From Anthoceros angustus (taxonomy: Eukaryota > Plantae > Anthocerotophyta): a stretch of 64,000 bases of DNA. The DNA lies in NCBI GenBank assembly GCA_010909165.1, contig VJWM01000309.1, positions 1-64,000 on the forward strand. The letters are read 5' to 3'. Below, one piece after another: positions 1-64,000 of the stretch. A program made the position numbers and the translations under genes. Every line of letters starts with the position of its first letter. The stretch's first letter is position 1. A model generated the notes under the pieces. It was not told the DNA's origin and did no database searches. It saw nothing but the letters and a program-made list of their open reading frames with translations.

Positions 1-780
1 TGTGCATCTTCATCTTCCTCGATGATTGCCTCCACCTATGACAAATGGTCCTTGGTGAAGATGGGGCTCCGTTATGCGCACTTGAGTGTGAGGCAAATGT
101 TCCATCCGGCGACATCACAATTTTGGAGAGACTACAGCTCGCTTGCTCGATCGTGCCGTCAAGCTTCCCTCAGGCGAGCCGCATTAGGCGGGTTATAAAT
201 ACTTGAAACGTTCGTTTTGGCGCCTGAAAGGCAGGGATGGGGAAAGCGAGGTTGAGACCACGAGGCGGGTGGCGGTGCGGAAGGGCGGCGTTGAAAGGAG
301 CAGGACGGGAGCCGTTGAGAGGAGGTGGAGGAGCCGTTGAGAGGAGGCAGCCGGACGCCCGTTGCGGTAAGGAGACAGGAAGAAAGGAGGCATGCGCGCA
401 GGCCTCTCTCGGCTGCATCGGGGTGCGTGGCCGGGTGACAAGCTATTTTCTAGCTTTGCCATACGGTGGCGGTAGAAGGCGTGCCGATGAACCTTAGCGC
501 ATCGGAACCCGGCGCCAAGATAAATACGTGCGTGACATCGGCGATAGCGAGTAGCTTGCGAGCAATCTGGCGCACATACGATTTGAAGGGTGCGGCTGGA
601 TGGGAAGCCTTGGTTCGCTCAATGGAACCATAGGCGACCCGATCGTATGTTACATCCATGTTATACAAGCGCAACATAAGCGCGCACACCTAAACCCGAT
701 CCTGCAACCATGGCCATTTATTTACAGCCGCATGTGATATGTAACACACATTGTAACAGGAACATGCAAGTTCTAGTAGT

Positions 781-1340
781 GGGGGGAGAAAAAGGAACAG
801 AGTCCAAGCCGCCTCATCTCTAGGGTCAAGCGCAAGGCAATCTAGAGGAAGCCGGTGTACAAGGCGAACGTCATCATGCAGGTACTTCGGGAGGCGCCGA
901 AAAAGGCAGGGTCCCGGAAAGCGCGCTTCGAATAGGGTGAGCAAATGATCCAATTGCATTCGCGACCACTGCCAAGACTTTGGGGGCGGGCCAAGGGGAG
1001 CATCCAAATTCAGAGCCAGATGTATAGCCTCTCTAGAAGAAGCAAGCCTCACCTGAGCCTCCCAGGTGGTTTGGTCGAAGTCCTTGTATTTGTGCCCAAT
1101 GTGACATTTCACCCCCTTGACCCCAGAGCACAGCTGAGCGCAAATTGGATGGGGGTGTTCTTGACTGCCACTAAAGGAGTGGATTGCACCACAAGGGAGA
1201 GGGCAGGAACAAACGAGAACGACACGATGCAGGGAACAACTTCTGGACGACTGCGCGAGGGTGTCAGGGTCGAGGGGGCATTGGGTGCCAAGGACAAAGC
1301 GTCCCCGGCATTTACCAGACATACGAAGTACATGCTCCAT
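781..1340 (-). mobile_element. Degenerate 5' fragment of a probable CRE-like non-LTR retrotransposon ORF
   Basis: ORF 690..1340 has a decayed C2H2 finger (HPICAQLCSGVKGVKCHIGHK) followed by DEAAWTLFLFLP, resembling the pre-RT segment of CRE-clade elements. No RT domain is present, and the resemblance stops at the G-run near 781. Confidence 0.3.
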
Positions 1341-1444
1341 ATGGCAAGGCCCATTAGGCTGGCCGAAGGCCCCTGTCTAGAGGGTCCCAACCCAACAAAA
1401 CACCTTGCAACCCACTGCGCAGACCCCTGCTCCCGAAATCCTGA

Positions 1445-1725
1445 ACAAAAACCCTAAAAGCCCGTGGCGGGCAGTGATGGCCCGCTAAAGCCAGCAAATC
1501 AAAAGTCGGGCCCGCACCCCCCATCTGCCCAGACCCTCAACCTGGAAGACCAACTGCTGCAAAACCCTAAACCTATCAAACCCTACACCTGAAGCCGGCT
1601 CGCTGCTGGGTCTCACCACTGCAAAACTCCACCCCATGTGTGAAAGCCCTAAAGCCACAGAACCCTAAATCTAGAAGACCAGCCGCCGCAAAGCCCTAAA
1701 CCTGGAAGCTGGCTTACCACCGGGC
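1445..1725 (+). repeat. Degenerate repeats rich in telobox-like AAACCCTAA motifs
   Basis: AAACCCTAA at 1449 and 1562, variants at 1578, 1661 and 1691. The module ACCCTAAACCTGGAAGACCA.C.GC.GC recurs at about 1533 and 1662. Confidence 0.55.
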
Positions 1726-2587
1726 CCTGCTTCCACGACCTCCCGGGCTCTCCCGGGACTACTTGTTCAGCGCAAATTGTACTTGCTCAGTGTGGCACAA
1801 GCGCACGTCAGGACGACATGGCAGGTAACCGAGCGAGTAGCTATCTGGGCGGGGCCGGGTCCGGGGAAGGTGAGCCAAGGGCGCCTAGGGAAGAAAGGAG
1901 GAAACAAAGAGAGCCTACAATGGCCGAGAACCACGGGTTGACCTCAAACCGAGTGACCGAATGTCCGTCTTGGCATGGAAGCAACGCTCACGCCCCCTGA
2001 AAGGAAGGTTTGATCTGCAGGCGGAAATGGTGTCCCATCATCACTTGCTCCTCTCTCAAAGCACTCCTCCTTTTTGCTACTGTGCGCCCTCTCCCTCTCG
2101 GTCTAGCCCCTCCCTTTCTCACGCTCCCATTGCCGCTCTCGGTTCTTCCATCTCTCCATTCCAGCTCTCCCGCTTGACTTCATGTGGCAAATTATCCCAC
2201 ATCGGGGAACTCAGTAGCGTGCACACAATCCGCTATCATATGGCCGGAGCATAAATCTCTGCAATAAAGTTCTGATTGTTTTTTTTTTTTTAAGTTATGG
2301 TTCTGATTTTTCTTTATTCAGAGTTTAATTTAACCATTAAATCTTAAATAGACTCTACTACGTTTTGGTAGCTGTCCATACTACACGGATTCAACCCAAG
2401 TATGTAATCAAAAGACATTCTTCGAACTATGACTAAGTTTTTAAGTTGTGCATGCTTTCTTTGTGGGTTCACACGTTCGCATCACAAGCTATTAGTATGG
2501 CTGGTGGATGCATGCTTGCCTTATGTTGCCTTATGTGCATCCACACTCTGGTTTGTTTCTCACTTTAGTGCAAGGCATTACGATTTA

Positions 2588-2910
2588 AGCACTCTACCAG
2601 TTTCCATAACTAGCTAATCGGTATTGTCTACATTACAATTCAAGCACTCATGTATAGTTTACATTACAATTCAAACAGTCCATTATTATCTACATTACAA
2701 TTCAAGCTTATTGTCTACATTACAATTCAGGCACTCCGATATTGTCTACAATACAATTCAAGCACTCCGGTATTGTCTGCATTAATATCAAGCACTCTTT
2801 ACCACTTTCCACAGCCAGCACTCTTTACCGCTTTCCATAGCTAGCACTCTTTACCACTTTCCATAGCTAGCACTCTTTACTACTTTCCATAGCTAGCCAA
2901 CCGGCATTGT
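2588..2910 (+). repeat. Two adjacent minisatellites (about 31-bp unit x6 and 26-bp unit x4)
   Basis: TATTGTCTACATTACAATTCAAGCACTCC-like unit repeated over 2621-2790; AGCACTCTTTACCACTTTCCATAGCT repeated over 2791-2895. Confidence 0.85.
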
Positions 2911-3209
2911 TACGGTACGTCCAGTAAAGCACCCCTATGCATCGAACATACTGCCAGAGTCTGTCCATCCATCATCCTCCATGCTAGTGATACCATACGT
3001 GATAGAAAACATAAGGGAATTATCCGCCATTACTGCTCGGATGCAGGCGGAACTCTATGGTAGGCACGCTACCGTAACATTCGCAAAGAGGGTGTAACAT
3101 CGAGCGACGGTTCCAATTTCCTGAGCCGCTACTAAGGTCACCCGATGGGCAAGGCTACTATATTTCGGGTATCGCTGCAGGAGAGCTGGCCGAAGTCTAG
3201 GACATTCGT

Positions 3210-6008
3210 TCATAAACATGCTGTAGACGTACAGGTTGGAGCGTAATCAAGATGAGTATTATTATTATACCCTAGTTTACTCATGTTGCAAAACAGTTGT
3301 TTCAGCCTTAAATATATGTCCTCAATCTCAGGGTGTTTTTTATCCCCAACCGAAAAGCTATGTACCAGTCCATCCAGGTCTGTCCAGCAGCTCTGGCCTG
3401 GTTCCTTCCATGCCCCGATTTCTAGTCTCCTCGCCTGCATTTCCTCCGCCTGCTTCCACATCTGGGCATCGGAGTATATCTTGGACATCAACACATAGGC
3501 TGAGGCATCTTTCTTGTCTAGCTTCACTGCTTCATCGAAAGCCCGGAGTCCCACCTCCACCTTGCTCCACTTCCGACAAGCTCCTAACAGAGTGTGCCAA
3601 ACTGCAGCAGTAGGCAGGACAGGCATTGCCGTTACCAGAGCCAGTGCCTCGTCCAGATGGCCTGCACGGCCGAGGAGATCCACCATGCAAGTGTAGTGCT
3701 CCACCGCTGGTGGGATGCCATAGTTTTTGCTCATGGCCTCGAAGTACTCTTGCCCCTTGTTCACCAGGCCTGTGTGACTGCATACTGTGAGGACACTAAG
3801 GAAGGTGAGGGTGTCTGGCTGGATGCCATCCTGCCTCATTCTGCAAACCAAGTTAAAGACCTCTTCACTGTCGCCCAGACGAGTGTATCCTGCAATCAGC
3901 GCACTCCAGCTGACGACATCTCGGTGGGTCAACGCATTGAACACCTCCTGTGCATCAACCATGCTCCCCGACTTAGCATACATGTTGATCAGACTGTTGC
4001 CTACATTCGCCTGGGCGTGAAACCCTTGATCTTCAATCTGTGCATGAAGCTGCCTTCCCACATCCAAAGCTGCCACACTCGCACATGCCTGCAGGAGGCA
4101 CATAAATGTGACAGCGTCGGCTGGAGAAGCACCGTTTTGTCCCATAGCACTATACAGGTGAAGGGCTTCCAGGCCCAAGCCCTGCAGGGCATATCCTGCT
4201 ATCAGAGCAGTCCATGTCACCAAAGTCTTGTGACCCATGCTGTCAAACACATTCCGTGCATCCTCTAAACTCCCACACTTTGCATACATGTTTACTAGGC
4301 TTCCGCCTACAACTGCGTCAGCTTGGAGTCCTCGTTCTCGAATTTGCACGTGAAGCTGCTTCCCCTTCTCCAAAGCTGAGGTGCCCAAACTTGCGCACGC
4401 TTGTAGGAGGCATATGAATGTCACAGAATCGGGTATAGCTGTGCCCTCTTCCTCCATAGCCCTGTAAAGACTCAGGGCTTCGTCACCCAAGCCCTGCTGG
4501 GCATATCCTGCTATCAGGGCATTCCACATCACCACATTCTTCTGAGCCAGTCCATCAAACACAGCCCGAGCATTCTCTGGGCTGCCGCACTTTGTGTACA
4601 TGCTCACCAAACTGGTGGCTACAAAGACGTCAGCCTGAAGCTCTCGTTCTCTAATTTGTGCATGAAGCTCCATCCCTTTCTCCAACGCCGCAGAGCCCAT
4701 ACTTGCACATGCCCGCAAGAGGCACACGAAAGTCACATAATCGAGTCCAGCAATGCCTTCTTCTCCCATGTTGCGGTACAGACCAAGGGCTTCCTCTCCC
4801 ATGCCCTGCTGCAAATACCCTGCTATCATGGCAGTCCATGTCACCACATTCTTTTGAGAAAGTCTGTCAAACAAGCCTCTAGCATCCTCCACGCTGCCAC
4901 ACTTGGCATACATATTCACCAGGCTCCCACCTACACGCACATCACCCTGAAATCCTTGTTCCCTAATCTGTGCATGAAGCTGTTTCCCCTTCTCCAAAGC
5001 TGGGGTGCCCACACTCGCACACGCCTGTAGGGCAGATACATACGTCACGGAATCAGGCGTAGCCATGCCTTCCTCCTCCATAGCACTAAAAAGACTGAGA
5101 GCTTCCCGACCCATGCTTTGCTGAGAATATCCTGCTATCATGGCATTCCATGTCACCACATTCTTTTGTGCAAGCCCATCAAACACTCTTTGTGCCTCTT
5201 CCAAGCTCCCGCACTTTGCATACATGTCCACCAACCCACTACAAACGAACACATCAGGCTGAACCCCATTATCCATCATATCAGCATGCACCTGCTGCCC
5301 TGATTTCAAGTCTCCCCCTCGTGCACAAGCCTGAAGAGCTGCTACAAACACATGCCCATCTGGCTTCACATTTGACCTCCGCATCCTCTGGTACAGCTGT
5401 ATGGCCTCATCATCTTTTCCATGCTTAACATGCGCAGAAATTATGGCAGACCAGGTAAAGGCGTCTGGTCTGGAGACCACTCCAAACACATCCATCGCGT
5501 CTTGCAAAAGGCCATGAGAAGCATACATCCGCATGATGTGGTTGCACAAGAACGTATCCGACCCATACCCATCCTTCAAGGCTAGAGCATGCACCCGGCG
5601 ACCCAGCTCCAGGTCCCCCTCAACCCCACATCTCTTCAGGACAGCATAAAAGAGAAACTGTGAAACCCCACAACCTGTCTGCACCAGAACTCCCAAACCC
5701 TCAACAGCCTCACTGAGCAGTCCATGCTGACAAAGCTGGTTCACGAATTCGGTCGTTAAGCCCCTTCCATATTCGGCATGCCTGGGAGGGTCACCATAAT
5801 CCGGCCCGCTCCAGCTGGACGTAGGAGCAAGACAACCCATCTGCATGTGCACGAACGGCTCCTCCAAAACACACGAGCAATCTGGCCATACTCCTATCAG
5901 TCGTGGCCTCGGACAGGAATTCCTCCTGCACACCGAACCCCACGGTACCTCAAACCCTGTCCACAACGACGCCATCCATTGGTTAGTATGCCTGCAATCT
6001 GCAAGCAT
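3210..6008 (-). CDS. PLS-class pentatricopeptide repeat protein with E1/E2/E+ extension and no DYW domain (organellar RNA-editing factor-like)
   Basis: Intronless ORF of about 930 aa with many P-L-S motifs (VVTWNAMIAGY, LVNMYAKCGS), an E domain (HYTCMVDLLGRAG...AYVLMSKIY) and PG box KEPGQSCWTD...HSFSVGDKKHP. It ends after GY without HSEKLA. First ATG is at 6008. Confidence 0.95.
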   Translation of the reverse strand: MLADCRHTNQWMASLWTGFEVPWGSVCRRNSCPRPRLIGVWPDCSCVLEEPFVHMQMGCLAPTSSWSGPDYGDPPRHAEYGRGLTTEFVNQLCQHGLLSEAVEGLGVLVQTGCGVSQFLFYAVLKRCGVEGDLELGRRVHALALKDGYGSDTFLCNHIMRMYASHGLLQDAMDVFGVVSRPDAFTWSAIISAHVKHGKDDEAIQLYQRMRRSNVKPDGHVFVAALQACARGGDLKSGQQVHADMMDNGVQPDVFVCSGLVDMYAKCGSLEEAQRVFDGLAQKNVVTWNAMIAGYSQQSMGREALSLFSAMEEEGMATPDSVTYVSALQACASVGTPALEKGKQLHAQIREQGFQGDVRVGGSLVNMYAKCGSVEDARGLFDRLSQKNVVTWTAMIAGYLQQGMGEEALGLYRNMGEEGIAGLDYVTFVCLLRACASMGSAALEKGMELHAQIRERELQADVFVATSLVSMYTKCGSPENARAVFDGLAQKNVVMWNALIAGYAQQGLGDEALSLYRAMEEEGTAIPDSVTFICLLQACASLGTSALEKGKQLHVQIRERGLQADAVVGGSLVNMYAKCGSLEDARNVFDSMGHKTLVTWTALIAGYALQGLGLEALHLYSAMGQNGASPADAVTFMCLLQACASVAALDVGRQLHAQIEDQGFHAQANVGNSLINMYAKSGSMVDAQEVFNALTHRDVVSWSALIAGYTRLGDSEEVFNLVCRMRQDGIQPDTLTFLSVLTVCSHTGLVNKGQEYFEAMSKNYGIPPAVEHYTCMVDLLGRAGHLDEALALVTAMPVLPTAAVWHTLLGACRKWSKVEVGLRAFDEAVKLDKKDASAYVLMSKIYSDAQMWKQAEEMQARRLEIGAWKEPGQSCWTDLDGLVHSFSVGDKKHPEIEDIYLRLKQLFCNMSKLGYNNNTHLDYAPTCTSTACL

Positions 6009-6281
6009 ACTGACCAAACTGTCCGACTACTACCATATAAGTCGCTGTCCAGCTTGCGCATTCACACACTAATTGCTCCCGTCTGCATGCATGTTACTCC
6101 ACTTGGAGCCTTCCCACGGCACAAACGAAACATAGAGCAATGCAATGCGGGCTGACAGGGTTCTTGCTACAAGCGAAGTTGCAACGTGTGGATATGTGAG
6201 GTGGTTTATAACTCATCGTGGATTCGTATCTCGTCAGGGACGCTGAAAGACCTACAACAGCGTTGGGCAGAATCTAGCTAT

Positions 6282-6463
6282 TGTTAAACAAATAGGAAAA
6301 ATGGCACAAAGCACAAGAATAGAGCAAGAATGAAGTTTCGCATGGAGCCAGTAGAGGAGCGAATATAAGGCCTCTTTATATTGGGAAAGTTATTAAACTA
6401 CAAACTAGAGTAACTTTTGGGTTGTTCATGAGACAACTTCTAGTAACTTACTTACAATACTCC
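6282..6463 (-). mobile_element. Probable short copia-type LTR relic, with a diverged second copy at about 8079-8172
   Basis: Bounded by TG(6282)...CA(6456) and followed by ATACTCC, the reverse complement of a GGAGTAT PPT end. A similar ~85-bp segment (TTAAACAAATAG...CACAAGAA..GCAAGAATGAAGTTT) recurs at 8079. Confidence 0.35.
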
Positions 6464-7150
6464 ATGTGAGCAAGGGGTTCATGTTATACACGTATAGCAC
6501 CTTCCTCAGGCAAGATGAGGGGGATTTTTAATGGCATTAAAAAAAATTTAGTGATTATAAGAACTTGTGAGAATACTGGTCAAGAAGGAAAAGGCCACGG
6601 TATGAATCTTGAACCTCCTATTGTTGTTGTTGTGATCGTTCTTCTTATTGTTGTTTTTTATCATCGTCGTTTTTTTGTTGATTGTTATCGTTGTCATTGT
6701 CCTATTATCATTGTCGTTGTATTGTTATTCTGTTGTCATGAATTTGTCCTACGATTTTCAACCTATGAAGGCAGAATCTATCAAACCCAGCGCATTTTTT
6801 AATGTCTTTTTGTGCTATATTCTTGTCATATGTCATTTGTTATATTCTTGTCATCTATTATATTTGCACTTGAGAATTGAGCAAGCCGTTATTTGCAAAA
6901 TTGTGCTCGATATCTTGTCTTATTGCAGAAATAACATAAGAACTAACGCTGACTTAACCTTGGCCCTCTCCAAATCTTATCGAAAATTGATCTTATCTAC
7001 TATCAACTTTTTATATAAAGAATTCATTGTTAGCCCATCTATATGAACAATGTTACGAGCAAATGACTGGGAAGTGAAGACAGACTTCTCAAGATAATAG
7101 CAACAATTTTTTTTTCGCCAACCCTACAACTAGTAGCACAAATCTCACTT

Positions 7151-7950
7151 AGTGAGTTAATCTCTAATAAATGATTTTTAATAAATTCCCCCTCCTATAC
7201 ATCCTTAGGAAATGCAACTTGTTAGGTAAGTGAGTTAATCTCTAATAAATTATTTTTAATATTCTCCCCCGCCTACAACCTTAGAGAATGCAACTTGTTA
7301 GAAAGATACACATAGGTATGCAAACCATGTTGTGCATTCATAGCAACCAAGTCCATGCCTATTGAGAGGTTTTTGCCTATGTTGTGCATTCATAGCAACC
7401 AACCTCGTCCATGCCTATTGAGAGGTTTTTGCCTATGTTGTGCATTCATAGCAACCAAACTCGTCCATGCATAATGAGAGGTTCTTGCCTCCATTACGTT
7501 TATCATCTACTTTGGCTCCAATGTAGGAGCCAATGGAGTGATACTAATCTTGAAAGCTTTAATATCATTAGCAATCCAATGTTCGCGTTGAGCCGAAATG
7601 CTTTGACTCCAATGTAGGAGCCAATGGAGTGATACTAATCTTGAAAGCTTTAATATGATTAGCAATCCAATGTTCCCGTTGAGCCGAAATGCTTTGTTCC
7701 GAAAGAACGAGGCATTCCTTTGTTCATTCGGTTCCCGTTGAGCCGGAATGCTTTGTTCCGAAAGAATGATGCATTCCTTTGTTCATTTGGTTCCCGTTGA
7801 GCCGGAATGCTTTGTTCCGAAAGAATGAGGCATTTCTACGAACATCCTTCTACAATCTTCTGAAATGCTTTGTTCCGAAAGAACGAGGCATTCCTCCGAA
7901 AAACCTTCTACAATCTGAATGGTACGAAAATCCTTCTACAATCTGAATGG
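7151..7950 (+). repeat. Cascade of tandem duplications (about 78 bp x2, 52-56 bp x3, 91 bp x2, 59 bp x4)
   Basis: Direct repeats read from the sequence: AGTGAGTTAATCTCTAATAAAT (7151, 7229); TGTTGTGCATTCATAGCAACCAA (7328, 7380, 7436); CTCCAATGTAGGAGCCAATGG (7516, 7607); AATGCTTTGTTCCGAAAGAA (7688, 7747, 7806, 7864). Confidence 0.9.
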
Positions 7951-8207
7951 GTGATCTGATTCCCAGTCATTTCTGGGTGAGGATTTCTCCCCCAGGGTTG
8001 TTTTGATTTATTTTCAAAATACTAAATTAAAAAAAAATAATTCCCAGCCATCATGTACATAGGCCATCATGTGGCATATTAAACAAATAGAGGAAATGAC
8101 ACAAAACACAAGAAAAGGGCAAGAATGAAGTTTTGAATGTAGTCAATATAGTGGCTGCAAACCTTTCATATACTAGCCCAGGAATGAGAGTAAAGTTTTG
8201 CAAGGGA

Positions 8208-8366
8208 CAACTCCTACTAACTTGTATATCCTCTCAACTCCTACTAACTTGGAGTTAGAGACAACCCCTACTAACTTGTATATCCTCTCAACTCCTACTA
8301 ACTTGGAGACAACTCCTACTAACTCTACTAACTTGGAGACAACTCCTACTAACTTCTATATCCTTT
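8208..8366 (+). repeat. Minisatellite built on AACTCCTACTAACTT
   Basis: About 7 copies with alternating GTATATCCTCTC or GGAGAC linkers. A separate GGTTTGGCCTGCC.GGGAAACACTTCTA duplicate sits at 8398 and 8442. Confidence 0.85.
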
Positions 8367-8671
8367 CCGCAACACCAAAGTTCAATTGTATGTTCATGGT
8401 TTGGCCTGCCCAGGGAAACACTTCTAGGGCTCATGAGTCCACGGTTTGGCCTGCCTGGGGAAACACTTCTAAGGTTACGAGAAACGTCTAAAGGTATGAG
8501 AGGGGATTTACGCTTCTGCTTTGATATAACATCATTTTGACTGATTTGATACAAATAACAATCCCGACATATGGCTAGGTAGCTGCGTGTACAGAGTAGG
8601 TAATGGTCTGTCGATAATAAAAAAATAACTGATTTGTGGTAGGAAGAAACGCACCCAGGAGGTAAACAGCA

Positions 8672-9904
8672 TCATACCAGATGCCTTGAGCTGAGATCAA
8701 AGTGGTAAGGTTGACAATCCCCATTCCACTTCGTGGTCCATTTGTCCTGAAAAGGAACACACCACCCTTGCCATTTTTTAAGAGCAACATGGTAGCACAC
8801 CACATGTTTCACCTTGGTGCTCAAGGGCCCCAAAATGATAAAACTGCTGCATATGAGGCCCTGGGAGGAGACCACTTTTTGATTACTCCAAGATGTGTTG
8901 CCCCACTCTCCAAGCATGGTTTTCATCTCCCCTTCACCCAGCTCAGCAATCTTGTGGCGACGCATAGTCCACAAGTCTATTTCATAAATCCGCAGCCTGG
9001 GCTTGCTCCTGCTACGCCGAACACGGTAAAGACAGCCCTGATGCTTGACAAGACCAAAGTGGCCTCGCCAGTAGCTTGTGCGCCTGGACAAGATACAACT
9101 GCAATAAGCATCTTCCACAAGCTGCCTCCTTGTATGCTCTGGCAGCACCATTTGGCGACGAGCCGCAACTCCATCCACATATCTGACAGGAATCGATTCC
9201 ACATACGTCCAGCTTGACGTCCTGGAATCGTAGGCGTGCAACCTTGGAGTCTGGACTATTGTCCAATCGACTGTCCCGCACCCAACAAACAGCTTGTAGG
9301 AGTCATAATAGACAAAGAGAGTTGCAAAGAGCACATTAAACGTGTCAGGAAGCTCCAGGTCTGGCAGTTGCTTGAACCTCCTGGTGATAGGATTACAAAT
9401 GTAGAACGGCTGCTGAATGTTACACAGCACATCTTCCTTCCACCGTGTCAGGCAGAGAAGGCCGCCAGCTGCGGAGCAAGGATAAAGGCCGTCCACCGGG
9501 AGATAGGGCAAACCCCATTTGATTTCCCTTATAGGCTCTGGAAGACTAAGAGGTCCCGCCTTGCCTTCCTGTTCATTCAACATCACCATACATGGCGGAG
9601 GAGCAGACAGGCCACTCCACTCGTCCAGAAACCGTGCATCAGACAACAAGTGGAGCCAGGACTTGCAAACAGCACGAAACCGCAGCAGCTGGCGGAGGGG
9701 CAATAGCGTCAGCATCTTCTCCAGGATCTCCTGCGGCAACCAGCTCCACACTGCAGGATCCATACTCACAGAACCGTCTTCCTCTGATTCCACACCATCT
9801 AGCAGAAGGCCGAAATACGTGCCCATGGTTCCCAACCCAGCCTGGATTTCACAAGTATGCTCAGAGTGAGACCCCATCCTAAATTTGGCTATCTTCACAA
9901 CCAT
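8672..9904 (-). CDS. F-box protein with kelch/FBA-like C-terminal region
   Basis: F-box MDPAVWSWLPQEILEKMLTLLPLRQLLRFRAVCKSW, followed by AAGGLLC, ICNPITRRFKQLP and YDSRTSSW. Start uncertain (ATGs at 9904, 9877, 9827, 9763). Confidence 0.88.
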   Translation of the reverse strand: MVVKIAKFRMGSHSEHTCEIQAGLGTMGTYFGLLLDGVESEEDGSVSMDPAVWSWLPQEILEKMLTLLPLRQLLRFRAVCKSWLHLLSDARFLDEWSGLSAPPPCMVMLNEQEGKAGPLSLPEPIREIKWGLPYLPVDGLYPCSAAGGLLCLTRWKEDVLCNIQQPFYICNPITRRFKQLPDLELPDTFNVLFATLFVYYDSYKLFVGCGTVDWTIVQTPRLHAYDSRTSSWTYVESIPVRYVDGVAARRQMVLPEHTRRQLVEDAYCSCILSRRTSYWRGHFGLVKHQGCLYRVRRSRSKPRLRIYEIDLWTMRRHKIAELGEGEMKTMLGEWGNTSWSNQKVVSSQGLICSSFIILGPLSTKVKHVVCYHVALKKWQGWCVPFQDKWTTKWNGDCQPYHFDLSSRHLV

Positions 9905-11165
9905 CAAATCTACCACATTTCCACAACGGATCTACCAACCACGCCTGCCGCCACCCTTCCTCCAATCACAACACTGCAAAAAAAAAGTGAAAACAACACC
10001 ATCCCGTGCAAGTGGAAATACCTGACTCTCCTGCACGGATCTCGGCACCAGCCACGCAGTCCTTAGAACCTCTCCACTTCTCCTCGTACACCTGGCCTAG
10101 CAGCTGCCTTCTTTCATCAAACTCCACCTCAAAAGCAAACGAAACCACCTGCAACACAAACAAAGTCAGAAAACCCAACACTCCTGCACAGTCCAATGAT
10201 TTACACCTTCCATGCAGCCATCATCTTAAACAGGTCCGCCTCCGGAGCAAAGACCTCCTCATGAACCACTAACCCTAATCCTCCGACTCCGCACAAGGGC
10301 CAAAAGCCGAGCACATTTCGGCTACCACCAAGAAAGAAAAAAGAATTCTATTCACAAGCCCCATGAAACCCGACCAACTCAGCCATGGAATCTGCTCACG
10401 ACTGTCCTCCAAACATACCTTTTCTTGAAGTGCGGAACGCACCGTAGATCCAGCTCCAGCTCCAGCTCCGCCTCCAGCTCAGCTCCACAATGCCGACGGG
10501 TGCTCTGTGGGTGAACTCCTTACCGGCAATGCTGCAGCGCCCGCAGCGCTGGGCTGCTGCCCTGCCGCTTACCGTGAGCCTGATGCAAAAGGATTTAAAC
10601 ACGCCATTGCGTGGGTTTAATTCCCTTGGCGTCAGGCCCATGGTAAGTCGTTTCCCCTCGCCTCGACGCTCAACGGGAACCGTAAACGAAAACGGTGACA
10701 CTGAATCATGCTTCCGGCACTAATTGCCTTAATGTCAAGCACAGCTCCGACGACGTCTAAATTAGACGGAGCGTCGTCAATTCCCGACCGATTCTCACAA
10801 ACGGAGACAATAAGAGAGTGTGATCGCTGCCGACTCACTGATGCCTGTTGAATCAAATTGAAGAGAAGGAAGGTGCGTTGATCTCTACGAACACAGCGGA
10901 TTACCACCTTAAAATCGGTGTACGTAGACGACAATCTTGTGATCAATGCTGAAGTCTTGTTTCCCACGAGCTTGCTTGACTTGATTGACATGCTGGAACC
11001 TCGTTTTTTGCGAGGCAGTTGTGTGAAAACGTCACAAATTCCTTTGTTCAGCAGGAATACTACCGGGAAGGAAGCTGGCTGCAGGCGCAAGGGAGTAAGC
11101 TCTCGGGAACTCTACAAAATCTGAGGAAAGCAACGCTTTTGGTTGTCCGCCTCTTCCCGGGTAAG

Positions 11166-14100
11166 ATGTCTCAGTTCAAAATGTGGATTCATGTTCTGGC
11201 CCTGATTTGCTGCTGGAGCAGCAGAATTCACATTGGAAGCGCGTTTGTGGAAGGCATTCCCACTGGCAGTTCGTTTGCGTCCAGCTCCCGAGATTACCTG
11301 CGTTTATTGTCCACGATGGCTTTGCCAAGCTCTGGTATGGACACAATCTGAACCTGCTTTGGTCCAGGATTAGCTTGGCCTTGCATCTGCATGCTTGACC
11401 TGATGTATGATTTGCAAGGTGTTTAAGACATTGACGGATCTGTCTTGGTTGCAAGCAGCGTCAGATCACTCTGCGCAAGGAATTAGTCGCACGCAGAGGC
11501 TTACCAGGCGTCGCCTTGATGAAGAGTCTTCAAATTTGGTGTCTGGTGGGTCATTAGCTGTAGTCTGACCAGGTTTCTGCTAGTACTTGAGCACCATATT
11601 GCATGGAACTCGCTGAGACGAGTGTGCTTGTCCTGTCATATGCAGGTGCATGTTTCCATAAGGAAGATGTCGAGGAAAGTCCACTTGCTATCGAGCGATC
11701 TGTCCTGTTGGAATTCAAGGTTTCCGTTACCAGAGACCTTAGCGGAGTCTTGCGAAGCTGGCAAGACTCCAATGACAATGCATCGCATTGCACCTGGGAG
11801 GGGATCCAGTGTGACAAGCAATGCCGTGTGGTGTCCCTGAATTTGGCTCACAGGTTGCTGGAGGGTACTATTACCCCAATGCTTGGGAGCTTGTCTGGCC
11901 TGACCAGTCTCAACTTGTCCGGAAACCATTTTCATGGGCACGTTCCGGCAGAGCTGGGGCGTGCGACATCCCTGAGGACGCTGGATCTGAGTGAGAATGA
12001 CGGTCTTTCCGGCCCCGTTCCATCTGCACTCAGTAACATTACAAATTTGGAGATTCTCATGCTGTCCAATCTTTCGTTGACAGGATCTGTTCCCGCAGCT
12101 CTGGGTGGACTGCAGTCATTGAGGATATTGAACATGGCATTCAATCAGCTGTCTGGTCCCGTTCCTAGTGAGCTAGGCAGGATGTCCTCCCTTTCCGTTC
12201 TAGATTTGTCTTGGAATTGGTTCATAAACGGGAGCATTCCGGCGCAGCTGGGAAACCTCACAAGGTTGGATACTCTTGATCTGTCAGGATGTATTCATCT
12301 CACTGGTGACATTCCTTCAGATTTGGGGCATGCAACATCGTTAAGGAACTTGTATCTGAGCAACAGTCAGTTGTCAGGGTTTATACCTGCGGCCTTCGGG
12401 AATCTTTCCAACTTAGAAGATCTAAATCTGCGCAACAACCTCCTAAGGGGCACCATACCAAGTGAACTGGGAAGATGCCACAAGCTTTCCATCTTTGCGC
12501 TGGGCTGGGATGCCTTGCTGGAGAAAGGGTACATTAGCGGTGAGATTCCGGAAGCTTTGAGGAATTGCACATCGCTCAGGGAATTGAGGCTGCGGGGCAA
12601 CCGATTGAAAGGTACAATTCCTCCAATACTGGGCATGCTGTCCGGTTTGGCCTATTTGGACTTGGGGATGAATAATCTTACAGGCACAATCCCTAGCACA
12701 TTTGGCAATCTGAGTCGTTTGCAACTCCTCTCCCTGGGTGCCAATTATCTCCACGGGCGGATACCTGGGGAACTGCAGCAGCTGCGAATGCTGCAAGGAA
12801 TAGGCCTGGACTTCAACCGGCTTTCAGGCCCTTTGCCTGATTGGTTCGGCAACTTCACGCACATGTGGGGAATCGGTGTGGGGTTCAACCAACTCACAGG
12901 AAGCATTCCACTGGGCTTACCAGCATCATTGACATGGTTTAACATTGCAGGCAACCCGATGTCAGGATCCATACCTCGATCAATGGGCAACCTCACCAGA
13001 CTGGAATCCCTTGTTCTCATGGGCACCGACTTGAGTGGTCCTATTCCACCTGAACTATCGAAGTGCTGGAAGCTGAAGTTTCTGACAATTGGCCGAGCAT
13101 CAGACTTGTTCCATAAGAGCAATATCAGTGGAATGATACCCGAGGAACTGGGGCAGCTGAGATTTATGGAGTTTTTGTGGTTGAGTTGGACGCACCTAAC
13201 AGGACCCATCCCGGCTTCTCTTGGCAATTGCAGCCGTATGGTGAACCTCACCTTGCATTCCAATTCTCTAACAGGTTCTATCCCCTCCTTTCTCGGTAGT
13301 CGTCAGACTCTGGCATACCTCAATCTAGCAGACAACCAGTTGACTGGGCAGATACCTGAGGAGCTCTTCCAGCATGGTGGAATCATATCTCTTCACCTTG
13401 CTCACAATCACCTCACAGGTCCAATGCCAGGGAATATTGGAGATCTTCACCAACTCCAGGTACTGTACGTGAACGACAACAACCTGACTGGTCGGATTCC
13501 CTGGTCCCTCAGCAACTGCCCTAACCTCCAGCAGCTGGATCTTTCGGGGAACGATCTGGAGGGGGATGTCTTCTCCGACGCACTTCACTCCCTTGCCAGC
13601 GCGATCCGCCTATTGAACCTCTCTAAGAACAGGTTTACAGGCACAATTGCCTCCTGGATGTCCAACGCAACCATGTTGCGCATCCTAGTGCTATCAGGAA
13701 ACCAATTCAGCGGTGAGCTCCCACAAAATCTGTCAGCTCTCCAGGGGTTCAGAGACCCAGACAATTACACCACCATTCGCGACGACTACTCCAACGATTA
13801 TGCAGCTCTGGAGGTCACCGCCAAGGGCACCATCCAGAACTACACCCGCCTCTACTACTCCACAACCATCCTGGACCTGTCCGACAACTCCTTCGAGGGC
13901 AGAATCCCCGCCGAGATAGGCACTCTTCACTACCTGCGCTTCCTCAACATGTCCCACAACAGGCTCACAGGAGAGATCCCCTCCACTTTCAGCAACCTCA
14001 AGGAGCTGGAGCAGATGGACTTGTCACACAACCAGCTCACAGGAACTATTCCATCATATGTGGGAGACCTTGACCTGCTCAGTGCCTTCAATGTGTCCTA

Positions 14101-14398
14101 CAACAATCTGTCAGGACCCATCCCAGGCACACCCAAATTCTCCCGCTTTGAGGAGTGGTCATTTGTGGGCAACCCCAACTTGTGCGGCCTTCCTCTCCAC
14201 TCAGCATGTAAGCTTCCACCAGCAACTCAAGATCCCGTAGGACTACCTTCATCACCACAACCAGCATCCCAGTTCCTGGAAGATTCCATCTCACTGGCAG
14301 GCTTCTGTGGAGGATTTAGCCTGGCCTTCAGCACCACCCTGGGCCTCCTTCTCTTCACCCAGAGGGGATGGTCATACGTCAATATACTTAATACCTAG
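11166..14398 (+). CDS. Leucine-rich-repeat receptor-like protein (RLP, no kinase), two exons
   Basis: Exon 1 (11166-11334) encodes a signal-peptide-like N-terminus. GT..AG intron 11335-11645 joins in frame to LRRNT (HCTWEGIQC), many plant LxxLxLxxNxLxGxIP repeats, an island domain, GNPNLCG, a GxxxG-containing TM helix and a short tail ending YVNILNT. Confidence 0.93.
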
Positions 14399-15181
14399 CA
14401 TGCATACAGTGGCTCGTTCTGTCCACACACAGGGAGGCGGCGGTACCGTCTCACAAACCAGGAAAATGACACATCTGAGTGACACCGCTGACGGGGCTTG
14501 GCTTGGCACACTATGTACCTATTCCTTTATTTTGTAGGGAAAACATGATTTCCCGTACAGTGTTACCTTTCATTGTCGGCAAAAGTAACAGGGAAATCTC
14601 ACGGCCTTCCGAAGGGACCACGCTCCAGCAGACGCCACGTGTATCTCTGTGTTCTCCGATGAAGCGCCCACAGAGAGCAATGCCGACCGACAGTGCGACA
14701 CGAGGCGCGCGGTTCCTTTGCCAAAGCTTCAAATTAAGGAGCTCAGTGCTGTACAAGAGACGTTTGCTGCTCATCGCTGTCTTTTTACGCTTCAAGGAGT
14801 GTGCTGCATTGATGCCTTTTGGTGGAAATGGGGAATTAAATTGCTTTGAAGCAGATTGTGTTGTGCATTGTGAGAACCACTGTTGTGGAGAGCTTGCCAG
14901 ACAAAGATCCGGTTTTGGGCTGTGTCGCTCGAGGTGCCACCAGCTGTGAGTAATCTTGCGGAGGATGGGTTATTCTAGGAGGAGAGACATAGTCGTTCCG
15001 TGGAGACCTGTGTTGCTGTGGATGATTTGTCGTCAGGAGAGGAACGTTTTTGCACTGGCGTTCAGGGTCTGCTGATTTGAGAAGTCTCGGACCATGTCCT
15101 GGTTGGGGACTTAGCAGGCAGGAAGGCAGACAGGCATATTCAAGAATTGGACAAAGCAGTTCCTAGCTGAGCTCGCCGACC

Positions 15182-18100
15182 ATGTCTGGGCTCTCTGAGC
15201 TTGGCACATCTGCCCTAATCAATGGGTTGACATGTGTGGGATTCATAGTCGCTTTTTCGTTTCTCAAGAACCAGCCCATGAACTCCCGAGTTTATTTTCC
15301 GGCCTGGTATCGAAAGGGGCACCGGGTTGGAGAGGCTAGTGAATGTAGTACAAGTTTGCGGAAGTATTTGAACCTTGACGTGAAAAGCTACTTACATGCC
15401 TTTGACTGGGTGAAAGGGTGCTACCGTATGCCGGAATCTGAGCTCATTGAACATGCTGGCCTTGACGCAGTTGTCTTCCTTCGAGTCTTCGTAGTTGGGT
15501 AAGTGGGTTTTCTGAGTTGTCCATGTGTCATCTCACCCTGGCATTGTTTTGCGTGCTAGACTCAGCTGATGTTGTTCTTTTGGCAGGTTGAAGGTTTTTC
15601 TGCCAGTGGCGTTTTATTGCTTTGTTATCCTTGTGCCCATCAACCACACTGACAATGGGCTTGAAACGTACCGCGCTGCTCACTCTGATTTCGTCTATAC
15701 TGACCTGGACAAGCTGACCATCGCAAATGTAAACGATGGGTCAAAGAGGTTAGTTGTTGGGTTTGTTCGTTGTGATCTGCTGAATGTGCATGAGAACGAA
15801 GCACGTCAAAACTTTCTCGAATCAGCGAGCATTTAACTTTGTTTCGTGCAGGTTGTGGGCGCATCTGATTTCAGCTTATCTTTTCACTGCATGGACATGT
15901 CTGGTTCTGTACATAGAGCTCCAAAAAATAGTGGCACTGCGATTTCAGTTTCTGGCTTCACAGCCCCGTCGGCCTGATGAGTTCACTGTAAGCTGTGCGG
16001 GAGGGAAGCATGATTATTGCTAAGTGACTAGATTGTATGTTATGCTGTTGAGATTGTTTTATGGAAATTGACGAACTGCTTGGTGCAGATTCTTGTCAGA
16101 CAGGTGCCTGAGGACAAGGACGAATCACTGAGTCTTCAAGTTGAGCATTTTTTTAGAGTGAATCATCCTGAACATTACAGTTTCCATCAGGTTTGCCAGA
16201 CGCATTTTCTTCTGCTTGAGCAGCTTCTACTTACTAGAGTCTTACCCTCTGCTCTCGCTCAGTTATAACTGGTCCACTATGCGCTATAGGTTGTCTACAA
16301 TGCTCGGAAATTGGCCGGCCTGCTGGCTGAGAAAGGCAAGAATGAGAATAAGCTAGTGTATCTCGAAGCGAAGTACAAAAAGTCATCGAAAAGACCTACA
16401 ACAAGAGTTACTCTCAGTCTCTCTTTCACTCCCTAGCTTTTCCCCATGTGCAATGCACAGTACGCATGTTAGAACTGAGAGCGATGTGTTATGCAAGCCT
16501 GCTTTGTTAGGCTTGGGCGTGATGCTAGCCCGTCTTGTGCAGCTAACGCTGAAAAAACGTATCTAACTTTGCAGAAGGGGTTTTTGCATCTTTTTGGTGG
16601 GAAAGTGGATCGGATCGATGTATTGGAAGCAGAGATCACAAGATTATCTTCTGAGGTATGAAGGCCCTGTGACCCCACTCAAGAGTCATATTTCCAGCCC
16701 TTGGAAGTGTTGAATGTGTTATGTTGTGCTACTATGGATGCAGATTGTTGATGAACGGAGGAATGTGCTCCAAAACAGTGATAATATTATGCCTGCTGCT
16801 TTTGTCACTTTCCAAACACGATGGGGAGCTGCTGTTTGCGCCCAAACTCAGCAAACTCGTGATGCAACCACATGGCTAACAGAGTGGGCACCAGAGCCAC
16901 GTGATGTATATTGGCCAAACCTGGCGATCCCCTATGTCAGCTTAAGTTCTCGCAAAATTGGGACGCGGGTGGTTGTATTTTTCGTTGTGGTCTTCTTTAT
17001 GTTCCCAGTTACTTTTGTTCAGTCACTGGCCAATTTGGATGGAATCGAGAAGAAAGCGCCATTTCTGAGTTTCATCGTTGAGCAGTAAGTGAATTATGCC
17101 TCACATTGTCACGTTGGTTGCATTCAACTCCTGCATGCTAGATTAGTTTTGAGCAAGATCCAGCAGGTGCGGGCAGATTGTTAACCGCCATCTTGTATCA
17201 GCTCTGATAGGCACTGTGTGTTCACAGGGAATTCATCAATTCAGTCCTGCAGGGATTTTTGCCTGGCCTTTCGTTGAAGATATTTTTGCTCATTATTCCA
17301 TTTATTCTTATGATTCTCTCAAAGATCGAAGGGCATGTCTCAAGGTCAAAACTAGATCTGAGTACATCAGGAAAATATTTTCTGGTTATGGTGGTGAATG
17401 TGTTCCTTGGTAATGTCATAGTTGGAACTGCTTTTCAGCAGCTGAAGCAGTATGTGGAGGCACCACCTGAGTAAGCACAAAACTTGGTACCCCTAACGAT
17501 CAGATTTCCTACCCGCTTTCTGCATTTGGTAACGGGTGTTTTCCATTGTTGTGCAACAGGATCCCTTCAACACTGGGAAAGGCGATACCTTCAAAAGCCG
17601 TCTTTTTTATGACCTATATCATGGTCGATGGGTGGTCTAGCTTAGCAGGAGAGCTCCTACGTCTGTTTCCCCTTCTCATTTTCCAAGCAAAGGCTGCCGT
17701 CTTTCTCAGAACAGAGAAGGACTTGGATGACGCAACTCCAGCGGGCAATGTCTGTTATGAAACAGTGTTTCCACAACTGGGGCTGTACTTTCTACTTGGA
17801 TTAGTCTATTCCACAAGTTCACCTCTCATTCTACCATTCCTTATCTTCTTTTTTGGCTTCGGGCATATGACCTACCGGCACCAGGTACTATGTTGGCCTT
17901 TTTCAGGTCCTCTTCAAATTTGCTTAGCCATTTGTGCTCATATATGTTCGTGCCTTTTCGTACTGACCATATGTCATAACACACAGATCATAAACGTCTA
18001 CGAGCCGGAGTACGAGACAGCAGCCTCCTTCTGGCCACACATCCATCATCGCATTATTGCTGCTTTGATTATCATGCAGATCACTCTTGTTGGGCTTTTC

Positions 18101-18556
18101 TCCATCAAAAAGGCTCCACTGACAACGCCCTTTTTACTCCCACTACCTTGTATCACTCTTCTGTTCTTTTGGTATTGTCGTAACAAGTTTGAGCCAGCTT
18201 TCAGGCGCTATCCTTTACAGGTCAGTACACCTTGCTTGTAAAGGGCAATTCTGCTTTAATGCTGCTCTCCAATTCACCCAGAGCTGATGCTTGAAAAGTT
18301 GTTTCAATCTTTGCAGGAAGCAAAAGTGAAGGATACACTTGAGCGCCGTCGTAAACCTTATTTAGATCCTGCAGTTGATATGGCCGACGCTTACATGGAC
18401 CCGGCTTTGAAGGCAGCTTGTGCTGAGGAAGGCTCCGAGATGAATCGTCTCGAGGGAGGAACTGCAGATGGTCCACCATTAGTACCTGTTAGGAAAAGGA
18501 CATGGACATCTGACGTGAAGAAAGATGCTGACACGGACAAAAGGCTGCCGTGTTGA
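15182..18556 (+). CDS. OSCA: OSCA/CSC1/ERD4-family (TMEM63) mechanosensitive calcium-permeable channel, multi-exon
   Basis: Exons encode KNQPMNSRVYFP, ELIEHAGLDAVVFLR, AAFVTFQTRWGAAVCAQTQQ, WLTEWAPEPRDVYWPNL, FFMTYIMVDGW and YRHQIINVY, separated by short GT-AG introns. Confidence 0.95.
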
Positions 18557-19133
18557 TTTTTAGATATTTTTCGGTTCACATGAATATGGACAGTTAATTG
18601 CTCATCGTTTGAGTAGTGAGCTGAATCTAGGGAATCGCTCGTCTGCCATCACAAAGTGACCTCGCCGGAGTTTCCCGATCAAGCGTAAACAACGTTTCCC
18701 GACGCTGCCAAAACGCGGAGAGTAATACTGTATACCAGCGAAGAACGAAGAGAAATGGAATCAGGAGAAGGCTCGAACGAAAGGGCGCATATCCTGACGG
18801 CACGCCCTCCAGTGCTCGGCAAGGGATGAAGGGGCTGGCAGGTTTACACCTGGCTGGCGGAAAAACGAAGCACAACATTGAAATTTACTTATGCTTTGAG
18901 CATACATCAGGCCAGTTAGGTCATGCACAAAATTGGATACAGATGGGAGAATCTAGACACGCGTTCTCCAGGCAGCTTGTTATGAACATGGCTGTGGAAG
19001 AAAGGGGGAAGGAAAAAACGTGTAGCCAGCGCCTTCCAGGAGACAAAAGAAAATGGACACAGACAGAGAATTTCCCTGCTGAATATAAACAGACATTCGA
19101 CAGATACAGAAGAGGAGAGCAAGCCAAGCCATG

Positions 19134-19931
19134 CTAAGCAGTGAATCCAACCCTGTCCGCATACTCAAATTGAGCAGCAAGGCGGTCAAGCTGGCCCTTC
19201 ACACTCATGTCAATGGACGAGGAGCCGTCCTTCCCGTACTTGATGATGAAGCCTGCGATGAGAGAAGGATCGATGACGTTCTTCAACCTTACATTCTGAG
19301 CTCCGCTAAGAGATTGAATCTTTTTGGCAATCAGAGCTAGCTGGCTGTTCTCAATCTTCACAGCAGAGGTGACAACGGCGGCCTGAGTGTTGGTGAGCTC
19401 GTTGTAAATCACCTCGAACTCCTTGATAATGTCCTTGATGAGACCTATCCTCTTCTTGTCCACTAGGAGATAGAGGAAGCTGAGCGTGTACTGGTTGAAG
19501 CGCGCATCCCTGGCCAACTTCGCAAGCACCTCCTTCTTCTTCTCATCCGGCACCACAGGGCTCACCAAAAAGTCAAACACCGCAGGATCCTCCAACACCG
19601 AGGCCACCTTGTCCACGTCCCCGTTCACCTTGTCCAAAGTGCGGGTAGACTTGGCCAAATCCGCCAACGCACCCGCATATCCTGCCGCCGCGGTGTCCGA
19701 CGCCATGCGCACCACACCCCGGTGTCCCGCGCTCCTCCCGCTCACTTGCGGCACCTTGGAAGCCACCACATTGCGATTCCGGGTGAGGGAGCCGGCCCGG
19801 AGGCTCGCAACCGGCCTCACTCCAACCGAAGCCCGCACAGAAGTCCCGGAACAAGACGCGACGATATCCACTCCCTTCGCCGGAGCTACACAAGACCTCC
19901 CCGATGCAACAGAATGCTGCAAAGCCTCCAT
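19134..19931 (-). CDS. ATPD: Chloroplast ATP synthase delta subunit with transit peptide
   Basis: DTAAAGYAGALAD...AVVTSAVKIENSQLALIAKKIQSLSGAQNVRLKNVIDPSLIAGFIIKYG...IDMSVKGQL, preceded by an S/R/A-rich transit peptide. ATG at 19931 gives 265 aa. Confidence 0.96.
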   Translation of the reverse strand: MEALQHSVASGRSCVAPAKGVDIVASCSGTSVRASVGVRPVASLRAGSLTRNRNVVASKVPQVSGRSAGHRGVVRMASDTAAAGYAGALADLAKSTRTLDKVNGDVDKVASVLEDPAVFDFLVSPVVPDEKKKEVLAKLARDARFNQYTLSFLYLLVDKKRIGLIKDIIKEFEVIYNELTNTQAAVVTSAVKIENSQLALIAKKIQSLSGAQNVRLKNVIDPSLIAGFIIKYGKDGSSSIDMSVKGQLDRLAAQFEYADRVGFTA

Positions 19932-20685
19932 CTCTGCCGCTGCGACGCCGTTCAAACAAGCTTGCGCAGGAGACAGACCAGACTGGCGCAACAACAGCCA
20001 GGCCGCCTCAGATCCGATCCCTAGCAACACATCTCCCAAAACTCCCCTTCCGCTCCGCAAAATGCAGGCGTCCGGCAACAAAGCTTCCACGATTTTCTTT
20101 CAGCTGCAGGAAGCTGACTTGAGCTGGACACAGGAAAAGCAAGCGATGGCGGACGTGAGGCAGGCACCACCGCGGATAGGGCCCTGGATCATGCTGTCAT
20201 GGCGTGGTCCGTGTGGACGGGATAACGCGCTCCGGAAAACCTCCTCTCCGCTGCCGCCATTTGGCGCTCCTGTCAGAGCATCGAGATCGCGAACTGGGGA
20301 GGAGAGAAATGACCTACCCTGTCCGCCACGGCTACCCTAACCGCGGTTGCGCTACCCGCATAAGGTTACGCTAACCCCACCCTGGGTACGCTAACCTCGT
20401 CCTAGAGTCGGACCCGACCACACCGCTTCAACCACTTCTTCAGTTCCCGGTTCACTAGACGCGGATCACCCGCCGCCTGGTTCTCTGATCGGGACCGTCT
20501 TCCTGTCTCTCCCAACAGGACCCTTCGTTCCCCGCGTCGACAGAAACCGGATCGCCGTCGATTCCTTCTCCAGCGCCTCCAGTCCAGTCCTCGGTACCAT
20601 CACCAGTGCCGCATTCAGAATTACAGAACCCTTCATTCATGATCCAGCACATCCCACAGGACCCAGAGCTGCAAGGGGGAACAGG

Positions 20686-21594
20686 ATGCCTTCAGGCCTC
20701 CCGGATCCGCAAGTGGAACTATGCCCGCTCTGCTACACCGTTCTGAACGACAAGCTATGGGCCACGATGGGGGAATGCAGCCACTCGTACCACCTAAAAT
20801 GCCTGCTTTCGGCCTTCATCAGCGAGAACGCCCACAACTCCGAGTACGTGATCTGCCCAGCATGCAGGCTGGCAGTAGTAAGCGGAAGCCCAGCATCCGA
20901 GCGGCGGCTACGGAAGAAGCTCAGCATCGCAGACCCCCCACCGGAACTTCAGCACATCCACGCGCCTAGATGGAAGCTGAAGTCTCACCAGCTGGTCCCG
21001 GGGCAGGCCTACCACAGAGCCAAGACCTCCCCGCCCCGCGGGCCCGTCATGCTCTCCCAGGCCCGGCTTCCCGGCACCAGCGCCAGGCAACGCCTCTTCA
21101 GACAGGTGGTGGGCACCCCCAATATATTCGACAAGGGCGATGGAAGCTCGGCCAAACTTCCCCCGGGCCCGATCAAGCTGCAGCCCCGGATGCCCATCTC
21201 GGTATCGGAGCTCCTGGGCAGGCCCAGATCTGCACCACGCAGAATCGGACGCGCGCATGCGAATCGCCATACACGGGCTCTGACGCATTCTCGTTCCCAT
21301 CTGAGGCGGCCGTTTGCCCTGCAGGCAAGGCAGGGCCTCGGGAAGGAGTCCCCATGGGCTGATCCAGGGCCTGCTGGTGGACAGCCCGGGTGGCCTGCTC
21401 TCGGGGCGCCATTGTCGACGGGAGCAAGTGCCGGGACAGGCACCGTGCTGGCGCCGGCCGCCGCCAGGGCCAGGCCCAGGCACTTGTTCAAAATCCACCG
21501 ACCCATCAAGCGGCGAAACTATCTCGCCAGACACGCTGCCATCGCTCGCCGGCAACGAGCCGCTGCCCATCTACATACGCAGCTCGACCCTTGA
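20686..21594 (+). CDS. RING-H2 finger protein (one RING plus basic, Pro-rich tail)
   Basis: CPLC-x14-CSHSYHLKC-x17-CPAC; intronless. Confidence 0.7.
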   Translation: MPSGLPDPQVELCPLCYTVLNDKLWATMGECSHSYHLKCLLSAFISENAHNSEYVICPACRLAVVSGSPASERRLRKKLSIADPPPELQHIHAPRWKLKSHQLVPGQAYHRAKTSPPRGPVMLSQARLPGTSARQRLFRQVVGTPNIFDKGDGSSAKLPPGPIKLQPRMPISVSELLGRPRSAPRRIGRAHANRHTRALTHSRSHLRRPFALQARQGLGKESPWADPGPAGGQPGWPALGAPLSTGASAGTGTVLAPAAARARPRHLFKIHRPIKRRNYLARHAAIARRQRAAAHLHTQLDP

Positions 21595-23141
21595 CGAACG
21601 CATCATCTCATCAAACGTGTTTGAGAAACGGAACTTGGTTTATTTCCACTATTTTTTTCCTTTTTCTTGTCCAAGGCCACCAGGATTGTCACACAAAGTT
21701 TTATTGGTTTCCTATTAAGGACAGCGCAGAATCGCAATTTGTGGAAGAAGACGACTAGAGAAGTTACAGTACTATACAAATTATATCCATAGACTTCATG
21801 AGTTTATTTCTACTTTCTTTATAAAGTAAAAACTTGAAAGATTAGATTGATTATGAAAATCATGTATTATGAATGGGCTTAAGAGAGAGCATAAAGGACA
21901 TCTCCTATAGCTAAGAATTTTTTTAATGAATATTATTTTATAAATAATGATAGAGATAATATCTTATGATAAAATAGGAGAATAATAAGATTGAACTTTA
22001 TTAAGGAAGGAGAATCAGTCTATGAATTTAGGAGAACTAGTTTGTAGTCTTTGTAATGCAGCACAATAAGCAAGTTATCTCTTTCTCATTCTTGATATAT
22101 TTTTTGCCTCTTAGAACTATACTTGAGTACTCGGATTTCTAGCTGAACCAAGATATTACATATTTAAAAAACAATCAAAGATTGGAATTAAGTGAGAAAC
22201 CTAAACTTCTCAATTTGGAGTTAAGAGGATTTGGATGTGGTGTATTCAATCTATGTTGTCTCTTTTGTTACCAATATAACATAAATATATATTAATAAAA
22301 TTAATACATATATTATCTTTATGATCATCAAATTGAAGCATTGACATACTACAGTATTATTGAAAAAAATAGATAACTTGAATTTGAGTTTTTTCCTACA
22401 TCGATTCATTTTATGACAGTAGTCATATGTGAAGCTAATAACAAGAAAAACACTTAGAAAGATAATGTACATATAGCAAAGCGTACTACGAGTAGTGCAA
22501 GAACAAGTCTACTTCTTGTGTAATGCCCCTCCAAAGCCTCACAAAGCCGTAAGCTTGCCAAATTGTAACGTTTTGGAGTTGCACAATTAAGTACATAGAA
22601 TAACTATAATTCTACTAAAACAAAGAACTACAATACTACTGAAAGGATCCAACTCATTAGGCCTAATCTTTGGTAGCAAGCTTTTCTCACATACCTCTAA
22701 AACTTGTAAACAATCCTACTCTCGAGGCACCTTGTGTGTTTGTTGCTGGAGATTTCCCAAGCATATGTTCACTAGGACAATATGAAGGTTGCGCAAAAAC
22801 CCTATATGCAAGCTTAGTGAACCTACTCCACAAGCAATAATTATATATTTTAATTATCTACTTATAGTTCAATTGTCAATGGTCTAGTTGTGTGAATCAA
22901 ATTTCCCTTCTTAACCCTAGCCACTTTAAAGTATGCTGATTTGAGGTGCTAAAACAAACAAGGCTCCAAGATCTGCAAGCCTAGACGGTGTTAATGTGGG
23001 CGATCTCATAAGGTTCGGCTTTTGAACCTTCACAGACTCAGAAGCACGATCGGGCCATCCCTTCTGCACACCGTGTCGAATTCATGTTGACGCCGCAATG
23101 TTCAACGGTGCAATGTGATCGTTATTACAGAGACCTGACAC

Positions 23142-24509
23142 ATGACTCGGTTAGGAATCCGGTTACTAGACCCTCCCCCGGCGCATCCAGCTGCACGTGG
23201 CGGCCGATCGCGATCGGAGGATGCCCTCCCAGAGTCCGGGCCTGGCGACGGCAACGGCAACGGCACGGACGTCGACGAGGCCAGGGATGTGTGTGCCATA
23301 TGCCGATTGCTGCTGCAAGGGCAGCCCTGGATCAGGCTCCCGCCCTGCAGCCATGTGTACCATATCCAATGCGTGGGCAACTGGTTCCACGCCCGAGCTG
23401 CGGCCAAGCGCAGTTGCCCGCTCTGCCGGATCGTGTCTGCTCCGACGGGAGATGGACATCTAGACTCGCCAGGAAAATCGCCCATCAACGGTAGTGGGTG
23501 GGAGAGGCCGCAGAGCAGCCTCTGGCGGCTCTTGGACCAGATGGGCGGCAAGGTCGATCACAACGGGGCTGCAGATCTCGGTGTAAGCGAGGGTTCGTGG
23601 AAGGCAGCAGATGTAGAGCGTGACAGCGCCGAGGGCGAGGTGGATGAGGAGGCTGAGGAATGCTCCATCTGCAGGGAGGTGCTGGGGGCCGCGTACTGGA
23701 CCAGGGTGGAGTCGGCAGGGTGCGGGCATGGGTTCCACGTCGCCTGCGGTGTGCGCTTCTTCTTCAACCGGGGGGATGTGAGGCAGGACTGCCCGGTGTG
23801 CGAGAGGACGGTTTCCCCGCCGGATCTGCCGCCCGGGTTCGACTCGTCCTGGATCACCAGCAAAGACAGACACAGCAAGGAGATCCCCGAGGTGGTGCTC
23901 CGGTTCCTGCTGCGGTATCAGATGGTGAGCCGCCGGCCCGGGGACGGGCAGATCCGGGTGCCCCTGGACGAGGCGCGCGGGAAGTGCGTGGTCTGCAGGG
24001 CCGTGCTGGTGGGGAGATTCTGGGTGTGCATGCCGTGCTGCAGGAGTGGCGTGCATGTGAACTGCCTGGCGGTGTGGTTTCTTCACTGCGGGCCCGGGGG
24101 CATGGTGTGCCCCGAGGCGCAGTGTGGGGTGTCGGCGGTCGAGCCGCCGGTAGGTTGCGAGATGGAGGGGGGGGAGATGCTGAACCCCATCGCCAGCGCC
24201 CACGAGCTGCATCCTGGAGCGGCGTGGCTCGCCCTGTCGCACCTGCAACGGCCGGTGGCGCCCGATGATCCTTCTGTGCGGGCGCTTGTGATGGGGCCGG
24301 GGATCTCGGTTCCGTCCTGGATCGGAGGGTTGCAGGCAGAAGAGCGTGGTCCTGATTCTGAGATTGGGACGGAAGCGACGGAGCGTGGCGAGATTATCCC
24401 TGCCGTCTTGTCGCCCGAGCTGCCGGCTTCGAAGGATGGCGCGGAGAGCTCAGCGCCAGGTGCCGCCCGAGATCAGCCTTCCTCCAAGAGACGACGCGTT
24501 TCCGATTGA
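23142..24509 (+). CDS. Protein with three tandem RING-H2-like domains and a C-terminal NLS-like KRRR
   Basis: CAIC..CSHVYHIQC..CPLC; CSIC..CGHGFHVAC..CPVC; CVVC..CCRSGVHVNC..CPEAQC. Intronless, 455 aa. Confidence 0.8.
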   Translation: MTRLGIRLLDPPPAHPAARGGRSRSEDALPESGPGDGNGNGTDVDEARDVCAICRLLLQGQPWIRLPPCSHVYHIQCVGNWFHARAAAKRSCPLCRIVSAPTGDGHLDSPGKSPINGSGWERPQSSLWRLLDQMGGKVDHNGAADLGVSEGSWKAADVERDSAEGEVDEEAEECSICREVLGAAYWTRVESAGCGHGFHVACGVRFFFNRGDVRQDCPVCERTVSPPDLPPGFDSSWITSKDRHSKEIPEVVLRFLLRYQMVSRRPGDGQIRVPLDEARGKCVVCRAVLVGRFWVCMPCCRSGVHVNCLAVWFLHCGPGGMVCPEAQCGVSAVEPPVGCEMEGGEMLNPIASAHELHPGAAWLALSHLQRPVAPDDPSVRALVMGPGISVPSWIGGLQAEERGPDSEIGTEATERGEIIPAVLSPELPASKDGAESSAPGAARDQPSSKRRRVSD

Positions 24510-26017
24510 GATGGCTAACTGCTGTCCTTCCCGTTCGCGTGAACGCGGCTTCCAACTGCCGTCCTTCACGTTCGCGTGAACGCGGCCTCAACTGTCGAGA
24601 CGTTCGATGATAACGTGGAAGTGAACTGCAAGATTGGCATCTCCGGTCGCGTGACCTCTTACGGCGCTGGCTTCCGTAGCGAGAGTTTTGTGGGTTTGAG
24701 TGCCATCGTGATGACTTGCTGGATATGTGATTTTTAGTTTGTCTAAGGGACAATTTGATCTCATAGCACAGAATTCTGCAAATTCTGCACACAACTTGAA
24801 CACATAGCATACAATTTTTAAGAACTTTGTGGACTCTAGAAACTTTGCAGAATAAAGATTGAACTCTCAATCAAACCAAGAATAAAAATCTATTACAAAA
24901 AAAATAAACACTTCGCATAAAATTCCTAAGAGCTCCATCATCAAGTCTAGTCATGCAAAAGATTCACGACAAAGAAAAACGTATTCATTTACACATACCA
25001 TAGAGAAGAATACTATGTTTCTACTTGTATCGCATAATATATCTCAAAACCAATCAAGATTGAAATGAGAAACCTAAACTTCTCTATTTGTAATAACAGA
25101 TTCTAGTGCCTTTCTGGTCGTTTTCGGTTCTTGTTCTTTATATCTAGTTATAGGTTTTGAACAACATGTATCTATATCATCTTCATATGATCAAACTTGA
25201 ATTTTTTATTCAAGATAAAATATTTATTTTTTCTTTACTTATTCATTAGGTGTTCATGGTATTACTTCATATATAAAGCTTGAACGAAAGAAAGCAATCA
25301 TGATTTTTGGAAAGAGAAAATTCATTGTATATGATGTTTGGTCCATCTTACAAGTCTAAATCATAATTATCTTTATTTTTGTACATATTAACACAATACA
25401 ATACTTAGGGCTTAGTTCAACTTGGATAACTTGACATGCTTGTAACATTGAGTACCTGCTAAGTATTTTATAGGATTATATAGAATCAATATTCTACATC
25501 GGTCCTCTTGGTTTTACTTGATTTTACCAAAGCTTTCGGAACAAGATTCAACATACATAGCACCATATTGAATATTGTTTGTAGGATGTGTATTTTTAGT
25601 ATAATGTAGTATCATTTGCATGATACATTCCAATAAACCCAAAACTTCATTTGAAAAGAAGGTGTACATAACGATCCTGATGTTTATGTTTCTCGATTGA
25701 AGAGACACCTTCATGTGAGGCCTAAGTATCTGTGCAATATAGTACTGCTTGTTTGCATATGGTTCAATATGAACATGAACCTATTCCAATTCATGTAGAG
25801 AGGAATTCATTTGAGTTAAGATTTTGAAGGTGAGAGGGTCTTTTCTATGGATCTGAATAAATAATAAATATAATTAGTAACTTCTACTTACAAGATAAAT
25901 AATTGATTTAATTTAAAAATAAAAAAGAAAATGGGATGAACCCACTTGTTAGAATAGGAACTCCCTATATCTCAAGCAGGTGGAGATACTATGTAGTGTA
26001 TGATAATGCTAACCATA

Positions 26018-26110
26018 GACTAGAAGAAGAAGAAGAAGAAGAAGAAGAAGAAGAAGAAGAAGAATTTTATTGAAGTCCACTAAGGACGGATTTCCGCCTC
26101 CCGACTAGAA
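26018..26110 (-). mobile_element. Extremely 5'-truncated LINE/SINE insertion with (TTC)14 tail and 8-bp TSD
   Basis: (GAA)14 followed by TTTTATTGAAGTCCACTAAGGACGGATTTCCG, almost identical to the LINE end at 36111-36153. GACTAGAA lies on both sides (26018 and 26103). Confidence 0.8.
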
Positions 26111-26237
26111 TCATGAAGGTTGTCCTTGAGACCCCTAATTGGTAATGGTTATCAAAGAGACTCAGGCTGGCATCCTCAATCAATCAACGAAGCCGTTGTG
26201 AAGGAAAAGAGAAGACTTGAACCACAGGGCTGAAGAG

Positions 26238-26960
26238 ATGGCGGCGAGTGGTGCAAGAACAACCTGCTTCTTGTGCAATTCCCCTCTACGGACCGACCAA
26301 GCCGTAAGCTTGCCAGATTGTGAAACTCAACACGTTCAGAGGTTCCACTTCTCATGTTTGGCAAACCATTTCTCCAACATGTATCAGTACGGCACGACAT
26401 GCGATTTCGCGTGCCCAATGTGTACCGTGCCCGTGACCGGGATCGGTGAGAAGATCACCTCCCCCAAGGGCAGCCTGACATCATTCAAACAGATCGAAAC
26501 AGTGAGGAACCCTACATTCCACCAGATATGGCCTTACGTCTTCCAGCCCATACAGGAGATGAGAGACCGGGAGGCGAAAGTGATCATGAAAGGAGCCTAT
26601 TCTCCACCCAACCTCAAGGCCCTGTCACGGGTGATTCTGCCGCCCGATGGTAACCCAGAAATGTCTTATCCCTGCAGCATGTGTAACAAGGTGCTGGGAT
26701 CTATGCTGTGGGTTTGCTTCGATACCTGCGGCCATGCCTTCCACGTCTCCTGCCTTGCCCATAGTATTGTCCAGCGTTGGCTGCAGCGCTCGTCAAGGTC
26801 AAGGACGATCCGCTGCCCCTTGTGTCCGGACTCTTCTGTAACTGTCCCCAGGGATATAGTCCGGCTCAAAACAAGCCTCGGGCAGGGTGTGAGCCATCGT
26901 GAGAACCAGGTGTCCATCAATTCCGTCTACCATTGTGCCATGTTCTTGGCTGGGCGCTAG
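26238..26960 (+). CDS. Protein with two RING-H2-like domains
   Basis: CFLC..C..FHFSC..CPMC and CSMC..CGHAFHVSC..CPLC. Intronless; ATG at 26238. Confidence 0.75.
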   Translation: MAASGARTTCFLCNSPLRTDQAVSLPDCETQHVQRFHFSCLANHFSNMYQYGTTCDFACPMCTVPVTGIGEKITSPKGSLTSFKQIETVRNPTFHQIWPYVFQPIQEMRDREAKVIMKGAYSPPNLKALSRVILPPDGNPEMSYPCSMCNKVLGSMLWVCFDTCGHAFHVSCLAHSIVQRWLQRSSRSRTIRCPLCPDSSVTVPRDIVRLKTSLGQGVSHRENQVSINSVYHCAMFLAGR

Positions 26961-27887
26961 CTTCTCATTTTCAAGAGAAATTCTATGGGTTTGCATTTCA
27001 CTCTAGGATATCAACCTCTTTAATCGTGCACTCATCGGACTCACTTTGATTAGCTGGATCCACATCAGTTCTTCAAATTATGTTCCATACGAGATCATGG
27101 AATAGTAGGGTTCCACATGAGCTCTGAGGATGATGCTGGTTGTCTTTTTCTTTGTCCTGGCTCCAAGAGATCAGTAAGTGCAGCCACACAGACAGGCCTC
27201 TCCCAGACTATATCCAAAACCTTCACCTATTGGTCTTCTTTTTCTAGCCTAAATCCTGTGTCACACAAGACGGTAAGTTGGAACGGTGGTGGGTTTCTTC
27301 GAAGAAAGCAAATTGATGCAGAGAAAAAGATGGGAGGGTTTAGCACGAAAAAGAAAAGTTGGACTGCTAATCCATCGATACAAGGCCTCCAACAAGCTGA
27401 AAACCGACAACAACCTACATGCTTTTGAGGTGGTTGAGAAGCATGAGAAACAACAGATCGCTGTTTGAAGTAGATGAGGAAGCATCATGGCATCAAAGGC
27501 ATCACCTGCATGAAGAACTTGGTTCGAGGTTGAAGCTTATTTGGACTTGCATATTTTTATAATCTTGTGGAATTGAGGACTTTGTTGAATAGGGGATACC
27601 TACACGCAATACCCATGTGCCTCTGTGCTGTAAAGGTTGATCGTACATCCCCGTAATCCGAATTCTTGATCATGTTTAAAACAACCAGTTGGAAACATCC
27701 GGACAGCATAACTCCGGTGTTTGACACTCTGTTCGATGACAGCACTGCATGCTACCTTCTCTATAGTTTGACGCTGGACAGGCCCCATTTTTTCCACAGG
27801 GGTGTAAGCAAGTCTACATTACATCGTGCTTTTGCTCCACTACAGCCAAGCAAAAGTTTCAGAAATCTGCTTCATGACAAATTGGTG

Positions 27888-30057
27888 CTAGGGACAAGCA
27901 TTTGGGAGCCAACCCAGCCTGTTCACAGGTAGGTCGAACACCAACCGCCAGTTCTGCAGCTGGTAGTTTCCAATGGAACTCACTTTCTCTCCCGATCTCA
28001 AGATGGCCAGACACAAATAGGTGGCTTTTCCATCCTTCACTTCAACGACGAGGGTATCTCGAGCAAAGACAATGGAACCACCATCTTCAAACTGGAAGGT
28101 GACTTTGGGAATGAGGGGACTGGGCTCCTTGCCGGTGATGTCCCAGCAGGTGTCGAACAGGCCGTAGTACTGCGGCAGGCCTGTGCGCATCACAGGCCCA
28201 AGACCCAACTTGTCTGCAACACTGATGAAGGCCTCCAGGAATGGGTTGTAGGCTGCACTGGCCAGGACTGTGTAAGGAGCAGCTGTGTCCACAATCACAC
28301 CTCCCTCGTCCTTGTCCTTGATGTCGAAAGCCCCTTCTGGAATGCCCGTCACCTCTTCGGTTCCCACGATGATGTTCTTCAACCCCACGTAGTAGAAGTT
28401 CGGGTTGCCTCCAGACTTGAGAGGTGTGTAGTAGATCTCATTGTCTGCAAGATCTTTGATCCAATCATCGATGTCACCAAGGATCAGCCACTTGGCATGT
28501 GCTAACAGGGTGCTCACATCTGATGTGACACTCATGCATGACTTCAAAAAAGATCAAAAGTTGCTCCAAGCTGAGTTATGAAGTAGTACTTGGATCGGGC
28601 ATGGAATCAGGGCCGAAAGCAAGGCTGTCTATGCTGTCCGATGCAGCTGTTGGCAGACAGAAAGAAAACTGGTTGCCGAAGTTGGGAGCAATCTGGGTGG
28701 CAAAAGATAGCTGGGATTTTCCGTTGCCTCCTCCGAGACCCAGGATTCCACTGTTCCCCAACGGAGGGGACGGGAAGAGTGTCTCTGTTGCCTTGCCAAA
28801 CACCACTCCTGCAATCACATCAGAAGAAATGTCACAAAACAAGATATCACATCACAACAAATGGCATCATGATGCTCATGGTAAATTGTAATACCTGCCA
28901 AACACCACTTCTTCAACACAAAGTATCACATCACAAGAAGTGCTACAAAGACAAGCTCTCACATCACAACAAGTGCTACAGAGTTCAGGTCTGCATCGCA
29001 GCGGCCTTCGGCATGCACATCCCTGATTGCTAACATGATACAGGATCCTAAACTGGCTGCAGCAAGCTGGAGCTGGAGCTTCCAAGATGGGGTCCCGGGC
29101 AACATACCGAGGAGTGTTAGGATGCCACCATCAGATGTGCGGAAGGTGAAGGTCTCTTTTGCGAGTTCACCGCTACTAAAAGCTCCGCTGCCCCGGGTGT
29201 ACAGCTTCTTGTAAGAGCAGCTCCGCAACCCACAACCGACATACGATTCTGGGCTACTTTGTCGGAGGTTCTCGCAGGGCAAGTCGAAACACCCCACATT
29301 CTCGACCGAGGCCGACAGAAGGGGCAAGTAGTGCGGCGTCCTCTGGTCGAAGCACCTCTACAAAACCCACCAAAACCCACCAACCAAGTCAGGCAAATGC
29401 ACATCCCACACATCCTCCATATCCTGCAAATCCAGGAATAATTCAACCCACCTTGCAAGGAAAGGCTTGCACCCACAACAAATCGCTGGCAGTGTCCAGG
29501 AGAAAAATCTGATTCAGCCTGGAAGGCACCTCTCCGATGGCGAATTGCACGTAGTAATCGCCCACAGCGCGGGAGTGATCCACGCCCGACACCACAGGCC
29601 CGTGCACCGTGTCCTCCACCTTTCTGCCGAATTCTCCTGCACTGGGGAACGCAGCCTGGTGCCTAGCCAGGCGATGCTGAGAAATGCAGGCTGCGTCTGC
29701 GTTTCGGCAGTGCTTGGGCCGCAGCGGCGAGCTGGGAGCATCCACATGACCCACCGAAACGAAGAATCCATGGGCAGCAGAAATCGTGCGCTTTGACGTT
29801 GTGCTCAGATCGAATTGTTGGAAACTCGGCAGCGAGGTGATCGGAAGCGGATGTGTGCTCGCATTCTGCAAGCTCAAACTGTCCAGTCTAGTGAGGCGAC
29901 TCAGGAATTGAAGGGACGCGTATTTTGGCGCTGTCGCTTGCAAGACCAAATTGGCAGTGCTAAGGCTGGTGGGAAATACCACCACACAAAGGCAAGCTAA
30001 AACGGTGGAAAAAGCCATTTTCGTGTTCAAGGCCATCAAATTCCAAGTGCTCAACAT
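27888..30057 (-). CDS. Secreted nepenthesin-like (A1B) aspartic protease, four exons
   Basis: Signal peptide; GDYYVQFAIG..LLDTASDLLWVQ; SSGELAKETFTF; GILGLG..LSFATQI..FSFCL; FYYVGL; GGVIVDTAAPYT; SSIGNYQLQNWRLVFDL. GT-AG introns join the exons in frame. Confidence 0.9.
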
Positions 30058-31195
30058 ATAATAACTTAGCCCTTCAACACATATTGTTTATATAGAAAAC
30101 AGAAGCTTCCTTAAAGAAGATTCGCCTGAAGTTTTATGCAAGAAGATAAAAAAGAACTAGTTTCATATATAATTTATATTATTTTATACGATACTTAAAA
30201 GACATTATGGATATTTATTTTCTTGTTCTCTTTCTTTGTTGTTGTGTGTTTCGTAATTTGCATTGTGCTGTTGGGTTTTGTATTCACATGAACATTGTGT
30301 TTGTATTTTGTTCAAATTTATCCCAAAAAAAGAGGATATGTTAAACTCATGCATTCATTGAGATGAGTGTATTTTAAAAGCTACAACAAAGCTACATACA
30401 CAATGTGAAAGCAAACCAAATATATAAGAAAGTATATAAAAGAACAAGTACACAAATTTCAAGAAAAGATACTGCATAAATATAACCTCTTAAGAATATA
30501 ACAACCTTTCTGAAAGTTAAAAAGTAGAGTGTTCCCATTGTAATATGAGATACAATTTAAAAGAGTGTTCCTACTCTAATATGAACTATAATGTAGATCT
30601 TTGGTTGACGAGACTATTCTCATCTCTAATCGTAATATAGTTTAATCAATAAATTCTAGCACTTTTCTTAAAAATACCTAGGTCTTTTATATGAGGTTCT
30701 CTATAAAGTTATGATGAATTTTAATAAAGAATAATATACTTTGTCCATAAGCAACAAACATGTCCAAACCCTGCTGTGTACTCAGCGATGCAGTCATTTC
30801 ATGTCATCCCACTTAGAGATTTGGAAAGAATGGCGTTCGCTAGGATGACAACAATTTCGTCTTACAAGGGAGGTTTTGGAAAAATTGAAGGCAGCTTTTG
30901 TTATTGCGCCTCTTTTGCGGACCACTTGAAATTGAGTCGTCGCTGCAAGTGGACAACGTTTGAATCACAAGCAAGTGACACTTGCCTCCTTCGGCAGTGC
31001 ACTTAGCTCTCTCAGCAACTCATACAACAATGCTTCTTCTGGATGCTTTTGGTCTCCCACCAGAAACGTGTGCACACTTTGTTCTGTTAAGATAGCATCT
31101 CTAGCCCACTAATGTGTGTCCAAATGGCTTAGGCCAAATGGACACACATTTATAAGAACGTAGTGATTAAGCATCCTCAAAGCATCCTCAGCTTA

Positions 31196-31347
31196 GATCG
31201 GTACTTAGATGGGGTGCCTATAGGGAGTGGATGCCCTTGGTGCAAGTAGCTTAGCTATAGGCACACCATGGTACAAGTTGTTAAGTACTAAGTCCCATGA
31301 TGGAAATTCGTCCTTAGTGGACTTAAATAAAATTCTTCTTCTTCTTC
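31196..31347 (+). mobile_element. Short non-autonomous retroposon (SINE-like) with the LINE-type 3' end and (TTC)5 tail
   Basis: Ends GGAAATTCGTCCTTAGTGGACTTAAATAAAATTCTTCTTC. Its body matches the units at 44983-45252 in reverse complement. Confidence 0.75.
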
Positions 31348-31449
31348 ACTAGCTCACTAGTTTATCTAGAGTCACTTAATAGTATTTAAACACAATTTTG
31401 ATGTATTCATAATTATCATTAATCAAGTATGTAACAAGAGCAGTTTATG

Positions 31450-32345
31450 CTTGACTTCCCAAGTTTCCTACGCATGGTATCAGAGCCCATGATGGGAATC
31501 GATCCACATTCCACAGCATGTGAATGAATGCCATGCTATGCAAGTGTGGATGCTTATGATGTTGATGATGCGCGGCACCGGATTATCTATATTTTCACAT
31601 CATATTAAAACATGACAAGAAGGAGAGGGAACGGTTCCCAACGTCGACTTCTTCCTGACGAGCGAATTCATGGACAATTTCCCCCTGCTTCAACGCAAGT
31701 TTAGGTGCCCCAGCGTCGCAATCAACCTCCGCATCACCCCCTCCTACAATTTGGTACAGAGGGACAGCTTTCAAGAGACTTCCAAGCTCCTGTCCGTCGG
31801 CAAAATCCAAAGTCCATAGCTCATGCAAATGCGCCAATTTTAGGAGCTATACATCGCATCAACACAAGGCTGGATGCAATCACTCTGCTTCTGCAGACAT
31901 TATATGATCATTTGTTCGAGTGCAAACAAGAAGCTCTTGCCTCACGGCCAGACTTCAGCCCACCGCTACCCGGCAAGACTCTACCCGGCAGATGATAGAA
32001 AGGCCATAAATTATTTTAATATTATATATTAAGGGTTTTATCTAATGATTAAACTTCATTGAGTGACTCCTTTATCTTTAAGAGATATTTGAAGCTATTA
32101 TTTCTCCTTCTTGATGTTGTAGCTTGTATCCAAGGCATCATAATATCTTGGATCTGCCTATAACGACGAGATGGCAGAAACAACCCCCTCTACCAATTCC
32201 ACGATAACTGATGTGTACCATACCACACAGAGCAGTGCTGACTTTAGAGAGGGACCATTTTAATGGCACCAAGTATAACATTTGGGCTATAAGAATTAGA
32301 GCGGCTCTCGATCTTGAAGACATGTGCGAATTTGTCTCTAGAAAG
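31450..32345 (+). mobile_element. Degenerate Ty1/copia 5' end: LTR terminus, tRNA-iMet primer-binding site and gag fragment
   Basis: CA followed by TGGTATCAGAGC at 31475; FNGTKYNIWAIRIRAALDLEDMCEFV (about 32260-32340) matches the copia gag N-terminal motif. Confidence 0.6.
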
Positions 32346-33575
32346 AAACAAGACCCCTTTACTAGGGACCTCCGCATCAGGAACGGTTTTTGTAAGATGG
32401 GCAGACATTGCATACTTCCCTTAAGTGGAACGAGCAATCGCCAAACATGAGCGGGTACCCAGGTACTATTATCACCACTCCTTCTAATAATTATTGATAG
32501 GACAAATAATATGCCGTGGATGACCCCAATAATAGGCTAACCCACTAGGATAGATGATAGACACTTAAAGAAACGCAAGGTTAAATATGTATCATCTACG
32601 TGCATTGGTAACATATGATCACGATGCTGTTAAGAAAGAGAGCAGTGGTCCCGTCTTCTCGGCACAGCTCGACCGCCTGCCTTTGGATGTCGCGGAGTTC
32701 CCAGAAAAGCCACCCAATGATCGCCGGCCAGCGCCGGGTGAAGACCGTGCCAGCCTTCTCTTCCATGAGACGCATTTTAGACGAGGAAAGAGCTCGGCTA
32801 ACTACCGTCTTTCACGTTCGCGTAACTGTCGTCAACCGTCGAGATCCGCACACACGAGGAAAGAGGCCCCTTCTGAACATGTGAAGGGGTCTCATTTCAC
32901 ATTCGGCACGAACTTCTGCAGGGAGCTCGACTGCGCCAGTGCCTGGGTGCCCTGCCATCTTCAACTATATGTGCTATGAGTCAGTGTAAAGTATGGATGA
33001 AACATGCTTCTCCCATAGTTCTCCGAACAGGAAACGACCACCTCCACCTGAACAAAGACATTGTTGGTTACGGAGATGATTACAAACAAGCTTTCATTTA
33101 TAAGAGAACCTTTAAAGAAATTGCAGAGCCCCAGGCCACTTCAAGACGTGCAAGGGAAGAAGAGAGCCCACCAGGAGAGCAGACTGTACAAGCCAGCTTC
33201 ATGGCAGTTCGAAATCATGGACAAACCCATCTGCATATCTGCAAGCTAGACGATAGTGACCCATATTCTGCCAGCGTGATGTTTAGGCCATAATGGACAT
33301 CCCCTCTTGAGCTTGTGCGATCCTGGGAAGATCGTGTCCTCAGCCCGGCCACACACAAACTTCTTGTGACGATTTCCTCATTGCATCCTGGCTCTGGTGG
33401 TTTTCGATCCTTCAGACTCGACTGAAGTTACATGAATTTTAGCAGCCTTTTTTCGTGCTAGCCTTCTGGCCAAGTCAAGAGATCCAAGCTTCAATGAGAA
33501 GAAGGCAGTTGCTCACATGGAGAAGCAGAAAGGATAAGGAGCAAATTGCAGCGGAAAAATGCAGGCCGTGCACGT

Positions 33576-35573
33576 TTAGAGACGGAAGGACTGCAACAAC
33601 ATATTGCACCTTTGTTTCCCCTCATATGAACTGGAGGAATATGAGTTGTCCAAGGGTTTGCAACGCTGATGAGGTTGATTGCTCTGTCGAGCAGGTCCAA
33701 TTTTGGGCCAAGACCTGGGAAAATACGAAATGTTGAAATTTATTGGAAGCATATGTGCATTGACAAAAAATCACTGCGGGCAAGGTTGGGGATGCCATAC
33801 CGGTTTGTCAAGTCAATCCTGTATGGCACACCATTTTGGACGATGGTTGTGGCAAGCCGTGAGTTTCCAGCTAACAGCTCCAATTCCTGGCCAACATACG
33901 GAGTCTTCTGTGCATCGACATCACACACAACTGACCTTATGCGCGGCTTGTGACGATCCAGAATGACCTGTTCAACAAAGAAGTCAGCTGTGAGTGATAG
34001 GAGATTAATGACCTCACATCTCACCTGGTACACAGAACATGATGGACAGACCAGAATCACTATGCTGGAACCGCAGAAATACTAAGTGCTGGTACCTGTG
34101 CAATAACATGGCGGAAGACGTAGTGTTCATCTTGCAAATGCAGGCGGGCTATATGCCCCAACTTGTCATATGTTGTCGGTACAGCCATACCCACAGGGAG
34201 CAGGTCCTGCAAGATCTGCACAGAGTCCACAACACCAAATGGGAAATACACGCTTGGATGCTCCAAAGGGTCCAAGGGAATCTAGATTGTATATCCTTGC
34301 CCAACAATAAACAATCGATTTTCTAGCCAGCCGTGAAGGAAAGAGTCGTCAGACCTCATCCACTGCCCAATAGTCATACGAAAGAACCAATCTTGTCTGG
34401 ATAAGTTGCCGTGTTGTGAGTCCTCTCTTGTTTCCAGCTGCAACAGCCATCTGGCGAGCAGAGCGCACCGAATGCAGAGCTGGAGTTGTCAGATGACCAG
34501 AAAACTTGGAGGCCTACCTGACATGAAAGCACAGCTCATAACCGTCCCCTGGTTCAGACCTGAAGAGCCATGGGAAGTCCGTCCAAGGCTTTCCCTGCAA
34601 GCCCTTCATCCAGTAACAACAGTCTCGTTGATCCTTGAAATCTTCTCAACTGTTTTCCTTGCTCTAACAAACCTAGAAAGTCTCCTATTGCTCCATGATC
34701 CTTCCCAACTCCCCACCCATCCTCCACAACTTCCACAACCACAGCTTTCTCCTCCCACATGCTTCTGCTCTTCCCCCTGGCTTCTACCATGTTAGATTTG
34801 TCGTTCTGCAATTTTTCCGCAGAGTCTTTCTTGCTGTAGATGAGAGACCGTGCTGCACCTCTAGGCCTTGATAGTTCCTCAAGATGTGGAAATCTTTCCT
34901 CCTTCTTCCTCCGCAGCCTGACAACCCCAGTCCTCAGCGCTGCTTCACTGCCAACATCATCATCCTCAAAAACAGCCTTTCTGACGGTCTCAGAAACAGT
35001 TTCCTCTTTCCTCTCGCCATCCCAAAACAGGCCTTCCAAGTCCTCGTCAACTTCATCCCCGGTAACCCTTGCAAGGTTCTTGATACGAGGCCAATTCAAC
35101 AGATGCCCTCGAAGCTGATATGCCAACTTATCACCCTCGTCTGACGGAACTCGCAAGGCAGCAATATCATAAACCCTGGTAAACCCAGCCCTGTCAATGT
35201 CAGCTCCCTTGACGTATCTCGGCTTCGTCAGGAGATGGTTGTAGCTGCTAATGTCGTACACGCTGGTTTCCTCCTCCCCGTCTCGTTGGATTCTCTGCCA
35301 CCTTTCCTTTTTGGTATCTGAAGCACATCCTCTGCGGCCCCGGCTCAGAGACGGACCCAGATGGAGACCAGAGAACGCACAGACTATGTTGGCATGGTGC
35401 CGCCGAGTTCGTCTGCGTGAAGAGAAGAGTCCTGTTTTTGGAGGAATTCCTCGACCCAAGCGCAGCCCTGATTGTTCCCAAATCTGTATACCAAACTTTT
35501 GGAAGGAAGACAGAGCCTTTGATTCGGGTGTTGGGTTCCAGAATGCAGCTCTGCAGTGGCCTCCTAACATCAT
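33576..35573 (-). CDS. TRM5: TRM5 (tRNA m1G37 methyltransferase, organellar-type) paralog lacking the SAM-binding C-terminal domain
   Basis: Five exons spliced in frame: FTRVYDIAALRVP..LRGHLLNWPRIKNLARVTGDE..RLLLLDE; LVLSYDYW; ILQDLLP..GHIARLHL; VILDRHKPRI..LELLAGN; then RSWPKIGPARQ and a stop. No FAGVGP motif follows. Confidence 0.8.
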
Positions 35574-35655
35574 GCCCAGCAGATTTCTACGAGAGACGGA
35601 TCTTGCAAGCCTCGAATTTGAGATTCTAAGCCCTATTTTCGTCAGGGGTCGACCA

Positions 35656-36000
35656 ATGTGAAGTTCGGGCGAAGTTGAGGACTGGACATGCAAAGGGAAT
35701 GTGATCCATGTGAAAGAGACCTTGGCTGCAAAAGGGACCTTGGTCTTGCACCATCGTGCACAATTGTGCACTACAACAAAGTGCCAGAAAGGCGGGAAAT
35801 GGTATGACAACTTTGAGGATTGTCTCATCTCCGTGTCACCCAAGTGCAATGTGGGATGCCCCTGTTTCGCTATCTTGTTCATGTGGTACAGTAGTGATGT
35901 AGAATCGTTCTAAGTTGTCCAGTTTAGAACCAGTGAAGCTCGTGCTTTCCTGCATTTCCCCCGACAAGTTGGTTGTGAGTGTGAACAAGCAAAGCACGGT
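35656..36000 (+). pseudogene. ELP6: Decayed 5' copy of ELP6
   Basis: Colinear with 50276-50693. Codon 2 is TGG->TGA, exon 1 has a deletion, and the copy stops shortly before the LINE tail at 36111. Confidence 0.85.
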
Positions 36001-36110
36001 GCAACATGATCCCGTGTTACAGTGGATGTCAACATTCTTTCCGGTGGGAACAGGGTAAAGTCACCGGTGAAATCCAGAAAGAATATGACAATTAAATAAT
36101 TAATTAGTAC

Positions 36111-37683
36111 GAAGAAGAAGAATTTTATTCAAGTCCACTAAGGACGGATTTCCGTCATGGGACTGATATGACAGATATACAAAGAGACTATAATGAAATT
36201 TAACTACTATTCTGAGTCTGGCGTAGAGAATAGTGCTGTGAGGCATAATCAAATATCCGGCAAGTTGAGAAGTTGAAGTTGGTTGGTCCTCATTTCCCAC
36301 ATTTGTTTCAAGCAAACTCCTGCAATAATAGGGTCAGGAAAATTGAAAAAACCCCTGAGTGAAGATCGAGCTGTTGTAAATAGATTGATAAATGTATGCC
36401 TGATATCTTCATATATGGGACAGAGGAAAACAAAGTGTTCCTCATTCTCAACATCCCTGTTGCATAACCTGCATATTCGGGTCTCCTTAGGTGGCTTTGG
36501 ACGTAGCCATCTATCAGTCTCAACCCTGAGATGGTGGGACCCCACCCGAAGATGACCCATAATCATCCTAAGCTTGAAGGACACATGGGTGCGAGATAGA
36601 GAGGAAGCATTGGTTTCCCAGAGTTGGAGAGGATACGAAAAAGTTGTTTGTAAGTTTCTAGCTTAGTGGGTAAGGGAGAGATAGGAGACCGTATAAGACA
36701 AATAGGTAGTTTGCAAATCAAGGCGGATGGACTTATTCGGAGGAGGGGAAGGAATTGAAGAGGGGTGGGCGGAAGACTCTCGGGGGAATCCAAACTTCTC
36801 GGCCGGAAGAAGGCGAGCATACCAGGTCTTGTTTCGAGGAGGCTAACTTCCGGGATGATTGGAATGCAAGAAGGAGGTATGAGGGAGTGGAGGTGGGGTG
36901 GTTAGAATGGGCTTCTTCTAAAGAGTAAAGGCGGTATAGGAAGTTGGTTAGGCGAAATAGACCCTCAAGTTCAAGCGGGAAAGTGGCAAACTCTGCAAGA
37001 AAGATGGCAAGGGGGACAGACTTCTTACATGCAATGTGGGGCCGAAGAAAGGATGTCTGAACCTCCTCCACCCTGCACCAGTCGTCGAGTGAGAGGTAGG
37101 GTCCCCAAAACTCGGCCACATACATAGCCGAAGGAATCACAACTGTGTTGAAGAGCCATTACTGAGTGGGGATGTCCTTGATGTGCATCCTAGAGCACTG
37201 TCTCCGAACCCCACATGCAGATGCCACACCTTTGACAATGCGAGCAGAGGTAGAGAGCTTCCATTGGAGTGTCGGGCCATAGAGAGTGCCACCTAGGTAG
37301 ACATAAGATCGAACAACCTCCACATGCTCACCATAGTAGAAGAACTTCAAATTGTCTTTGAGCGTCGGTTGAAAAACATGACCTTGGTCTTCTTCAAGTT
37401 GACCTCCAAATCTCTTGCCGCGCAGAAGCGGGACAATGTGTCTAGTTGCTGTTGGAGGCCCTCAGGAGAGTGGGACAAAAGGGCAATGTCATCTGCATAC
37501 AAGAGAATAGCTATATACCAAGGAGAGGAGGCAACCAGGATCCCCAGACTCCGCAATCCAAGATTCCAGCTCATCAATGTACAGGTCAAATAGGTTAGGA
37601 GAAGATGCATCTCCCAGCCGCACCCCCATATTGCAAAGCAAATCCAGAAGGTCAAAAGCAGCATAGGGTGTGCGGATCCTAGC
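36111..37683 (-). mobile_element. 5'-truncated LINE (RTE-X/L2-like) with RT, C-terminal Cys/His motif and (TTC)n tail
   Basis: GVRLGDASSPNLFDLYIDEL; ILLYADDIALLS..LQQQLD..LEVNLKKTKVM; VVRSYVYLG; LRVGSHHLRVET..RICRLC..ENEEHFVFLCPIY. Contains frameshifts. Confidence 0.9.
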
Positions 37684-40600
37684 CTTCACCAGCGTTCAGA
37701 CAACGGCGGTGAATTCACATTAAACGAATTTCAGGCCTATTGCAAGGACGCAGGCATTGGGAGACAACTTACTGTTGTTTATACACCGCAGCAAAATGGT
37801 GTTGTTGAGCGCTTGAACCTGACTTTGCAGGAGATGGTTTCATCTCTGCTTCATCAAGCTTCTCTTCCTCTCTCTTATTGGGCAGAAGCCCTAATGACAG
37901 CTGTGTATCTCCGCAACAGATTGCCTACAACTGCTGTGCCTGGAGAGACCCCTTATGAAGCCTTCTATGGCCGGAAGCCAGCTCTCCTACATCTTCGGAC
38001 TTTCGGATGTGTTGCATACGCTTTCATCCCTAAGACCCAGAGACCCAAGTTAGTTGCTAAAGCCAAGAAATACCTTATGATAGGCTATACTGAAGGTATC
38101 AAGGCTTATAAACTTTATGACCTACCTCAGAACAAGGTGGTCTATGCACGCAGCGTGACTTTTGATGAAGGTCGCACTTGGCAGCTAGTGGGAGCTGTTC
38201 CCAACGAGGAGGCCCTTGACATTTCTGCCCTGCCTGATGTCACTGTTTTTCCTGACACTGCCCTTGAGGAGGTTGCTCCTGCAGGGGGGAAAGAATAGCA
38301 AACTGATGAGCAGGAGCAGGAGGTTGCACATGATGCAGAAAACTTTGCTCACTTGCAGCCGCAACCTCCTCCAGCTGATGCAGAACCTGACCTTTTACCT
38401 GATTCCATTCCCGATTCTGACGAGGATGCAGCTGCTGACGATGCGATCCTTTCGACATCGATGCAGAAGGTGAACCCGTGCTTTAGCCTTTGCCACCTGA
38501 ACCTGGACAGCCTCCACCACCTGAGCGCGTTATCCTGCAAGAGAAAGACAGGCACCAGACTATTACCAGTCACAGGACTTCAGAAAACCAACAGCTAATG
38601 CAGCTACTTCTCTGGATCTAATTGAACCTCAATCCTATGAAGAAGCTCCTGAACCTCAATCCTATGAAGAACCTCAATCCTATGAAGAAGCTCTTAGCCG
38701 TCCTGATGCTGCTGAGTGGAAAAAGGCTATACAATCAGAATATGATTCATTAATCAAAAATGGGACATGGGAACTTGCTAAGTTACCTCCTGGACCAAAG
38801 GTGGTATCATGCAAGTGGGTATTTAAATTAAAGGTGAAGGCAGATGGAACATTTGACAGGTACAAAGCACGACTCGTAGCTCGTGGTTTTTCACAAGTGC
38901 CTGGTCTTGATTACTTTGAGACATATGCTCATGTTATGAAGCTGGCCACTTTCTGCACAATTTGTGCTCTGGCAGCATATCAGGATTACGAGTTAGACAT
39001 GTTCGATGTAAAGACAGCGTTTTTGCATGGCAAACTCGACACGGAAATCTATATGCAGCAACCACCAGGATACGAAGTTAAGGGCAAAGAGGATTACGTC
39101 TTACGCCTGATAAAGACCCTGTATGGGCTGAAGCAGTCAGCTCTCGAGTGGAATGCTGTCATGGATGAAGAGTTGCGAGCATTAGGTTTTTTGAAGTGTG
39201 TCTCAGATAGCAGCTTGTATGTTTACAGATCCGATGATGTGGTATGCTATCTGGCAGTATACGTGGATGATTTGATCTTATCCTACAATAGCCCCACGTT
39301 CATCACCAAAATTAACAAGCTGTTAGCTACCAAGTTTGAAATGACGAACCTTGGAGCTTTACAAAGCTGGCTGGGCGTTCTTATTCAAAGGGATAGGACA
39401 AATTGATCTATATCCCTTACCCAGCCTCGCTACCTGTTAGAATGTGCTAAACAGCTTGGCTTGAAGGATGCAAAACCAGCAGCTACCCCACTGCCTTGTG
39501 GACTGAAGTTTAGCAAGTCCATGGGTCCTGAAATACAAAGCGAGAAAGACGAGATGAGGTCATCTTCTGTGAAGGGCGTTGGCAACTTATCTATCACCAA
39601 CACAACACGACCTGATGTTACCTACACCACAAGCGTACTCTCCCAGTATCTTGAAAACCCTGGACAAACACATTGGACAAGTGTTAAGAGAGTCATCATG
39701 TATTTAAAAGGAACATCAACTATTGGGGTCAAGTTCAAACACATTCCGGGTGTGCCACTGGAGCTGGATGTGTACACTGATTCTGATTATGCAGGAGATG
39801 TTGATACACGAAGATCAGTTTCAGGATATGTTGTCATGGTAGCAGGTGGACCTATCTGTTGGTCCAGTAAAAGCAACTGCCACATCAAGCAGAAATTTGA
39901 GTATCGTGTTCTCACGGCGTGACCAAGGAGATTGCTTGGTGTAAATTGATGTTCAAGGAACTCGGGCTGCCACTCCCAACCTGCACCACAATAAAGACTG
40001 ACAACCAGGGGTCAATGAACTTGGCACAAAATCCCGTTTTTCACTCTCGCACGAAGCACGTTGAGGTGGAATATCACTTCATCAGGGACCTCATCAAGTC
40101 TGGGCAGATCATGCTGGAATATATACCAAACGCAGAGAATCCAGCAGATGTGTTCACTAAATCCCTCAGCAGGGATGTACACACAGACACATGAAAAGTC
40201 TGGGCATGGGCAGCCATGCAGGCTATCCAGAGGCCCCACCTACCAAGACCTAGCCTAGCAGCTAGGTGCAGCCCCAGTCATTGTTGTCATCGTCTGAGTC
40301 ATGGTTGTCATAGTCTGTGGGAGACCTAAATGATCCCCTGCTCACCGAGGAAGTAGACTCAGAAATCTTTTCCCATGAGGCAGGGCTATCAGACTTGGAG
40401 TTGAATGTTTCCGAACCAGAACGAGGGGAGTTTTTTGCTTTCCTCTCCTGGTAGGAGACTCTCTCCTTCGTCTCCTGGCTAGCTTCCTCTTCTAGACGGT
40501 CCTCAGGTCCTATTAGAACGAGTGGGAGGACATCAGGGAGTTAGGATGGCAACAGACATTGACAGGTTATCAGGGGGGTTGAAAATATGTTGCTTAAAGC

Positions 40601-41643
40601 ATAAACGGCAACAGGGAAGATTGCCAAAAACAGGTTAGGCAACTTACTATAATAGTTGATGACATGATCTTCAAAACCTGGACAATTCTGGATGCGAACT
40701 CGGACCATCTTCAGCCCTGAAGCAACACACCTATACCAAACAGGGCTTCCAGGCCATCTAGCTGTTCCAAGGGTAACAATCCTTGTTTCAGACAGTACTC
40801 CTCTTGGCTCAGGAAACTTGGGTGGCGCTGGAGGATGTGGCTCGAGGGAGGCGTACTCGAACTCTCCCCGCTCACACCTGCGGGCATCGAAAGAAGCCCT
40901 TGAGAAGGTCTGCCTCACAGGTCCTGGCGGTGAAGAACGGGGAGATGGTGCTCCCATGTTAGGCTGGCCGTCAGCACTTGGTGTGACTTGGCCAAGGCAC
41001 TGGCGCCGTTGCTCAAGCACCACTCTGGTTGTTCCTCTTGGTCTGCCTCTAGGGCGACCAGTTCCTCTTGATGTCCCAGCACCGACAGTCCCCTTCGCAG
41101 CAACACTCTGAGTCATGGCTGAAGGGCAGGCAGTCGTTCTAGCTGAGGCAACGAACCTCCCCAGAGCATCTCTCTGGAAGATCCAACGCTTGGGACTTGA
41201 GGAGAGTTCTTCAGACTCCGAAGAAGACATACCGCCCAGTGCTGTGAGTTTACGCCCCAGAATCCAAGAGAGAATGAAAGCCAAAACGTAAAAACAAGCT
41301 AACGTGCACGCAGCGGACCTGAACGGGGCAGTCTTCATGTTGTGCGGTTCCATTGCTATCCAGCGAGGTCCAGCTGCCACATCCGGTACACACTGTGTAG
41401 AGTAAGCTGGCTGGTTGCGAACTCTTGGTCTAGCTGCCTACCCAAGACCCTCGTGGAGCTGGAGACAGTCCTTTGCGTAATGATCAACAAGTGGGAGTAA
41501 AGGAAGATAGTGTGTCGATTCCTTGCTTAGGGTTTCGTTATATCCACATATATAGCTGGCGTGTACGCGTATATAGTTTAATGTTTAGCCACTTACCTCT
41601 TCCTAGGGTTACGTCTCTAGCCCAAAGGTCATGTCCTTTCACA
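37684..41643 (+). mobile_element. Ty1/copia retrotransposon, 5'-truncated: integrase, RT, RNase H, long 3' region, PPT and probable short 3' LTR
   Basis: DNGGEF..YTPQQNGVVERLN; CKWVFKLK..RYKARLVARGFSQVPGLDY; DVKTAFLHG; YVDD; YTDSDYAGD; HSRTKHVEVEYHFIRD; ADVFTKSL. AAGTGGGAG PPT at about 41489 and an LTR-like segment at 41498-41643 ending CA. Several stops and frameshifts. Confidence 0.92.
40262..41230 (-). CDS. Antisense two-exon gene inside the copia 3' region, encoding an AT-hook protein (about 276 aa)
   Basis: Exon 1 is 41230-40648. Intron 40647-40510 has a GTAAGT donor, CTAAC branch site and TAG acceptor. Exon 2 (40509-40262) is open in frame to TAG. Motifs RDALGRF and GRPRGRPRG. Confidence 0.6.
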
Positions 41644-42429
41644 ATTAGATTAAGTCTAGTTGCTACTCTGATTTACTTACTTCATATTCTTATGAGCATA
41701 TGATAATGTAATTACTAAATACGTAATTGATCTGTACCATTCTCATAATTCGTTAAGAGGCACAATGTCATGACTCAAGAGGTCATTGATTTGCCATGTT
41801 AGATTAATTAATGCAAGTCTATGAGGCCTGCTCCAGAGAGGCCTATTAGATAATAATTCAAGCATTTTAAGTAATAATTTGCAGAGTGAGTTACAAAACT
41901 GAAAGAAACCAATGCAAAGAGAGCTGAATGGAACAAGTTAATTATAATTGATTGGAATGTGAAGCATTCAAAGAAAATTGTAATTAACTGGAAAGCGGTT
42001 ACTGATGACCATAACCCTAGTGGTTTCATATGGAGCTTTGACTGTTGGCTTAAGAAATAGTTAATAGAATACTATATAAATAGTTTTTCACTAGAAAATA
42101 GGCATTCTTTTGAAAGTTTCTCACGTGATTATTATATTCACAGCCATTTCACATGCACAATTTTCATGATTTGTAATTCATAATACAAAATCTTAAGCTT
42201 TGACTTATCAATAGAATCATGTATTCTTTGTTGTGATCATGTGTGATTATTTATTTAGTTGATTAGATAGAATCCATTAGAAAATAACTCAGAACTTTAG
42301 AGTTTCTTGTTTTACTTGGATTAGTTTAGAATTTCTTACTCTAGCTTGATCAGCTTGAGACCTTCTTACTTTCAAAAGAATACTTGTTTTGTTTTACTGA
42401 ACATAATCCCATAAGTGACGATAATAAAA

Positions 42430-42768
42430 ATGGAGAAAATTTTCATTATTGTGGGACCTATGTTTAGTGGCAAGTCAAGTTACTTTTTAAGAAGCATATA
42501 ATTAGAACGAGAAGCAGGTAGATTAACAATCTTAGTTAAGTCTGACAAAGACAATAGATATGCAATCAATGCAGTTGTAACACGTATAGGAGAATAATTA
42601 AATTGTCTAACTATAACCGAGTTGAAGAGCTTAAAGTCAATAATTAGTGAAGATCAATTTGATAGGTTAGACACCATTGGTATAGACGAAACGCAATTCT
42701 TTTCTGATTTGATAGAATTCTGTGAAGAGTCAGCCAAGAAAGAAAAGAAAATTATAGTGGCGGGATAG
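42430..42768 (+). pseudogene. AT-rich intronless thymidine kinase (TK1-type) fragment
   Basis: Translates as MEKIFIIVGPMFSGKSSYFLRSI*...LVKSDKDNRY...IGIDETQFFSDLIEFCEESAKKEKKIIVAG*. Two internal TAA stops; truncated just before the expected LDG motif. Confidence 0.88.
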
Positions 42769-42930
42769 TGTGCAAGCTTGTTTGTGCAAAATGAGATGAG
42801 TGCGCAAATAAGCTTGCATACTATCCCTCCATGATAACGAGATGAGTGATAGTGTGCAAACTTGTTGCGCAAAATGAACGAAAAAATCTAGGTGCGCAAA
42901 TATGTTTGCACATTTGGGGGTTAGAAGATC

Positions 42931-43122
42931 CAGGTGTGCGCACCTGGGGGCAAGGGGGTCCAGGTGGACGAACAAGTGCACACACCATGGGACAAGGGCG
43001 CCCAGGTGGGCGAACAAGTGCGCACACTAGGGGACAAGGGCGCCCAGGTGGACGAACAAGTGCGTGCACCATGGGGCAAGGGGGCTCAGGTGCGCGCACT
43101 GGTGTCTGCATCAAGGGGCAAG
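42931..43122 (+). repeat. 42-bp tandem repeat, about 4 copies
   Basis: CAGGTGGACGAACAAGTGCGCACACCATGGGACAAGGGCGCC-like unit at 42961, 43003 and 43045, with partial flanking copies. Confidence 0.85.
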
Positions 43123-43172
43123 GGGGAATTCCATAATTCATATATAATTCCACATTCAATGTGGAATTATGT

Positions 43173-44423
43173 ATGAGCACAACTTACCATCTAGATACTG
43201 ATGGCTCAAATGAGCAAGTCAACCGAATCCAAGAAGAATACTTAACACATTATGTGCAGATTGATCAGAGGGATTGGGCTAATCATCTAGACGATGCAAA
43301 ATTTCATTATAACAACATTGCACATAGCTCTCTGAGATGTAGTCCTCTTGAGATGGGAAAAAATTCAGCACTCGACGTGGTATCCATGCTAAATGCTAAA
43401 GTTTTCGACACTACCACTAGAGATCCACGCCAATTCATTGAGCAGTTGAAGGCTAGACATGAGATTGCCAAAGGAATTTTAGCCAAGGCTCAAGCACGTT
43501 AGAAGAAATATGCTGATAGGCATAGGAGAGAAACTGTCTTCAACATTGAGGATAAAGTATGGATCATTTCCCAATACCTAAAGGATTAATTCTTAAGTTA
43601 AGGCCAAGATATGGTGGTCCATTTGTTATCTTGAAGCGCATTGGAGAAGTGCCTCACAAGTTACAAGCGCCTGAATGGATTTTTGCACACAATGTGTTCC
43701 ATGTATCACTATTGAAACCATTTGTGCTAGGCAAAAGAGAAAGAGGACATGGATAAGAAGAAGTACAGTATTCTTGTGCAGCATAATCAAGGACTGTGGG
43801 AAATTGAGGAATTCCTTGCAGGGAGTAGCGTGCCTACGAAACATGGAATCATACCACAGTATATGGTAAAGTTGCGTGGGATCCAGTTTGGGTAATGTTA
43901 GAGAATATTCGGAAAGGATCCTGGATCATCACTCGATACATTGGCTATCACTGAGGACAGTGATTCTTTTCCCAGAAGAGAAGAAAGTAAGAAGCTTTGC
44001 ATGAAAGGAATGCAGCCCTGGATCTAGTCTAGTAAGTTGTATGTAGTGGTGGTAAGGCTTAGGTTAAGGGGTAAGGAATATAGTCTGCTTTAGGTAGTTA
44101 CTTTAGGAATGAATTAAGCCTCCCTATAAAATGAGATGAGGCTAACCCTAAAGGGTATGATCCTAGGATCCTAGCATTTAGAGCCATACTTGTGAGGATT
44201 GGACTAGGGTGCCTACAGGCTTGGGGAGCCTAGGGTGTGAGCATGTTTAGGAGGATCCTAACACTTAGGGCTACACTCTTGTGAGGACAGAACTGAGGTG
44301 CCTACAGGCTTTGGGAGCCTAGAGTGTGAGCGTGCTAGAGGAGAGCTGTTGAGGAGGAGATCGAGGGGAGAGAGCTAAGCTCCTAGCTTAGGCAAAGAGG
44401 GGAGCTCTCTCTGATCTCTCACA
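43173..44423 (+). mobile_element. Ty3/gypsy chromovirus-type 3' fragment: integrase, decayed chromodomain, PPT and LTR
   Basis: STTYHLDTDGSNEQVNR..DWANHL..YNN..HSS; KLRPRYGGPF..HNVFHVSLLKPF; YMVKLRG..WVMLENI. TGAGGAC plus a purine tract at about 43952-43986, then an LTR-like segment with a TATA motif (44124) and an internal duplication, ending CTCACA. Confidence 0.85.
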
Positions 44424-44931
44424 TATTCTTGTTGACTCTTGTTGGAATAAAGAGTAGCGGCAAAGGTGCTGATTGCGAGTAGTCGCGTGGAAGGACGGCG
44501 GGCTACTTGGAAGCCTAGTGCTGGTGTCTGGTGATGTTATTGCCACTAACTGCGTGACTGCCCCACCTCGCTGGAAAGGGGGTGTTACTTATTAATACTT
44601 TTCCCTTGTTGTTGAGAGAGTAGTGTACAGAACGATAGCGAGCGCGGGAGATGCAGCTGCTTCGACACCGGTGGCAAGTAGTCCTTTTCACATCCCCGAC
44701 CACGAAGTTCTTCGCGTGGTTGGTAGTTTTGAAATGCATGATCGTGGGGGCTACTCCCCCTGACATGGTGCCTTTCGTTGGGTTTTTGTCCCTTTGTTTT
44801 AGGGGTGGATGGGTTTTTCCCATTTCTTTTTAAAATAAAGTCTCCTTTTTCTCGTTGAGAGAGTAATAAATATTGATAAAATAAGATGATAAAAAGTGGA
44901 AATAAAAATAAATGGATAAAATTAATCACTC

Positions 44932-45252
44932 GAAGAAGAAGAAGAAGTTTATTATAATCCATTTGGATGGAATTTTCCTATCATGGGACTTAACAACTTG
45001 TACCGTGGTGTACTTAAGCTTCCAGCACCGATGGTATCCAATCCCTCTAGGCACTCCATTTATATGGGACTTGGTACTTGATAACTTGTACCACGGTGTG
45101 CCTAAGCTACCAGCAAACACTGATGGCACCCACTCCCTCTAGGCACCCCATTTATATGGAACTTGGTACTTGACAACTTGTACCATGGTGTGCCTAAGCT
45201 ACTAGCACCAATGGCATCCACTCTCTCTAGGCACCCCATCTAAGTACCAATC
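44932..45252 (-). mobile_element. SINE-like element with three tandem ~85-90-bp hairpin units and (TTC)n tail
   Basis: (GAA)5 tail, then three copies of ATGGGACTTGGTACTTGACAACTTGTACCATGGTGTGCCTAAGCT...TCTAGGCACCCCAT. Same family as 31196-31347. Confidence 0.75.
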
Positions 45253-45265
45253 TATCGATGTCGAT

Positions 45266-45629
45266 GCTTCTTCAGCAAATGGTTGTAGCTGCTAATTAAT
45301 GTTGTATACGTTGGTATCCTCCTCCCCATCTCGTTTGATTTTTTGCCACTTTTCCTTTTTATGATTTTAAGTACATCCTCTGTAGCCTCGGCTCAGAGAC
45401 GAACTCAAATAGAGATTAGAGAACACAAACTATGCTGGCATGGTGACATCAAGTTTGTCTACATGAAGAGAAGGGTTGTTTTGTTTTGGAAGGAAATCCT
45501 CGACCCAAGCGCAGCCCTGATTGTTCCCAAATCTATGTACCAAATGTTTGGAGGGAAGACAAAACTGTTGATTCACGTGTTCGATTCCAAAATGAAGCTC
45601 TGCAGTGGCTTCCCAACATCATGCCTAGC
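45266..45629 (-). pseudogene. Third, decayed partial copy of TRM5-like exon 1
   Basis: Colinear with 35222-35580, for example CCTCGACCCAAGCGCAGCCCTGATTGTTCCCAAATCT; AT-shifted with indels. Confidence 0.85.
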
Positions 45630-46205
45630 AAAAGAAGAAGAAAAATTCATTGCAGTCTATTGAGAAAGGATTTCTGTTATGAGATTATCTGATCTTAGTA
45701 AGAAAAGACTAAGATCAAGGTCATAATCCAGAACTCTTCGGCTTGGCTCACAGGACCAAGAGTATGCAACCTACACAATATTCTGTTCTAAGATTTCCTT
45801 CAACCGTGAGAAATCCGTTGCAAGCCTCCGTAAAAAGATATTTTTGAAGAAAAAATGCTTTTATTGTTCAATAAACTAAAGATGAGCTCGGCGTACATTA
45901 AGCAAGAGAAGTAGACTTATCATACATCTAGTAAGAGAAGTGCAATATCAAAACTCATGTATAAAATTGGCATTAAGAGTCGGTTGAAACATATGTAATA
46001 ACCTTAAATTATATTTATTATTGAATAGTTTAGAATTATAAGATAATAATAATTAAAAATAACATTATTTTTCTCAGAAACAGTTACAAATACAATACTC
46101 ACCTCTAGATCGAGTATATGATAATTTGAAATCGATACATCAGACTTGTGAGTTCTATATATGTGAGCATAGTAAGAGGAAACATTCAATTATTTTTAAG
46201 TTTTC

Positions 46206-48281
46206 ATGATGTTTACCATGCATTTTGCTAGGTTGTTGGTGATTTTGGTATGCTCAATTATGGGCTATGCATACGAATCACCATTCAAAATAGAGAGATA
46301 TGAGAATGTCGTCCTACCATTTGTTATATCCCATAATGTACGCAGGTCCATGTTTAACTTTCAGAGCTTCTTAAAAATATTGTTGATTGCTTTTATGACT
46401 AATAATGCCTCTTTCATGGTTATGAAGTAACATGTTATGAGGATTTATTTCATCAAGGTTGTAGACCATGTATTTATTATCTTTTGGTGTATGGATTTCA
46501 GCTTTCGGATGGCTCGATAGTTGATTGTGTGAAAATTGAACACCAACAAACAATGCAGCATCCACTCTTCAAAGACCATGTTATTCAAGTATGTGTTTTT
46601 TATTTACTTTAAAATGTATGTAGTCAATAACAACATCAATTTCTAGTGTCCTCTCCCGATTTTGTTCATAGATCATATGTGACATGTATTATGCAGACTT
46701 CACCAACAGCACCCCCAAAACCTATGAAAATAGGAAACAACACAAATCGACCGGTTCAACTTTTTGAACACGAAGTGGGTTCTTGTCCAAGGAGAACTAT
46801 TCCTATTCTACGTTCTTCAAGGGGAGATATTCAAAGTCAAAGAAAGTTGCAGAGGTTACCTACAAGAAAGACCATAGACTCAATAAGTGATGATCCCTAT
46901 GCAGGAGGCCACCATGTAAGTTATAACTTTATCTCTGAACCATTGTATATCATGACATAAAATGTGATAAAATATATATTTTGTATACATGTTTAATGAA
47001 GTAAAACCTAGATTTGTAAGAATATTTTGATGATGTTGACTTATGGTACTAACATTTTATCTCTTAAGTATGCACTTTATGCACAACGTGAATGGGGAGC
47101 GGAAGAGTACGGAGTCAATGGAGGTGGAGCACGGATAAGTTTTTGGAATCCTCAAGTGGGTGATGATGACATGTCTAGTGCGCGTCTAAGAGTTTCTAGG
47201 CCGACTGAAGCCGACTTTCACGAACCGGGTCTTGCATATGGTTCAAACAGTGCTGAAGTGGGGTGGCATGTAAGTCTCTTTCATATATGAATCTTTTTCC
47301 AAATTAAAATGGATGGCTAATCATTTTTTGCGGTGAAATATGGATGGCTAATCATTTTTTGTGGTGAGACACGGATGGCTAATCAAAATTGAAATGCCTT
47401 GAGCTTATATACATGTTTATCCTCAAACAGGTACTACCGTCCCTCTATGGAGACAGAAACCCTCATCTATATATATTTTGGACGGTATGTACTAGTCAGA
47501 ATAGGCCAAACATTTATTTGCTAAGTTTTTACATTTTTTGTTACTCACTTACATCAGATTTGTGCTTGTACAGGCAGATAATTATCAATTTACAGGATGC
47601 TTCAATGCCAAATGTTCAGGATTTATTCAAACATCGGAGGCTTACCTCTTGGGTGGTGGGTTTCATGGCGACTACGTGGGTACCAGCATGATGTTCTCCA
47701 TTCATAAAGTATGATATCTTATAATTTGATTGAATTTCTCTCTCTCTCTTGCTTATGAAGCATGTTTTAATTACCGTGAGTTGTTGTTGATAAGCATGCA
47801 TATGATAATTAACTGTTTGTGTCTTCATTGCTTCTTTGTGATGCAGCCAGGTTCTCCTCAAGATGATTTATGGTTGTACATTGAGGACCAACCAGTGGGT
47901 TATTGGCCAGCAAGTATATTTAGTCCATATGTTCTTCAAAATAACTACCCTCGTGATGTAGAATGGGGAGGCAATGTCTTCATTTCAAACAACGCATTAC
48001 ATGTAGAAATGGGGAATGGAAGGTTAGGTGATACCGGTGTTTCATCGGTACCATGTGGAGACAATGACGTACCAGCCCATTTTGCTGTTTTGCATTTATT
48101 AAAATTGGATTCGCGAGAGACTGGGTGGCGACTGACTTTCCATGATGACAATTTTCACATTATCGACCACGTGTTTGAATCGTATCCTTACGAGTTCACT
48201 GCAAAGATCCTCCTATCCCAACCAAGTGGTCCTTGTCTAGCTGGAGGTCATTGGATGTATTATGGTGGCATTTCCATGTAA
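46206..48281 (+). CDS. Neprosin-family (glutamic peptidase, DUF239) secreted protein, seven exons
   Basis: Signal peptide; activation peptide DGSIVDCVKIEHQ..HPLFKDHVIQ; SCPRRTIPILR; FWNPQV; SAEVGWH-VLPSLYGD..LYIFWT-ADNY..GCFN..CSGFIQ; VGYWPASIF; VEWGGNV; EMGNG; YYGG. Confidence 0.92.
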
Positions 48282-48510
48282 GATGATTAATTTTTACTTT
48301 GGAATATCAAACTTGAAATTCAAGTTTTGAGTGGATTCTATCATTTTTGATCCTATAAGTATGCTCTGTAAAATTTCAACGACTAAGAAAACATTGAGAG
48401 TCAGGCTATATTACCATGATTGAAAGTAGAAGACCGCCATAGATCTTCCTTGTCTATTTATGTTCATTCATGTTCAATCAAGCTTGATGATCGCACCAGG
48501 TTCCTCCAGT

Positions 48511-48703
48511 CAAAACTTGGGATAACCTCAACCGTTGTAAGCTTATGATCCCACCAAGTCCTCCTGTCAAAAACTTAGATAACCTCAACTTTCGAAGGCC
48601 TGATAGAAGGCAAAATATCTACTCAAAACTTAGGATAATCTCAACTCTTCTAAACTTGATGAACCCACCAACAAAAACTTAGGATAACCTCAACTGTTGA
48701 AGG
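48511..48703 (+). repeat. Diverged ~55-bp tandem repeat x4
   Basis: AAAACTTAGGATAACCTCAAC core at about 48512, 48570, 48625 and 48674. Confidence 0.75.
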
Positions 48704-48987
48704 ACGAGAACAGAGATAAACACTAAGCCCATTGAAGAACTAGAAAGGTAACTGTGCACCCTCATGTTTCCTGCAACCGAAGCAAAGCAGCATGCCTAGG
48801 TGATTAGGAAGCGAAGACTCAGAGATACTATCTTCAGATGGAGCAAAGTCTGCATGGAAAACAGCAACGTTTGCACGGGTTGATTGTGCTGAGCTGTAGC
48901 CTGTAAGTGTCCCAATTCTCAAATTCAAGCCCTACAACTCCAACTGCCAGATAAACACTTCCAGAGACAGTACATCGGTCCCTCCTA

Positions 48988-50200
48988 TATGCTTCTGCTT
49001 TCCCCCTGGCTTCTACTATGCTAGATTTGCCCTTCTGCAACTTTCTCCTCACTGTCTTCCTTGCGTAGATGAAAGCCCGTGCTGCACCTCTAGGCCTTGA
49101 TAGTTTCTCAAGATGTGGAAAACTATCGTCCTTCTTTCTTAGCAGCTGCTTTTGTGCGCCCCTTGGAGTAGATACACTTGTGCTGGTGAAATCCACACTC
49201 CCCCCGAATAAAATTTCAAGACACTAGTGGCCTCTGCCTGGCATTTGCTCTCTCATGCGCAGGGTACAGTACTATGAAGGAGGGAAGCCAAAACCTGCTT
49301 CTTTAGGTCTGCAACCAGCAACGTGCAGCACCTTCCTAACTTGGGCAAAGAACGAGATTACAGGCGATCATTATCTGGAGTGACAGCCAAGTCTAGCTAG
49401 CCAGTGTATAAGAGGGGATGCCCTCATTTGCTGATCAAGCGGGAAGCAACATTTCAGTCTCCACTTTTTTCTCTGAGTGCTGCCAGTCTTTCGTTGAGGA
49501 TTGCCGTGCAAGGGCCACCCTCCACATTGCTGTTGCAGTCCAGCAGAGTCACGCCTGTCTCGATATCTGTATGTATGTGTAGTCCATGATGTGCTTTGTC
49601 CACTGAAGTTGTTGTTGCAGTCCAGCAGAGTCACGCCTGTCTCGATATCTGTATGTGCGTGTAGTCCATGATGTGCTTTGTCCAATGAAGTTCCTGTTGC
49701 AGTCCAGCAGCGTCACGCCTGTCTCAATATCTGTATGTATGTGTAGTCCATGATTTCCGTTGTCCACTGAAGTTGCTGTTGCAGTCCAGCAGAGTAACGC
49801 CTGTCTCCATATCTGTATGTACTCGTAGTCTATGATTTGCTATGTCCACTGTCTGCCTCAATACATGTATGAGTAGGGATCTTCGAAATTGGTAGAGGAT
49901 GTATGGGATACACGAGACCATGCCAGAAATCCATCCTTTGGGTAATATCACAAAGAAGAGCATGGGTTGCTGTGTCCGTACACAAGGCCAATTCAGCAGA
50001 TGCCCTCGACGCTGATGTGCCAACTTTTCACTCTCCTCTGGCGGAACTCGCAATGCAGCCATGTCGTAAACCCTGGTAACCCCAACAAATACCTGGGGAG
50101 GAAGACGGGACCCAAATACCTGGGTAGGAAGACAAGACCTTTGATTTTGGTGTTGGGTTCCAGGACGGAGCCCTGCAGTGGCCTCCTGACATATGCTCAG
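48988..50200 (-). pseudogene. Fragmented TRM5-like copy head-to-head with intact ELP6
   Basis: 48988-49144 matches 34758-34914 (FPHLEKLSRPRGAAR). 49985-50080 matches 35087-35183 (ALRVP..RGHLLNWP). 50125-50200 matches the start-codon region. The pieces are separated by deletions and an 82-bp repeat array. Confidence 0.85.
49531..49850 (+). repeat. 82-bp tandem repeat x4
   Basis: TGTTGCAGTCCAGCAGAGTCACGCCTGTCTCGATATCTGTATGT... at 49531, 49613, 49695 and 49777. Confidence 0.92.
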
Positions 50201-50275
50201 CAGATGTCTAGGACGAGAGACCGATCCCGCCTTTAATTTCAGATCCTAAGCCCTATTTTCGGCAGGGGTCCAACG

Positions 50276-51463
50276 ATGTGGAGTTTGGACGAAGCTGTGG
50301 ACTGGACAAGCAAAGGGAGTCTGATCCTTGTGAAAGATACGTTGGCTGCCAAAGGGACCTTCGTCTTGCACCATCTGCTTAAGAGGCTCCTGAGAAATCC
50401 AGCAAATCCACAGGACCGGCGTGGAAGCGTGAAGGTTGTGTTTGTGGGGCTTGCCGATACTTTTGGGCACTACAACAGAGTTGCCAAAAAGCAGGTAAGG
50501 ATCAGTGCGACAACTTTGAGCTTTGCTTATCTCCATGTCTCCTAAGTCCAATGTTGGAAGAACAAACCTGTGTCTCTGTCTTGTTCATGTGGCAGGGGTG
50601 TAACTTGTCCAACTCTAGAGACAGTGGAGCTGTTGCTTTCCTGGAATTTTCCCCAGACAAGTTCCTGGAGAGTGCGAAGAAGGAAAGCACGGTGACACGT
50701 TCCTTGCAGTAAGTGGCATGCATCCTGATCTCGCCCCGATGTTTCTAATGATGCCATCGCCTCAGACCAGACCCGTGCTGCATAAACGTGCAGGAACCCT
50801 CTCTTCAACCTGTATAGCAGAATAAGACAGGCAGTAGGAAGGCTCCTTGTAGGCCACACCGAACACATATGTGTAGTGATTGATGATGCCTGCTTGCTGG
50901 AGGTAGCGGCTGCCGGCTCGCTGCACCATGTGCTAGACTTCTTACACTACTGTCGAGCACTATCCTGTCAGCAGGAGCAAGTAAGTAAATCCCATGTCCA
51001 GACTCCAGTTCAGAGTGGATTTTATAACCCTGACTGCAAAGTAGTATAACTGGTACACCTGGCTGATGGATGTTGGAACCTGTGTTTGCAGGGTTGCTCG
51101 CTGGTGGTGCTTGTTCACAATGACATTTATGACGAATCAGACCCCTTCTCCTTAGTTCATGCGTTGGAGTCTGTCTCTGATGTTGTGCTGAACGTGGAGC
51201 CTTGCAGCAAAAATATATCAACTGATATGCGAGGCGTGGTAGGGTATCTTTGCCATGGCCCTTCATTTTATCTTGATGCTGGAGTGGGGAAAGGAGAAGA
51301 TGTCTGAACCCTGTGTTGTGTGCAGCTAACTGTTATTCATCGTGCCATCCCAGCTGGTGCAGACGATGTTGAGGAGAAAACTGGTTGTACCCAGGAGGTG
51401 AGGAGAGTCCAAACAGTTCGGTTTGAATTGTTGGAAACTGGTGTGTCCTACACTGAAGTCTGA
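50276..51463 (+). CDS. ELP6: Elongator complex protein 6, five exons
   Basis: LILVKDTLAAKGTFVLHHLLKR..FGHYNRVAKKQ-GCNL; VVIDDACLLEVAA..VLDFLHYC; CSLVVLVHNDIY..SDVVLNVEP; LTVIHR..VRFELLETGVSY*. Confidence 0.88.
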
Positions 51464-52707
51464 CGATCTAATTCACCGAAGTCTGGTGTGTCCGACCTGT
51501 ATGACACATCTCGGTTGAAGTCCCAGTGGCATATACATCGTGCCATGCTTCTGGGCAAACTAATGTTGCTCGTTAGAAATGCAGGGCTCATTTAACGAGT
51601 TCCTTTGTGCTTTTGATCATATATCTCGATGTCCTTCGTTTTCCATAAGACATTCGAGCTGGTGTGTCCGCTGATGGGTCCGACAATCTGTACAGAAACC
51701 TGGCTGAGGATCTCCTCTCCGTGTCTGATCCTTCCCTTTGTAGGTTGCACGCAGAGGGCTGCAAGCGCGAGGTTGGTGGATCAAGAAGCAATCAACATTG
51801 CAGTGAACCATTTTGATAGCCATCCAGCTTCCATTTTGCCCTAGCATGCATCCACCATTCACAGACATGCCAACATTGGACTTGAAAAGGTTGCACGTAC
51901 AAGTACGAGGGAAGTAGACATGTAGAGGATGCATTCAAACTTGGCAGCCCCTTAGCAACGTCACGCAATTCCGGGACCAGGCTGCGTACGAGCTCGACGT
52001 CTTCACAACCAGCAGCTAGCCACGTGAAACATCCACACGGCTACGGTCTGTCTTGTCTCCTTGCAAGCCATTTAACATGCTTACAGTTTAGGGCGGGGGA
52101 AAAGGCCAAAATGGTTCCACGGCAATACATACACCAAGAGGAAATGGGTTCTATGGAAGTCCACTAAGGACAATTCGTACTCAGCTACTTGAATACCAAG
52201 AATTCTATTCAAGTCCACAATTGCACTACAGGTTGGCAATAGCCAAAAGTAAATCAGCCATAGTACAATCAGCCATAGTACAATCAGCCATAGTATATAG
52301 AACCATAGCTTAGTACCGTACCTGTTGAATGCTTTATCAACATGTCTTCTTTGTTGTTTTCTTTCACATCGATTGGGAGGAGTATTCGAGTTCTTGGATT
52401 TTTGAACTCCCTTCCTCTTTGGTGTTTCCGTTCACATCAAACAAACAAAACACATGTACATATGTTCAACACTTTGTACCATAACCATCACATAGCTATT
52501 GTTGTCTTCTTTCACACAAACATATTGGTTTCTACAACATGTACATGTGTTAAATGTTTCGTACTATAACCATCACATCTATATAAGTGGACCTCTTGAA
52601 CCCCTTCATCCATCCGCTCCATTCACAATCTTGTTTCTCCACCGTCTCTCCCACAAGGTTGTGTTTCTCTTGTCTCTTGGCCTCTAGGATTCTCAAGGCC
52701 CAACAAG

Positions 52708-53745
52708 ATGAAGACAATCGCAGTTATGGCTCTTTTGTTCATTGCAGCAATATATGCAGAGGCGAATGCAGGGACCAAACCTATTCAAAACAACCCTCCA
52801 ACTTCCGGGCATAGTTCTCCACCCACTCGTAGACCTCCTACCCCTCCTAAGAGTAAGTTCTCTCCACTTCTTTCACCAGGTTTCCTATTTTGGAGTTGTA
52901 TAGCATGAGTTATCATGGGCTTCCCTTGGCTTGGCAATCCTGACCATCCGCACGTCCACGCAGACCACTGCCCTCCAGGCTCCGTGTGCAAGGACCCGGT
53001 GATGAAGACCCAGAGCGGGCAGCAATTCTACTTCCACGGGACCAAGAACGCCGACTTCTGCCTGGTCTCCGACAGGGAGCTGCACATCAACGCGCACTTC
53101 ATCGGGCTGAGCGGCTCCAACTCCAACGTGAAGCACGATTTCACATGGGTCCAGTCCCTCGGAGTGCTCTTCGCCGGGAACCAGCTGTACATCGGGGCAA
53201 GGAAGGTGGCGGCCTGGGATCCCGCCCAGGACCAGCTGGTGATGGTGCTCAACTCCGAGCCCCTGGTCCTCCCCGCCGGAGCTGGCGCAGTCTGGCAGTC
53301 CCCCGACCTCGGCGTCTCGGTCACCCGGACCGAGTCCGCCAACGCCGTCGCCGTCGACGTCGCCGGGTACGTGAAGCTCACGGTTTTCGTGACCCCGGTT
53401 AGCGCCCAGGACGACGCGGCGCACGGATACGGCGTGCCCTTCGGCGCCGACTGCATGGCGCATCTGGATGTTGGGTTCCAGTTCGCGAGCTTGTCGGAGC
53501 AGGTGAGCGGCGTGCTCGGCCAGACCTACTCCCCGAGCTTCCAGATGCCCGCGGGATCTGGAGCCGGATCCATCCCCAGCATGGGGGAGAAGGAGAAGTA
53601 CGTCACTTCTGGCGTCATGGCGCCTGACTGCGCCGTCTCCCGCTTCAACACGGCTGCTGCGTCCAGCCTGCTAGTCGGCGAGGCGCAGTCCATCACATGC
53701 GGCTCTGCCGACGCCACGGGGCTCGGCATGGTCTGCCGCCGTTAG
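52708..53745 (+). CDS. Root-cap-domain / LEA-related secreted protein, two exons
   Basis: Signal peptide and Pro-rich exon 1, GTAAGT intron, then VCKDP..FYFHG..DFCLVSD..HINAHFIG..DFTWVQSLG..DCMAHLD..GVLGQTY..DCAVSRF..GMVCRR. Confidence 0.92.
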
Positions 53746-54367
53746 AGGGACAAACCAATACCGAGCAACAAACCAATATCGAGCAATACCGAGCATAAAT
53801 GTGTGAAACGAAGTCTCGCACATTGAAAATCAGCGCGCCCCAGCATAAGGGAAAACGCTGCCTGTCGTTTTTTTTTTTTTTGTTAGTTGTTGTTCTGTGT
53901 ACGTACATGTGTAGCCTCGCAGTTCCTTCGTCCTTATGGGCGTGGAAGTGAGTGTCGCCGACCTCCAACGAGTCGGTACATCTCTGATGAATTGCGGGGA
54001 ATCATCTTGGTATAAATAAAATCTTTCCCTCAGTCTTCCTGGACAAGCTCGGCATTCCTGCTGTGGCAACTTGAATAGCAACTCTAGACTGAAGATGTTT
54101 GATGACGTGGTTCACAATTCTATTTAGACTACTTCCAGACAAGAATGTAGCTTGGAAGCTGAGTTAGGTCGTGAGCTAATTTACACCTGAAGGAGTTCTG
54201 CTCAGAAGAAGCAAGCAAAGAAGAAGCAAGCAAAGAAGAAGCAAGCAAACAGGCTCCGAGGATGTGCTGCAATAGATAAACAAGTTTTGACACCAGGGTT
54301 TTCTTCGTTTGCTGGGAGTGGATGTAGATTTTGATCTACCTTGGTAGGGAGGAGGGCGTGAAGTCGA

Positions 54368-56527
54368 CTACCATGGGTCAGGAGGCACGTTCTTAGGCTG
54401 TGACGGGTTGGGTTGAGATCGCCAGCTTTGCTCAAGGAGAATCAGGCGCAGGCGCTCCAGAAGACGGTCGACTGCCACGTGCTCTTGTTCGGCAAGCGAG
54501 TTGAGGGATGCCGGAGTTCGTCTGAAGTCCTGGAGAATGCACATCGTCCGTACATGTGAGGGACGCAGGTTATGGAACTGTTAATATCAGGTTCATGATG
54601 TGGGAAAGGGCAACACACCTCAGACATGGAATATGCCGAGAGATAAGAGTAGGCGTCCTGGTAGAGTCCACAGTGGAAGAGGAGCATCCCGTAGTCCCTC
54701 TTCTCAATCTCATCGGCACCCAGGAGGACAAGCCTTTCTGAAGCTGACGGAACAAACACAGAAAGATTATGTATGATAGGACCAACTAGGTCTTGTGGTT
54801 CATGTATCACAGACCGTTAGCCATGTGCACTGTACATACACATTGAAGGGCATACCTGCCAGAGCCCGGCGGATGTCTCCAAAACTTGAACTGGTCCATA
54901 TCCCACGCTGCAATCGAAGCTGTGCAGCCCTTGCAAGAGCAGCATCTGCACCTCTGTTTCGTATCACATAACGGACAATGGTTGGAAGCGATCTGGAGCA
55001 ATCGAGCAATTGATTGAACCTAGGGCACAAGAACATACTTGCTGCTTGATGGAGCTGCGAACAGGCTTTCATAGGGGGTCATGGAATCCGACCGGGTGCC
55101 TCTGCTGGCTGCATTGGCGGCCTCCAGAAACTCAGAACCATGACTGGAGCTCGCGGAAGACTTCCAAGGCCAGAAAAGCTGCTTTAGGCTCCTGAGCACC
55201 TGACAGCTCTTCCTAAGTCAGCCATGACGATCTGGGCAGCTAGGGTAGGACTGCTCAACTCAAATGCAGCATGACAGTGAAAGTTGTGGCCCAAGTACCT
55301 CAACAAGAAGAAGCTGTGGCGTTAAGACAACCGGTTGGAGGGCTTCTCCTGAGGGTTCTCGAACCTCAGTCTTTATGTCAGGGTGGTTTGAAGTAGCATG
55401 GGCATGAGGGAAACCGAGAGGGTCAATTGGGAGCTCAACCTCCGCCAAAAAATCTGTCGCTCCAGAAATGTACAACCTTTTTACAAGTTCGCTGTAAATC
55501 AATGCTAGCATCAGTGGTGTTCCCATTCTCCGAGTCAGCACCTGCGAAAATGTACTGGTCAAATAAAGCTAGTGATGGAGATGACTTCACTGGTCAGAAT
55601 CACTTTCAAGAGCTGTTTTTCTGCTTGAAGCTTTGCCCATGTGCAAGCACAGACATGTCTCAATCGAGCAAGTTCCTTACAGAGTTGAGGTAAGAGTCCC
55701 TTGCATCCGCAACGTAACCTGATGTGGCTCTCCTAAACCCCTGATTAAATCAGGCAAACACAAGCTTACTAGTAAGCAAGCTGTATCCATCTTCTATGGT
55801 CAACATAATGTGAGAAAGAAATGTCAAGTGCCTGGCGTCCTCACCTTGTACACAAACAAGAAATTGTCTAAAGCATCGAAGACTGCTGCGTCAGTAGCTC
55901 TTGCCGGCAAATAGTGCCCAGCGAATTCATTTGCCATTCCATCTATTCTCTCCATATATGAGTCCACAGGAAGTGGAACAGACGAGTGAGATACCAAAGC
56001 ATCATCTTCTGCCGCTATGTCCAAGGCAGCCCTGGCAAGATCCAACGAACTGGTAATAACCCTGCCAACCTCAGCATTTTGCAGCTTCTCGATTTCTCTT
56101 GAAAAGTCTGCACGAGCAGCCTAGAGGGTTCAATACAAAATTAGAGCATGCCAGACCCTTGTGCTGAACGAAACTGTGCAATGCGACGGGAGAGGAGAGG
56201 AGCGTGTGAGAAAGAAAAGGCTTAAAACTGGGAATGCACACCAAAGACAGAAATGGGCGACGACGGATGTGGAAATACCCGAGCATGAAATGTGTCGAGA
56301 CCTGCTTCATCCATAAAGTCATGAAGACAAAACCTCAGCGGAGTGATGTCTTCACTGCTTTCCGCTTGAGAGGCTAAGCACCTGGAGGAAGTTCGAACAG
56401 GAGGTGAAAGCCAGGGCTCCCTGTTTGTGCTCAATCCTTGCTGTGTTGTCACAAGCCAAGACCCTGATCCGGAGGGCCTGTGATGGATAGAAACGGCACA
56501 GTGCCATCCCTGAAACATGGTGATCAT
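54368..56527 (-). CDS. Transglutaminase-like / SirB1-N-domain protein (At4g19160-like), multi-exon
   Basis: LRFCLHDFMD; DLARAALDIAAEDDALVSHSSVPLPVD; YLNS-VLTRRMGTPLMLALIYSE; RLQRGIWTSSSFGDIRRAL; ASERLVLL..EKRDYGMLLFHCG; last exon ends ERLRLILLEQSW..PDPW*. Confidence 0.85.
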
Positions 56528-57232
56528 CTTATGAACAAAGGAAGGAATCTGCCGTTGCACAAGGGAAAAGCAACCCGGCAGCCCTCAGCAAGACAGATTT
56601 CAGTGCCTTGCAAATTCTAAATTTCCCATCTACTAGCGCCAATCGCTCCTCCAATCTGGGTCAACAAGCAGGATTCGGGTCACTCGGAGCATGTACAGGA
56701 GGTGAGCTCATGAATTCATTGAATCAGCGAATTCACCGAGCTGTCTCAGCAACAGTGCGAGACAACAGCGACTCTACGACGAAGTAAGCACAGCAGACTG
56801 CCGCTCTTGGGGCCGCATTTCTGCAAGGCGGGGTCCAGACTGACTCAAGAGCAACTTGGCAGCATGGCAGAAGCAAGCGGCGAAACCGTTTCGCCGGAAG
56901 GATGCACGCCATCGGACACAAGGATCGAGTCTTAGTGGTGACCGGGTTTTGCCAGGCGGAATCTGTATCTAGAATCCAGACGAAGCAGAAGTAGGAAGAA
57001 CTGCCCAGGACCGATCAACTATCTACGTCTACACCTGTTGCTCGCAAAAAAGAGCTCTCCAGGTGTCGTACTAGCCAGCTCTCTTTTCACAATGGCGACA
57101 GCTACATGCTGCGTGGTCTGGGGGAGCAGGAGCAAACTGCCACTTGGGCTTAGAAGTACTTCTGGAGCTAAAAAGAAGCCCTAGGCAAGAGAGCAAGACT
57201 CGGCAAGACGTGATTGAACGAGTTCATTTGAG

Positions 57233-58824
57233 TCACACTATTTTGGTGGCTGCCTTGGAAGTATTCAGCACGTTCTTGACGTTTTCCTTCAGCTTTCCAT
57301 ACACCAAGTTGTTGATCCAGGGAATGTCCTTGTACTGGAACGCGGAGGACGAAGGAGCAGAAGAGGGGACCTTGCTTCTGCTTTTGTGTAACCACTCTCC
57401 TGCTTTCAAGTACCATTTGCTATCTGCAAACACGAGCGAACAAGACGGATCAATTCTCTAGCCATCAAAGAAGTAATTAAACCTGTGGCAGCATACTTTG
57501 GAGCATAACAGCTGGATGCCAATTCAATGCATGTTCTGGCTTACCTTGGTTCCCATCTGCCGGCTTCGTTAAGGCATAACCATTTCGAGAAGCTAGCTGA
57601 ATCTTTCTTGCCCTCTCCATAGCTTCCTTCTCTGCTTTCTCCCGAATGCGGTTCCTCTCCTTCCTCGGCGACCTGGTACTTCTGGGGCTGCTGATCAGAG
57701 GGGCGGGCCTGAGAGGGCTGCCCAACTCCAAATCCATGCCGCGACGGTAGCCACCACCAGTAGTGGGTGATGCTGGTCTGGAGGTGCTGTATACAGGAGT
57801 GATGGACTTGATGCTCCCAGGACTAGTAGGAATTGAAGTGCCATAACCTCGAGGACTGGGAGCATTGAGCGTTCGTGGGGAAGAGAGAAAACTCCTCCTC
57901 ACATCATCCACCTTGGTAACAGATGCAGCCGGAGTCGCCCTGCCCATGGACGGGGACCTTGAAGGAGTGCGAGGGCTTCTGGGTAGCTGAGGATGTTGGG
58001 CAAACCCGGGAGTGGCCTTGGCTTGAGCACTTCTCCAGGAACTAGGAGTCCTTCCAGTGGACCACTGCTGCCTTGGTGCCCTGGATGACGACGGCGTCCG
58101 AGCCATCCTCGGTGTATTCCCTGACCTGTCACGTACTACCACCAGAGACCGATCACTTCCGGCATCTGCAGCGAACTTGGAAGCTGAAGGGCTCCCCAGA
58201 AGTGCACCCACATCAATATCCGCCTCTATCCAGGCAGGAAGCTTCAATGGATCATGCAACATATCTGCAAGCTCTACGCTGGGCCTGTGGAACCCAATCT
58301 TGCACCTGGTTCCAGGAAACTTGCCCAGATACAGCTGCACCCTGATGGGTAACCGGGGACGAGGCTTCATATCTCGTGTCGAGAGCACTGGAGCACATCT
58401 TGCCAATACGAAGCCATTCAGTCCCACGATGGGCATAACACCGACACTGCAAATCCACAAACCCATGTCAGACACAACACAATGCACTCGATCACTCTCC
58501 GTCACCTGCCAACGACCCGAAACAGCAATCCTGGAAGAAACAAGACACGTACCCCTCACAAAACCAGCAAGCCTCCTCGCTCGAAGCTACCTTCTTCCAG
58601 CCAAACAAGGGAGCTTTGGGCACGTTGAGCCCCGAGCCCTTGCACCTAGGACACCGGGTTCTATCCCCATCCACATTTCCCCACAACCCAGTCACCTGCT
58701 TCACCCACGTCTGAATCTTCTCAAAATGCCCCGCCGTCTGCTGCTCCATCTGGCGCGTAATCAGGGACCAAGAGAAGGGAACCCGCACCACCTGCGACAT
58801 GGCCATACCCTCTCCACCCACCAT
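57233..58824 (-). CDS. DnaJ-type CxxCxGxG zinc-finger protein with long Ser/Pro/Arg-rich disordered region, three exons
   Basis: CPRCKGSG...CWFCEG|VG, the second motif completed across a GT-AG intron. A second intron (GTAAGC donor near 57544) joins in frame to DSKWYLKAGEW..KIV*. Start uncertain. Confidence 0.65.
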
Positions 58825-59868
58825 CTCCTACAGCCTTAATACCTCACCTCCACGCGCATTGCCAGTCTCCAAGAAACTTCTCCTTCTCCTTCTCCTTCAC
58901 CCCAGCTCCCATCTCTCCTATCCTCCGTCCTTCCATCCAGCTGCACCTCCACCGATGCTCTCCCAAGAACCACACACAGCCCTACTTACTCCACAACGGT
59001 GCTAACAACACACACAATTCTGAAGCCTTTACAAGACACTCCACGCCAATGCAACGCAACACTCAATTCCGAGCTCGGCAAAAACCCAGCAAGAAAAAAT
59101 CACTAAGTCACTGACTGCCTGGCTGGTGATCTACCTAATGCCTAGCCCAGGCTTGTCTTCTTCTTCTTCTCGTTAGAGGGCACACGGATCTGGAGTGACC
59201 GCCTCCAAAGGCGGGATCCGCCGAGCCAATTTTGAACGAGAGGCCGGTATTCTAGGGCATCCTGGCGTTACGGCCCCGCCACGCGTGCCCCCCTGGCCAC
59301 ATGCTGTTCCTTGAATGCCTCGGGCTTTTGGTTGCGTTCACATGCCTCTCATGTCCAGACACGAGCTTCGGCTAACACAGCCTGATCTTGTTTTGCAGGA
59401 ACCTAAACTTGATTATGGGTCAGCAAATGCCAAATTAATGGTTCTCACTTTCTCAAAGAGCCAGAACAAAATGAAGACTGTTTGGCAGGAGTCTCCTCTG
59501 AGCTCCTGTTACAGACTTACAGTACCGGGATCTGAGTGGTATTACAGTTCAGGGATTCTGGCACCCAGAACACATAGTGACATCCATATATGGAATTCCA
59601 AGGAACAGTCCAATTTGGATTATGGATATGAAAAGCCTGAGGTGGCAAGTCAAGGTCTCTGGAACTCTGACATGGCAACCGTATATTGGGCACGAGCTGT
59701 GACTCCAGCGCAAGCTGATGAACAAAAACCCGCACTCAATCAGCCGGAAGAAGGATGTCCAAATGGAAATCAGCATCCTGCAGCCTGGAAATAGAGCTGT
59801 TGGAAGACCCCGTCACAACTGGATGACCTTCCTCCATCATATGTGAAGCAAGCGTATATCGGGAGGCT

Positions 59869-61641
59869 TCAGTTGGGAATTCTGTCCTTCAGGTACTGCA
59901 AAAGAGCTTTGGTTCCACGCTCCAGGAGAGGGCGGCGGATGGTACGGAGGGGGTTCCCTTCAACCTTCAAGCTGCGGAGGGATGACTCCAGCAAACCCAG
60001 CTTCGGAGGCAGGACAGAGATGTTGTTGTCTGCCAGGTTCAGCTCCTCCAGCTGGGTCAACTCAGCGAGACCTTCGATGACGACTGAGATGGAGTTTTGG
60101 CTTAAGTCCAGGACTCGCAGGTTAGTCAAGAGGTGCACATCAGCTGGTATATCCTGTAGCTGCATTCGCTGGAGTCTGAGTTCCTTGAGGTCAGGCATCT
60201 GTGAGAGAGATGGGGGAGGTGGGAGAGGAGCCTTGATGCCACTCAGATCCAGTATGTGCAGCTTGGAGACGTCTGCAAACGCACCCTGAGGAAACTGAAG
60301 CAGTGGATTGCGTGCCAGCACCAAATGACGAAGGTTAGGCAATGACGACAAAACAGAACCTGGCCACTCTTGGATCCTGTTGTCAGCCAAGAGAAGAGTT
60401 GTGAGAGTGGAGCAGCTTTGGACCTCGGCAGGGAGCTGCTGGATGTTGTTCTTGCACAGATCCACTGTAGTGACTACATCCCCTGTCCAAACTTCGGCAG
60501 GAACAGCATCTAGCTTCAACCCTGAGAGTGACAAGACCTTGGATGAGACCGCCTGCCTGGCCGCCATGACCACTACCTCCTGTACATCTGCCCCAAAAAC
60601 ATTGCCAGAAGCAGCAGCTGGAGTGCTGGCCTCCTCTGGCACCGGCAACCTGCTTCTCAGGAACTTGAGCAACGAAGGTGTTGATCCAGAGACCATAGAG
60701 CTTCGAAGAGACCGTAATGGATTCCCTATAAGCACCAGCTTCCGTAAGGTTGTCATGTTCCCAAGTTCTGCTGGCAAACCTGCCAAGTTGTTGTTGGACA
60801 AGTCCAGAACTGACAGACGCAGGGAGCAAGCCTCCACGGGAAACACTGTGAGCTGGTTGCCATGCAAGTCAAGTGTGGCCAAAGCTTTCAGACATCCTAT
60901 CTCCGGCGGGAGAGACGAAACACGATTCAGGCCAAGGGACAGTTCAGCAAGAGAAGCACAACCAGAAATTGCAGGAGACAGAACTGAGATGCGGTTCTGA
61001 TGAAGATCCAGCCGGATCAAACGGACGAGTACTTCCAGCCCTGAAGGCATCTCCGTCAAACAATTCTTTGCAGCATTGAGCTCTGTGAGAATAGGGAAGC
61101 ACCCAACATCCAGCAGCTTCACAAGCTTATTCCCCTCAGTCTCCAGCACTGCCAAGCGAGAGCAGCGCGCTAGTTCCTCTGGCAAGGTGATGAGTCGGTT
61201 ATTCGATATCCTAAGATCAACCAGAGCCCCGCAGTTGCCGATGGTAGCAGGAAGGTTCTCTAACAGGTTGTTGGAACACTGCAACTTGACAAGTGCCGAC
61301 AGACACCCTATCTCGTCAGGAAGCTGAACCAGGAGATTACCAGACACATCAATTGACTTCAGCAGAATCAGACTGCCAATTGAAGAAGGCAGGCTTGCCA
61401 GCTTATTGTAGCTGAGATTCAGAAGGGTCAAGGATGTCAGGGATCCAATCTCGTCCGACAGAACCTTTATACTGTTGTGCGCAAGAATCAGTTTCTGCAA
61501 CTCCACCATCTCCCACCACTTCTCATCTGAGCCAGGTGCAGTCTCGATCGGGATGTACAGTTGAGGAGGCACCTCTGTCAAAGCCCTGTTGGACAGATTG
61601 AGAGAGCCTGACGCTCGTGCTGCCTTCAGCAGCTTCTCCAT
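59869..61641 (-). CDS. Intracellular LRR protein (LRRC40 / At3g15410-like, PIRL-related)
   Basis: MEKLLKAARASGSLNLSNR..EKWWE..LQKLILAHN; two LRR blocks separated by GNPLRSLRSS..LLKFLRSRL; ends GNPLRTIRRPLLERGTKALLQYLKDRI. Intronless, 590 aa. Confidence 0.92.
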   Translation of the reverse strand: MEKLLKAARASGSLNLSNRALTEVPPQLYIPIETAPGSDEKWWEMVELQKLILAHNSIKVLSDEIGSLTSLTLLNLSYNKLASLPSSIGSLILLKSIDVSGNLLVQLPDEIGCLSALVKLQCSNNLLENLPATIGNCGALVDLRISNNRLITLPEELARCSRLAVLETEGNKLVKLLDVGCFPILTELNAAKNCLTEMPSGLEVLVRLIRLDLHQNRISVLSPAISGCASLAELSLGLNRVSSLPPEIGCLKALATLDLHGNQLTVFPVEACSLRLSVLDLSNNNLAGLPAELGNMTTLRKLVLIGNPLRSLRSSMVSGSTPSLLKFLRSRLPVPEEASTPAAASGNVFGADVQEVVVMAARQAVSSKVLSLSGLKLDAVPAEVWTGDVVTTVDLCKNNIQQLPAEVQSCSTLTTLLLADNRIQEWPGSVLSSLPNLRHLVLARNPLLQFPQGAFADVSKLHILDLSGIKAPLPPPPSLSQMPDLKELRLQRMQLQDIPADVHLLTNLRVLDLSQNSISVVIEGLAELTQLEELNLADNNISVLPPKLGLLESSLRSLKVEGNPLRTIRRPLLERGTKALLQYLKDRIPN

Positions 61642-63047
61642 TGTGGGAAGCTACTCAGAACCAGCTAGCTATTCCATGCCACAATCCTCTGAGAATGAGC
61701 AAATTTCGAATGAAAAGAAGCAGCACCGTCGTCCATTAAACAGCACGCAGTGAGGAATGTTGTAAAGCCATCTCGTATCCATATATGTGAGAAGAGCAAT
61801 GTCCTGCATACATCTGACTGCGAGCAGAAACAATGGCCCCGTCAGGAATGTGAAATGAATGAATGCTCCACATCACGGTTCCCCGATCTCCTCCAGATTC
61901 TATTGTGAATGTTAGATCATATCTCAGAACAAACGAGACCAGCTTCTAGAAACTGTCATGGAGCAGAAAGCCAGTGGACAGAAAAGCGTAGCAGACCTTG
62001 GAGGATCACAACAGCTTCTCTGTTCCTGGAGAGAAAGCAGCCCTCGATCTGACGAGAGCGATGGGAGCTCCAACCACCTCCACAAGCTCCTCCTCCTCTC
62101 TGAAGCAGTTGGTCGAGACTGAGGGCTCACACGTGGGCCAGGATAACAGGACGCGAATGGCTCCGGTGAACACGGGAGCAAATGGTGGTGAGTTTTTTAG
62201 GTCAGGCAGCGGCTGTCGAGCGATTCTCCCACTGACACGCTACAGGTGGGGATCGAGAGAGACAGATTGTGCTGCGGACCCTGAGCAAAGTACAGATAAT
62301 ATTTTGTGTGTGTCAATGATGTAAATTTGGTGTACACATGTCTGCTACACTATCCACAAAAGACTTCCAGCAGCAGTTGTGGTCCCGAAGACTGGCACAG
62401 ATGTGCCCGTCTGTTCAGCTTGCTGTTTCTGCAGTTGAGAGTTGCGCTGATGAAGGCTGGTGCGTTTGCTGTGCAGTCTTCAAGCCCGCTAGGGAGAAGT
62501 TCAATGCAAGGGGGCTATGTGGGGGCCCTGCATACTGCATCTCTTGCAAGGGCATGGAGGATTGGAGGGATTGACACCTTCCAGAGCACACGCATTGGGC
62601 GAGGGCGGAGCAGGAAAAGGGCTGATTGCGGAGCAAGTCTACAGGGCCTGAATTACCAGTTTTTCTGCTGCCTTTCCTCGAGCAGAGGTGCAACAATTCT
62701 GCTGCCGCTTGCAAACAGTTCTTTGTGCTGCAAAATCCATAGGCAGATTGGTTTGGAGGACGAGGGATTTTGCAAGCATGTTTCTGCTGGTGGTGGGAAG
62801 ACGAAGAGAGTTGTGTTGGGGTTGATGGTCCATCCACTGGCATGGACCGGGAGGTGTCCTGCACCTGTGCCATGTCGTCCTGACATTGCGTGTAGTTGCG
62901 CTTCACAGTCCATGATGCAGTCCTCCCCCCCGGAATCAACTGGTGACGAGGTCTTTATTGGGGGCATTTTTCTGTGGTGGAATCGAGTCTTGTGCCTTGT
63001 GAGAGAGAGTTATGATGATGTCTGATGACAGTTTTAGTGGGGTGCAG

Positions 63048-64000
63048 ATGGAGGCAGCATCTAGCAGAGGTTACTCTGTTGAGGAGGCAATTGAGGCTGT
63101 TGGGTTTGGCCGTTACCAGAAGTACTTGCTGGCTTATGCTGGGATGGCATGGGCAGCTGAAGCAATGGAGATGATGCTGTTGTCTTTTGCTGGACCAGCT
63201 GTTCAGCAGATGTGGAATTTGTCAACTCGGGAGGAGAGTATTATCTCGAGTGTCGTTTTTGCTGGCATGATTATCGGAGCTTACTCTTGGGGCATATTAT
63301 CGGACCTGAAAGGCAGGAGGTGTTCCTTTTTCCGTTTGGTTTCTTTCCCATTGCTGTGTATGGTTGACACCATGGTCTCAAATGTACTGGGGTTTGTCTA
63401 ATCTGATGTCTCACTTATCTGCAGGTTCGGGTTTTTTGCAACAGCTGTTCTTACCTTCATTGCAGGCATCCTCAGCGCATTTTCCCCAAATTATTACGTG
63501 TTGCTACTTCTGAGGGGTGTGGTCGGCGTTGGGCTGGGAGGGGGCCCCGTTTTATCTTCTTGGTTTATGGAGTTCGTTCCTTCTCCAAAACGAGGGTTCT
63601 GGATGGTGGTGATCTTTTTCTTTTGGACATTAGGGTCAGTTGCAGAGGCCTCTCTCGCTTGGGTAAGTATGACAGACACCTGCTGACTTTCTCAAGTATT
63701 GGCTGGTTGACATCTTTGCAGCTGTTGCATCTCTGATCCATATGGTGTTCGTATGAATGAGGCTCAATTGAGGATTTTTGCCAACTGTGTGCTTTTGGGG
63801 TGTGCAGTGTGTGATGCCTACCTTAGGATGGCGATGGCTGCTGGGACTATCTGCTGCACCACTGGGCGTCCTTCTTTTCTTTTATTCACGAGTACCAGAG
63901 TCTCCACGATATCTAGCGGCAAAAGGTGACATAGAGGGAGCTGAAAGAGTTTTCCAGTCTATGAGTCGAGTAAACGGCAAGTCACTTCCACCAGGGAAAC
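63048..64000 (+). CDS. MFS organic cation/carnitine transporter 7-like (SVOP-type), running off the window end
   Basis: [40 protein letters not shown]; [23 protein letters not shown]; LGWRWLL..PESPRYL. An upstream exon may exist. Confidence 0.92.

Follow-up and report, generated by a model that had tools for sequence, protein, structure and literature searches.

Organization of the locus

The window, that is, the whole stretch of 64,000 nucleotides that was analysed, holds two copies of a divergent arrangement of a TRM5-like gene and ELP6. Block coordinates and identities were obtained by a repeat search and gapped self-BLAST of the window. Copy A (approximately 34729-36030) and copy B (approximately 48957-50720) have collinear blocks of 72-87% identity in common: A 34729/34751-34917 with B 48957/48981-49146 (83-86%), A 35085-35187 with B 49982-50084 (87%), A 35501-35755 with B 50123-50375 (83%) and A 35764-36001 with B 50463-50694 (72%). 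A further block pairs A 35222-35581 with a third fragment, C, at 45266-45630 (81%). The blocks in B are offset from those in A by 14.2-14.9 kb, and fragment C is offset by 10.05 kb. Since the block E-values in this self-comparison ranged from 1e-28 to 1e-96, the similarity between A, B and C is well past chance. The duplicated divergent pair claimed in the first-pass annotation is thus real, including the distribution of states: an intact TRM5-like gene faces a dead ELP6 in copy A, and an intact ELP6 faces TRM5 pieces in copy B.

The start codons of the two genes are 83 nt apart in both copies. The start-to-start spacer, which represents the shared upstream region and is without strand, occupies 35574-35656 in copy A and 50193-50275 in copy B; the former is crossed without a break by an RNA contig from X1 (35470-35817). 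Each intact gene now has a private copy of this region, the duplication having parted the pair, as had been suggested.

Copies A and B are separated by approximately 12.9 kb, largely retroelements. The inserted spacer starts with a LINE fragment (36111..37664, minus strand; zf-RVT ORF at 36249-36584 and RVT_1 at 37347-37664), of which the 3′ tail, (TTC)n, reads (GAA)n on the plus strand at 36111. Downstream lie a Copia-type retrotransposon fragment (37813..40194, plus strand; integrase SH3-like domain and RVT_2) and a SINE-like element (44932..45269, minus strand), which has the LINE's 3′ tail in common, contains internal repeats of about 90 nt and adjoins fragment C. Pieces of a neprosin-like gene, which is not evidently a transposon, occupy an AT-rich part of the spacer (46646..48281, plus strand). 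Left of copy A, a SINE-like element of the same family lies in opposite orientation (31180..31360, plus strand), and a 54-nt inverted repeat (31291-31344 and 36111-36164) surrounds copy A. The conserved downstream neighbour of ELP6 is a Root_cap family gene (52915..53745, plus strand).

Structure and expression of the TRM5-like gene

The intact TRM5-like gene of copy A (32559..35573, minus strand) was delineated from spliced RNA contigs and its reading frame. It comprises seven exons, at 35573-34560, 34450-34355, 34215-34096, 33967-33801, 33714-33610, 33465-33172 and 33047 to at least 32559, all on the minus strand. All six GT-AG introns are spliced in contigs from X1 that are 100% identical to the window and show no intron coverage; the RNA contigs are unstranded, and the joints read GT..AG on the minus strand. 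The same six joints occur in contigs from X16 and X21, and the gene is expressed in at least three organisms. Accordingly, the gene earlier described as spliceable from an ATG at 35573 on the minus strand is actually spliced. Its end had been placed at 33576, which is the stop of an unspliced read-through; exon 5 is spliced to exon 6, and the coding sequence runs from 35573 to 33378 (529 codons), with the TGA stop at 33380-33378 inside exon 6. Intron 6 (33171-33048) falls within the 3′UTR, approximately 205 nt past the stop. A spliced intron downstream of the stop codon often flags transcripts for decay.

ELP6 and the relics of both genes

ELP6 of copy B (50276..51463, plus strand) is intact, with 267 codons in five exons (50276-50494, 50596-50708, 50794-50980, 51092-51238 and 51326-51463), GT-AG borders at four of four introns and a stop at 51461-51463. 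The ATG at 50276 was confirmed as the start of a complete reading frame with usable splice sites. Scored as single exons, exon 1 reaches 32.4 bits against Pfam ELP6 (PF09807; cut-off 31.6) and exon 3 reaches 26.7 bits over profile positions 116-176. The spliced ELP6 mRNA of a relative has the exon structure predicted here, and its product is 59% identical to that of copy B. Contigs of relatives also contain the B-type upstream region, continuing into B-type sequence past the start codon.

ELP6 of copy A is a relic of exons 1-2 only (35657..36030, plus strand). The ATG-TGA reported for it is real and lies at 35657-35662, not at 35656; in addition, 80 bp of exon 1 are missing after 35755 (A 35756-35763 versus B 50376-50462). 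The TRM5 exon-1 relic of copy B (48957..50192, minus strand) is in three pieces: 48957-49146 (codons ~220-289), 49973-50086 (codons ~129-166) and 50123-50192 (codons 1-~23), all on the minus strand. It has 38 nt in place of a 313-nt stretch and an 835-nt insert including four 82-nt tandem repeats at 49527-49851. Its relic ATG, expected near 50192, was located at 50192-50190. The ELP6 relic shows a pN/pS of 1.42 against ELP6 of copy B over 33 codons (one stop) and the copy-B TRM5 relic a pN/pS of 0.67 against A; to judge from these ratios (0.67-1.42), the relics of both genes evolve neutrally.

No relic of ELP6 exons 3-5 was detected beside A or anywhere in the spacer, nor of TRM5 exons 2-7 beside B or anywhere in the spacer. 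One later deletion could likewise have erased such 3′ relics.

Fragment C, previously noted at 45266-45629, spans 45266..45630 (minus strand), corresponds to positions −9 to about +350 of the TRM5-like gene (codons 1-~117) and contains two stops. Two retroelement tails flank it, the second beginning at 45632, and its end lies 9 nt ahead of the ATG. We propose that C is a minor relic in its own right, linked to the LINE/SINE family.

Domain content and constraint of the TRM5-like protein

The protein encoded in copy A consists of TRM5 domains D1-D2 followed by a new basic tail. Using a TRM5 profile of 591 positions built from 44 plant proteins, positions 41-401 were matched when the whole 64 kb was searched; positions 402-591, covering D3/MTase, found no match anywhere in the 64 kb. 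A Pfam search returned TYW2_N_2 alone, without a match to PF02475; TYW2_N_2 scored 41.5 bits (cut-off 27.7) on the full ORF of the relative, and the single window exons stayed under the cut-off. Plant TRM5 proteins were matched by phmmer with E-values down to 1e-25. The mRNA of the relative is truncated like that of the window, without the catalytic domain: its ORF, P0106, matches profile positions 36-406 and stops 16 residues beyond D2. The D3 exons are present in the canonical TRM5 loci L002-L006. The exon carrying the VYWNSRL..E..R motif is replaced, reading 'RSWPKIG..' in the window and 'GCWPKVS..' in the relative. The window, L001, mosses and other plants share exon boundaries at profile positions ~270, ~303, ~344 and ~398-401, the window's junctions being backed by RNA contigs. 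For a model of P0106, the 11 best structural matches were all Trm5 or TYW2, over their residues 1-~140 (Z 4.7-5.7; next best 3.8), which supports, at modest Z, a predicted D1-D2 fold homologous to Trm5/TYW2.

Comparison with L001 gave pN 0.227 and pS 0.747 for the TRM5-like gene, and pN 0.252 and pS 0.723 for ELP6 of copy B. For the former, synonymous sites are saturated between window and relative at a pN of only 0.23. Between X16 and the window, exons 2-4 differ by 3.3-4.3% and exons 6-7, mostly 3′UTR, by 12.7-14.4%. Substitution patterns thus indicate that purifying selection acts on the retained D1-D2 part in the lineages of window and relative. Among the differences shown between close relatives, exon 1 has 13 synonymous versus 22 non-synonymous changed codons, and constraint there looks mild only; the tail beyond D2 is hardly conserved between the two species.

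In Trm5, the D3/MTase domain carries the AdoMet-binding and G37-recognition residues (PMC6344853). Judged by its domain content, the TRM5-like protein cannot be assigned as a methyltransferase, and m1G37 activity would not be expected without D3 (PMC6344853). The rationale offered in the first-pass annotation, of two co-regulated anticodon-loop modifiers with TRM5 as the m1G37 enzyme, therefore fails, because the methyltransferase domain is missing from the gene in the window and in the relative alike. The role of the protein is probably non-catalytic, in tRNA binding. We can also imagine, as a long shot, a D1-D2 TRM5 descendant conserved as a non-catalytic, still tRNA-binding adaptor, chaperone or regulator, possibly working with Elp456 of Elongator; the overlap of its transcription with that of ELP6 would predate the separation of two deeply diverged species, and the duplication here would have uncoupled two otherwise inseparable overlapping units.

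Ancestral arrangement in relatives

The closest relative found is represented by L001 (genomic) and L007 (RNA). All five ELP6 exons are present in L001, divergent and 95-98 nt from the TRM5-like start, and L007, one RNA contig collinear with L001 1767-3047, spans the spacer together with exon 1 of ELP6 and exon 1 of the TRM5-like gene. The Root_cap neighbour is common to the window and L001, the gene in the window being inverted relative to L001. The head-to-head TRM5-like/ELP6 layout is ancestral, in agreement with the pair initially postulated. The genes are linked in L001/L007; in mosses and the other plant TRM5 loci examined, ELP6 does not lie beside TRM5, and the pairing is therefore confined to this lineage. 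The converse possibility raised at the outset, that the genes are unlinked in relatives and the similarity traces to transposon-captured fragments, does not agree with the linkage in this relative.

Origin of the present layout

The ancestor of the window organism and the L001/L007 organism would have carried ELP6 and a TRM5b-type gene head to head, with starts less than 100 nt apart. Their 5′ transcript ends may have overlapped or abutted, an overlap suggested by contigs that are unstranded. D3 would already have been lost from the TRM5-type gene in this common ancestor, with the D1-D2 protein under purifying selection. In the window's lineage, a single tandem duplication of approximately 1.3 kb may then have copied the pair's middle, from about codon 282 in TRM5-like exon 1 to ELP6 intron 2. 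The left copy would have retained the whole TRM5-like gene and ELP6 exons 1-2, and the right copy a TRM5-like exon-1 piece and the whole ELP6; the facing fragments would never have been full genes and would have drifted neutrally since. Afterwards, approximately 12.9 kb of LINE, Copia, SINE-like elements and other pieces would have been inserted between the copies. We favour this whole sequence of events, from the ancestral pair with early D3 loss through partial duplication to later insertion, with some confidence. The one-step mechanism within it relies on the absent 3′ relics, since the original A/B junction is buried by the insertions.

The same final layout would result if the whole pair had been duplicated in tandem and the inner ELP6 and inner TRM5-like gene had then died, the complementary pseudogenisation originally put forward. 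Reciprocal loss would also predict the conserved outer flank on the ELP6 side and accounts for the stops and indels in the relics, and a single deletion over the inner junction could have taken both 3′ parts. Against it, the spacer is devoid of ELP6 exons 3-5 and TRM5-like exons 2-7 despite the 72-87% identity that remains in the 5′ relics, the relic pN/pS of about 0.7-1.4 gives no sign of past constraint, and at least one event more is needed than for a partial duplication. Copying the middle yields the same layout in one step; two complete copies are not needed and have no trace, and we regard reciprocal loss as a less probable course that still deserves some weight. It is unlikely that the TRM5-like gene of copy A is itself an expressed, decaying pseudogene that lost its catalytic half, in which case ELP6 alone would matter and there would be no complementary retention. 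The lack of D3, the 3′UTR intron about 205 nt past the stop, the mild exon-1 constraint among close relatives and the poorly conserved C-terminal tail would fit such decay; they have to be set against a reading frame open for 529 codons over five correctly spliced coding introns, the same truncation in a relative with saturated synonymous sites and a pN of only 0.23, exons 2-4 that diverge 3-4 times more slowly than the 3′UTR exons between close relatives, and expression in at least three organisms.

Transport of gene fragments by transposons (Pack-type capture or retro-copying), without local duplication, is very unlikely for A and B. The 54-nt inverted repeat flanking copy A and the position of fragment C, exactly between two retroelement tails and ending 9 nt before the ATG, are what capture might leave. 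The repeat, however, does not represent transposon termini but the 3′ tail common to a LINE and a SINE-like element, which were inserted independently and in opposite orientation. In both A and B, the ancestral arrangement is kept around one complete gene that is spliced or conserved; the relics still have introns and intergenic DNA and are thus not retro-copies. Capture is possible for fragment C only. That A and B are an assembly artefact, through uncollapsed haplotypes or a mis-join, is scarcely credible given their 13-28% divergence, their large and distinct indels and the presence in relatives' contigs of the A form as well as the B-type deletion form; nothing was found in favour of an artefact. 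As the B-type deletion form is carried by X2 and X16, the duplication is older than the split from these relatives. In X1, exon 1 (34869-35105) also occurs as a variant with 8% divergence; a further copy therefore exists somewhere, and orthology of the relatives' transcripts to A is uncertain.

Implications and comparison with known systems

Under the favoured partial duplication, a tight, overlapping bidirectional pair can be split by copying the shared middle alone, giving private promoters and dead partner stubs. No phase of reciprocal loss is needed, which calls for caution when such layouts are interpreted elsewhere. The duplication is of an ordinary kind, and the greater novelty lies in the conserved TRM5 paralogue that has no catalytic domain. 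If functional, this paralogue would represent a pseudo-enzyme that descends from a tRNA modification enzyme and became fixed beside an Elongator subunit, and its lack of D3 raises the question of which gene provides TRM5b-type activity in this lineage.

AtTrm5a (At3g56120) and AtTrm5b (At4g27340) are plant tRNA m1G37 methyltransferases. Exons 1-4 of the TRM5-like gene are homologous to plant Trm5, with intron positions in common, and the long N-terminal exon resembles the AtTrm5b type, one match being named methyltransferase 2 in Camelina; unlike plant Trm5, the TRM5-like protein is without the D3/MTase domain. As a member of the ELP6 family (PF09807), the ELP6 protein of copy B is ordinary; the one unusual feature is that its gene is paired in the genome with a TRM5-derived one. 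The retention of a different pair member in each copy recalls duplication-degeneration-complementation and reciprocal loss; those models begin with complete duplicates that degenerate, whereas here the evidence points rather to fragments that never were complete.

At human BRCA1/NBR1, either complete gene lies opposite a partial duplicate of its partner. There, the shared promoter and first exons of both divergent genes were copied and a truncated pseudogene was left, tens of kb from its parent. The duplicated promoter region of human BRCA1 is associated with PsiBRCA1 and NBR2 (PMC8268747, PMC3207938). In the window, too, the spacer and the 5′ exons of the two genes occur in both copies, with a truncated partner opposite each complete gene. 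In contrast to the human locus, the unit is only approximately 1.3 kb, lies in a plant genome and has starts 83 nt apart; the fragments opposite the complete genes both seem dead, unlike human NBR2, a transcribed lncRNA gene; and the spacer between the copies is a later insertion, outside the duplicated unit.

Duplicated blocks and the two copies

Copies of the gene pair were compared by repeat search and gapped self-comparison of the window. As proposed by the first-pass annotation, two places about 14.6 kb apart, copies A and B, are similar in collinear blocks: A 34729/34751-34917 with B 48957/48981-49146 (83-86%), A 35085-35187 with B 49982-50084 (87%), A 35501-35755 with B 50123-50375 (83%) and A 35764-36001 with B 50463-50694 (72%). 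The third TRM5 fragment listed there, fragment C, was recovered at 45266-45630, with 81% likeness to A 35222-35581. The start-to-start spacer measures 83 nt in both copies. The ELP6 of copy A, previously called dead, contains exons 1-2 only; its reading frame is ATG-TGA at 35657-35662, and exon 1 has lost 80 bp. Copy B holds only exon-1 pieces of the TRM5-like gene (codons 1-23, 129-166 and 220-289). Since A and B are 13-28% diverged, carry different large indels and are both represented as forms in contigs of relatives, the duplication is real and old, and an assembly artefact was rejected.

A tandem repeat of 4 x 82 nt (49527-49851) lies within the TRM5 relic of copy B. Contigs from three RNA-type runs of relatives (X2, X16 and X21) part from the window sequence just upstream of 35582, and the similarity of fragment C to copy A stops at the same point, at 35581. 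The 22-nt stretch 35561-35582 is tandemly repeated in X16 and X21.

Gene structure and transcription

Window exons were searched singly, and reading frames across exons were computed by joining them in scripts. ELP6 of copy B (ELP6-B) comprises five exons on the plus strand (50276-50494, 50596-50708, 50794-50980, 51092-51238 and 51326-51463; 267 codons), with GT-AG at 4/4 introns; the intron 2 donor reads TTGCA at the exon end and GTAAGT in the intron (50708/50709). Exons 1 and 3 matched Pfam ELP6, and comparison with the closest relative gave pN 0.25 and pS 0.72. Judged from its sequence, ELP6-B is an intact gene, as had been claimed.

The TRM5 identity of exon 1 of copy A was clear in the exon search. 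Public RNA-type contigs were compared with window 32000-36100. Contigs of X1, a run from the same organism, showed 100% identity to the window without intron coverage and defined six minus-strand introns with GT..AG boundaries throughout; X16 and X21 (90-95% likeness) have the same junctions. Because of these junctions, the TRM5-like gene of copy A (TRM5-like A) is transcribed and spliced and extends past 33576, where its end had been placed earlier. Its exons are 35573-34560, 34450-34355, 34215-34096, 33967-33801, 33714-33610, 33465-33172 and 33047 to at least 32559 (minus strand). The frame is open for 529 codons up to a TGA stop in exon 6 (33380-33378). Given the spliced intron in its 3′UTR (33048-33171, about 205 nt past the stop), the transcript may be a target of nonsense-mediated decay. 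In X1, a second version of part of exon 1 (34869-35105) occurs at about 2x depth and 8% divergence, and several of its variants are common to relatives' contigs; as this version is neither B nor C, the genome must hold a further copy at another place.

One X1 contig, collinear with 35470-35817, joins TRM5-like exon 1 to the ELP6 relic across the spacer, so that the TRM5-like A 5′UTR is at least about 244 nt long. In the relative, a single RNA contig likewise reaches from ELP6 exon 1 over the spacer to TRM5-like exon 1. These contigs, which are unstranded, suggest that the ELP6 and TRM5-like transcripts each begin inside the first exon of the partner gene. Upstream of the TRM5-like start codon, its frame is open for another 103 codons on the strand antisense to the ELP6 relic (35574-35882, minus strand), with an ATG at 35882.

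Absence of the catalytic domain

A TRM5 profile HMM of length 591 was derived from the full-length sequences of 44 plant TRM5 proteins. Copy A matched positions 41-401, and beyond these no TRM5 profile match was found in the whole 64 kb; relaxed tblastn and profile HMM searches of the window for the absent half returned noise only. Position 398-401 or thereabouts is an exon boundary in canonical TRM5 genes, and the MTase-domain exons that follow it are present in all canonical plant loci examined. Four of these (L002, L003, L005 and L006) are complete to about position 588, and in L004 the match runs to position 545, the contig end. Where canonical TRM5 has VYWNSRL..E..R, the window exon reads RSWPKIGPARQ... 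The AdoMet-binding and G37-recognition residues sit in D3, the MTase domain (PMC6344853); as D3 is absent, the TRM5-like A protein should not be a methyltransferase. A structure-database sequence search with TRM5-like exons 1 and 4 gave nothing useful, and a metagenome contig scan with exon 1 yielded no relatives.

The closest relative is represented by a genomic contig (L001), whose encoded proteins are about 60% identical to those of the window, and by a spliced RNA contig (L007) with 100% identity to the L001 exons. L001 carries all five ELP6 exons in divergent orientation, 95-98 nt from the TRM5-like start, which bears out the ancestral head-to-head linkage postulated previously. Whole-protein tests were done on P0106, the uninterrupted ORF of the L007 mRNA. 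This protein has 463 residues, covers profile positions 36-406 and ends in ...KIDLAQ GCWPKVSATGQYSKVM before the stop. Pfam returned TYW2_N_2 only (41.5 bits). Foldseek gave no significant match to the structure model of P0106; with a second structural aligner, the 11 best matches were all Trm5 or TYW2, aligned over the first 140 or so residues (the N-terminal domains D1-D2) at Z 4.7-5.7, and the next unrelated match had Z 3.8. The model thus lends modest but family-specific (Trm5/TYW2) support to a D1-D2 fold. With L001 and L007, both the truncated form and the linkage to ELP6 are seen in two species with saturated synonymous sites.

A Root_cap family gene adjoins ELP6 in both loci (window 52915-53745, 1.5 kb past ELP6-B; L001 14-619), its position kept and its orientation inverted. 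ELP6 is not beside TRM5 in two moss loci (L002, Ceratodon, and L003) or three plant contigs (L004-L006), and literature naming both genes did so only as tRNA modification enzymes.

Selection on the TRM5-like gene

Between the window and L001, TRM5-like exons gave pN 0.227 and pS 0.747, a constraint like that of ELP6. Divergence from X16 is 3.3-4.3% in exons 2-4 and rises to 7.8% in exon 5 and to 12.7-14.4% in exons 6-7, which are mostly untranslated. Among close relatives, 13 synonymous and 22 non-synonymous changed codons were counted in exon 1 among the 40 differences shown; on its own this exon looks only mildly constrained. On balance, we lean towards TRM5-like A being a functional but non-catalytic gene.

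The spacer and other genes in the window

The 12.9-kb spacer between copies A and B contains a LINE fragment, a Copia fragment, SINE-like elements that have their tail in common with the LINE, a tandem repeat of about 5 x 42 nt (42931-43140) and neprosin-like pieces (46646-48281; Neprosin activation-peptide and Neprosin domain in different frames, in an AT-rich stretch of GC 0.35), which may come from a gene that is decayed or contains introns. The LINE fragment (minus strand; RVT_1, zf-RVT) has its (TTC)n tail at 36111. Members of this LINE/SINE family (26030-26096, 31180-31360, 36111-36164, 44932-45269 and 45632 to about 45690) have a 3′ end of about 54 nt in common, followed by a (TTC)n tail, or (GAA)n on the plus strand, and show truncation of variable extent at the opposite end, as expected of retro-elements; tandem repeats of about 90 nt occur inside the copy at 44932-45269. 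A 54-nt inverted repeat around copy A, considered as the termini of a gene-carrying transposon, proved to be this tail from two independent insertions.

Fragment C extends from 9 nt ahead of the ATG as far as about codon 117 and is exactly flanked by two LINE/SINE tails, past which no continuation was found. It may be what is left of a third copy, or a chimera formed through a retro-element.

Ordinary plant nuclear genes were found at 3210-6017, 8672-9916, 11603-14398, 19134-20090, 20686-24509 and 59869-61641. The window's ordinary genes include a PPR protein with E/E+ motifs, an F-box/kelch protein, LRR proteins, ATP synthase delta (OSCP) and several RING-finger genes.

Separation of the gene pair

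One tandem duplication of the middle of the pair, about 1.3 kb, would give exactly the observed layout. The first-pass annotation had instead proposed duplication of the whole pair followed by reciprocal loss. A single inner deletion could mimic the result under that scheme, but the scheme needs at least one event more than the partial duplication and left no trace: in sensitive searches, neither ELP6 exons 3-5 nor TRM5-like exons 2-7 had a relic between copies A and B. Duplication as the cause of the split is retained, more probably in partial form than as a whole-pair event with reciprocal loss. The pN/pS ratios of the relics (0.67 for TRM5-like A versus the B relic, 0.68 versus fragment C, and 1.42 for ELP6-B versus the ELP6 relic of A) fit free drift from the start.

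The B-type deletion form also occurs in X2 and X16, and the A-B synonymous divergence of 0.17 is close to the 3′UTR divergence from X16; the duplication thus predates those species splits. If the 5′ ends overlap, the genes would be separable only by a duplication taking in both first exons, and persistence of the stubs would be explained as promoter or 5′UTR sequence. Among known cases, the nearest is that of BRCA1, whose promoter region is duplicated, with PsiBRCA1 and NBR2 (PMC8268747, PMC3207938).

What the first reader, a model, noticed from the sequence alone, without database searches (positions are those of the whole stretch)
40262..41353. Copia retrotransposon carrying an antisense, intron-containing AT-hook gene between pol and the 3' LTR
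The ~1.3 kb between the RNase H end (about 40194) and the PPT (about 41489) holds a minus-strand gene. Exon 1 joins exon 2 through a canonical 138-bp intron (GTAAGT...CTAAC...TAG), giving about 276 aa with no stops although pol is decayed. It has two short basic motifs (RDALGRF and the AT-hook GRPRGRPRG), a small central segment with Cys/Trp, and an acidic tail (DYDNHDSDDDNND). Upstream in-frame ATGs (41353, 41338) would add a hydrophobic helix. An antisense intron would survive retrotransposition because it is not spliced from the genomic RNA. Antisense extra ORFs are known mainly from some gypsy lineages, so a spliced one in a copia is unusual. It might be an element-encoded chromatin-binding or anti-silencing factor (inference).
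Basis: partly seen in the sequence, partly recalled or inferred. Interest (0 to 1): 0.78.

Follow-up and report, generated by a model that had tools for sequence, protein, structure and literature searches.

The report
Copia retrotransposon with spliced antisense gene
A broken Copia-type jumping gene in a land plant carries, backwards between its enzyme gene and its end repeat, a long reading frame that is likely a two-exon extra gene for a predicted DNA-binding protein, a layout familiar from Gypsy-type elements but rare in Copia.

Summary
The sequence features are real. A minus-strand frame of 298 codons (40541-41437) is beyond chance (at most 1 of 2000 simulations). A 138-nt GTAAGT...TAG segment resembling the host's introns joins it to a second exon: 276 aa from ATG 41230, or 317 aa from 41353. 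The spliced stop lies 8 nt from pol's likely stop. The AT-hook-like motif is unlikely from composition (P 0.0009). The element is a decayed Copia whose 5' half is cut off by a LINE, so its LTR has no partner. The lack of stops is weak evidence of selection (P 0.11-0.20). No homologue, second copy, RNA run or fold match was found, so conservation, splicing and function are untested. Best reading: an element-borne antisense accessory gene (the aORF-3R layout of Grande, Retand, Ogre), likely for a nuclear DNA binder acting on the element. That layout is rare in plant Copia. This scan already noted it in other Copia copies of this genome (e1-10596204) and in fungal elements. A chromo-shadow-like fold for the central domain stays a lead that my tests neither supported nor excluded. 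New variant of a known kind.

The parts
36111..37690 (-). LINE-type retrotransposon fragment that cuts off the Copia element inside its integrase (context, not part of the element)
   Evidence: RVT_1 E 5.7e-9 and zf-RVT E 4e-4; GAA-repeat end shared with other window sites; a relative's integrase matches the window only from 37696
37690..40253 (+). Decayed Copia pol: integrase 3' part with SH3, RT, RNase H; in-frame stops at 38296 and 39404, frame changes near 38500, 39910 and 40180; likely natural stop 40251-40253
   Evidence: Pfam SH3_retrovirus E 2.6e-25, RVT_2 E 7.3e-54; three-frame stop map; RNase H 36-40% identical to loci L001-L003
40262..40509 (-). Predicted exon 2: acidic, serine-rich tail and stop codon
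   Evidence: Open frame of 92 codons 40262-40540; 19 D+E and 17 S in 81 aa
40510..40647 (-). Predicted 138-nt intron, GTAAGT...CTAAC...CTGAT...TAG
   Evidence: Length, GC and T content within the range of 10 host introns; donor rank 6 of 83, acceptor rank 22 of 123; not seen in RNA
40648..41230 (-). Predicted exon 1 coding part from the third ATG (194 codons)
   Evidence: Inside the 298-codon frame; best of six frames under a pol-trained codon model but not under a host-trained one
40649..40810 (-). Small central domain with Cys, Trp and Tyr; three or four predicted beta strands
   Evidence: Low-confidence single-sequence models, mean pLDDT 35 and 49; no family or fold match
41033..41059 (-). 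AT-hook-like motif GRPRGRPRG
   Evidence: Position; P 0.0009 for a basic-flanked RGRP in 100000 shuffles of exon 1; no Pfam AT-hook hit
41153..41173 (-). Short motif RDALGRF, preceded by a basic KR pair
   Evidence: role unknown
41231..41353 (-). Optional 41-codon N-terminal extension with a 19-residue hydrophobic segment (41258-41314)
   Evidence: In-frame ATGs 41353 and 41338; Kyte-Doolittle mean 2.24
41489..41497 (+). Polypurine tract candidate AAGTGGGAG
   Evidence: Read from sequence
41498..41643 (+). Candidate 3' LTR, 146 nt; ends in CA, starts TA rather than TG; 6-nt terminal inverted repeat; holds a GTAAGT donor (41596) and two TATA-like boxes (41575, 41554) on the minus strand
   Evidence: AAAGGA 41499-41504 against TCCTTT 41634-41639; GC falls from 0.41 to 0.27 at about 41650; donor is the top-scoring of 83; boxes; no 5' partner

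Best explanation
The Copia element likely carries its own antisense accessory gene, predicted to be transcribed from the 3' LTR side, spliced through the 138-nt intron, and translated into a nuclear protein that would bind AT-rich DNA and tune the element's own transcription or chromatin state. Shown: the Copia pol, the long antisense frame, the intron-like segment, the tail-to-tail stops, the AT-hook-like motif. Inferred: antisense transcription from the LTR, splicing, nuclear location. The proposed action is that the AT-hook grips the minor groove of the AT-rich LTR while the small beta domain and acidic tail contact host chromatin proteins. The intron persists through replication because the packaged RNA is the opposite strand. 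My odds by step: real element-borne gene 0.75, spliced as drawn 0.65, DNA-binding regulator 0.45, anti-silencing specifically 0.15-0.2.
For: Frame length beyond chance. The spliced stop sits 8 nt from pol's likely stop, so the gene fills the whole pol-to-PPT gap. The intron matches 10 host introns in length (138; host 88-168), GC (0.44; 0.40-0.48) and T (0.36; 0.31-0.40); 2 of 10 host donors are GTAAGT and 3 of 10 have CTGAT 21-33 nt before the end; a consensus-like intron arose in 2.4% of 5000 simulations. Exon 1, the domain and exon 2 are each the best of six frames under a pol-trained codon model. Exon 1 GC3 is 0.43, against 0.39-0.59 in 4 pol pieces and 0.46-0.86 in 7 host genes. AT-hook-like motif P 0.0009. 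Precedent: Grande gene23 is nuclear with its own promoter (PMC7264820); HTLV-1 hbz is a spliced antisense gene starting in the 3' LTR (PMC3185765).
Against: No homologue at E<=1 among 755 candidates or at E<=0.001 among 1.84 billion representatives. The acceptor is TAG (9 of 10 host acceptors are CAG) and ranks only 22 of 123; the intron pattern was chosen after seeing the site. Under a host-trained codon model exon 1's frame is not the best of six. The synonymous-codon test is weak: 2 of 4 pol controls scored host-like, exon 1 scored near zero and exon 2 host-like. An intact frame is expected 11-20% of the time from decay alone. Pfam does not call an AT-hook. The LTR has no partner in the window.
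Confidence: 0.55

Rival explanations
1. The gene is element-borne but unspliced: one exon from ATG 41353 to the stop at 40541-40543 gives a 270-aa protein with hydrophobic segments near both ends, a membrane-anchored accessory protein in the spirit of env-like ORFs.
For: The frame reads 35 codons into the supposed intron. Two 19-residue windows score 2.24 and 1.78 in hydropathy. An antisense extra ORF with a transmembrane helix is reported for a sunflower Athila element (PMC11728184, passages).
Against: The second segment lies in the T- and C-rich intron-like stretch, which yields hydrophobic codons by composition. The 92-codon downstream frame and the 8-nt tail-to-tail fit would be accidents.
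Confidence: 0.15
2. The segment is a host gene fragment, or a separate insertion, captured backwards in this copy or a small subfamily; a backward capture would also keep its intron.
For: No second copy is available to show that it is a family feature. Exon 2 codon use scores host-like. The intron is host-like.
Against: No host homologue or Pfam family was found. The frame fits the pol-to-PPT gap with 8 nt to spare. Third-position composition resembles pol more than host genes.
Confidence: 0.15
3. The region is non-coding or makes only a regulatory antisense RNA; the open frame reflects stop-poor composition and the intron is a chance match.
For: TpA is depleted in exon 1 (observed/expected 0.40). 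The ESM recognition values, 1324 and 1373, are below the level most known families reach, though the tool says this does not show whether a gene is real. Non-coding antisense transcripts of retrotransposons are known (PMC7264820).
Against: Markov models that keep di- and trinucleotide content gave 298 codons in at most 1 of 2000 trials. The motif and codon-frame signals point to the same frame.
Confidence: 0.1

Closest known systems
Antisense additional ORFs between pol and the 3' LTR (aORF-3R / eORF-3'R) of plant Ty3/Gypsy elements: maize Grande gene23, rice RIRE2, Retand, Ogre (PMC7264820, parts 1-2 of 3 read; PMC6317226, passages and two supplements; PMC11963269, passages)
   Same: Same position and orientation; length over 250 codons; orphan-like protein with predicted nuclear or DNA-binding features.
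   Different: Host element is Copia; the pol-to-LTR gap is about 1.2 kb against 2.9-6.6 kb in Retand; no Transposase_28 or plant mobile domain; a predicted intron and an AT-hook-like motif, which I did not see described for these in the passages read.
Extra 3' ORFs of plant Ty1/Copia, chiefly SIRE env-like eORF-3'F (PMC6317226, Additional file 5)
   Same: Copia element with an extra ORF between pol and the 3' LTR; an optional hydrophobic segment.
   Different: SIRE's ORF is sense in 74% of elements and antisense in 1%. 13 of 16 Copia groups list no extra ORF; the Bianca and Ikeros rows give 2-6% in columns I could not assign. The word hornwort does not occur in that paper's main text, and its method finds unspliced ORFs only.
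HTLV-1 hbz (PMC3185765, passages)
   Same: Architectural analogue: a spliced antisense gene starting in the 3' LTR that encodes a nuclear regulator of the element's own sense transcription.
   Different: A retrovirus with a bZIP protein; no sequence relation is claimed, and nothing of this function is shown here.
HP1-family chromo shadow domain (resemblance recalled from memory and suggested by note e1-10596204)
   Same: A segment of about 55 aa with predicted beta strands followed by a hydrophobic-aromatic C-terminal motif, next to a basic DNA-binding stretch.
   Different: No Pfam, PDB sequence or fold match; no chromodomain in front; the would-be last helix spans the splice junction and could not be modelled in its spliced form.

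Membership tests
Ty1/Copia LTR retrotransposon | Copia-type RT (RVT_2) | tested here: met
   E 7.3e-54; 5596 of 6113 candidates passed E 0.001, and all 120 listed carry PF07727
Ty1/Copia LTR retrotransposon | Order integrase, RT, RNase H | tested here: met
   rve weak and SH3_retrovirus at 37594-38295, RT at 38525-39403, RNase H at 39925-40170
Ty1/Copia LTR retrotransposon | PPT next to a 3' LTR with TG...CA ends | tested here: inconclusive
   PPT-like tract, CA end, 6-nt inverted repeat and GC step present; the start reads TA
Ty1/Copia LTR retrotransposon | Paired 5' LTR, PBS, gag and target-site duplication | tested here: inconclusive
   5' half replaced at a LINE junction near 37690; the PBS at 31475 follows an unrelated LTR end (score 32 against a shuffle mean of 29)
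aORF-3R class | ORF between pol and 3' LTR, antisense, at least 250 codons | tested here: met
   298 codons stop to stop, 270 from the first ATG
aORF-3R class | Present and conserved in most copies of the family | not testable with these tools
   No genome held; no copy in the window or in metagenome contigs
aORF-3R class | Transcribed in antisense; nuclear product | not testable with these tools
   No sequencing run was listed
Retand TRP28 / Ogre plant-mobile-domain aORFs | PF04195 or PF10536 domain | tested here: not met
   0 Pfam families for the 270-aa frame at E<=1 and for four sub-pieces at E<=10
SIRE env-like ORF | Sense orientation behind pol | tested here: not met
   The frame is on the minus strand; the longest sense run in the region is 147 codons
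AT-hook motif | RGRP core with flanking basic residues (definition recalled) | tested here: met
   GRPRGRPRG at 41033-41059; P 0.0009 by shuffling; Pfam's model did not report it
Plant AHL (AT-hook nuclear localized) genes | PPC/DUF296 domain after the AT-hook (definition recalled) | tested here: not met
   No Pfam family in either exon at significance
Chromo shadow domain | Sequence profile match | tested here: inconclusive
   No Pfam hit and no PDB sequence hit at E<=10; the filters drop weak matches and only the unspliced piece could be given
Chromo shadow domain | Three-stranded sheet plus C-terminal helices | tested here: inconclusive
   Strands predicted, helices not; pLDDT 49; best Z 2.9 with no chromo fold listed
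Chromo shadow domain | Homodimer that binds partner peptides | tested here: inconclusive
   The complex job gave no answer; see Tried and rejected

The most novel reading that the evidence does not exclude
A lineage of seed-free-plant Copia elements encodes a spliced antisense mimic of heterochromatin protein 1: an AT-hook that finds the element's LTR joined to a chromo-shadow-like domain that captures or poisons host silencing partners. It would be a first anti-silencing protein in Copia retrotransposons, and with the upstream start it could be membrane-anchored and tether copies to the nuclear envelope.
Probability: 0.12. Interest if true: 0.82.

Novelty: new variant of a known kind. Interest (0 to 1): 0.5.

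Why it matters
The function of antisense extra genes in LTR retrotransposons is an open question; a 2020 review calls for a search for antisense and spliced transcripts (PMC7264820). Plant Copia elements are treated as almost free of them. A compact, intron-bearing case in a Copia lineage would show that the layout arose again outside Gypsy and that unspliced-ORF surveys can miss or truncate such genes. The short protein with a recognisable DNA-binding motif offers a direct test of whether these genes regulate their own element.

Tried and rejected
No genome was held, so no family copies or dN/dS. Sequencing runs: none was listed, so no junction test. Homologue searches for exon 1 were blank: word-index search, phmmer on representatives, metagenome contigs (137 pattern matches, 0 confirmed), ESM Atlas twice, PDB sequences, Pfam. 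Exon 2 was searched only against Pfam (one hit at E 0.18, dismissed), the window and three loci. Structure: two single-sequence models of low confidence; Foldseek on PDB and viral structures gave nothing at E<=0.001 (a Tudor domain at E 1.8 and a chromodomain at E 8.6 are noise level); VIA-align best Z 2.9. Homodimer job: no answer, score 0.02, not used as evidence. Three distant Copia loci (32-35% identity) show no match to either exon (best E 1.8). Rejected: the PBS and gag at 31475-32450 as this element's 5' half, since the LTR sequences do not match. Rfam gave 0 matches. The bacterial promoter scan was not relevant. The synonymous-codon test did not separate pol from host reliably. No Copia lineage was assigned, as no labelled reference sequences were at hand. 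Literature searches listed no paper describing a spliced antisense ORF or AT-hook ORF in a Copia element; the library lacks most subscription papers, and Additional files 1 and 3 of PMC6317226 were too large to read and may list Copia eORF-3'R cases. PMC12477816 and PMC13547354 (passages) showed no such case in the passages returned.

Full report
Setting. The window is from a land plant: it holds a PPR gene with E and E+ motifs, ATP synthase delta and a root-cap gene, and an OSCA channel gene whose best relatives are land-plant proteins.

The element. 37690-40253 is a decayed Copia pol: integrase 3' part with SH3 (E 2.6e-25), RT (RVT_2, E 7.3e-54) and RNase H (36-40% identical to three distant loci). 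It has two in-frame stops and three frame changes. The two closest RTs are 72% and 74% identical and unnamed; the rest are at 51% or below. On the left the integrase ends at a minus-strand LINE fragment, so gag, PBS and 5' LTR are missing. A PBS at 31475 follows a sequence that does not match the candidate LTR (score 32, shuffle mean 29, maximum 49) and belongs to another element. On the right, AAGTGGGAG (41489-41497) is followed by 146 nt that end in CA, carry a 6-nt terminal inverted repeat, and give way to AT-rich DNA (GC 0.41 to 0.27). This is a plausible 3' LTR, unverified for lack of a partner.

The antisense frame. 40541-41437 on the minus strand is open for 298 codons. Simulations that keep the region's composition reached that in 0 of 2000 and 1 of 2000 trials, and the longest antisense run over pol is 80 codons. 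Removing 40647-40510 joins it to a second frame that stops at 40262-40264, giving 317 aa from ATG 41353 or 276 aa from ATG 41230. After a frame change near 40180, however, the sequence reads a Copia-like ending comparable to that of loci L001 and L002 and stops at 40251-40253. The two stops are then 8 nt apart, so the spliced gene fills the pol-to-PPT gap almost exactly. I take this as the best single sign that gene and element evolved together; it is an inference from one copy.

The intron. I mapped 10 host introns in the OSCA gene. The candidate falls within their range for length, GC and T content; it has a longer AG-free stretch (81 nt against 15-57) and a CTGAT at -27, as 3 of 10 host introns do at -21 to -33. 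With matrices from those 10 introns the donor scores 5.8 (host 0.4-8.4; rank 6 of 83 GT sites) and the acceptor only 1.2 (host -5.3 to 12.7; rank 22 of 123). A consensus-like intron appeared in 2.4% of 5000 simulations, with a pattern chosen after seeing the site. 171 GT-AG pairs could join the frames, so frame alone proves nothing. No run was listed for a junction test. The intron is likely, not shown.

Start and promoter. The top-scoring donor of the region lies inside the LTR at 41596, and TATA-like boxes lie at 41575 and 41554 on the minus strand. The donor is upstream of the boxes in the antisense direction, so they imply different transcripts. Which ATG is used is open; the 19-residue hydrophobic segment (hydropathy 2.24) is present only with the first two.

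Selection and origin. The intact frame is weak evidence: at pol's rate of breaks an ORF of this size stays intact 11-20% of the time. Under a codon model trained on pol the proposed frame is the best of six for exon 1, the domain and exon 2; under a host-trained model it is best for exon 2 but not exon 1. A synonymous-codon test was unreliable, with 2 of 4 pol controls scoring host-like. Capture of a host gene is therefore disfavoured, not excluded.

The protein. Exon 1 is basic (28 K+R, 15 D+E in 194 aa) and exon 2 acidic and serine-rich. A basic-flanked RGRP core arose in 0.09% of 100000 shuffles, though Pfam reported no AT-hook. No homologue was found. Single-sequence models are poor (pLDDT 35 and 49) but both place strands in the segment 40649-40810. 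Note e1-10596204 reports spliced antisense genes in other Copia copies of this genome and a possible chromo shadow domain. By eye, and from memory of HP1, this segment has a similar spacing of hydrophobic and aromatic residues. Pfam, PDB sequence and fold searches gave no support. They cannot exclude it, given the weak models and a last helix that would cross the splice junction. Sequence look-ups among earlier findings found no look-alike of this DNA, its RT or its protein, so this is at most a distant relative of those copies.

Mechanism. Most likely the gene is transcribed from the 3' LTR side, spliced, and its product binds AT-rich DNA such as the LTR (58% AT) and acts on the element's transcription or chromatin through the beta domain and acidic tail. 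Everything after the sequence anatomy is inference. The intron survives because the packaged RNA is the other strand. Rivals are an unspliced membrane protein, a backward host capture and a non-coding region.

Comparison. Antisense ORFs in this position are described for Grande, RIRE2, Retand and Boty, with unknown function and a nuclear product in Grande (PMC7264820, parts 1-2 of 3). In the survey of PMC6317226 (passages; Additional files 4 and 5) they occur in 86% of Retand and 60% of Ogre elements but 1% of SIRE; 13 of 16 Copia groups list no extra ORF, and two rows give 2-6% in columns I could not assign. Retand's are marked by Transposase_28 (PMC11963269, passages), which is absent here. 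HTLV-1 hbz is the closest worked-out analogue of a spliced antisense gene from a 3' LTR (PMC3185765, passages). My nine literature searches listed no spliced or AT-hook antisense ORF in Copia. This scan has noted the same layout in other genomes, mostly fungal and including a fungal Copia; those notes are unchecked leads.

Verdict. A real feature, probably a real element-borne gene, and a new variant of the known antisense-ORF layout. Function is untested and the evidence rests on one decayed, truncated copy. Interest 0.5; the HP1-mimic reading has about 12% probability and would deserve about 0.8.

Noticed in passing
window 42433-42765 (+): Broken, intronless, AT-rich thymidine kinase gene (Pfam TK E 7.8e-10 for the third piece) with two in-frame stops, cut off near 42765. 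It lies in the AT-rich stretch right of the LTR and is unlike host genes in composition, so a foreign origin (large DNA virus or bacterium) is possible.
   Followed up: partly
window 31348-32500 (+): Head of a second Copia-like element: LTR end in CA, tRNA-Met PBS at 31475, a 96-codon frame at 31705-31995, then a decayed gag (DUF4219 E 0.087). This recalls the 5' extra ORF layout of note e1-10596204. No pol match follows it.
   Followed up: partly
window 34554-35909 (-), with partial copies at 45266-45630 and 48981-50694: A 451-codon frame with 72-87% identical partial copies elsewhere in the window. It recalls tRNA methyltransferase 5 from memory; Pfam gave no hit.
   Followed up: no
window 20395-26960 (+): Three long frames with RING-finger matches in tandem.
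   Followed up: no
window 15182-18500 (+): Host OSCA/CSC1 channel gene with 10 introns of 88-168 nt, used as the intron reference.
   Followed up: yes
window 59869-61650 (-): A 593-codon leucine-rich-repeat frame with no sign of introns.
   Followed up: no
L002 3850-5754 (+): A distant Copia locus has a 634-codon sense frame right behind pol, with no Pfam match.
   Followed up: partly
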